Positions 1 through 64,000 of a DNA stretch of 64,000 nucleotides are shown here, in pieces. Each line of letters starts with the position of its first letter. Within the stretch, counting starts at the first letter, position 1. A model generated the notes under the pieces. The model worked only from the letters and a program-made list of their open reading frames with translations. It was not told the origin of the DNA and did no database searches. The stretch lies in assembly GCA_002269645.1 (NCBI GenBank), contig NIVC01000740.1, positions 1-64,000 of the forward strand, in the 5' to 3' direction. Source of the DNA: Macrostomum lignano. Its lineage: Eukaryota. A program made the position numbers and the translations under genes.

Positions 1-485
1 ATTGATTATTATTTGATCGGAGTGACGGACCTCCTGGCTGAGGCGGGCAGGTCTCGCAGCGGCTGGAGATTCGCCAACGGCTCGCTGTTTCCTGAACTGG
101 ATGACAGCGACTGGCTGTCCGGCTTGCCGAACAACGAATTTGAAGATGATGACTTTGTAGGGGTCAGCAAAGCTGGCTTGCGGGACAGACGACCGAATTG
201 GGACAACACATTCGTCTGCCAGCCGATCGCGACGCCGAACAGCAGTACCTGGAGCGAGTGGAGTTCCTGAGGCTGGGCAACATCAGTCCTGTCTACTGCT
301 ACACTGACGCCTCGGTGAGCTCGGAGTTTCGCTGCCTGTGGCTCTGCGTGCAGCGCTGGGAGTGCCGGGCCGTCCTGTTCAACCGGGCCAGCGGCGCCTG
401 CCGCATGCTGGACTTCGCTGACTCGAGCGTCGGCGACGCCATCGAGACCGACCCGAGCTGGGCCAAGTTCGTTAAGAAGTACTGA
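1..485 (+). CDS. C-type lectin domain + PAN/apple domain protein, 5'-partial, with 1-bp frameshift at 243/244
   Basis: Frame 1 reads LIGVTD...GWRFANGS...W.SGLPNN..DDDFVG...RD...FVCQ (CTLD C-terminal half). The other frame reads FLRLGNISPVYCY...CLWLCVQRWECRAVLFN...CRML (PAN/apple Cys pattern) to the stop at 483-485. The inverted copy at 2074-2262 has one extra G that joins the two frames. Confidence 0.7.
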
Positions 486-831
486 AGAAAGAAGCTGGAG
501 TTTAGTGGGAGTAAAAATTACAGAATGAATTTATCCCTAGCACCCTAATTCAGTTCAGCTATAAAGCCTTTTATTCTTAAAGCCTGATGCAGTCCAATTC
601 ATTCTTGCTTGAGAATGTAATCTTGGCTTTTGTTTATCAAGGCTCTGACCCAATTTAATATTTAAATACAGAAAATTGAAGGCATTGCAACACCGGATTT
701 GATCTTTTCTCTTTGATATTATTTGGCACAACAGAAATTTGGGACGCTTTCGTAAGTAGGAGCGGATTGCGTGTGAACACAACAGAAGTGTTCGATTGGT
801 GTCTCAATTCGTCCAAAAATGTTTTTTTTAA

Positions 832-1097
832 CTTAGCAAAATTGAAAAGTCGCCACTCTATGCGACTTTCTCTGTGAGAAATTTCTCTTGGACTATTCTG
901 AAGTAAAAGATACGAGAAAACTGAATCGGGGTAGCTTTAATCCGTCCAACCCTCGCAAAAACTCAAGTCTGCTGTGGCGTAGCTGCAGAGTTGAGTCACT
1001 CGCTTAGATTAAGAGACTTTACGCTCGTACCTGCACTCTCAAAAGTGGCGACCACAGACGGAATCATCTGTGATGGCGACTTTTCGATGTTGCTGAG
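832..1097. mobile_element. Putative MITE-like element bounded by imperfect inverted repeats
   Basis: 832-855 (cttagcaaaattgaaaagtcgcca) and 1074-1097 (tggcgacttttcgatgttgctgag) are reverse complements at 21/24 positions with a perfect 12-bp core. No TSD identified. Confidence 0.4.
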
Positions 1098-1598
1098 CAT
1101 ATTTAATCAAATATAGAAAATCTATCGCTACATGCAGTCATGACAACGGTAGCTGTTTATTCTAAATTTATTGACACAGGAGAAAATTAGCAAATCCCGT
1201 GAAGTTTGTCTTGCTTGCTGTTTGCCTTTGTTCAACAGAACTCGCTTCATGCTTATATCCATCAAGTCTGATAAATGCGCATTTCCGGATCTGCTACCAG
1301 CCTTCCACGGGCTTTTATTGTAGGAGCAACCCCTTTTTTAGCAAATAGAAGAGCGTTGTGACTGAGAATTGCCAGCAGTGGCAAAATGAATGCATCTCAG
1401 GCCCCAACAGCTAACCGGATACACTGTGTGTGCCTGGACATCGGCGGAGAGCTGCTGATGGATCGGACTGTCATTCGAGCTGTCAATCACTGGCTTGCAG
1501 TGTCGTCGCCATGGATTTTATGGTTGGGGGCGGACAAAGCCAAGAATTCCACATGTACTCGTACATTGTCTTCAAAATCTGTGTTTTCAGCGATCACT

Positions 1599-1963
1599 TT
1601 AGCGCCAAAGGCACTCATTTTAGCACCGCAGGCACTCATTTTAGCGCCGCAGGCACTCGTTTTAGCGCCGCAGGCACTCATTTTAGCACCGCAGGCACTC
1701 ATTTTAGCACCGCAGGCACTCATTTTAGCGCCGCAGGCACTCATTTTAGCACCGCAGGCACTCATTTTAGCGCCGCAGGCACTCATTTTAGCGCCGCAGG
1801 CACTCATTTTAGCGCCAAAGGCACTCATTTTAGCACCCACAGGCACTCATTTTAGCACCCACAGGCACTCATTTTAGCACCCACAGGCACTCATTTTAGC
1901 ACCCACAGGCACTCATTTTAGCGCCGCAGGCACTCATTTTAGCGCCGCAGGCACTCATTTTAG
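1599..1963. repeat. 21-bp minisatellite (gcactcattttagcgccgcag)n
   Basis: About 17 tandem copies; explains the repetitive ORFs 1386-1877, 1430-1855 and 1487-1846. Confidence 0.95.
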
Positions 1964-2073
1964 TACGCATGTCCCCGCATACTTTACTGGGAGGGGGACA
2001 TGTTCCCCCTGTCCCCTCCGTTGGCGACGCCCCTGCTGGCTGATTATTGCTTGAGCAGATCAGTGACTTTTGA

Positions 2074-2262
2074 AGGCGCCGCTGGCCCGGTTGAACAGGA
2101 CGGCCCGGCACTCCCAGCGCTGCACGCAGAGCCACAGGCAGTGAAGCTCCGAGCTCACCGAGGCGTCAGTGTAGCAGTAGACAGGACTGATGTTGCCCAG
2201 CCTCAGGAACTCCGCTCGCTCCAGGAACTCGCTGTTCGGCGTCGCGATCGGCTGGCAGACGA
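2074..2262 (-). pseudogene. Inverted partial duplicate of the CTL-PAN junction (212-399)
   Basis: Reverse complement matches 212-399 with few substitutions and one extra base. Reads VCQPIATPNSEFLERAEFLRLGNISPVYCYTDASVSSELHCLWLCVQRWECRAVLFNRASGA. Confidence 0.85.
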
Positions 2263-2509
2263 TTTTTCTTTTGTCAACTGTTGTTCAGCCCCGTAATTAC
2301 CCTTGTCGTGCCCTCTGTGTAATAGTTATATAGCTTGTATGCATTACAATGACCACTAGGAACCCTAGGCTAGTCTACTAGTCCTTGATACATTCATGTA
2401 CATCGTTTAATAGATCAATGAATACGGCTGCGCACGAAATCTAACCGTGGAATGTGACGCAACAGTCAGGCGTGTCTACCGCTAAGCTCCCGAAACTACT
2501 CAACACCTT

Positions 2510-3352
2510 AGAACAAATACCCCACAACCTAGAAGACACCCCCACACCCTAGAAGATACCCCACACCCTAGAAGACACCCCCACACCCTAAAAGACACCC
2601 CCATACCCTAAAAGACACTCCACACCCTAGAAGCTACCCTTACACCCTAGAAGATACTCTCACACTCTAGAAGATACTCTCACACTCTAGAAGATGCTCT
2701 CACACTCTAGAAGATACTCTCATACCCTAGAAGATACCCTCATACCCTAGAAGATACTCTCACACTCTAGAAGATACTCTCACACTCTAGAAGATACTCT
2801 CACACTCTAGAAGATACTCTCATACCCTAGAAGATACCCTCATACCCTAGAAGATACCCTCATACACTAGAAGATACCCTCATACCCTAGAAGATACTCT
2901 CACACCCTAGAAGATACCCCCACAACCTAGAAGACACCCCCACACCCTAGAAGATACCCCCACACCCTAGAAGACACCCCCATACCCTAGAAGACACCCC
3001 CACACCCTAGAAGATACCCCCACACCCTAGAAGATACCCTCACACCCTAGAAGATACCCCCCCACCCTAGAAGATACCCCCACACCCTAGAAGATACCCC
3101 CACACTCTAGAAGATACCCCCACACTCTAGAAGATACCCCCACACCCTAGAAGATACCCCCACACTCTAGAAGATACCCCCACACCCTAGAAGATACCCC
3201 CACACTCTAGAAGATACCCCCACACCCTAGAAGATACCCCCACACTCTAGAAGATACCCCCACACTCTAGAAGATACCCCCACACCCTAGAAGATACCCC
3301 CACAACCTAGAAGATACCCCCACACCCTAGAAGACACCCCACACCCTAGAAG
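2510..3352. repeat. 20-bp minisatellite (ctagaagatacccccacacc)n
   Basis: About 40 tandem copies with variants. Confidence 0.95.
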
Positions 3353-3815
3353 TTTCAAATCTGTGAAACAGTTTGCCAATAGCTTACTCATAGCAATTTA
3401 ATCATGCCAATTAATTTATTTGTCATTATCTCTAGATCCATTTATAGGTAAAGGCGTGTGCACGCAGAGTACAGTGTGCAGAAAAGCACTCTGTTATGTA
3501 TTCTCAGCGACAATGTACTGCAGTTAGTACAGGCTCGTGTTGCTGTAGCCTGTACACAATGAATCCTTATAGCTAAAAATAGCTCAACTGAAAGTGCAAA
3601 CCTCTAACCTCCCCCTGATGCCTCGCAAGTCCCGTGTCCACGTACTCCGTACGTTTTAGGGTCTGGTCTGGTCAGGTGAGTCTGACTCAGAATGGCGCAA
3701 TTGAGGCTAGGCTACACAGTAAATTTTCGTGTATAAAACCCCTCCGGCTGGAGATGAGCTTCAAACACAAAAGCAAAATCAAATTCTCAACTGAACTCAG
3801 TGTTTTACCAACATC

Positions 3816-6670
3816 ATGGCATTCAGCGCGCACAAAGATCCCGAACAGTTGAAGGAGCAGAGTTCTACAGACGAGGTGCTCAATGCTCAGGCGGATCAGT
3901 TGGCCGAATTAATCCGATCGGCTAAGCACTTTGTGGCTTTCCTGGCACTCTGCTGGTGAGCGCGATGTCCATGTCTCAGATTCTGTAGTTTGTGTTTTTA
4001 CGTTTACTGTACTCTCAATCAGATTTAGCGCCACTCTGCACTAGCATCAGAATTGGCGCCACTCACTAGCATCATAGTTGGCGCCACTCACTGGCATCAG
4101 AATTGGCGCCACTCACTAGCATCATAGTTGGCGCCACTCACTAGCATCAGAATTGGCGCCACTCACTAGCATCATAGTTGGCGCCACTCACTAGCATCAG
4201 AATTGGCGCCACTCACTATAGCATCAGAATTGGCGCCACTCACTAATTATCATCAGAATTGGTGCCACTCACTAGCATCAGAATTGGCGCCACTCACTAA
4301 CTATCATCAGAATTGGCGCCACTCACTAGCATCAGAATTGGCGCCACTCACTAACTATCATCAGAATTGGCGCCACTCACTAGCATCAGAATTGGTGCCA
4401 CTCACTAGCATCAGAATTGGTGCCACTCACTAGCATCAGAATTGGCGCCACTCACTAACTATCATCAGAATTGGCGCCACTCACTAGCATCAGAATTGGC
4501 GCCACTCAATAGCATCAGAATTGGCGCCACTCACTAGCATCATAGTTGGCGCCACTCACTAGCATCAGAATTGGCGCCACTCACTATAGCATCAGAATTG
4601 GCGCCACTCACTAATTATCATCAGAATTGGTGCCACTCACTAGCATCAGAATTGGCGCCACTCACTAACTATCATCAGAATTGGCGCCACTCACTAGCAT
4701 CAGAATTGGCGCCACTCACTAACTATCATCAGAATTGGCGCCACTCACTATAGCATCAGAATTGGCGCCACTCACTAGCATCAGAGTTGGCGCCATTCAC
4801 TAGCATCAGAGTTGGCGCCACTCACTAGCATCAGAATTGGCGCCAAGAATCATTTTTTCACATTGTGAGCATAAAAAGTTTTATTTTGCCGAAATGTATC
4901 GATAGCAATCTTTATAAAACGCAATTTTGTTTATTCGTTAATCCAGGCATCCCAGACTTTCGCGGCCCTGACGGCGTCTGGACCAGGCGCGCTCAGGGGC
5001 GCGAGGCCCCGCGCGGAGTCAGCACCACCAGCGCAATGCCGACCCCAACCCACATGGCTCTGGTGGCCCTGGCCAACTCTGGCCACCTCAAACTGCTCAT
5101 CAGTCAGAACTGCGACGGCCTGCACCGCAGGTCGGGATTCCCGCCGGACCGCCTTGCCGAGCTGCACGGCAACTCCAACCTGGAGCTGTGCTCCGGCTGC
5201 GGTCTCCAGTACCTGCGCGACTTTCACGTGCGCACCAGCGGTAAAGTGCACGAGCACCAGACGGGCCGAGCCTGCCCAGTCTGCTCTGGCGCGCTGCTCG
5301 ACAGCGTCGTGAACTTCGGCGAATCCCTGCCCGAGAAGCCGATGCGAATGGGATTCGAGCACTGCCACGCCGCCGATCTGGTCCTCTGCCTCGGCTCCTC
5401 CCTGACTGTCACGCCTGCGGCCAACATGCCGGAGGAGGCGGCCGAGAGAGGCGCCAAGCTGGTCATCTGCAACCTGCAGGTGAGGGTGCGCCCAGGTTGC
5501 ACATGAGACACCCCAGACCCTAGCACATACCACAGACACCCCAGACCCTACTAGCACATACCACAGACACCCCAGACCCTACTAGCACATACCACAGACA
5601 CCCCAGACCCTACTAGCACATACCACAGACACCCCAGACCCTACTAGCACATACCACAGACACCCCAGACCCTACTAGCACATACCACAGACACCCCAGA
5701 CCCTACTAGCACATACCACAGACACCCCAGACCCTACTAGCACATACCACAGACACCCCAGACCCTACTAGCACATACCACAGACACCCCAGACCCTACT
5801 AGCACATACCACAGACACCCCAGACCCTAGCACATACCACAGACACCCCAGACCCTACTAGCACATACCTCAGACACCCCAGACCCTAGCACATACCACA
5901 GACACCCCAGACCCTAGCACATACTACAGCCACAGATACACGTACATAGACATGTACCTCCTCAGACTCTAAAAGATACCCTAGTGACATCTCAGACCAT
6001 AGACGATTCCCTTAGAGGTACATGTACATTAATGTAGATCCTATTTTTCATGTACTACGCGTCTACATCTACCTCTAGATTATAAACCTCAGGCCTTAGA
6101 AGATAAGCCTCAGGGCCTTAGATGCAGTTCCCCCAGTTTCCCCAACTCCGTCCTGCCCAGAATACGCCGTTGGACTCCCTGAGCAGCCTGCGCATTTACG
6201 GCCGCACAGACGAGCTCATGACTCGCGTCTGCAGCCGCCTCGGCATCCAACTGCCCGCCTGGCAGCTACGTCGTCGACTTCGCGTCGATGTTCACCAACC
6301 GACAGGCGACGAGAAGGGCGACAAATCGGCACTGGTGGCCACATTCGGCTGCGTCGAAGCCGACAACACACCGGCCACGGTGTTCCAGAAGCTGTCGGTT
6401 CACCTTGTCCAAGACGGCAATAGAGAAGCCAAAGAGATTCTGCTCGGAGACTTCGACAGGCGGACCTGCGCTCGATCGACTGAGTTTCAGGTGCGCCTGC
6501 CGCAATCGCTGCCCTGCAAGGTCACCCTGGCCATGACTTTCATGGGCCACTACGGCGAGCCGGGACTGAAGCTGACGCTCTGCCTGACGCAGCCGTGTCG
6601 CTATGCTAAACAGCCAATTCTGATGCTATTTGATCCTCGTCTGCAGCGATGGAGCTGCGAGGGAGTTTGA
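3816..6670 (+). CDS. Class IV (SIRT6/7-like) sirtuin, 3 exons; NAD-binding GAGIS motif disrupted (possible pseudogene or assembly error)
   Basis: Exons 3816-3955, 4947-5479, 6161-6670 (GT-AG). Motifs GIPDFRGPDGVWT, SQNCDGLH, ELHGN, Zn-finger C..C...C..C, VNFGE, CLGSSL, CNLQ|NTPLD, LRIYGRTDELM. Exon 1 reads LAELIRSAKHFVAF but is 14 nt short of the expected FTGAGISTSAG and out of frame with exon 2. Confidence 0.85.
4025..4845. repeat. 25-28-bp minisatellite (ctagcatcagaattggcgccactca)n in sirtuin intron 1
   Basis: Tandem copies fill most of the intron. Confidence 0.95.
5506..5925. repeat. 31-bp minisatellite (tagcacataccacagacaccccagaccctac)n in sirtuin intron 2
   Basis: About 14 copies starting about 26 nt after the donor. 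Confidence 0.95.
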
Positions 6671-7341
6671 TAACGGAACTAATAACTCCGGTTTTTTCCT
6701 CTGGACCTAAAACTTCTTAAAATCATGCAGCTATTCAGATCAAATAAACTTTTTTTGTTATATGCCGAGAAAATAAAGCATTTTACGCTATTCTCTACTG
6801 AAAACTGTTGGTAAGTAGGTGAGTGCGCATTTTGAAGTATTTTTTTTAATTTAAACCCAAAAAAGGATAGTAAGTAGTAAATTTTTCTTAGTTTTAATGC
6901 TTTAACTGAAGCTTGTTAAGAAGGCTCTAATGTGTAAATCATTTGATAGACAGGCATCAAAGCGCTTATTATTTCATGCAGTAATGAAAAACAGAAATAT
7001 AGATATTATTGCTGAGAAGAGCAGCCAGAAAATTATAAAGTGAAAACTAAAATCAATTTCAATTAACCGGTCAATGGGCTTTAAGCAGCTGGTCAGCATG
7101 TGTGGCATAATTAATTATGGAATCATAATAAGGACCATATTATAGGAACTGGTTTGACAAATTTAAGAAATCAAACTACTTTTCAACTACTACAAGCAGT
7201 ATGTTATTGACATGGTTAAGTTATTAAAGTAATAAACAAATCACCAAAAAACCAGGCTAAGCAAACTACGACAAAGAGTCTCCCGATATGTATCGAAAAC
7301 TGATCCTGTCACCATTTGATGCGTCAGATTCACCTGAATTG

Positions 7342-9063
7342 TCACACAAACTTGGCCAGGCACTGGCGAATGCCCTCCTCAAAGCTTCGCCGTTGAACAG
7401 CCTCGGGTCCCAGCGTGGCCTCCAGTCGCTGGCAGCTCAACCTGGCATCAACTGGGCGCAGCGTGGCGCTCGAGTCCGGCTCCACCTGCGGAGCCACGTG
7501 GTCAGTGCTCAGCCCAAACACACGGCCCATGGCCAGACACATCTCGTACTTGGTCAAGCACTCGTTGCCAGAGAAATGATAAACTCCGCCGTCGATGCGA
7601 CCGGCCCTGAGCGACAGGTGGCGAACTACGTTGGCCACATCGGCGCAATGGGTCGGATAGCGCTTGGCGATGTGGTCGATGGTGCATGGCACACCGGCCT
7701 TCACCAGGGCGAACAGGCACGTGACAGCAGATTCGTTCACATCGGCGGTATCCCCGTACAGCACTGGCACCCGCAGCACCAGATTCCGGCGCCGGCGGAG
7801 CACCTCCTGTTCGCATCTGATTGATTTTCAAAGCAATGCATTGGATGATATTGGAGCCGATAAGTATCGAAATCTTTATAACTAGTGGATGGGGTAGCTA
7901 AATATGTTTTCAAACTCGCGCCAAAATGTAAAACATTCTAAACTGCATTGCAAGAGTTCGAAAGGTATTTTGAAAAAATTTGGCTTAAGAATGTTTGAAT
8001 GCATTTTTATGGTGCTGAAAGGCCGTTAAACGCTTTTGTTGAAAAAATTGGAATAAACAATTTTTTTATTTTTGTGGGTTTGCTTTGGGACGTGACGGAC
8101 TGGATCTTATGCGATTTAAGCTTACGAAGGTCAATCCCACAAGGCGAAGGGTGAGCAGTGGCAGAATGGGTTGTTTGTGTGATTTCGACTAGAAAAATTA
8201 AGGGATTAAATTTTTTTAAAATCTAGTCTAAATTTTCAAAATAGGTTTGGGAATGAGACGGAGGGGAAATGGAAAGCAAAAAACGATTAGCGATGGGTTG
8301 ACACAAAAGAAAATAGTGGATTAAGAGAACGAGAACACCTGTCAATCAAGCTATCAACTGATATATCAATTCATCAGTGCATCTATCAAGTTATCAATAC
8401 ATCTATCAACCTATCAACACATCTATCAACCTATCAATACATCTATCAACCAATCAATACATCTATCAACCTATCAATACATCTATCAACCCTATCAATA
8501 CATCTATCAAGCTATCAATACATCTATCAACCCTATCAATACATCTATCAACCCTATCAATAAATCTATCAAGCTATCAATAAATCTATCAACCTTATCA
8601 ATACACCTATCAATCTATAACCAGCCAGAAGTTACCTGACTTTACTTTCGCCGTAGGCATTGAGAGGCGACGGCTTGCTTTTCTCGTCGTACGGCGGGTT
8701 CTTGCCGTCGAAGACATAATCGGTGCTGATGAACAGCATGGTAGCCCCGCATTCCTCAGCCAGCTGGCACAGCCTCTCTGTAGCTCCATCATTGAGCTGC
8801 TTAGCCCTATCCGGCTGTTTCTCAACAATATCCGGGCGCCGCTCGGCTGCACAATGAACAACCAGATGCGGCTTGCTCTGCGTGACAATGCGCAGAGTGT
8901 CCTCAATTGAGGTCAGATCGCACTGGGTCAGGCCTTCGATCTGGCGAGAGAAGCACAGGCCCAGGGTTTCGAATTGATCTTTGTGCTGCTGCAGCTCATG
9001 ATTGACAGCTCGGCCAAGAAGGCCGGAGGCTCCAGTTATCAGGACGCGAGTGCGTTCGCCCTC
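7342..9063 (-). CDS. MAT2B: Methionine adenosyltransferase II beta / dTDP-4-dehydrorhamnose reductase-like extended SDR; first exon not found
   Basis: Exons 9063-8636 and 7816-7342 joined by a phase-2 intron (KVR|CEQE). Motifs VLITGASGLLG, HCAAERRPD, ISTDYVFDG..PPY, PLNAYGESK, LRVPVLYG, PT...DVA, G.YHFSG, RP.DA.L. No in-frame ATG at the 9063 acceptor. Confidence 0.85.
8345..8615. repeat. ~20-bp degenerate repeat (atctatcaacctatcaatac)n in MAT2B intron
   Basis: Tandem copies start about 20 nt inside the donor. Confidence 0.9.
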
Positions 9064-9799
9064 CTGCAATAATTTCAAGCATTTTTGTTTAGAAATCTGC
9101 TAATATTAATTTTTTAACAAATAAACTTTGTTGAATTAGTCAATATCAAAGTATTTATTAGCATTCAATATTTATGATAAAAATAACTATCTACCAATGA
9201 CAGCTGCTAAATTTCTATAGTTATAGTTATCGAAATTAACCCTTGAATCCCATCTTAATTCTGAGTATAAAACAGTATGTTACACAGAAAAAAGTATTTT
9301 ACTTTTGCCATAATAGAGGCATATACTGTGCTCTAATGTTCTATCCTAAAACTATATTAATTACCCAAAAACAATAGCAAAAAAACTTTTATTCATAATC
9401 AAATTTTGTCAAAAAATGTCAGTGTCAAATTGTGGTAATATACCAAAGGTGTAGACTCCAAATGTAGTCACTTTGGGGCTAATGGGCTAAGTTGGAACCT
9501 TGCTTAGGTCTGCTTGTGCAGTTAATATTTTTAAAAGCCAATCCTTAAAGTACAAAAAACATTATATGCATAATAATAAATACAAGCTCCTATTCATGAA
9601 ATGGTTGAGCTTCTATGATATTTTTGTTTATAAGACCTAACTTTTGTTTTCATTGTCTGTTTTTAGGATGTTAAATAATATAAAAATAATGATAACTGAT
9701 TATAGCTACCCCAATTAGGCCAGATGTGCAGCCGACAGCTCAGCTGCAGCTATTGCCTGGGGTATCTGAAGGCTGCATACAGCTATTTAGTCCATAGAC

Positions 9800-9990
9800 T
9801 AGGGGGGGGGGGTTACCACACATCCTCAATTATCCTAGCTAATGCTGGCACCCATTTAATGGCTAGGTGAACTGAAGCAATGCAGAGTTAAGTGTTTTGC
9901 TCAAGGATACAAATTGTTCCAATGGGATTAGGAATCAAACTCCCAACCTTCAAGTTGTGACTCTGACTCTTTAACCACTAGGCTACAACA
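9800..9990 (-). mobile_element. Degenerate tRNA-derived SINE
   Basis: Minus strand shows an A-box (tagcctagtggttaa, 9985-9971) and a B-box-like gagtttgattcc (9942-9931), followed by ttgagcaaaacacttaactc...aaatgggtgcc, which resembles the conserved central domains of invertebrate SINEs. Confidence 0.5.
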
Positions 9991-12900
9991 AATTCTATGT
10001 TAAAGGATATTAACATCTCACCTCTCATCTCTTGATACTATCTTGCCTCTCCCTTTCTCTAAAACTTTTCTCCTTAATGGCATGTCTATAAAATAAGTGT
10101 AGATAGTCATTTTCAAAGAGACTAATCTCTAAGCATTTTAACAATATCAATGAAGAGATTTTTAGGCAGCTTCTACCTTATTTCAAACTTCTACACCCTT
10201 ATTTCCCAGTTGACAAATAGTTTTAGAAAGAGAAAACTTTCTGTCTACTTAGTAGACAAGCTATTGGCAGACAAAACAACTGGCGCTTAGGCATTTTAAT
10301 ACTATAAGTCATAATATCATAGTATGACAAACCAAGACATAAGACCTAGCCGCTCTTTTTATTATTAAATTAGCTTTAATTGACTTGTCTAAAAGAATTG
10401 AAAATTTTTATACTACTAGGCTTATTAGACTAGTAAAAGTAATAAATAGGATTAGAAAATAATAAAAAATCTTAAATAGGTCTAGTCTTATAGAACTATA
10501 CTATATGAAATATATAATAATAATAATGTAGGCCCTATTGAAAAAATAGCAAACAACTATATTTCTAGGTAGCCTGTAGGTAGCCACTACTTTAACACTT
10601 AGATACTCAGTGAAAAGGCTAGAAGCCTTGAACTCTATATTTAGAGCAGTATTGTTATGTATAGCAAAGGATGGGTTTAAGGCTCAACTAAAGGGGTTGG
10701 CTAACAAAGTGAAAAGGATAGAGTATGCAACAGGCGAGAGAATGAGGCTTAAAGAAGAATGAGAGACCAACCAATCAAAAGGAAAAGGTAAGAGATCAAT
10801 AGAGAAAAAGAGGTTTGAACTATATTCATTAAGACAAAGTAAACAGAGAGCTAAACAGCAGATGAGAAATGTATATAAATAAACTAGAAACTAAACAGGA
10901 AAGTAGCAACAATAAAATAAGCTTTTCATGTCTCTCTTTTAGCTCATTAGGCCTAGCTTATAGGCCTAGCCTAGTTGGCTTGGTTGATAAGACTATTATT
11001 TAGCATTGTAAACTTAGTCTAGCCCAAATCTAAACTTATTATTCCAAATATTAAATACTATATTAGGCCTAGCCTAAGCCTAGGCTTATCTAAAATATAA
11101 ATGTAAACAAGAAAAGGTGTGGCCAAACTGGCAATGTGAATTCAAAATAAGTCTAGAGGTTCTATTGACTATAGTATTAGGCCTAGATATCTTATCTAAT
11201 CAGCAATTTGGTGTTTGCTCTAAACCTATACTAGGCCAGGCCTAGGTCTTGTTCACCTTGGCTTGAGGCCTAGTGGCCCTAGTCTAAATCTAAAGTAAAG
11301 AACCAAAAATAAAATTTTTAGTAATAGGCAGTCTAGGCTAGGCTGGCTAGCCAATAGCCACAAAAACAAAATTACTGGTTGCAAAATACACACCAATTAA
11401 TAAAATTTTAACAGACTGCTAGGCCCTAGGGGGAGCATAATAACATAGCCACACTCTGTCTTGGCTTGGCTTATCACTAGCTACTTTAGATTTTCAATAG
11501 GCCTAGCAGACTCCAAAGCTAGACATATAACCCACTTACCCACCCAGGTTGGCTTGGCTGGTAGGCGTGGTAGCAGTCAAATTGCAGTAAACATATATAG
11601 CTATAGCTCGTATAGGCCTTGACCATAAATATTTAACATACTAGGCTAGCTATCTGTGAACAGTTGCATACGAAAGTCACAGTAGGCACAGTAGTCCAGT
11701 GCAGCGAGGGACAAGGGTCACTGCGGTCTGCTATCAGGGCTGAGGGCCGAGGCTCGCTGAGCCAGTCCAGTGACCAGTGCCAGTCAGAGTGAGTCAGACG
11801 TAGGCCTAAATGTTGCAGAGAGCTGTTTAATCAGTTAGCCTATGCCTAATCTATCAACCGACAGTAGATTATTGAGTTATTTTTCTGGGAAAGTACCGGT
11901 AGTATCGTGGTAATAACAAGGACTACTTAAGTAGTTTTCTATGAAAGTTAAATTTGAAGTTGCAAATATTCACGGTATAAAAAATAATATAGGGAAAAAC
12001 GAAGAACTTTGAAACGAGAAATTATTATTTGCAAAGGGAGAAAAGGAGTTTATATATGTTCGATCTGTCGATATAAAACACAGTATGTTAAGAAAGTATA
12101 AAGTATTGCACAGTCAATACGAAGAGAAGAGAAAGAAAAAATGAAACCCATAAAAATACAGTATAAGAATAATTAAAAGATTTTAGCTGTTAGCACTGGA
12201 ATTAATTTCAAATAGTTAAATTTTGACAAATCTACTCGTAGTACCTCTTCAATTTATCGTGATTTAGGGATTTACTGTAGAGGCATCCGATGATGAGATC
12301 GGGCCTGGATATCGAAGGTTGGGACTTACTTGTGGGCATTGGGAAAAACTTTTTTTATTTTAGAGGGGCCTGGGAACTCCTGTGTTCTATCAATATTATT
12401 AAGGTCTAAAAATATTCGTTTTAAATCACGAAACATATTAAAGCTACCATATGCATGTTTTTTAACATTCGAGCTATACATGTAAATGATGTACATGCAT
12501 GTATATCTTCACTTAAGAACTTGAGAGAACTTAATTGGGGACCAATAAAGGATCCCCTCAAGCCAGTCGCGGGAACACGAGAATTTTCCACAGCCCCAGG
12601 AAGTTTTCCCGCGCGAGCTTTTAAATTTCCGGCAGCGAGGTTTGCCCGCAAGAGTTTTTTCCCACCGAAAGGTTTTCCAATGGGGTTTTTAATTACAGTT
12701 GGAATTTCAGGTCAAATCCAGTCTACTATATAGCTGACAATGCTGGGGGACTAGCTAGATTGGAGCTATATAGACTAGACTAGACTAGAATAGAGTCAAT
12801 AGACTAGACACAAACTAGACTAGATTAAAAACTAGACTATAGATTAGAACTAGTCTAGACTAGATTTCAAATCCGATTGGATTTGAATTGAAATTCTCAT

Positions 12901-13746
12901 AGACCCGCCCAGGGATCCACCTATTTTAAGGCGCCTAAGCGGTTGAGTTTCATGTGATGTAGTCGAAGACTGTACGCAAGCAGGTTAAATGTATGTAAGG
13001 TCGAATTCTATACAGGGGGTACGTGCATCGCCACTTGACCAAATAGCTGAGTGCAGGATACGATAGATCTCATTCCCCAAAACTCGCCGGTAATGCAGCT
13101 GTACATGTATGTCGCAATATGCAGACGGTGGGTGGGTCTTCATCGCGCAATTCCCCTATGACAACCAGCTCACGAGGAAGGTGTCTATAGAAAGAAGGGC
13201 TTCTTGCCAGCAGAGTGTTATGAAGTGTGTCGCGCTCATGATGACTCGACAAGCGACTGCAGTTATTGTACTGTAGGTCAACATCCGTCATTAGCAGAAC
13301 CTGATGTGCTCCCAGACGGGTTTATGTCCTTTGTTTTACAAATTAAGTAGCTGTTACTCAGAGTAAGTAAGAAACTATTTGTGGAGTCTCAAAGTCTTCT
13401 GGATTAAAGTAAACTTATTTCATTAGGGGTTACTCAGGAATACATCATTTATTAATATCATGAAAGCACCTCTGCAATATAGTACGTATGTCCCACATGT
13501 TATAATCCTAATGTTATATTCTGTACTACACAGCTACAGTTACGAAAGACCGTCTCCGCGCTCAGTTAAATAATTAACGCAAACCTGCAGCTGTCTATAA
13601 GTATTAAAATTTGGACTTTTCGATGCACACTATAATGTACAGCTGCTGCAAACTCCTTTGAATTCTCTCTACTACACGATTGGGTTCTTGAGAGTTGCTC
13701 TGAACTCACTCTCGGACTGACTAATTAATGAGCTTCTATAAACCTT

Positions 13747-13760
13747 GTTACCATAGCAAC
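13747..13760. promoter_or_regulatory. RFX X-box (GTTACCATAGCAAC)
   Basis: Exact fit to the consensus GTTNCCATRGNAAC, 117 bp upstream of the ATG of a ciliary/sperm microtubule gene. Confidence 0.7.
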
Positions 13761-13820
13761 AACTTAATTACACTTCCCTTGTAGGGCTATATAGATGACA
13801 GCTAAATTATAGTTTCAGCC

Positions 13821-13860
13821 TACAGGAGTTTACAGGAGTTTACAGGAGTTTACAGGAGTT
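13821..13860. repeat. 10-bp repeat (tacaggagtt)x4
   Basis: Four exact copies just upstream of the C17orf98-like ATG. Confidence 0.9.
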
Positions 13861-13876
13861 TACAACAGTGCAGACA

Positions 13877-16251
<2,375 letters not shown>

Positions 16252-16271
16252 CTGACTCTCTCTCTAGGACT

Positions 16272-16490
16272 CTCACCCTCAGATTCTCACCCTCAGACTC
16301 TCACCCTCAGACTCTCACCCTCAGACTCTCACCCTCAGACTCTCACCCTCAGACTCTCACCCTCAGACTCTCACCCTCAGACTCTCACCCTCAGACTCTC
16401 ACCCTCAGACTCTCACCCTCAGACTCTCACCCTCAGACTCTCACCCTCAGACTCTCACCCTCAGACTCTCACCCTCAGACTCTCACCCCC
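16272..16490. repeat. 14-bp minisatellite (ctcaccctcagact)n
   Basis: About 15 copies directly after the stop codon at 16251. Confidence 0.95.
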
Positions 16491-17122
16491 AGAATCTACT
16501 CAGACTCTCGTTCTCATGCAAACTCTCACCCCTAGAATCTCCTCAGCCTCTCCTCTCTCTGACTCCTGCCTCTCAGACTTTTCCCTCTCAGACTCTCAAC
16601 CTCAGACTCCAATGTCAGTATCTCACATAACCGCAGACTCTTCCGCCATCAGAATCTCTGCTTAGACTCTTCCCCTCAGACGGTCGTCTCTGCAAGTTTC
16701 ATCAACGTTGAAATCGGCGTTAGTTACTCGACAGTAATAAATACTGCAGAAATCAAAAACTTTATCTAATGTAACGTATATCCGTTCCTTATTATATTGC
16801 AGTGTATTTGTGGATGCCAACTAAAATATAAAAATCATATATCATTTTAGCCGCTTGGCTGTTTATTTTTGAAAAAGATGTAACACAGTATGCGTTTTTC
16901 ATTGTATGTCGAGGTGCAGAGCTATTTAAAATTTTCAGAAGTGCTAATAGTTACTTAATAAACCAAATTTGTATTGAAGCCGACGAAAGTTTTGCACTCA
17001 GTACTCTGTACTCTGCACGCTGCGGACGATGAAAATCTTCTGGCTGCATCTGAAATAAATCAGTTTTTAACGGTTCTCTTTAAAAATTTGATTAAAAGGA
17101 TTATATAATGTTACTCTATGTA

Positions 17123-17553
17123 CCGACTGAATTCCTCATTTCAATAAGCCAGAAGAGTTTCTACCAATCCAGGCACCGACTGAATTCCTCACTTCAATAA
17201 GCCAGAAGAGTTTCTACCAATCCAGGCACCGACTGAATTCCTCACTTCAATAAGCCAGAAGAGTTTCTACCAATCCAGGCACCGACTGAATTCCTCACTT
17301 CAATAAGCCAGAAGAGTTTCTACCAATCCAGGCACCGACTGAATTCCTCACTTCAATAAGCCAGAAGAGTTTCTACCAATCCAGGCACCGACTGAATTCC
17401 TCATTTCAATAAGCCAGAAGAGTTTCTACCAATCCAGGCACCGACTGAATTCCTCATTTCAATAAGCCAGAAGAGTTTATACCAATCCAGGCACCGACTG
17501 AATTCCTCACTTCAATAAGCCAGAAGAGTTTCTACCAATCCAGGCACCGACTG
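17123..17553. repeat. 53-bp minisatellite
   Basis: 8 near-identical copies of accgactgaattcctcacttcaataagccagaagagtttctaccaatccaggc with no unique spacers. Confidence 0.95.
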
Positions 17554-17721
17554 AACACTTTGCTTAGATAAGGTAGAACTTCCTATCACCTTTAAGTATC
17601 CACTTAAAGCCTCGCAATACCAATAATTTTGTATATTTTTCAAGCGTTCCTTGTGAAAGCTTAACAAATACTCATAATCATTCAAAATTGTCGTTTCTGA
17701 TCACCTCGTCCAACGATCCAA

Positions 17722-29105
<11,384 letters not shown>

Positions 29106-29814
29106 AATTGCTCTTCAATCGCTGATAAAGTTCTAGCTATGGCAAAGCTTGATCGCTTGCAGCTTTGACTGAGGTTTAAAAACTGCAGAGAGAGGAACTA
29201 TAAGACAGTATTGGGAGATTTGAAAGTCGGGGAAAAAGCAGTGTATCTTCGAGGGAAGTGAAAGGCAGTGCTTCAGAAGGGTGGAAGGAAGGAAGGAAGG
29301 GAGAGAGAAAGCAAGGGGAACCAGCATGCCTGGGGTTTTCAGGTTAGCGTTGGAGGGTCTGCAAAACTGTCTGTGGAAACTTGGTAGTCCAGTTCAGTAC
29401 TGCAAGGTACGCGGCGTACCGTGGGGAACAGTACCGAATGTCCTCCATCTGGTTAAGAGAACAGCATTCACCCAGCGTTAGCCAGCCACCCAGCTTCACA
29501 GGAGCCAATACGGTTGGATCCAAAGCTCGCACCATTTTGGTCATGGACATTGACCAGCGCGCTGTACACATTATTGGTACCGTTGGTGTTTTAACAAGAC
29601 GAGGGAAAGGGTGGTTCAAAAAAAGTTACCGAACTTTATCTTTGATATTACTTAGACAGTAGTATAGTATATCACAAGTTTAAAAACAGTCTTCGTGTTC
29701 AATGCTTTAGTGAGAATTGGTTTAGTACAGGTGGATTATTCAGTCTAAAAATCTAAATGTAGATTGTCAGAGTATCAGAGTACAGAAGTCAGCGTAGCCT
29801 GTGTTTCTTAAACG

Positions 29815-32195
29815 GATGTCAGTGGTGCCTAGATGTTTGTCAGTGTTATCTAAGTGGATATCAGTAGTGCTTAGATGTTTGTCAGTGTTACCTAAGTGAA
29901 AATCAGTGGTGCCTAGATGTTTGTCAGTGAAAATTTTCACCTAAGTGAAAATCAGTGGTGCCCAGATGTTTGTCAGTGTTACCTAAGTGGATGTCAGTAG
30001 TGCCTAGATGTTTGTCAGTGTTACCTAAGTGGATATCAGTATAGTGCTTAGATGTGTGTCAGTGTTACCTAAGTGGATATCAGTATAGTGCTTAGATGTT
30101 TGTCAGTGTTACCTAAGTGGATATCAGTATAGTGTTTAGATGTTTGTCAGTGTTACCTAAGTGGATATCAGTATAGTGCCTAGATGTTTGTCAGTGTTAC
30201 CTAAGTGGATATCAGTATAGTGTTTAGATGTTTGTCACTGTTACCTAAGTGGATATCAGTATAGTGCTTAGATGTTTGTCAGTGTTACCTAAGTGGATAT
30301 CAGTATAGTGCTTAGATGTTTGTCAGTGTTACCTAAGTGGATGTCAGTAGTGCTTAGATGTTTGTCAGTGTTACCTAAGTGAATGTAAGTAGTGATTAGA
30401 TGTTTTTCAGTGTTACCTAAGTGGATATCAGTATAGTGCTTAGATGTTTGTCAGTGTTACCTAAGTGGATATCAGTATAGTGTTTAGATGTTTGTCAGTG
30501 TTACCTAAGTGGATATCAGTATAGTGCTTAGATGTTTGTCAGTGTTACCTAAGTGGATATCAGTATAGTGCTTAGATGTTTGTCAGTGTTACCTAAGTGG
30601 ATATCAGTATAGTGTTTAGATGTTTGTCAGTGTTACCTAAGTGGATATCAGTATAGTGCTTAGATGTTTGTCAGTGTTACCTAAGTGGATATCAGTATAG
30701 TGCTTAGATGTTTGTCAGTGTTACCTAAGTGGATATCAGTATAGTGCTTAGATGTTTGTCAGTGTTACCTAAGTGGATGTCAGTAGTGCTTAGATGTTTG
30801 TCAGTGTTACCTAAGTGAATGTCAGTAGTGATTAGATGTTTTTCAGTGTTACCTAAGTGGATATCAGTATAGTGCTTAGATGTTTGTCAGTGTTACCTAA
30901 GTGGATATCAGTATAGTGCTTAGATGTTTTTCAGTGTTACCTAAGTGGATATCAGTATAGTGCTTAGATGTGTGTCAGTGTTATCTAAGTGGAATCAGTA
31001 TAGTGCTTAGATGTTTGTCAGTGTTACCTAAGTGAATGTCAGTAGTGATTAGATGTTTTTCAGTGTTACCTAAGTGGATATCAGTATAGTGCTTAGATGT
31101 GTGTCAGTGTTACCTAAGTGGATATCAGTATAGTGCTTAGATGTTTGTCAGTGTTACCTAAGTGGATGTCAGTAGTGCTTAGATGTTTGTCAGTGTTACC
31201 TAAGTGAATGTCAGTAGTGATTAGATGTTTTTCAGTGTTACCTAAGTGGATATCAGTATAGTGCTTAGATGTGTGTCAGTGTTATCTAAGTGGAATCAGT
31301 ATAGTGCTTAGATGTTTTTCAGTGTTACCTAAGTGGATATCAGTATAGTGCTTAGATGTGTGTCAGTGTTATCTAAGTGGAATCAGTATAGTGCTTAGAT
31401 GTTTTTCAGTGTTACCTAAGTGGATATCAGTATAGTGCTTAGATGTTTGTCAGTGTTACCTAAGTGGATATCAGTATAGTGCTTAGATGTTTGTCAGTGT
31501 TACCTAAGTGGATATCAGTATAGTGCTTAGATGTGTGTCAGTGTTATCTAAGTGGATATCAGTAGTGCTTAGATGTGTGTCAGTGTTTTATAAGTGGATA
31601 TCAGTAGTGCTTAGATGTGTTGTCAGTGTTATCTAAGTGGATATCAGTAGTGCTTAGATGTGTTGTCAGTGTTACCTAAGTAGATATCAGTAGTGCTTAG
31701 ATGTGTTGTCAGTGTTATCTAAGTGGATATCAGTAGTGCTTAGATGTGTGTCAGTGTTTTATAAGTGGATATCAGTAGTGCTTAGATGTGTTGTCAGTGT
31801 TATCTAAGTGGATATCAGTAGTGCTTAGATGTGTGTCAGTGTTTTATAAGTGGATATCAGTAGTGCTTAGATGTGTTGTCAGTGTTACCTAAGTGGATAT
31901 CAGTAGTGCTTAGATGTGTTGTCAGTGTTACCTAAGTAGATATCAGTAGTGCTTAGATGTGTTGTCAGTGTTATCTAAGTGGATATCAGTAGTGCTTAGA
32001 TGTGTTGTCAGTGTTATCTAAGTGGATATCAGTAGTGCTTAGATGTGTTGTCAGTGTTACCTAAGTAGATATCAGTAGTGCTTAGATGTGTTGTCAGTGT
32101 TATCTAAGTGGATATCAGTAGTGCTTAGATGTGTTGTCAGTGTTATCTAAGTGGATATCAGTAGTGCTTAGATGTTTTTCAGTGAAGCCTAAGTG
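29815..32195. repeat. 42-44-bp minisatellite (agtgttacctaagtggatatcagtatagtgcttagatgtttgtc)n between the two collagen 5' ends
   Basis: About 55 copies; the unit looks like a dimer of ~21-22-bp subrepeats. Confidence 0.95.
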
Positions 32196-32788
32196 GATGA
32201 CAGTCGTACGAGCTATTAGAGGTGCTGCTAGGGTCGCCAAATTCGGGTTTGCAGCATCAAAGCGAGTGCAGAGGCACCAAATTCGAGTCATGATGATCAA
32301 ACCTCGCGTCTTCATCAAAATTTCTTCTCGGGAAAAATTTTTTGCACCACCCTTCTAGCCGAGAATTTGCAGATTCGTAACCCCTGAAAGCGTACAGCCA
32401 AAGTCCTGGTCAGCTGCTGGGCCACGACCTTTCCGCAGCCTGCAATCTCTCTGACAGTTCCAAGGCAAAGAATCCAAACCCCAACCATGGCTATCATCTG
32501 CGTGGCTGAGGGTTGGCCCCGGCCAGGGAACGAACCGGAATTAGACAACGCATGCACCGTAAGTACGGCGCGTCCGTTCCTTTGCTGTTCGCCCATCAGC
32601 CAAGCTTAACTTTTGTCTTCTTTCCTTCATTTACTTGGCCGAACCCGGGGCCTGGCTGGCAAAGCGGCTATACAGTACAGTTTGAACGCCTGGACAAACA
32701 GGCCGAGATCGGTTTCCTGAGTAAGCTACCTCGGACCGGAGGGTCACTTAAAGAAACAGGCTTGAGCTGGTAGGAGCCGGAATCGATA

Positions 32789-35700
32789 ATGGCTTGCCTC
32801 ACTTGTCTCACAGCGATGCTGCTGGCTCTGCTAGCACTGTGCCAAGGTACGTTGAAGCCAAGTTAGCTAAATCTCCTGTCAAATTTTCATCAAATTATTA
32901 CCACTTCCCGTGAGTTCGTCTTTTTAATAAACAGATTCTACTCAACTTGTTTCAGTGACGTCTGGCAACACGGAGCATCAGGTGAGAAAAGCAACTCCCC
33001 CACTTGAGCCCATAGCATCTCAAACAACTCCCACTAGAGCCCATAGCATCTCAAACAACTCCCACTTGAGCCCATAGCATCTCAAGCAACTCCCCATTGA
33101 GCCATGGCATCTCAAGTAACTCCCCATTGAGCCATGGCATCTCAAGCAACTCCCCATTGAGCCATGGCATCTTAAGCAACTCCCCATTGAGCCATGGCAT
33201 CTCAAGCAACTCCCCATTGAGCCATGGCATCTTAAGCAACTCCCCATTGAGCCATGGCATCTCAAGCAACTCCCCATTGAGCCATGGCATCTTAAGCAAC
33301 TCCCTCATGCCTTACGTCCCGCAGGTTCGCACTCGCCGCTCTCTGCAGCCCGAAGCACCCCAGGGCCCAATCGGAATCAAAGGCAACCCAGGCCCGCCCG
33401 GTCCGCTTGGACCGCCTGGCTCTCCAGGCCAGCACGGCTATGTCGGTCTGGACGGCCGACCTGGCAACGCCGGCGAGCCGGGCTCTCCGGGCAAAAAAGG
33501 CGCCCAAGGAGACCGAGGCCCGGTCGGGCCGCCGGGCCGTCCGGGCCTGCCTGGCGAGCTCGGCCTCAACGGCCCCATCGGCGACGCGGGAGGTCCCGGC
33601 GCCAAGGGCCCGCCAGGCGCTACGGGCGCCAAGGGCCAGGAAGGCGACGCCGGTGCACCAGGAAACGAGGGCGCAGTCGGACCCGCTGGGCCGATGGGCC
33701 TCTTAGGAGAGCGGGGCGAGCCGGGACCCGATGGGCCGGTCGGAGAGCGCGGCTCCACCGGCCTGCCCGGTTCACCAGGTGTCACCGGGCCGATCGGTCA
33801 GCCCGGCCTCATCGGTCCGGTCGGCTTTCCTGGCGCCGAGGGTCCGATTGGCAGCCACGGCGAGAAAGGCGACGCCGGACTGCCCGGCCCGACAGGTCTG
33901 GCAGGCGCCAAAGGCAAGCCGGGACCGCCTGGGGCGTCTGGCAACGCGGGACCGCCAGGCCTCGACGGCCTGCCCGGCATCAAAGGCACTCGCGGCGACA
34001 TTGGCGAGCCGGGCAGCCAGGGCCCGATCGGCCCAGCCGGACCGGTTGGCCGGCCCGGGGCTAAAGGCCGCCCGGGACCGCGGGGCTCGCCGGGCGAGCT
34101 CGGCAAAGTCGGAAGCCCGGGCCCGGCCGCCCAGCCAGGCTATCCCGGACGCGGCGGCGAAAACGGCGGCGTCGGAGAGCGCGGCGAATCTGGCGAGCGC
34201 GGCGACTCTGGCAAGCGCGGCGCCCCAGGCGACAAAGGACCGGTTGGGGAGCAGGGCCTGGCTGGCAGTCCCGGTTCGCCGGGCGTGCCAGGCGCACCCG
34301 GGGAAGCCGGTCCCAAAGGCGAGCAGGGACAGATGGGAGAGCCGGGCGAATCCGGAGAGGACGGCCGCGACGGCGACGAGGGAGCTACGGGAAAAAATGG
34401 CCAACAGGGACTGCAGGTGAGCTGTTCTCTCCGCCTTTACCGGTAGGCTTTAGGCTAGTCTAAAACGCTATCAAATAAGGCCAAGTTTCGTGCGATCACA
34501 CAGACTTTAGTGAAGTCACTCCTGTGTGAGTGTGTGCCTGTGCGTATGACTGCGCACGTATCCGCGCGCTTTGTGTGCCTGCTCAGGGGAGTCGGTGGAA
34601 TGGGCAGCAATGCCTCTCGCCGGTTGTGTGACAATGTCGCTTAAAGTGCGCCAGGGTGCACACAGCCCCTTTGCGTCAAAGATTCAAAAACAGACCGTTG
34701 TTGTAACGCGAAGATTTGCAATTAGCGGGTTTGCACACCGTGAATTCTATGAAGTCACTAAAGATCTCTCCGTGATTAGCATCTAATTACTTCAAGTACA
34801 TAATTACACCTGGATCAACTCTAAACAGGGCGAAGCCGGGCGCCCCGGCCGATCAGGTTCCAAAGGCCTCCCCGGTTTGAAAGGCTACCCGGGCAAGGAC
34901 GGCTCCAACGGGTCGCCCGGCTCCGTTGGACCCATCGGCATTCGAGGCATGCCTGGGCCAGATGGATCACCCGGTAGCAACGTGAGTACTTATCCGAGAA
35001 CTCGATTAACTGGTTATTAATCAACGATGAGTTCCTAGCTCAGAGGTCAATTGCCGATGAAGAGCGGACTAATGTCTAACTTTTTTTTGATAGAAAGTCT
35101 GGCCATCTATGAACTGAATTTCTTGATATTCTTCCCCGTTTTTGCTATCTTCTTCGCTTCATCTGCTTAGCAAAAGTACACGCCGCACTATTCAGGGAGC
35201 CACAGGTGCCGCTGGTCCTGTCGGCTCGCCCGGCTCGCCCGGTCCGAAAGGCAGTGCTGGCGGCATCGGCTCGCCAGGTCGTCGGGGCCTCAACGGCGTC
35301 CCCGGTCCCGACGGAGCCGGCGGCGCTCTCGGGGATCCAGGTACGCGCGGCCCAACCGGCGCGGTTGGCGCTAAAGGCGCCAAAGGTCCGCGCGGTTCCA
35401 CCGGTCCGCCCGGCCAGCCTGGCAGCGTCGGGACGCCCGGCCAAGTTGGCGAGCCGGGCGCTCCGGGCTTCGACGGATTTCGTGGGCCGCGTGGCAGCGA
35501 AGGCGAAGCCGGCGAAAAAGGCGCCGCCGGCGGTCGCGGCCCCGTCGGTGACAGGGGACCAAAGGGCTTTGAAGGTCGCAGTGGCGGCTACGGACCGCAG
35601 GGAGCTGCTGTGAGTGCTAATAATTCTTCTACACAATCCAGTAATCCTTCTATTGACCTACACAGTACAATGCAGTAATCCTTCTATTGACCTACACAGT

Positions 35701-38700
35701 ACAATTCAGTAATCCTTCTATTGACCTTCACAGTACAATCCAGTAATCCTTCTATTGACCTACACATTACAATCCGTAATCCTTCTATTGACCTTCACAG
35801 TACAATCCAGTAATCCTTCTATTGACCTACACAGTACAATGCAGTAATCCTTCTATTGACCTACACAGTACAATCCGTAATCCTTCTATTGACCTTCACA
35901 GTACAATCCAGTAATCCTTCTATTGACCTACACATTACAATCCGTAATCCTTCTATTGACCTTCACAGTACAATCCAGTAATCCTTCTATTGACCTACAC
36001 AGTACAATCCGTAATCCTTCTATTGACCTTCACAGTACAATCCGTAATCCTTCTATTGACCTTCACAGTACAATCCAGTAATCCTTCTATTGACCTACAC
36101 AGTACAATCCGTAATCCTTCTATTGACCTTCCCAGTACAATCCGTAATCCTTCTATTGACCTACACAGTACAATCCGTAATCCTTCTATTGACCTTCACA
36201 GTACAATCCGTAATCCTTCTATTGACCTACACAGTACAATCTAGTAATATTTCTAGTGACCTACTGACCTCCAATGAATGCCTGCTCTAGTACTGCTCTA
36301 GTCAGTGACCAATTAAATCCTCAAATAGCCTGCTTCGATAAAATTTGAAGCAACTTGCAACTCGCAAACAAATCTCGTTGCCAGGGCGTGGCAGGACCAC
36401 CGGGTAACAACGGAACCGCCGGCTCCAAAGGCGAGAGAGGTTCTCGTGGCTACAAAGGTGACACAGGCGACAAAGGAAAGCAAGGAGTGTCGGTAAGATA
36501 CACACACAAACCGTATAGTAAGTGTTAATTACATGAGCTCACGGATTTTATAATTTTAAATCTCAACTCCAACCGAATCCCCCGTTCCGCAGGGTGAACT
36601 CGGCGAGCCTGGCAAGATAATTCGCTACCAAGCCCAGGGTCGGTCGCTGCCACCCGTCGCGTTTCCCGGGCCCAAGGGAGAGCCTGGGCCGAAGGGCCGG
36701 CCTGGCTATGACGGAATGCCCGGCGATACCGGCTTCAGCGGCCCTTTCGGCCCATCGGGTCCTCCTGTGAGTCATTTATCTTCATTTGCTTGTTGAGAAA
36801 AGACTGAAGGTTTCCACTTAAAACTTGTAGCTGAAATCAACTGATTGAAATCAAAGCCGTAGAGTTAGTACTGAGATAACAGATTATGAATGTACGAAAT
36901 CAGAGTTGTATACTAATTAGAGGGGGGGGGCTTAACCTTGTGGTGCCAGCAGCCCAAACTCGATTCCAAGTTGGATCTCGGCTTGGCTCTGCTCGTGCAA
37001 TTAACGCCATTGAAGTAAAACTCCCAAGACACAGTAAACTGTACATGCCTAATGACAAATAAAGTCAGGGCTGCTGTGCAGCCCTGTGTGAGTGTGTGCC
37101 TGTGCGTATGACTGCGTACGTATCCGCGCGCTTGTGTGCCTGCTCAGGGGAGTCGGCGGAATGGGCAGTAATGCCTCTCGCCGGTTGTGTGACAATGTCG
37201 CCTAAAGTGAGCTAAGCCAAAAAAGTCGACCCCGCCAACCAACACACTAAAAGTGCACCTTCCTTCCAAACTTTTTCATAACCAAGGGCCCGATGGGTCG
37301 CCCCGGAGCTAAAGGACTCTTCGGTCCGCCCGGCGAGAAAGGCGCCAAGGGTGCCACCGGATTTGCTGGTCAACGCGGCTTGCCCGGCTCGCGCGGACCC
37401 ACCGGCCCGACTGGTTTCGTTGGCGAAAGCGGCGCTCCTGGCGAGCTTGGCCGGCCAGGCGAGCGCGGCGCGCCCGGCACCGATGGCGGGCCCGGAGAGC
37501 GCGGCGCCACGGGCTACGACGGCGTCTCTGGCTTGCCCGGGCCCACTGGACTGCCCGGCTTCCAGGGTCGGCGCGGAGTCGTTGGCGCGTTCGGAAAACG
37601 CGGCGACACCGGCCGGAAAGGCGAGCGCGGCGCTATGGGCGACTCCGGACAGAAGGGCGACGTTGGCGACGTCGGACCGCACGGCTCGGCAGGTCGGGCC
37701 GGATCGCCCGGTCTGATCGGCGACACCGGTTCCAAAGGCTTGCCTGGCGCGGTTGGAGATCGGGGACCTTCGGGCGATCCGGGCCACATTGGCGAGAAGG
37801 TGACTGTTTGACTGGTGTTGATAAGAGTTTTCAACTCTCTTTAAGAGGTTACCTGGATGAGGTGTTTTCAAATTTCTTAAGAATTGTTTTACAGTTCAGT
37901 CGGTTCGGTCTGACGCTGTACTTTGGGTTTCCTTCTAGTGCTTCAGTTGGCATCTTCACCATCTAATTAGGCTCTAGATTACCAGATATGAAAAAGACAA
38001 AATCTCCCCAATCCCTGTCACCAACTAACCATCTGCAGGGCTTCAAAGGTCAGAGAGGCCACGAGGGACAACGCGGCGACATCGGCGAACCGGGTGGTCG
38101 CGGCGACGCCGGTCCAACTGGCCCGCTGGGTCCGAAGGGCGGCATTGGGGCCAAAGGCGTCAAGGGTCAACTTGGCGAGCCTGGCAGTGTAGGGAACATA
38201 GGAGCGCGCGGTTCACCAGGCAGTGACGGCGGCGCCGGAGCTCCCGGCCGCTATGGACGGCGCGGCAGCCGGGGCGACCCCGGCGCGATCGGAGCGCCAG
38301 GCGCAGCTGGGGCAGCTGGCGCTGTCGGGTACCCGGGCGACCCCGGCGAGAAAGGTCTGCAAGGCGAGGCTGGCGTCGCGGGCGAGCCAGGACATCCCGG
38401 CTGGCAGGGTGTCGAGGGTCCGATCGGTCTGGAGGGTCCGCCCGGCGCCCCGGGCACGGACGGTGACCCGGGAGAGCCCGGCTACTCTGGCAACGCAGGC
38501 TTCCGAGGTAGAGCCGGGTTCCGGGGCAGACGCGGCCAGACCGGACCGAGGGGTCCGCGCGGTCCGCCAGGTGTTAAGGGACACCAGGGACCCAAAGGCT
38601 ACAGGGGCGCGCGGGGACCCGAGGGTCGGCGTGGACCTCCTGGAAAGCGGGTAAGTTGAAATTTATGAGGAAGAGTTTCGATTTATCGTTGCATGATCTT

Positions 38701-40849
38701 TAAGACAGTTTCCTAAATACTCGTATAGCACACGATCTTAAGGACAGCGTCCCAAATACAGAATCTTCAAGGACAGCGTCCCAAATACAGCATCTTCAAG
38801 AACAGCGTCCCAAATACAGCATCTTCAAGGACAGCGTCCCAAATACAGCATCTTCAAGGACAGCGTCCCAAATACAGCATCTTCAAGAACAGCGTCCCAA
38901 ATACAGCATCTTCAAGGACAGCGTCCCAAATACAGAATCTTCAAGGACAGCGTCCCAAATACAGCATCTTCAAGGACAGCGTCCCAAATACAGAATCTTC
39001 AAGGACAGCGTCCCAAATACAGCATCTTCAAGGACAGCGTCCCAAATACAGCATCTTCAAGAACAGCGTCCCAAATACAGAATCTTCAAGGACAGCGTCC
39101 CAAATACAGCATCTTCAAGAACAGCGTCCCAAATACAGCATCTTCAAGAACAGCGTCCCAAATACAGCACACGATCTTTAATGACAGTTTCTGAACACAT
39201 TCTCTGGTCCTTCCAAAAGCCCGTATCTCTTGCAGACCGTATAAATCATGCAAAAAACCTCCCCAAACACCGGTCAGGCCCGGATCGCCAGCGACCCAGA
39301 CGACGGCTCCCAGGCTCTGATGCGCGACGCGGCGCCATTGCCGCAGCCGTCTCGATTCGTTGACGGCAGCGAAGCGGCCCCGGCGGTGACCTGCGCCCAG
39401 CTGTTCGCCGTCAGGCCGCAGCTCAGCACCGGCCGCTATTGGATCGACCCGAACGGCGGCCGACCAGCCGACGCAGTCCGTCTGCTCTGCCGACGAGACA
39501 CGCGGCAAACCTGCGTAGCTCCCAAGCGCAGCCGGGTCCAGACTGCGCCGCAGAAGAGCTTCCAAACTGGTGGCAGCAGCAGCTGGCTTGTTGAGGAGAC
39601 ACTTGGACAGGGAGATGTGAGTGGCAGTCGCGGACTCAAGGCTGTTTGGTTGCTAATTACAATCATTGGTATTCTTTTCTTACATTTTAAAGTTAGTGTT
39701 TGCTGGAGGCACCTGAGAGGTTGGGATACCAGTAATAGAATAAAAGCAGAAATGATGAGCAAGATAACTCTTACTGGCATCACAAGCCAACGATTTCAAG
39801 TGCAGTCACATTACTGCCCATTCCGCCGACTCCCCTGAGCAGGCACACAAAAGCGCGGATACGTACGCAGTCATGCACACAGGCACACACTCACACAGGA
39901 GTGTACAGTGGCCCTGACTTTATTTATCGTTAGGCATGTATACTACACTGTGTCTTGGTGTTGGCCCTCAAGGTCGTTAATTGCACGAGCAGAGCCAAGC
40001 CGAGATTCCAATCTAGCCCCTAATCAGTGTGACTGCACTTGGAATCGAGCCTGGGCCGCTGACACGTCATACCTACTAGATTTTTTTAACCGCCTATTTG
40101 GCGGTGGCAGAAACAGCTCATAGAAATTTATGAAAGCTTTTCTCTATCATTAATTCTCCCCCCAATTTGTCCAAACCTTCCGTCAGCTGCAATACGAGGT
40201 GGAGGGCAGCCAGCTGAATCATCTGAAGCTACGCAGCCTGACCGGCAGCCAGACTCTCACGCTGAACTGCAACGCATCGGCTGCTAGCGGTCGAATTGTT
40301 CAACTATTTGCCGACAGTGACGAAGTGCTGACACACGGAGGGACCGGCTCGTTGAGGCGGGCTGCCAGATACAGCATCGTTGGCGAGGGTTGCGAGGTAA
40401 GCGGCTTTCTACACTGTCAGCTGTTTGTTTATCTGTTCGCACCCATGAGGGCCAACCCCCAAGGCACAGGCAGTGCACATGCCTGACGATTGGAAAGTCA
40501 GGGCCGCGGTACATCCTATAGCTTGTGTGAGCGTGTGTGTGAGTGCGTCCTTGCGCTAAGGTGCCCGCAAGTGACAAACCAATTCACGCCAACCCATGTC
40601 AATTCACCTGACTCGCGAGCACAAACGCACGCAAGGTGTACATCGGCAATCTTTCACATCATCAAATCAAATAAGAACTACCAAATCTTTTATATTCCGC
40701 AGCAGACGGCCAACAAGGCTGCAGCAGCTTATCAGCAGCGACTGCTGGTGTCTGGCAGGTCGCGCCTGCTACCAGTCCGCGATCTGCAGTCGCCGGGTTT
40801 CCCTGCAACCGGAGGAGCACTGGAAGTTGGCGAAGTCTGTTTTCTGTGA
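32789..40849 (+). CDS. Fibrillar collagen alpha chain B (signal peptide, RTRR furin site, interrupted main helix, COLFI domain); 12 exons
   Basis: Exons 32789-32846, 32956-32981 (26-nt microexon), 33325-34416, 34829-34981, 35196-35609, 36385-36492, 36593-36766, 37287-37799, 38039-38650, 39278-39616, 40187-40396, 40703-40849 (NAGNAG acceptor). All are phase-consistent. COLFI motifs [18 protein letters not shown]...DA....C.....[31 protein letters not shown]. Confidence 0.92.
32993..33305. repeat. 30-bp minisatellite (gcaactccccattgagccatggcatctcaa)n
   Basis: About 10 copies filling collagen B intron 2. Confidence 0.95.
34521..34749. mobile_element. Dispersed short interspersed element, copy 1, flanked by 10-bp direct repeats (tgaagtcact)
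   Basis: tgaagtcact at 34511-34520 and 34750-34759; homologous to 37083-37208 and (inverted) 39809-39900. Confidence 0.6.
35626..36245. repeat. 33-34-bp minisatellite (cagtacaatccgtaatccttctattgacctaca)n
   Basis: About 18 copies starting about 16 nt after the donor. Confidence 0.95.
37083..37208. mobile_element. Dispersed short element, copy 2 (truncated)
   Basis: Near-identical to 34521-34646 and shares the same cctgtgtgag end. Confidence 0.6.
38735..39175. repeat. 29-bp minisatellite (cagcgtcccaaatacagcatcttcaagga)n
   Basis: About 15 copies. Confidence 0.95.
39809..39900. mobile_element. Dispersed short element, copy 3 (inverted, truncated)
   Basis: Reverse complement of the first ~92 bp of copy 1, with the same terminus. 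Confidence 0.6.
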
Positions 40850-41202
40850 TCACCTGGCCCGGCATGTGGCTGCTTGGAAGTGGGCAGGTGGAACTTCTTT
40901 ATTAAAATGATTGCATAAACTGACTGTTTTATTAATCAATAGAAATTTTCAACTTTATATTGAATAAATCGAACTAATACTTGAGTATTTAGCACTGAAA
41001 AATCAGTTTTAACACATTGAACTACTACTTTCGTATTGCTTGGAAAGAATTTCGATGCATTAATTACACCGAAATCAGTCACTATTCGCTTCATTAGTTT
41101 CCGAGAAAATCCATGCCGACTAATGACTACCGGACGGCATCTGACGCTTTTTTCTTTTTAGTGCTTTTCTAGTCTTTAACGAAGCAGGGTTGAGTCTTTT
41201 AC

Positions 41203-41385
41203 ATTACAGCGTATCGATCAGTCTTATCAGTTTCACAGCGTATCGATCAGTCTTATCAGTTTTACAGCGTATCGATCAGTCTTATCAGGTTTACAGCGTA
41301 TCGATCAGTCTTATCAGTTTTACAGCGTATCGATCAGTCTTATCAGTTTTACAGCGTATCGATCAGTCTTATCAGTTTTACAGCG
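41203..41385. repeat. 29-bp minisatellite (acagcgtatcgatcagtcttatcagtttt)n
   Basis: About 6 copies. Confidence 0.95.
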
Positions 41386-42065
41386 TCAGCAGCAGCACCT
41401 CCTGCACTGTCGGTCGTCGTCGCTTCCATTATCGTGGAGGACTCTTTGAAGCTTAGCAGCTTGGCACCGATGTTTGGGCTGGGCTGGCGTTTCGTTACCA
41501 AAATGGAAAAAAAGACGTGAAAACTCGAATAAAAAATTGCAGAAAGTTTGCGTTTCAAACTTTCAGGCGTTTATTTAAATAATTTGTCACCACTAACGTT
41601 AAAAAGAAAAAAATACATTTTTATTCCAAGTCATTTTCAACCGGTGATAGACAAAAATACAGGATTCTGGAACAAAAGTCAAGTAAAATATTTTCATTGC
41701 AACCAAATATGACAGATTTGACACGAATTTAGAACTTAATAAATAAAAAATACGCATTTTCAATTTAATCTTTAATAAGTCTCATTGCAGAGCTATTAAA
41801 GATTAGATTAATAAATTTGCCACCACAAAACTCTGTCTACTCTAAACCCTCGCATTCTCGTGTGTTCCGGAAGTCATCTTTTCGAAATTTAAACTAACTA
41901 ACATCATTAAGTCGCATAGAGACACATACATAGTATCTGTCTTTTCAAAAACCGCTTCTATTTTTACTACAAACCAAAATTTGAAAATTTGCAAAAAGAA
42001 AATTTCAAAAGCAACAGGCCTATTCGTTGAATTCTTAGAACTTTGGACATTCAGATCTGATTCAG

Positions 42066-42530
42066 TCAGTTCAGTGAATTCCCTCTTGACATACGACGAG
42101 CCAACTGCAAGCGTCGCTCCTCCCACTGCATGTCCTGCTGGTGCTCAAGCGCGTCCATCTCCAGATTGTGCTGCCGCGCCAGAGCTCGCTTCGGCACCAC
42201 CCACAGCGGGTAGGCGGCGCCGCACAGTTCACAGCGGATCTGCAGAGATCGTCGTAGCCAATTGGTGACGCAGTCGGCGTGTGCGCTGCCAACACTGCCG
42301 CGGCAGTTGCAGAGATTGTTCAACAGAGGCTGATTATTGTCGTCCGCGCTGGAGCTTCTGCAGATGCGGCATCTGTTGTCATCGGATTGCGCGTTTGCAA
42401 CTGTCGTCGCAGTCTTGGTTGAACTGGACCTGATTGTCTTTGGCGGAGATCTACTGCGATCTCTGGCTGTTGTTGCTGTTGTTGCTGACGAGCGAGATCG
42501 ATTATTCGTGGCGTTGCTCTCGTTGGCCAT
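42066..42530 (-). CDS. RINGv (C4HC3, MARCH-type) zinc-finger protein without transmembrane segments
   Basis: CRICR...LCNCRGSVGSAHADCVTNWL......CELC is the RING-CH pattern. ATG at 42530 lies 27 nt after a ttacag acceptor. Single exon of 154 aa. Confidence 0.75.
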   Translation of the reverse strand: MANESNATNNRSRSSATTATTARDRSRSPPKTIRSSSTKTATTVANAQSDDNRCRICRSSSADDNNQPLLNNLCNCRGSVGSAHADCVTNWLRRSLQIRCELCGAAYPLWVVPKRALARQHNLEMDALEHQQDMQWEERRLQLARRMSRGNSLN

Positions 42531-42966
42531 TTTCTTTTTCTTGTTGGTGTTGGCTATCTGTAAGCTAAAGATAGACGCCTGCATCAATTCATGAATGAAA
42601 GCAAAAAGATTTATACAATGCTCACCGGTGACTTTTGTCTGTGGTCATAGCTGTTCTTACGTATTCCTTGAATGCAAGGAGTTCTATAATTAGCATCTGG
42701 AGTGGAAACGAGTTTTTCAGTTTTAACAATAGATCTTATATAATATCTATGCTTTGCCACGCTCCTATTTCGCTGCAGCTTCATTGGTGGGACGCCTCCA
42801 ACTGATGTCCACTGGGCCGACTGCTGTTTGGTCTCTGGGTCGAAACTGTCGATCCAGGATTCATCACCACTGACGATTTCCCAGACCGAGTGAGTCTGAG
42901 CAGCCACCTTTGCTCCTCCGTCAGGTGATGAGATTGTTGTGTGCGTATGCACAAATAGAGTACATC
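42418..42966. repeat. 549-bp direct repeat, copy 1
   Basis: No mismatch with 44931-45479 seen by eye. Confidence 0.95.
42770..42960 (-). mobile_element. Degenerate mariner transposase remnant (second copy about 45280-45500)
   Basis: IVSGDESWIDSFDPETKQQSAQW matches the mariner IVTGDE.W...Y.PE.K.QS..W motif. HHLTEEQR lies upstream in a shifted frame. Confidence 0.65.
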
Positions 42967-44930
42967 TTGACTTACTTGACTTAGCTGCAGGGCGGTCCGA
43001 AGACGCAGCGGGGAGGCGAGCGTCGCCCATTCCGCTAATCCCTGAAAGACCCGCATAGGCTAGGGCGCGGGGCCGGTCAGGGAGGTCTGCCGGTCCTGTC
43101 TGCAGTGTTGTCTTCGGTGGGGAAGACGGAGGCTCGCTTGGTGGCCCGGAGGAACCGGATGAGCCGTGGGATGTTCTCGGGCCGGCAAACGTCGTCCAGG
43201 GACGGGTTGGGCCCGAGGTGGTTGAGCCGGTCTCGGTTGAAGGCCGGGCAGTAGCAGACGAAGTGCATGGCATCTTCATTCTCGAGGCTGCAGAAGGGGC
43301 AGAGTTCACTCCGGCGAACACATCGGAGGAAGCAGTGCCTGGCAAAGCAACCGTGACCTGTGAAGGTCATAGTGAGAGCGCGGATATCTTTTCGATTTTG
43401 ATTCAAAAGGATTCTCCGCAGCTTGAGGGACGGATTGGGCACTGCCGCACGAGATTGGCGGCAGTTGGAGATACCATCCCATCTGCGCAAGTGCAGGATG
43501 TCCGCCCAGTCGTTAATCTGACGATTAATGACTGTGGCGGGGATGGGGGCCAGGGGCACGGGGCCAAGGGGCGAGCCGGAACAGCCCGCCTTAGCGAGGG
43601 AGTCGGCGAGCTCGTTACCTTTGAAGCCGGCGTGTCCTGGGATCCACGTGAGCCGGACGGTGTTCCTCCGAGCCAGCTTGTTGAGCTGCCCGATACAGTC
43701 GCGGACTGTTCGGGAGTTCGTAGTGGTGTGACACAGGGCCTGTAAAGCGGCCTGGCTGTCAGAGTGGAAGAAGATTCTTCTGTCCTTGAAGTCCTTGCGG
43801 TGGAGCTCAGCTGCACAGGAGCTGATGGCAAGGACTTCATTCTGGAAGACGCTGGAGAGTCTGCCAGTGTGTTGGGCGTGAGTAGCAATCACGCGGCCGT
43901 TGATAAGGATGCAGACTCCAAAGCCGGATAAACCGTCTTTGGAGGATCCGTCAGTGAAGCAGTGAACCTCCTGAGGGGCCCAGCTGTCGTTGGCGTTCTC
44001 CCTGGAGGGGATCGTGACCTTGAAGCGTTGGTAGAGGTTGAGGGAGCGCGGTTCAGCGTCCGAAAGGACAGCCGCACTCCCACTCTCCTCCAGAACTTTA
44101 AGGCACAGGTCAGAGTGCGGCAGGAGCTTGCGCTTCGCCATCGCTCTTTGTGGCTTGAAGCTAACACCAGCCTCGATGAGCCGGCGGGTGGTTTTAGCAG
44201 CCTCGCGACGGACAAAGATGTCCAGAGGCGGGAGGCAGAGAAAGGCGTTGAGGCCGTCAAAGGGAGCAGAGAGCGGGGCATTCAGGATCATGCGGCACGC
44301 ACGTCCCTGCACCTTTTTGAGGGCTTCGTGGCAGGTTTTAATCTGCAAGGCGCTGGTCCAGACCAGGCCGGCGTATGTAACGGCCGGTCGGACCATTGCG
44401 GTATAGATCCACCAGAGACGCTTTGGGGTGAGGCCCCAGGTGGTGCCGACGGCTCTGCGCAGCTGCGCAAGAATCGCGAGGGCTTTTTTGGTTTTGGCCT
44501 GGACGTGGGTGGACCAGCTCAGCCGGTGGTCCAGCGTAACGCCGAGACACTTGGTTTGCTTGCAGGATGGAATTTCCACCCCGTAAAGCTTTAGTGGGCG
44601 AATACGCCAGTTTACCCTGCTGGTGAACATGATCGCGACAGTTTTGGTCTCGGAGAGCCTGAGGCCGCACCTGTCCGCCCAACGTTCAGCAGAGCGAATG
44701 AAGTTTTGCAAAAGATCTCTAAGGGTTTCAGGTGACGGTCCGGATGCCACGGCTGTGACATCATCGGCGTAACCGACCTTGAGGATGGGGTCAAGATGGC
44801 TGTCCTGGAGGAGCTCATCGATGACCATGTTCCAGAGAACTGGAGAGAGGACACCGCCCTGGGGGCTGCCTTTGCAGACGGTTACCGTCCGTTGGTGGCC
44901 CAACAGGTGTGCGGTGGCAGTACGGTGGCT
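42967..44930 (-). mobile_element. 5'-truncated non-LTR retrotransposon (RT-RNase H-CCHC; R1/Loa-like, I group)
   Basis: Open frame 44930-43077: GSPQGGVLSPVLWN, YADD, KCLGVTLD..LSW, RNase H (FTDGS, NEVLAI, SDSQAAL, WIPGHAGFKGNELADSLAK), C-terminal CPFC...EDAMHFVCYCP. Short 3' UTR ends in (TAAGTCAAG)2. Confidence 0.92.
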
Positions 44931-45479
44931 GTTGAACTGGACCTGATTGTCTTTGGCGGAGATCTACTGCGATCTCTGGCTGTTGTTGCTGTTGTTGCTG
45001 ACGAGCGAGATCGATTATTCGTGGCGTTGCTCTCGTTGGCCATTTTCTTTTTCTTGTTGGTGTTGGCTATCTGTAAGCTAAAGATAGACGCCTGCATCAA
45101 TTCATGAATGAAAGCAAAAAGATTTATACAATGCTCACCGGTGACTTTTGTCTGTGGTCATAGCTGTTCTTACGTATTCCTTGAATGCAAGGAGTTCTAT
45201 AATTAGCATCTGGAGTGGAAACGAGTTTTTCAGTTTTAACAATAGATCTTATATAATATCTATGCTTTGCCACGCTCCTATTTCGCTGCAGCTTCATTGG
45301 TGGGACGCCTCCAACTGATGTCCACTGGGCCGACTGCTGTTTGGTCTCTGGGTCGAAACTGTCGATCCAGGATTCATCACCACTGACGATTTCCCAGACC
45401 GAGTGAGTCTGAGCAGCCACCTTTGCTCCTCCGTCAGGTGATGAGATTGTTGTGTGCGTATGCACAAATAGAGTACATC
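44931..45479. repeat. 549-bp direct repeat, copy 2 (includes a duplicated RINGv acceptor and start codon at 45043)
   Basis: Same sequence as 42418-42966. Confidence 0.95.
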
Positions 45480-45820
45480 ACTTTCCCACTTTGTGCATGC
45501 GAAAACTTATTGCCACCCGCTCGTAATCAACAAGATGTGCTTGCAAACAGCTTACTAGTAGGCGTGCATCAGCCAAATGGGTGATTAGAAAAAACAATTA
45601 CTAGAATATTTCCAAAAATCCAGACAATTTATGTAATTAGTAAATCACGGACATTTATCATTTAACTATATATAAATCTATTTGCACTTGAATCGTACTA
45701 CTAACAGTAGAGGTAGACGACGTATAAAATTGCAGACAAACTTCGTTGGGCATAGCTAATACATGCATGGCCATGAGTCGACTCGCGTGACTTCAGCTTG
45801 TCTGTCTGTCTATTTCATCG

Positions 45821-45833
45821 GTTGCTAAGCAAC
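45821..45833. promoter_or_regulatory. RFX X-box-like palindrome (GTTGCTAAGCAAC)
   Basis: GTTGC-TAA-GCAAC inverted repeat resembling the 13-bp RFX motif variant. Confidence 0.35.
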
Positions 45834-46246
45834 CAACAGAAGATTAGAAAGAAAGATGCTTTCAGTCAATTAAAAGTTTGGGCAAAGGAAACACAAGACA
45901 TTGAGTGAGACGATGGCACTGTCACGTGAAGCTCGCATCCGGCAGGACTGGAGTCAGCAGTCACGCGTGCAGGAAGACAGTGAAAGCCAAGGAAGAGCGC
46001 ATTGTTTGCAGACTTCCACAGAATTGAACGTGCAGCTGATGGGTAACTGATGGGCTTCATCAGACATACTCAGTAAAAGCTTTCAGAAAATCAGAAAAAC
46101 TAAAGCTGCCCGACAGTCTATAAGAACAGAACAGAAATGAAACCACTGATGCCACCCATAGCCAAAATTCGAAGAACTTGTCTATAAATATAGAAAAGTA
46201 GAATTCAACTGGCAATACCTAGAACATGCATTGCTAGTTCGGTAAG

Positions 46247-46987
46247 ATGTCAAAGACTTTGCTGCTAATTCTGTCACTGAGACTTCTGCTGCAGGCTCAT
46301 TGCCAAGGCTCACTGACTAACATCTATGCGAAAATTACTGGATTCCTGTGTGTCAAGCCCGAGTTTACAAGAAATTTCTCGAGCTTTGGCACTGTTCTCG
46401 AGTGCTCGATGCTCTGCAGCATGGAGCCGCGCTGTCAGGCGTTCAGCCTGGCTGACGGTCCGTGCCAGCTGTTCGTGTTCGACAAGTGCAGCAAGTCGGT
46501 GAGGGACTGCGGCTGCTCCAGAAGAGGCCGGGTGTTTGTGAAGCAGCAGCCGGGACTCGAGCCGGGTGCGCTGTGTCCGTCCGACTTCGGAGACGACCAC
46601 TGCGGAGTGAGGTACAAGCTGTTCAATGCGGTTAACACCTGGGCAGTGCAGAGACAGAGGTGCGAGTCGGAGAGCGGTCTGGTGATCATGGCGGACGTGA
46701 TCGACAGCGCCGAGCTGGCTGCCATCGGACAAGTTTACAGCACGAAGGCTGGCGGCGTCGCTATGTGGGTCGGCGGCTTCCAGACTCCGGGCAGTGCGGA
46801 GCCCAACGGAGGCTGGCGCTGGGTGGCCTGCAACATCAGCTTTGACGCCAGCCTGTGGGCCACCATCGAGCCCAATAACTACGGTGGCAGCGAGGACGCA
46901 GTTTTCGCCAGTACTGTCTTGGGAGACGCCCCGAATTCCAACACCAACAGAGCCGGCCTGTGCGAGTGCCTGTCGCCCTTTGACTGA
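46247..46987 (+). CDS. Secreted PAN/apple + C-type lectin domain protein (paralog 1, intronless)
   Basis: Signal peptide; C..LC..EPRCQAFS....CQL (PAN); CP..F....C...YKLF....TW...RQRC, MWVGG, WRW, W...EPNN...ED, LGD, LCEC (CTLD). Confidence 0.85.
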   Translation: MSKTLLLILSLRLLLQAHCQGSLTNIYAKITGFLCVKPEFTRNFSSFGTVLECSMLCSMEPRCQAFSLADGPCQLFVFDKCSKSVRDCGCSRRGRVFVKQQPGLEPGALCPSDFGDDHCGVRYKLFNAVNTWAVQRQRCESESGLVIMADVIDSAELAAIGQVYSTKAGGVAMWVGGFQTPGSAEPNGGWRWVACNISFDASLWATIEPNNYGGSEDAVFASTVLGDAPNSNTNRAGLCECLSPFD

Positions 46988-48057
46988 CAAACGGAAAAAG
47001 GAGAATATTATGAAAGCATCTTTTTAGCACTGCGTGCCCGGGTGAAACTTTTACAATTGGAAACATTTTCTGAGTTGGGTTAAATACCCTTTGTTGTTGG
47101 TAAATTGTGGCATAGAGTTCGAACTTTATAAGAAATATGCACGATTGCGTGTGGCACGGCTGTTTTGAGACTGAAGCAAAAAATAAAAATAACGAATTCA
47201 AATTTGTTTTGCAAGCAATATTTGTCTGATGGCTCTTGCACTGTTTCAGTTTCTTGCGTTTGTCGAAACACGTATGTAAGGAGTTTGTTGGAAACGTTTT
47301 AAAGAGTGACTGGCGTCAATATTGCACCGTATTCAGGTATTGATTAGGAGTAAGGGGAGCAAGAGGTACGGGAGAAACGCAATAAATGAGTCTAGGAATG
47401 CACTTTCTACTACTATGAGTAAAACAACTGAATACAAAGATGGCGCATGACAACATATTACGCATTTATTTTTTGCAAACAGTAAGAAAAGGCGCAATTG
47501 AATTGAATTATTGCAATTACAACAGCAGTATGCCCGCTCGTCAGCTGCTTACACAAACGGTTTTTTCAGGCACTATCAGTTTAATTGGCATTTCTGAAAA
47601 TATGCTGAAGCTCACAGTAACTCTCTTCACGATCTTGTAACAGATATCCCTCCTTGAGAGATGATAATTATCGTCAACTCGCAACGCAATTCATGATCGA
47701 TGAAAGCTTGCTAAAGTCAATCAAGCGCGTACTTAAGGGAAGTTGGAGCTGAGTCAATAGCCTTTGGATGCAAGACAGGTGCTGCAGACTCAGACAGCCC
47801 TGTCAATCGTATTACTCAAGCTGACAGCAGCAGACGAACAGGTGCAAGATTTTTTTATTCAAAATTCAATATTTATTGCGACAATCCGGCCCGATCTGTC
47901 GCCTTGTTGATTCTGCCGGAGCCCAGGTTCTCAAATTGACTTTATTTAGTCGCTTCTGGCGAGCGGCAAGCCAACCGAGCCCGGCCCCTGCGGTTCTGTG
48001 CTTGCCGGAGCTCTGAAATTATTGAAAGCTTGGAAGCTGGCTCGAACGAGCTACCGA

Positions 48058-48792
48058 ATGGCATCTGTTAACACTGCGTCGCTTCTGCTGCTGCTGTTGA
48101 GCTCACCCGGTGTGTCGTCAGGCCAAATGTTCCACGCCATGTCTGGCTTTCTCTGCATCCGGCCCGAGTTTACGAGAAACGAGCCTCGAGCCAGGTCGGA
48201 CATCGAGTGCTCGCTGCTCTGCACCATGAAGCCGCGCTGTCAGGCGTTCAGCCTGGCTGACGGTCCGTGCCAGCTGTTCGTGTTCGACAAGTGCAGCAAG
48301 TCGGTGAGGGACTGCGGCTGCTCCAGGAGAGGCCGGGTGTTTGTGAAGCAGCAGCTGGGACTCGAGCCGGGTGCGCTGTGTCCGTCCGACTTCGGAGACG
48401 ACCACTGCGGAGTGAAGTACAAGCTCTTTAATGCGACCAACACCTGGGCAGTGCAGAGACAGAGGTGCGAGTCGGAGAGCGGTCTGGTGATCATGGCGGA
48501 CGTGATCGACAGCGCCGAGCTGGCTGCCATCGGACAAGTTTACAACACGAAGGGTGGCGGCGTCGCTATGTGGGTCGGCGGCTTCCAGACTCCGGGCAGT
48601 GCGGAGCCCAACGGAGGCTGGCGCTGGGTGGCCTGCAACATCAGCATTGATGCCAGCCTGTGGGCCAGCGGAGAGCCCAATAACTTAGACGGCATCGAAG
48701 ATGTAGTTTACGCCCACATTGCCTTGGGAGACGCCGCTCAGATATACACCTCGAAAGACGGCCTGTGCGAGTGCCTGTCGCCCTTTGGCTGA
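48058..48792 (+). CDS. Secreted PAN/apple + C-type lectin domain protein (paralog 2, intronless)
   Basis: ATG at 48058 (MASVNTASLLLLLLSS signal peptide). Same architecture, with a central block nearly identical to paralog 1. Confidence 0.85.
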   Translation: MASVNTASLLLLLLSSPGVSSGQMFHAMSGFLCIRPEFTRNEPRARSDIECSLLCTMKPRCQAFSLADGPCQLFVFDKCSKSVRDCGCSRRGRVFVKQQLGLEPGALCPSDFGDDHCGVKYKLFNATNTWAVQRQRCESESGLVIMADVIDSAELAAIGQVYNTKGGGVAMWVGGFQTPGSAEPNGGWRWVACNISIDASLWASGEPNNLDGIEDVVYAHIALGDAAQIYTSKDGLCECLSPFG

Positions 48793-49199
48793 TATTTTCC
48801 AGGATTCGACAAAATTTCAAGTCTAATCTGAGCCATGAGTTAGTTTGATACTGTTGAAAAAGTCTAGTATAGAGAAAGTACTTTTCAAACTGTATTGAAA
48901 ATCTTTTTGACTCGTTTGTGAAAGAGTTTGAAAATAATCTAAATATAAAACAGAATCCGAACGCATTAAGATATTTTTAATGTCTTGTTTGATTTCATTT
49001 TAAATGCATTTATTAAGTGCGCTTTACTGACATGTAAGTGGCAACATTTACGAATATATTTTCAAAAATAGCTCGTAACATAAAGTCCATAGACTTTAAT
49101 TAAGACATCTCTAGATATGTTGCTACTAGTACTACACTTACATAAGTTTAGCTTTACATAACATCCAACTCAAGTTTTAGTGCTTATTTGCCAACCATC

Positions 49200-51236
49200 A
49201 TGGAGTCCAGAAGTCAGCCATCCACCTGCACGTCCAACACTGCAAACTCAGGCTCCACCCTGTACTCAATACCGGAGCAAGATCTGCAGGCCTGCCCGGA
49301 GACACCCGAACACCTGGCCGTGTGTCTAATTGGCGTCATTAGCCAGCGACTGCATCAGCTGGGCTTCCAACTGCCTGACAGTCTGCGGCTTGGACAGCAG
49401 AAGGCATGCAAAGCGGCGATGCTCACGTCAGGAGACGACGTGCTGCAGCTGTTCAAGTGAGGAGGCCCAACGGACGAGCGGTGCAGGGGGATCGTCCTCT
49501 GCTTGATGAGAAATGTCAAAACGACTCTATCATTGGGGCATTGGTGTTGTATGGACTGTGACATTGGGGCATTGGTGTTGTATGGACTGTGATATTGGGG
49601 CATTGGTGTTGTATGGACTGTGACATTGGGGCATTGGTGTTGTATGGACTGTGACATTGGGGCATTGGTGTTGTATGGACTGTGACATTGGGGCATTGGT
49701 GTTGTATGGACTGTGACATTGGGGCATTGGTGTTGTATGGACTGTGACATTGGGGCATTGGTGTTGTATGGACTGTGACATTGGGGCATTGGTGTTGTAT
49801 GGACTGTGACATTGGGGCATTGGTGTTGTATGGACTGTGACATTGGGGCATTGGTGTTGTATGGACTGTGACATTGGGGCATTGGTGTTGTATGGACTGT
49901 GACATTGGGACATTGGTGTTGTATGGACTGTGACATTGGGACATTGGTGTTGGATGGACTGTGACATTGGGGCATTGTTGTTGTATGGACTGTGACATTG
50001 GGGCATTGGTGTTGTATGGACTGTGACATTGGGACATTGGTGTTGTATGGACTGTGACATTGGGGCATTGGTGTTGTATGGACTGTGACATTGGGGCATT
50101 GGTGTTGTATGGACTGTGACATTGGGGCATTGGTGTTGTATGGACTGTGACATTGGGACATTGGTGTTGGATGGGGTCTGACATTGGTGTTAGATTAGAT
50201 AGCTTCGGACGATCTAAAATTTCGAGGTTATTCAGCTTCAAAGTTGCAAAAAGATTCCCTTTCGACAGAAGGAAATTTCGAGCTTACAAAATGCCCTCTC
50301 CCCGATTCACGCAGGCAGCTACTTGACGATTACGAGCGTCTGCGCGCCGAGCGCGACGACATGCGGGCCGCCGAGAGTTTGCAGCGCCACGAGATCGGCC
50401 GTCTGAGCCGCCAGGCCGCCAGCCTCCAGCAGCAGCTGCTGGCGAAGGACAAGAAGCTGGCCGACGTCGAGTACCGCCTTGAAGAGGCCGGCAAAAGTGC
50501 AGAAAATTTGCGCGCCGAGGCGCGACGCGAGGTGCAGAAAGCGCGCCTAGCAGCATCGGAGGGGCGCCGGCTGGCTGAGACAGCGCAGCACAGGGAGCGC
50601 CGGACGGAGTTGGAGCTGTGGGAGGCCAGGCAGCGGCTGGAACGAAACGGCCAGCCAGCGCTCTGGCGCTCCGGCCGGCTGCGTCACCGAGGCGGCGGCC
50701 TCCGCGGCGGCTCCCGCGGCGGCGGCGGCTTTCCGTCGTCGGCTTCGACAAGGAAAAAAGCGCCGCCGCCCGCTGCCAGCCACGCCGTGCCGGCAGGTTC
50801 TGACCTGTTCGAGACCATCGACCTGCGGATTCCGATGATGCCGCCCCAGAAGCAACAGACACAGCAGCAACAGCAAGATCAACAGCAACAATTATCTTTC
50901 TTGTCGCTGCTCTCCTCGGAGCCCCACGCGCCGCCGCTCGTGACGCCGCGGCCAGGCAGGAACCGCAGCCTGCCAGCGATGCGGCAGCAGGTCTGGTACC
51001 GGGTGCCGCCAGCAGAGTCGGCAGACCAGCAAGACGACATGTGCAGCGACCCGACATCAGCTGGCGACCTGTCTGCCGTCAGCCTGGCCGAGACCATCGA
51101 CGCGACCAGGATCTGCTGCCAAGAACGGCTGATTGACTCCGCTGACTCGGCGACAGTGGCCTCGTCCTCGTCTGGCTCGAGGACTCACGGGACTTCGTCA
51201 AGTTCGAATAGTGCAAGACGGTACCGCGGTCGCTAA
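49200..51236 (+). CDS. Coiled-coil protein with disordered C-terminus, 2 exons (weak resemblance to ADIP/SSX2IP family)
   Basis: Exons 49200-49456 and 50315-51236 joined by a phase-2 intron (FK|QLLDD). About 110 aa of heptad coiled coil. The family call rests only on recalled SQRLHQLGF/ERRTELELWEARQRL similarity. Confidence 0.65.
49530..50170. repeat. 31-bp minisatellite (cattggggcattggtgttgtatggactgtga)n
   Basis: About 20 copies in the intron. Confidence 0.95.
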
Positions 51237-51368
51237 GTTACTACGAGTACACAATATATGCAGGCAGCAGTACTCACATGGTTAATGGTCACGGACGGCA
51301 GGGGACTCCACGTGGTCCAAAATATTATCGATTTAACACCAGATTCACTACATGTCTATTGAACTTGC

Positions 51369-51952
51369 AGTTAGACAGAATCTTCTCCACCATATTAGAC
51401 AGAATCTTCTCCACCATATTAGACAGAATCTTCTCCACCATATTAGACAGAATCTTCTCCACCATATTAGACAGAATCTTCTCCACCATATTAGACAGAA
51501 TCTTCTCGACCATATTAGACAGAATCTTCTCCACCATATTAGACAGAATCTTCTCCACCATATTAGACAGAATCTTGTCCATCACATTAGACAGAATCTT
51601 TTTCATCACATTAGACAGAATATTGTCCATCATATTAGACAGAATCTTTTTCATCACATTAGACAGAATATTGTCCATCATATTAGACAGAATCCTCTCC
51701 ATCACATTAGACAGAATCCTGACCATCATATTAGACAATCTTGTCCATCAAATTAGGCAGAATCTTCTCCATCACATTAGACAGAATCTTGTCCATCACA
51801 TTAGACAGAATACTGTCCATCATATTAGACAGAATCTTGTCCATCATATTAGACAGAATCTTGTCCATCACATTAGACAGAATATTGTCCATCACATTAG
51901 ACAGAATATTGTCCATCACATTAGACAGAATCTTGTCCATCACATTAGACAG
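51369..51952. repeat. 24-bp minisatellite (ttagacagaatcttctccaccata)n
   Basis: About 24 copies. Confidence 0.95.
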
Positions 51953-52439
51953 ATCTCATTAAAAAACGAAATTCAATGTTTCAATATTTATATCTGTTAG
52001 ACATTGTACAAAGTACATTTATCTCAAAATATATATTTATGGGGATTATTAAATAATTTAATTAAATTAACGACAAACAGCATCGAAATTACATTTAAGT
52101 TAACCAAGCATTGTTGCAATGAGAGCTTCTGTTTGGTCGCAGAAGTAAAAGTTAATAATAATAACTACCACGAGAGAACAGAGTGAATGATGATGGGAAT
52201 ACGATTTGATCATGAGATAATGCAGACTCAATAGCATTTGATGACACAGGCACACAGAAAGTCAAGCTTGTTGTTTACGAAAAGTTAAGAAATCTTAATT
52301 GATGTTAATTATGAAATCGTAAGCATCACATGAACTGATGAGGCGCGACTGACTAATCGTAACCTTTTATTCGATATCTAGTTACTAAAAAAATTAATCC
52401 ATAAATCCCTAAGTCTGACTAATATCAATCACGAAAATC

Positions 52440-53745
52440 CAAAATCGAAATAATCCCAACCTGAGTCCATGAAAATCCCAAATCAAAATCATCCCAACCT
52501 AAATCCGTGAAAATCCCAAATCAAAATAATCCCAACCTGAGTCCATGAAAATCCCAAATCAAAATAATCCCAACCTAAATCCACAAAAATCCCAAATCAA
52601 GATAATCCAAACCTAAATCCATAAAAATCCCAAATCAAGATAATCCCAACCTAAATCCATAAAAATCCCAAATCAAGATAATCCGAACCTAAATCCGTGA
52701 AAATCCCAAATCAAGATAATCCCAACCTAAATCCATAAAAATCCCAAATCAAGATAATCCGAACCTAAATCCATAAAAATCCCAAATCAAGATAATCCCA
52801 ACCTAAATCCATAAAAATCCCAAATCAAGATAATCCCAACCTAAATCCATAAAAATCCCAAATCAAGATAATTCCAATCTAAATTCATAAAAACCCCAAA
52901 TCAAGATAATCCCAACCTAAATCCATAAAAATCCCAAATCAAGATAATCCCAACCTAAATCCATAAAAATCCCAAATCAAGATAATTCCAATCTAAATTC
53001 ATAAAAACCCCAAATCAAGATAATTCCAATCTAAATTCATAAAAACCCCAAATCAAGATAATCCCAACCTAAATCCATGAAAATCCCAAATCTAGATAAT
53101 CCCAACCTAAATCCATAAAAATCCCAAATCAAGATAATCCGAACCTAAATCCATAAAATCCCAAATCAAGATAATCCCAACCTAAATCCATAAAAATCCC
53201 AAATCAAGATAATTCCAATCTAAATTCATAAAAACCCCAAATCAAGATAATCCCAACCTAAATCCATGAAAATCCCAAATCAAGATAATACCAACCCAAA
53301 TCTATGAAAATTCTAAATCAAGATAATCCCAACCCAAATCTATGAAAATTTCAAATCAAGATAATCCCAACTCAAATCCTTGAATATCCCAAATCAAGAT
53401 AACCCCAACCTAAATCCATGAAAATCCCAAATCAAGATAATCCCAACCTAAATCCATAAAAATCCCAAATCAAGATAATCCCAACCCAAATCCATGAAAA
53501 TCCCAAATCAAGATAATCCCAACCCAAATCTATGAAAATTCTAAATCAAGATAATCCCAACCCAAATCTATGAAAATTTCAAATCAAGATAATCCAAACT
53601 CAAATCCTTGAATATCCCAAATCAAGATAACCCCAACCTAAATCCATGAAAATCCCAAATCAAGATAATCCCAACCTAAATCCATAAAAATCCCAAATCA
53701 AGATAATCCCAACCCAAATCTATGAAAATCCCAAATCTAGATAAT
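52440..53745. repeat. ~38-bp minisatellite (aaaatcccaaatcaagataatcccaacctaaatccata)n
   Basis: About 34 copies ending about 55 nt downstream of the SOCS-box gene stop. Confidence 0.95.
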
Positions 53746-53800
53746 TCAGCCCATTTTGCTAATTCCAATTGGCCGCCCCTAGCAACTGGGCGCCAGGTGC

Positions 53801-56800
53801 TCAAGCGTCCCAGGGCTGGAAGAACAGCATATAGTTAACCAGCTGGTAGGGCAGCGGCAGGGAGCGCACCGCCTGCTGGTAGGGCACAGCCTCTTTAGCA
53901 GTCTCCATCAGCCGCCGGTGCAGCCGCAGCCGGCACAGCTGTCTCAGACTCCTCGGCCGCTGGCCAAGCGCTTGAATCTCGCTCAGCCTCAGAAAGCGCG
54001 GATCCTCCCGTTTCATTTTGGCCACAAAGTCGGACACAATCCGGTCGGCCAGAGGCTGCTGGGTGCAGTGGAACAGCAGGGTGAGCAGGCGCCACGCGTG
54101 CGGACCGTGCAACAGCCGGCAGCCAGACTCTCTGCACTGATGCAGGAACAGATTGAGAGGCTGGGTGCTGCAGCTGCGCAGGTAAATTGAGCTCTGCGAG
54201 TGCACAATGGTTGGCTCGGCTGAGTACGGCTCCAGGTTGGGGTCAGCGCCGGCCTGGATGAGGGTGAGCACCCACTTGCTGATGTACCTCACGTCCGTGA
54301 TGTCGTCAACCACCTGGAGGGCAATACATTTGTGTCACAGTGTGCATTTAAACTTGTCATTCTATTCACAAAAACTGTTCAAACAAGCTTATAATAACCA
54401 TCCACCGGCATTACATACCAATCCAAATCCCTAGTTAACCATTCACACATCCCCAGTTACCCATTCACACATCCCCACTTACCCATTCAGACATACACCA
54501 GTTACCCATTCACACATACACCAGTTACCCGTTCACACATACACCAGTTAACAATTCACACAGACACCGGCTACCCATCCACACATACACCAGTTACCCA
54601 TTCACACATACACCAGTTACCCATTCACACATACACCAGTTAACAATTCACACATACATAAGTTACCCATTCACACATACACCGGCTAACCATTCACACA
54701 TACAACAGTTACCAATTCACACAGACACCGGCTACCCATTCACACATACACCAGTTACCCATTCACACATACATAAGTTACCCATTCACACATACATAAG
54801 TTACCCATTCACACATACACCGGCTAACCATTCACACATACAACAGTTCCCCACTCACACATACATAAGTTACCAATTCACACAGACACCGGCTAACCAT
54901 TCACACATACACCAGTTACCCATTCACACATACATAAGTTACCCATTCACACATACACCGGCTAACCATTCACACATACAACAGTTCCCCACTCACACAC
55001 ACAACAGTTACCAATTCACACAGACACCGGCTAACCATTCACACATACAACAGTTCCCCACTCACACACACAACAGTTACCAATTCACACAGACACCGGC
55101 TAACCATTCACACATACGCAGTTACCCATTCACACAGCCGAAGTTAGTTACCCATTCACACATCCGCAGTTACCCATTCACACATCCGCAGTTACCCATT
55201 CACACAGCCGAAGTTAGTTACCCATTCACACAGCCGCAGTTACCCATTCACACATCCGCAGTTACCCATTCACACACACAACAGTTATCCATTCACACAT
55301 ACTCGTACAGCAGTTAACCATTCACACATCCGCAGTTACCCATTCACACATCCGCAGTTACCCATTCACACAGCCGAAGTTAGTTACCCATTCACACAGC
55401 CGCAGTTATCCATTCACACAGCCGAAGTTAGTTACCCATTCACAAATCCGCAGTTACCCATTCACAAATCCGCAGTTACCCATTCACACATCCGCAGTTA
55501 CCCATTCACACATGCAACAGTTACCAATTCACACATCCACAGTTACCCATTCACACATCCGCAGTTACCCATTCACACATACAGCAGTTAACCATTCACA
55601 CATCCGCAGTTACCTATTCACACAGCCGAAGTTAGTTACCCATTCACACATCCGCAGTTACCTATTCACACAGCCGAAGTTAGTTACCCATTCACACATC
55701 CTCAGTTACCCATTCACACATCCGCAGTTACCCATTCACACAGCCGCAGCTACCCATTCACACATCCGCAGTTACCCATTCACACAGCCGAAGTTACCCA
55801 TTCACACAGCCGAAGTTAGTTACCCATTCACACATCCGCAGTTACCCATTCACACAGCCGAAGTTACCCATTCACACAGCCGAAGTTAGTTACCCATTCA
55901 CACAGCCGCAGTTACCCATTCACACATCCGCAGTTACCCATTCACACAGCCGAAGTTACCCATTCACACAGCCGAAGTTAGTTACCCATTCACACAGCCG
56001 CAGTTACCCATTCACACATCCGCAGTTACCCATTCACACAGCCGAAGTTACCCATTCACACAGCCGAAGTTAGTTACCCATTCACACAGCCGCAGTTACC
56101 CATTCACACATCCGCAGTTACCCATTCACACAGCCGAAGTTACCCATTCACACAGCCGAAGTTAGTTACCCATTCACACAGCCGAAGTTAGTTACCCATT
56201 CACACAGCCGAAGTTACCCATTCACACATCCGCAGTTACCCATTCACACATCCGCAGTTACCCATTCACACAGCCGCAGTTACCCATTCACACAGCCGCA
56301 GTTACCCATTCACACAGCCGCAGTTACCCATTCACACATCCGCAGTTACCCATTCACACAGCCGAAGTTAGTTACCCATTCACACAGCCGAAGTTAGTTA
56401 CCCATTCACACAGCCGAAGTTACCCATTCACACATCCGCAGTTACCCATTCACACAGCACGCACCCTAGCCAGCGACAGGAACTCGGACAGGGCGTGGCC
56501 GCGGCCGCCGTGCATGAACGGCAGGCTGCCAGTCCGTCGGCTCCGTTCGTTCAATCGGAGCCCGTGCGACAGCAGCAGCCGCAGGGTTTCATCCAGGAAC
56601 TGCACGTTAAGCCGTTTGGCCTCGTCGTTGTGAACCAGGGGCCCGATGCCGACTGGGGTGCCCATGTTCAGAATGTTCTCGGCCAAGGCGGCCACCAGGG
56701 ACGTGCAGTTGCCCTGTCAGAATGGTGAAGCAATGCCAATGGGAGTCATCTCATCGTTAGCATATTTTGAACCCGAAACCCAAAAATCCTAGACATTCCC

Positions 56801-59800
56801 AGATCCCAAAAATCCTAGACATTCCCAGATCCCCAAAAATCCTAGACATTCCCAGATCCCAAAAATCCTAGACATTCCCAGATCCCTAAAATCCTAGACA
56901 TTCCCAGATCCCAAAAATCCTAGACATTCCCAGATCCCAAAAATACTAGACATTTCCAGATACCAAAAATCTTAGACATTCCCAGATCCCTAAAATCCTA
57001 GACATTCCCAGATCCCTAAAATCCTGGACATTCCCAGATCCCAAAAATCCTAGACATTCCCAGATCCCAAAAATCCTAGACATTCCCAGATCCCTAAAAT
57101 CCTAGACATTCCCAGATCCCAAAAATCCTAGACATTCCCAGATCCCCAAAAATCCTAGACATTCCCAGATCCCAAAAATCCTAGACATTCCCAGATCCCT
57201 AAAATCCTAGACATTCCCAGATCCTAAAAATCCTAGACATTCCCAGATCCCCAAAAATCCTAGACATTCCCAGATCCCCAAAATCCTAGACATTCCCAGA
57301 TCCCAAAAATCCTAGACATTCCCAGATCCCAAAAATCCTAGACATTCCCAGATCCCAAAAATCCTAGACATTCCCAGATCCCTAAAATCCTAGACATTCC
57401 CAGATCCCTAAAATCCTAGACACTCTTAGATCCTCAAAATCCTAGATACTCTTAGATCCCTAAAATCCTAGACATTCCCAGATCCCTAAAATCCTAGACA
57501 CTCTTAGATCCTCAAAATCCTAGATACTCTTAGATCCCTAAAATCCTAGACATTCCCAGATCCTAAAAATCCTAGACATTCCCAGATCCCAAAAATCCTA
57601 GACATTCCCAGATCCCTAAAATCCTAGACACTCTTAGATCCCTAAAATCCTAGATACTCTTAGATCCCTAAAATCCTAGACATTCCCAGATCCTAAAAAT
57701 CCTAGACATTCCCAGATCCCCAAAATCCTAGACATTCCCAGATCCCTAAAATCCTAGACATTCCCAGATCCTAAAAATTCTAGACATTCCCAGATCCCAA
57801 AAATCCTAGACATTCCCAGATCCCTAAAATCCTAGATACTCTTAGATCCCTAAAATCCTAGACATTCCCAGATCCCAAAAATCCTAGACATTCCCAGATC
57901 CCAAAAATCCTAGACATTCCCAGATCCTCAAAATCCTAGACATTCCCAGATCCCTAAAATCCTAGACATTCCCAGATCCCTAAAATCCTAGACATTCCCA
58001 GATCCCCAAAATCCTACACACTCTTAGATCCCTAAAATCCTAGATACTCTTAGATCCCTAAAATCCTAGACATTCCCAGATCCCCAAAATCCTAGACATT
58101 CCCAGATCCCAAAAATCCTAGACATTCCCAGATCCTAAAAATCCTAGACATTCCCAGATCCCAAAAATCCTAGACATTCCCAGATCCTAAAAATCCTAGA
58201 CATTCCCAGATCCCTAAAATCCTAGACATTCCCAGATCCCAAAAATCCTAGACATTCCCAGATCCTAAAAATCCTAGACATTCCCAGATCCCTAAAATCC
58301 TAGACATTCCCAGATCCTAAAAATCCTAGACATTCCCAGATCCCAAAAATCCTAGACATTCCCAGATCCCCAAAAATCCTAGACATTCCCAGATCCCTAA
58401 AATCCTAGACATTCCCAGATCCCTAAAATCCTAGACATTCCCAGATCCTAAAAATCCTAGACATTCCCAGATCCCCAAAAATCCTAGACATTCCCAGATC
58501 CCCAAAATCCTAGACATTCCCAGATCCCAAAAATCCTAGACATTCCCAGATCCCAAAAATCCTAGACATTCCCAGATCCCCAAAATCCTAGACATTCCCA
58601 GATCCCTAAAATCCTAGACATTCCCAGATCCCTAAAATCCTAGACATTCCCAGATCCCCAAAATCCTACACACTCTTAGATCCCTAAAATCCTAGATACT
58701 CTTAGATCCCTAAAATCCTAGACATTCCCAGATCCCCAAAATCCTAGACATTCCCAGATCCCAAAAATCCTAGACATTCCCAGATCCTAAAAATCCTAGA
58801 CATTCCCAGATCCCAAAAATCCTAGACATTCCCAGATCCTAAAAATCCTAGACATTCCCAGATCCCTAAAATCCTAGACATTCCCAGATCCCAAAAATCC
58901 TAGACATTCCCAGATCCTAAAAATCCTAGACATTCCCAGATCCCTAAAATCCTAGACATTCCCAGATCCTAAAAATCCTAGACATTCCCAGATCCTAAAA
59001 ATCCTAGACATTCCCAGATCCTAAAAATCCTAGACATTCCCAGATCCCAAAATTCTAGACATTCCCAGATCCCTAAAATCCTAGACATTCCCAGATCCTA
59101 AAAATCCTAGACATTCCCAGATCCCAAAAATCCTAGACATTCCCAGATCCCTAAAATCTTAGACATTCCCAGATCCCTAAAATCCTAGACACTCTTAGAT
59201 CCTCAAAATCCTAGATACTCTTAGATCCCTAAAATCCTAGACATTCCCAGATCCTAAAAATCCTAGACATTCCCAGATCCCAAAAATCCTAGACATTCCC
59301 AGATCCCTAAAATCCTAGACATTCCCAGATCCCAAAAATCCTAGACATTCCCAGATCCCTAAAATCCTAGACATTCCCAGATCCCTAAAATCCTAGACAC
59401 TCTTAGATCCTCAAAATCCTAGATACTCTTAGATCCCTAAAATCCTAGACATTCCCAGATCCCTAAAATCCTAGACATTCCCAGATCCCAAAAATCCTAG
59501 ACATTCCCAGATCCCTAAAATCCTAGACATTCCCAGATCCCTAAAATCCTAGACACTCTTAGATCCTCAAAATCCTAGATACTCTTAGATCCCTAAAATC
59601 CTAGACATTCCCAGATCCCTAAAATCCTAGACACTCTTAGATCCTCAAAATCCTAGATACTCTTAGATCCCTAAAATCCTAGACATTCCCAGATCCTAAA
59701 AATCCTAGACATTCCCAGATCCCAAAAATCCTAGACATTCCCAGATCCCTAAAATCCTAGACACTCTTAGATCCCTAAAATCCTAGATACTCTTAGATCC

Positions 59801-62800
59801 CTAAAATCCTAGACATTCCCAGATCCTAAAAATCCTAGACATTCCCAGATCCCCAAAATCCTAGACATTCCCAGATCCCTAAAATCCTAGACATTCCCAG
59901 ATCCTAAAAATTCTAGACATTCCCAGATCCCAAAAATCCTAGACATTCCCAGATCCCTAAAATCCTAGATACTCTTAGATCCCTAAAATCCTAGACATTC
60001 CCAGATCCCAAAAATCCTAGACATTCCCAGATCCCAAAAATCCTAGACATTCCCAGATCCTCAAAATCCTAGACATTCCCAGATCCCTAAAATCCTAGAC
60101 ATTCCCAGATCCCTAAAATCCTAGACATTCCCAGATCCCCAAAATCCTACACACTCTTAGATCCCTAAAATCCTAGATACTCTTAGATCCCTAAAATCCT
60201 AGACATTCCCAGATCCCCAAAATCCTAGACATTCCCAGATCCCAAAAATCCTAGACATTCCCAGATCCTAAAAATCCTAGACATTCCCAGATCCCAAAAA
60301 TCCTAGACATTCCCAGATCCTAAAAATCCTAGACATTCCAGATCCCTAAAATCCTAGACATTCCCAGATCCCAAAAATCCTAGACATTCCCAGATCCTAA
60401 AAATCCTAGACATTCCCAGATCCCTAAAATCCTAGACATTCCCAGATCCTAAAAATCCTAGACATTCCCAGATCCCAAAAATCCTAGACATTCCCAGATC
60501 CTAAAAATCCTAGACATTCCCAGATCCCAAAATTCTAGACATTCCCAGATCCCTAAAATCCTAGACATTCCCAGATCCTAAAAATCCTAGACATTCCCAG
60601 ATACCAAAAATCCTAGACATTCCCAGATCCCTAAAATCTTAGACATTCCCAGATCCCTAAAATCCTAGACACTCTTAGATCCTCAAAATCCTAGATACTC
60701 TTAGATCCCTAAAATCCTAGACATTCCCAGATCCTAAAAATCCTAGACATTCCCAGATCCCAAAAATCCTAGACATTCCCAGATCCCTAAAATCCTAGAC
60801 ATTCCCAGATCCCAAAAGTCCTAGACATTCCCAGATCCTAAAAATCCTAGACATTCCCAGATCCCAAAAATCCTAGACATTCCCAGATCCTAAAAATCCT
60901 AGACATTCCCAGATCCCTAAAATCCTAGACATTCCCAGATCCCAAAAATCCTAGACATTCCCAGATCCTAAAAATCCTAGACATTCCCAGATCCCTAAAA
61001 TCCTAGACATTCCCAGATCCTAAAAATCCTAGACATTCCCAGATCCTAAAAATCCTAGACATTCCCAGATCCTAAAAATCCTAGACATTCCCAGATCCCA
61101 AAATTCTAGACATTCCCAGATCCCTAAAATCCTAGACATTCCCAGATCCTAAAAATCCTAGACATTCCCAGATCCCAAAAATCCTAGACATTCCCAGATC
61201 CCTAAAATCTTAGACATTCCCAGATCCCTAAAATCCTAGACACTCTTAGATCCTCAAAATCCTAGATACTCTTAGATCCCTAAAATCCTAGACATTCCCA
61301 GATCCTAAAAATCCTAGACATTCCCAGATCCAAAAAATCCTAGACATTCCCAGATCCCTAAAATCCTAGACATTCCCAGATCCCAAAAATCCTAGACATT
61401 CCCAGATCCCTAAAATCCTAGACATTCCCAGATCCCTAAAATCCTAGACACTCTTTAGATCCTCAAAATCCTAGATACTCTTAGATCCCTAAAATCCTAG
61501 ACATTCCCAGATCCCTAAAATCCTAGACATTCCCAGATCCCAAAAATCCTAGACATTCCCAGATCCCTAAAATCCTAGACATTCCCAGATCCCTAAAATC
61601 CTAGACACTCTTAGATCCTCAAAATCCTAGATACTCTTAGATCCCTAAAATCCTAGACATTCCCAGATCCCTAAAATCCTAGACACTCTTAGATCCTCAA
61701 AATCCTAGATACTCTTAGATCCCTAAAATCCTAGACATTCCCAGATCCTAAAAATCCTAGACATTCCCAGATCCCAAAAATCCTAGACATTCCCAGATCC
61801 TAAAAATCCTAGACACTCTTAGATCCCTAAAATCCTAGATACTCTTAGATCCCTAAAATCCTAGACATTCCCAGATCCTAAAAATCCTAGACATTCCCAG
61901 ATCCCCAAAATCCTAGACATTCCCAGATCCCTAAAATCCTAGACATTCCCAGATCCTAAAAATCCTAGACATTCCCAGATCCCAAAAATCCTAGACATTC
62001 CCAGATCCCTAAAATCCTAGATACTCTTAGATCCCTAAAATCCTAGACATTCCCAGATCCTAAAAATCCTAGACATTCCCAGATCCCAAAAATCCTAGAC
62101 ATTCCCAGATCCCTAAAATCCTAGACATTCCCAGATCCTAAAAATCCTAGACATTCCCAGATCCCAAAAATCCTAGACATTCCCAGATCCCTAAAATCCT
62201 AGACATTCCCAGATCCCTAAAATCCTAGACACTCTTAGATCCTCAAAATCCTAGATACTCTTAGATCCCTAAAATCCTAGACATTCCCAGATCCCAAAAA
62301 TCCTAGACATTCCCAGATCCCTAAAATCCTAGACACTCTTAGATCCCTAAAATCCTAGATACTCTTAGATCCCTAAAATCCTAGACATTCCCAGATCCTA
62401 AAAATCCTAGACATTCCCAGATCCCAAAAATCCTAGACATTCCCAGATCCCAGATCCCGAAAATCCTAGATACTCTTTAGATCCCTAAAATCCTAGACAT
62501 TCCCAGATCCCTAAAATCCTAGACATTCCCAGATCCCTAAAATCCTAGACAATCTTAGATCCCTAAAATCCTAGATACTCTTAGATCCCCAAAATCCTAG
62601 ATACTCTTTAGATCCCTAAAATCCTAGATTCTCTTAGATCCCTAAAATCCTAGATACTCCTAGATCCCTAAAATCCTAGACATTCCCAGATCTCAAAAAT
62701 CCTAGATACTCTTAGATCCCAAAAATCCTAGACATTCCCAGATAACAAAAATCCTAGATACTCTTAGATCCCAAAAATCCTAGACATTCCCAGATAACAA

Positions 62801-63324
62801 AAATCCTAGATACTCTTAGATCCCTAAAATCCTAGACATTCCCAGATCCCTAAAAACCTAGACATTACAAGATCGCCTGAAAGATTACCTGAAACCTACT
62901 ATATTCTCGAAATCCCTAAAATCCTCTTCTCTCTCTCTCTCTCCCTCCTCAAATAGGCAGATCGGAGTGAAAAAGGAACAAGCAATAGGCATTAGTCTCA
63001 CCTGGTCATTCTTCATCTGAAAGTTAACCCTGGCCCCCGTTCGCACAGGCACCTGAGAGCGGACATGAACCCGGGCCGCAGCTCTTCGTACTGAATCGGA
63101 CTGATGTTCAATATGCCATTGAGCAGCACCTTAATTGGCATCTGGCCGCTGAGTATGGGCTCGTTGGGACACGAACCAGCGGCCAGCAGCATGTCCATTG
63201 ACTGGGCTAGAACGGACATGTCGAACACGTACAGATATGACAGCGGGTCCGCGAAGTTCGGCTCAACATTGAAAGTGAGGAATGTATAGAAGCTGGACAG
63301 CAACTGGCCGAACGGTGTGTCACC
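53801..63324 (-). CDS. Ankyrin repeat and SOCS box (ASB)-like protein, last three exons, 5'-partial; 1-bp frameshift at 63034-63038
   Basis: Exons 63324-63002, 56713-56465, 54313-53801. C-terminal SOCS box PRSLRQLCRLRLHRRL...LPLPYQLVNYML. Ankyrin-like GDTPF, LL.AG..PN, LIQAGADPN. Adding one G to the G5 run gives GARVNFQMKNDQ|GNCTSL in frame with the next exon. Confidence 0.8.
54430..56457. repeat. 22/26-bp minisatellite (gttacccattcacacatccgca)n
   Basis: About 2 kb filling the intron, starting about 7 nt from the donor. Confidence 0.95.
56780..62870. repeat. 26-bp satellite array (aaaatcctagacattcccagatccct)n, about 6.1 kb, intronic
   Basis: About 230 copies with recurring variants. Confidence 0.98.
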
Positions 63325-63459
63325 CTGATGAGGAACAAAACAATGCGTTAATAATTGGCTTCACTTAAAAAAGCTCCTTGCCGACTACCAAAAATACTGT
63401 AATCCCATCCTTTAGAGTCTAAGATCCCATTCAAATTCTAAAGAAACTAGAATTACATC

Positions 63460-64000
63460 ACCAAAAACCCAGAATCCCATCTCCCCAAACCCAGAATCCT
63501 ATCTCCCCAAACCCAGAATCCCACCTCTCAAACCCAGAATCCCACCCCCCCAAACCCAGAATCCCATCTCCCCAAACCCAGAATCCCACCTCTCAAACCC
63601 AGAATCCCATCTCCCCAAATCCAGAATCCCATCTCTAAAACCCAGAATCCCATCTCCCCAAACCCAGAATCCCATCCCCCAAAACCCAGAATCCCATCTC
63701 CCCAAACCCAGAATCCCATCTCTCAAACCCAGAATCCCATCTCCCCAAATCCAGATTCCCACCTCTCAAACCTAGAATCCCATCTCCCCAAACCCAGAAT
63801 CCCATCTCCCCAAATCCAGATTCCCACCTCTCAAACCTAGAATCCCATCTCCCCAAACCCAGAATCCCATCTCCCCAAACCCAGAATCCCATCTCCCCAA
63901 ACCCAGAATCCCATCTCCCCAAACCCAGAATCCCATCTCTCCAAACCCAGAATCCCATCTCTCCAAACCCAGAATCCCATCCCCCAAATTCCAGAATTTC
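63460..64000. repeat. 20-21-bp minisatellite (aaacccagaatcccatctccc)n
   Basis: Tandem copies to the window end. Confidence 0.95.

What the first reader, a model, noticed from the sequence alone, without database searches (positions are those of the whole stretch)
42418..45479. Non-LTR retrotransposon flanked by a 549-bp apparently perfect direct duplication
Seen: a 1964-bp 5'-truncated RT-RNase H element (3' tail (TAAGTCAAG)2 abutting 42966; RT frame cut exactly at 44930) lies precisely between two 549-bp copies with no visible mismatch. Established: TPRT target-site duplications are usually only a few to about 20 bp. The duplicated block carries the RINGv gene's acceptor, ATG and first about 37 codons, creating a second start that runs into retroelement sequence upstream of the intact gene. 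Inference: a very recent insertion with a giant TSD (widely staggered second nick or repair-coupled insertion), a route to retrotransposon-driven duplication of gene 5' ends.
Basis: partly seen in the sequence, partly recalled or inferred. Interest (0 to 1): 0.75.

Follow-up and report, generated by a model that had tools for sequence, protein, structure and literature searches.

The report
Retrotransposon insertion with 549-bp target duplication
A young, 5'-truncated LINE-type retrotransposon in the flatworm Macrostomum lignano lies between two identical 549-bp copies of its target, and a second contig of the same assembly keeps the uninterrupted site; this is a clean natural case of a rare but already documented "giant target-site duplication".

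Summary
Window 42418-42966 and 44931-45479 are identical (549/549). The 1964 bp between them is a 5'-truncated non-LTR retrotransposon on the minus strand: an open 617-codon RT/RNase H frame, a 110-nt 3' UTR and a (TAAGTCAAG)2 tail.

The window is M. lignano assembly Mlig_3_7, contig NIVC01000740.1. A second contig of that assembly, NIVC01002731.1, carries the exact empty site: one 549-bp block, no element, and both flanks contiguous. The block is therefore host DNA that was duplicated on insertion. It is not part of the element and not a transduction.

A 59%-identical relative on a metagenome contig ends in the same CCCTGCAGC(TAAGTCA..)n terminus, so the 3' end here is intact, as target-primed reverse transcription (TPRT) predicts.

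The best explanation is TPRT with the second-strand break 549 bp from the first nick.

This is not a new kind of event:
- L1 makes TSDs over 100 bp, up to 5.3 kb, in cultured cells.
- Dualen LINEs in Chlamydomonas make duplications with a median of 900 bp.
- R9 elements make a 126-bp TSD.

Still missing are read-level support and TSD lengths for other copies of the family; I could not obtain either.

The parts
42418..42966 (-). TSD copy A (549 bp). It abuts the element's 3' tail and is continuous with the rest of the intact RINGv gene.
   Evidence: Identical to 44931-45479 and identical to the single copy in the empty-site contig L001 9619-10167.
42967..44930 (-). 5'-truncated non-LTR retrotransposon remnant, 1964 bp (I/LOA-like, RT plus RNase H).
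   Evidence: Open frame, with Pfam RVT_1 and RNase_H. Closest proteins are from M. lignano (74%). Nearest named relative is Lian-Aa1. Absent from L001.
42967..42984 (-). 3' terminal tandem repeat (TAAGTCAAG)2. The last G is shared with the target.
   Evidence: The same CCCTGCAGC(TAAGTCA..)n terminus occurs in relative L003 2487-2518.
42967..43076 (-). 3' UTR with a conserved predicted stem-loop.
   Evidence: Alignment and consensus fold with L003: 18 pairs, 2 of them with compensatory changes, from only two sequences.
43077..44930 (-). ORF2 remnant: 617 codons plus stop, with no internal stops.
   Evidence: The alignment to P0016 starts at aa 2 against aa 535, so at least 534 aa (endonuclease and N-terminal RT) are missing.
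44532..44897 (-). C-terminal half of the reverse transcriptase domain, including YADD.
   Evidence: Pfam RVT_1, E=1.1e-13, profile positions 109-205 of 205.
43581..43973 (-). RNase H domain.
   Evidence: Pfam RNase_H, E=8.6e-13.
44931..45479 (-). TSD copy B (549 bp). It abuts the truncated 5' end of the element and is continuous with the native upstream flank.
42066..42584 (-). Intact RINGv (RING-CH) gene. The deposited CDS is 172 aa starting at ATG 42584; an alternative ATG lies at 42530.
   Evidence: Pfam RINGv, E=8e-12. Called gene in GCA_002269645.1.
44882..45043 (-). Duplicated gene start: ATG 45043, 37 native codons, a junction codon, then 15 out-of-frame codons in the element and a stop.
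   Evidence: ORF 44882-45100, plus frame arithmetic.

Best explanation
A LINE-type (APE-class, RT plus RNase H, I/LOA-like) retrotransposon inserted by target-primed reverse transcription into the 5' end of a RINGv gene of Macrostomum lignano.

Inferred sequence of events:
1. The plus strand was nicked between what are now 45479 and 45480.
2. Its 3'-OH (...GTACATC) primed cDNA synthesis on the element's (TAAGTCAAG)n RNA tail.
3. Reverse transcription stopped, or the RNA ended, inside the RT coding region. This produced the 5' truncation at 44930.
4. The other strand was broken 549 bp away, at the 42417|42418 position, instead of the usual few to about 20 bp.
5. Filling in the two overlapping 549-nt single strands duplicated the target.

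Shown here: the structure, the exact empty site, the intact family-specific 3' end, and the clean 5' truncation.

Inferred: the order of events, and what made the distant second break. It could be the element's own endonuclease, an unrelated nick, or a replication- or transcription-associated end.

Consequence (inferred): the native upstream region now drives a dead-end 53-codon start that runs into the element. The intact gene sits 2.5 kb further downstream and keeps only about 380-440 bp of its own upstream sequence.
For: - Perfect 549-bp direct repeat exactly bounding the element.
- The empty site in contig NIVC01002731.1 has one block and exact flanks. The insertion is the only difference between the two contigs from 40368 to 45629.
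- The element has an RT/RNase H open frame. Relatives carry an APE-type endonuclease, PF14529.
- The 3' terminus matches that of an independent relative, so the tail is the true element end at the junction.
- Homology runs to the first codon at the 5' junction, so there is no filler.
- No N runs. Both junctions are internal to a 259-kb contig from a 130x PacBio/Canu assembly.
- There is precedent for TSDs over 100 bp to several kb made by TPRT elements.
Against: - No reads were available, so the tandem structure rests on one assembly of a very repetitive, partly redundant genome.
- Pilon polishing could have erased small differences between the copies.
- This is one insertion only. No other copy of the family is in the window, and none could be fetched. 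So neither the nick-site preference nor the family's usual TSD length is known.
- The sequence outcome is the same for several ways of producing the second break.
Confidence: 0.8

Rival explanations
1. Assembly artefact: a false tandem duplication created by misjoining reads from the two near-identical haplotypes or homeologs, or by a chimeric read.
For: The genome is highly repetitive and the assembly has 180 Mb of redundant blocks at 95% identity or more. The window itself is crowded with minisatellite arrays. No read-level check was possible.
Against: - Both novel junctions (block end to tail, and truncated RT to block start) join sequences with no similarity to what they replace. An overlap error between an empty haplotype and a normally inserted one cannot create them.
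- There is no gap or N between the copies.
- The 2.5-kb structure is far shorter than PacBio reads at 130x.
- The assembler kept the empty version as a separate contig.
Confidence: 0.07
2. The element end was not joined after a distant second-strand nick. Instead the RT, or a repair polymerase, switched templates.

- One version: at a stalled fork, the nascent strand returned to the DNA template 549 bp behind (MMBIR/FoSTeS-like).
- Another version: the RT jumped from the element RNA to the nascent RINGv pre-mRNA, copied it back past the nick, and the cDNA re-annealed.

Either gives the same block-element-block product.
For: - The element and the gene are in the same orientation, and the duplicated block is the transcribed 5' end of the gene. 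The RNA-switch version requires both.
- 5'-truncated L1 insertions show broad, repair-dependent junction outcomes and small tandem duplications.
- PMC5223499 itself proposes replication or repair ends as the source of distant second breaks.
Against: - Same orientation is expected half the time by chance.
- The RNA version needs an unspliced nascent transcript whose 3' end sits at codon 38.
- Nothing in the sequence, such as microhomology, filler or a missing intron, favours this over a simple distant nick.
Confidence: 0.1
3. A 549-bp tandem duplication existed first, and the element later inserted exactly at its junction. Alternatively, the block is a transduced part of the element.
For: None specific. 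Both would give two block copies next to the element.
Against: - The related contig has a single block.
- An independent insertion would have to hit the junction base exactly and make no TSD of its own.
- The block is contiguous host DNA on both sides in L001 and contains the start of the host gene. In the window it also joins each flank exactly, so it is not element sequence.
- There is no second tail after the block.
Confidence: 0.02

Closest known systems
Human LINE-1 insertions with large TSDs (Gilbert 2002/2005 and Symer 2002, as cited in Servant et al. 2017, PMC5223499)
   Same: A TPRT insertion, often 5'-truncated with an intact 3' end, flanked by a direct duplication of more than 100 bp and up to several kb. 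It is attributed to a second-strand break far from the first nick, and its potential to duplicate exons has been noted.
   Different: Those are engineered L1 events in cultured, often repair-deficient, human cells, with poly(A) tails. This one is a spontaneous, apparently heritable insertion of an RNase H-bearing, repeat-tailed element in a flatworm.
Dualen-4b_cRei LINE in Chlamydomonas mutation-accumulation lines (PMC9977147)
   Same: Spontaneous LINE insertions flanked by duplications of hundreds of bp (median 900 bp), interpreted as very long TSDs.
   Different: Dualen carries both RLE and APE endonucleases, which the authors suggest explains the long TSDs, and it does this in more than half of its insertions. 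Relatives of the element here show only the APE-type domain, and the family habit is unknown.
R9 rDNA-specific LINEs of bdelloid rotifers (Gladyshev & Arkhipova 2009, cited in PMC9977147)
   Same: A natural non-LTR element with an exceptionally long TSD of 126 bp.
   Different: R9 is site-specific with a fixed TSD length set by its endonuclease. This insertion is in a unique gene, and its TSD is four times longer.
LOA-clade elements such as Lian-Aa1 of Aedes
   Same: RT followed by RNase H and a C-terminal Cys/His motif. Lian-Aa1 is the best named hit (P0025, about 31% identity over 91% of the remnant).
   Different: The relationship is distant. No RT phylogeny was made, so clade membership is a lead only.

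Membership tests
Non-LTR (LINE) retrotransposon, APE-type with RNase H (I/LOA group) | Reverse transcriptase domain | tested here: met
   Pfam RVT_1, E=1.1e-13; C-terminal half only, because of truncation.
Non-LTR (LINE) retrotransposon, APE-type with RNase H (I/LOA group) | RNase H domain downstream of RT | tested here: met
   Pfam RNase_H, E=8.6e-13, aa 320-450.
Non-LTR (LINE) retrotransposon, APE-type with RNase H (I/LOA group) | APE-type endonuclease N-terminal to RT | tested here: inconclusive
   This copy lacks the region, with at least 534 aa missing. Relatives P0016 and P0035 carry PF14529.
Non-LTR (LINE) retrotransposon, APE-type with RNase H (I/LOA group) | No LTRs; a defined 3' end with a simple-repeat or A-rich tail | tested here: met
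   The only repeat flanking the insert is the host block. The (TAAGTCAAG)n terminus is shared with relative L003.
LOA clade specifically | Placement within the clade in an RT phylogeny | not tested
   Only a best named hit to Lian-Aa1 at about 31% identity.
TPRT insertion with target-site duplication | Intact element 3' end at one junction and variable 5' truncation at the other | tested here: met
TPRT insertion with target-site duplication | The direct repeat flanking the insert is single-copy and uninterrupted at the empty site, with no other rearrangement | tested here: met
   L001 has one block with exact flanks and 0 mismatches. The insertion is the only difference across 40368-45629.
TPRT insertion with target-site duplication | Endonuclease nick-site consensus at the first-strand nick | not testable with these tools
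   Only one insertion with both flanks is available. Other copies could not be retrieved.
Long-TSD-producing LINE family (Dualen-like habit) | A large fraction of the family's insertions have TSDs over 50-100 bp | not testable with these tools
   The rest of the M. lignano genome could not be searched for this element.
3' or 5' transduction | The flanking block travels with the element and is followed by a second tail | tested here: not met
   The block is host DNA, contiguous with both flanks in L001 without the element. The tail motif occurs only at 42966-42984 on the element's strand.
Assembly false duplication | The copies are separated by a gap or contig end, or the junctions can be explained by haplotype overlap | tested here: not met
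   No N in the window. The junction sequences are unrelated to the replaced flanks. Read support was not testable.

The most novel reading that the evidence does not exclude
This Macrostomum LINE family, which so far as seen has only an APE-type endonuclease, habitually places its second-strand break hundreds of bp away, as Dualen does in Chlamydomonas. It would then be a systematic generator of small tandem duplications, including duplicated gene 5' ends, in a neopolyploid flatworm genome. A more exotic version is that the duplicated copy was reverse-transcribed from the nascent host pre-mRNA after a template jump.
Probability: 0.12. Interest if true: 0.6.

Novelty: new member of a known kind. 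Interest (0 to 1): 0.3.

Why it matters
This is a clean, naturally occurring example of a LINE insertion that duplicated half a kilobase of its target, including a gene's start codon, with the filled and empty sites side by side in one assembly. It shows that long-TSD retrotransposition, best documented in cultured human cells and in one algal LINE, also occurs in a flatworm with an unrelated, RNase H-bearing, repeat-tailed element. Such events can create duplicated gene 5' ends. On its own it is one anecdote. It would matter more if a genome-wide survey showed that the family does this often.

Tried and rejected
- Exact-product look-ups returned nothing for the lectin-like genes, the RT ORF with two different starts, the 154-aa RINGv ORF and the chimeric 71-aa ORF. 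Only the deposited 172-aa RINGv product (P0047) was on record, and that led to the two contigs.
- Other copies in the window: BLASTN with the element and TBLASTN with eight relatives found none.
- Other copies elsewhere: a metagenome scan for the conserved 3' terminus found nothing. A protein-pattern scan gave 248 pattern hits, none confirmed. The collection does not contain the L003 contig. Family TSD lengths therefore could not be measured.
- My impression that the block holds a mariner-type transposase remnant (ORF 45124-45465) was not supported by Pfam at E<=10 or by a PDB sequence search. I dropped it.
- The bacterial promoter/terminator scan is irrelevant for a flatworm and was ignored.
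- In-frame fusion of the gene start to RT was rejected: the frames differ by one base and the read-through stops after 15 codons.
- The paralog alignment did not resolve which ATG is the true start.

Full report
**Observation.** Window 42418-42966 and 44931-45479 are identical over 549 bases, and identity ends abruptly on both sides. BLAST of the block against the 64-kb window finds only these two copies, and the 1964-bp insert is unique in the window. There are no N runs. The described feature is therefore present at exactly the stated coordinates and cannot be chance.

**What the insert is.**
- On the minus strand, 44930 down to 43080 is one open frame of 617 codons, ending at the stop 43077-43079.
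- Pfam finds only the C-terminal half of RVT_1 (profile positions 109-205 of 205) and then a complete RNase_H domain.
- A BLASTP alignment to a longer relative (P0016: APE-type endonuclease, RT and RNase H) starts at residue 2 of the remnant, opposite residue 535 of P0016. At least 534 residues of ORF2 and everything upstream are missing. The coding homology runs right up to the junction, with no filler.
- The closest proteins are Macrostomum lignano TE-derived gene models (74%, 63% identity). The nearest named element is Lian-Aa1 of Aedes, a LOA-type LINE, at about 31%. I call the element I/LOA-like. Clade membership was not tested by phylogeny.
- Downstream of the stop lie a 110-nt 3' UTR and the terminus CCCTGCAGC-TAAGTCAAG-TAAGTCAA(G).
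- A 59%-identical relative on a JGI metagenome contig (L003) has a conserved 3' UTR with a predicted stem-loop and ends CCCTGCAGC-TAAGTCAAAG-TAAGTCAG-TAAGTCAA before unrelated flank. The short tandem repeat is therefore the family's true 3' end, and it is intact at the junction with block copy A.

**Where the window comes from, and the empty site.**
- The RINGv product as deposited (172 aa, P0047) is encoded on two contigs of GCA_002269645.1, the Mlig_3_7 assembly of M. lignano line DV1. L002 (NIVC01000740.1) is the window itself at 100% identity. L001 (NIVC01002731.1) is a second version of the locus.
- In L001 the sequences matching window 50001-44931 and 42966-35633 overlap by exactly 549 bp. 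L001 therefore has one block and no element.
- Base-by-base, the L001 block is identical to both window copies. Its left flank equals the window sequence left of copy A, and its right flank equals the window sequence right of copy B.
- With the insertion removed, the two contigs show no difference between 40368 and 45629. Further out they differ at about 0.4-1% and in minisatellite copy number.
- The published description of the assembly explains the two versions: 130x PacBio, Canu, Pilon polishing, and 180 Mb of redundant blocks at 95% identity or more, owing to the extra large chromosomes of DV1 (PMC5730564).
- The block is thus ordinary host DNA duplicated together with the insertion.
- L001 could in principle be a revertant made by recombination between the two copies rather than the ancestral state. 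Either way the filled allele needs the same origin.

**Mechanism.** The geometry is that of a target-site duplication.
- The plus strand ends ...GTACATC at 42966 (originally 45479) and continues directly into the complement of the element's tail. That 3'-OH is the inferred primer for first-strand cDNA synthesis, with at most 1 nt of overlap with the tail repeat.
- cDNA synthesis ended inside the RT coding region.
- The other strand must have been open at the 42417|42418 position, 549 bp away, so that both 549-nt single strands were filled in.
- Shown: the structure, the empty site, the intact 3' end and the clean 5' truncation. Inferred: the sequence of events and the agent of the second break.
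- I put 0.8 on TPRT with a distant second-strand break as a real event, 0.07 on an assembly artefact, about 0.1 on template-switch variants (fork-associated, or onto nascent host RNA), and 0.02 on a pre-existing duplication or a transduction.
- The artefact is disfavoured because both novel junctions connect sequences that share nothing with the flanks they replace. The structure is also much shorter than the reads, and the empty version was assembled separately. No reads could be inspected, however.

**Effect on the gene.**
- The RINGv domain gene (Pfam RINGv) lies on the same strand as the element. Its start (ATG 42530, or 42584 as deposited) is inside the block, so the start is duplicated.
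- The upstream copy keeps the native upstream region but reads 37 codons, a junction codon and 15 out-of-frame codons before a stop. It is not fused in frame to RT.
- The intact gene retains only 382-436 bp of its own upstream sequence before the element's tail.
- About 39% of M. lignano genes are trans-spliced, so the downstream copy might still be expressed from read-through transcripts. This is inference only, and the putative acceptor was not tested.

**Comparison with what is known.** Long TSDs are a documented, uncommon outcome of TPRT.
- L1 TSDs over 100 bp occur in under 10% of events recovered from HeLa cells. In NER-deficient cells they have a median of 1495 bp and reach 5.3 kb. The authors propose a distant second nick and note that exons could be duplicated (PMC5223499).
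- L1 over-expression also yields small tandem duplications at insertion sites (PMC11702581).
- In Chlamydomonas mutation-accumulation lines, more than half of Dualen-4b insertions carry flanking duplications over 50 bp, with a median of 900 bp. The same paper cites the 126-bp TSD of rotifer R9 elements (PMC9977147).
- The present case adds a spontaneous example in a flatworm, for a different kind of LINE. It is a new member of a known kind.

**What could not be done.** No other copy of the family is in the window. Exact-product look-ups and two metagenome scans retrieved none. The family's usual TSD length and its nick-site preference therefore remain unknown. The perfect identity of the copies and the intact 617-codon frame suggest a recent event, but Pilon polishing may have homogenised near-identical sequence.

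**Verdict.** Interest is modest (0.3). It would rise if a genome-wide survey showed that the family makes long TSDs habitually.

Noticed in passing
window 1-64000 (e.g. 56779-62452, 29825-32198, 14323-15791, 28296-29011): The window is crowded with minisatellite and microsatellite arrays: 29 TRF rows with score 300 or more, including a 26-bp unit x218, a 44-bp unit x55, (AGATAGAT)x184 and (AGTC)x179. These arrays account for the strong local GC-skew swings seen in the composition profile.
   Followed up: partly
window 46247-46987 and 47998-48792 (+): Two tandem, intronless paralogous ORFs of 246 and 264 aa, about 92% identical at the DNA level over roughly 590 bp. Both are cysteine-rich with signal-peptide-like N-termini. 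The only Pfam match is a sub-threshold PAN_4 hit. Neither exact product is on record.
   Followed up: partly
window 42967-43076 (-) and L003 2417-2519: The element's 3' UTR is conserved with a 59%-identical relative and is predicted to form a stem-loop just upstream of CCCTGCAGC(TAAGTCA..)n. It is a candidate RT recognition structure of a 'stringent' LINE. With only two sequences, the covariation support is minimal.
   Followed up: partly
window 38735-39169 versus L001 13416-13850: The two contigs differ by several whole 29-bp repeat units in an array just downstream of a collagen-repeat ORF (37988-38659; Pfam Collagen, E=1e-32). This is minisatellite copy-number variation between the two versions of the locus.
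   Followed up: no
window 45124-45465 (-), duplicated at 42611-42952: A 113-codon ORF inside the block contains a motif (ESWIDSFDPETKQQSAQW) that reminded me of mariner-family transposases. Neither Pfam (E up to 10) nor a PDB sequence search supports this, so it remains an unverified impression.
   Followed up: yes
window 49355-50241 (-): Long ORFs of 207-268 aa here are simply translations of a 31-bp tandem array (49531-50187, 21 copies), read in three frames as a 93-bp period. They are probably not genes.
   Followed up: no
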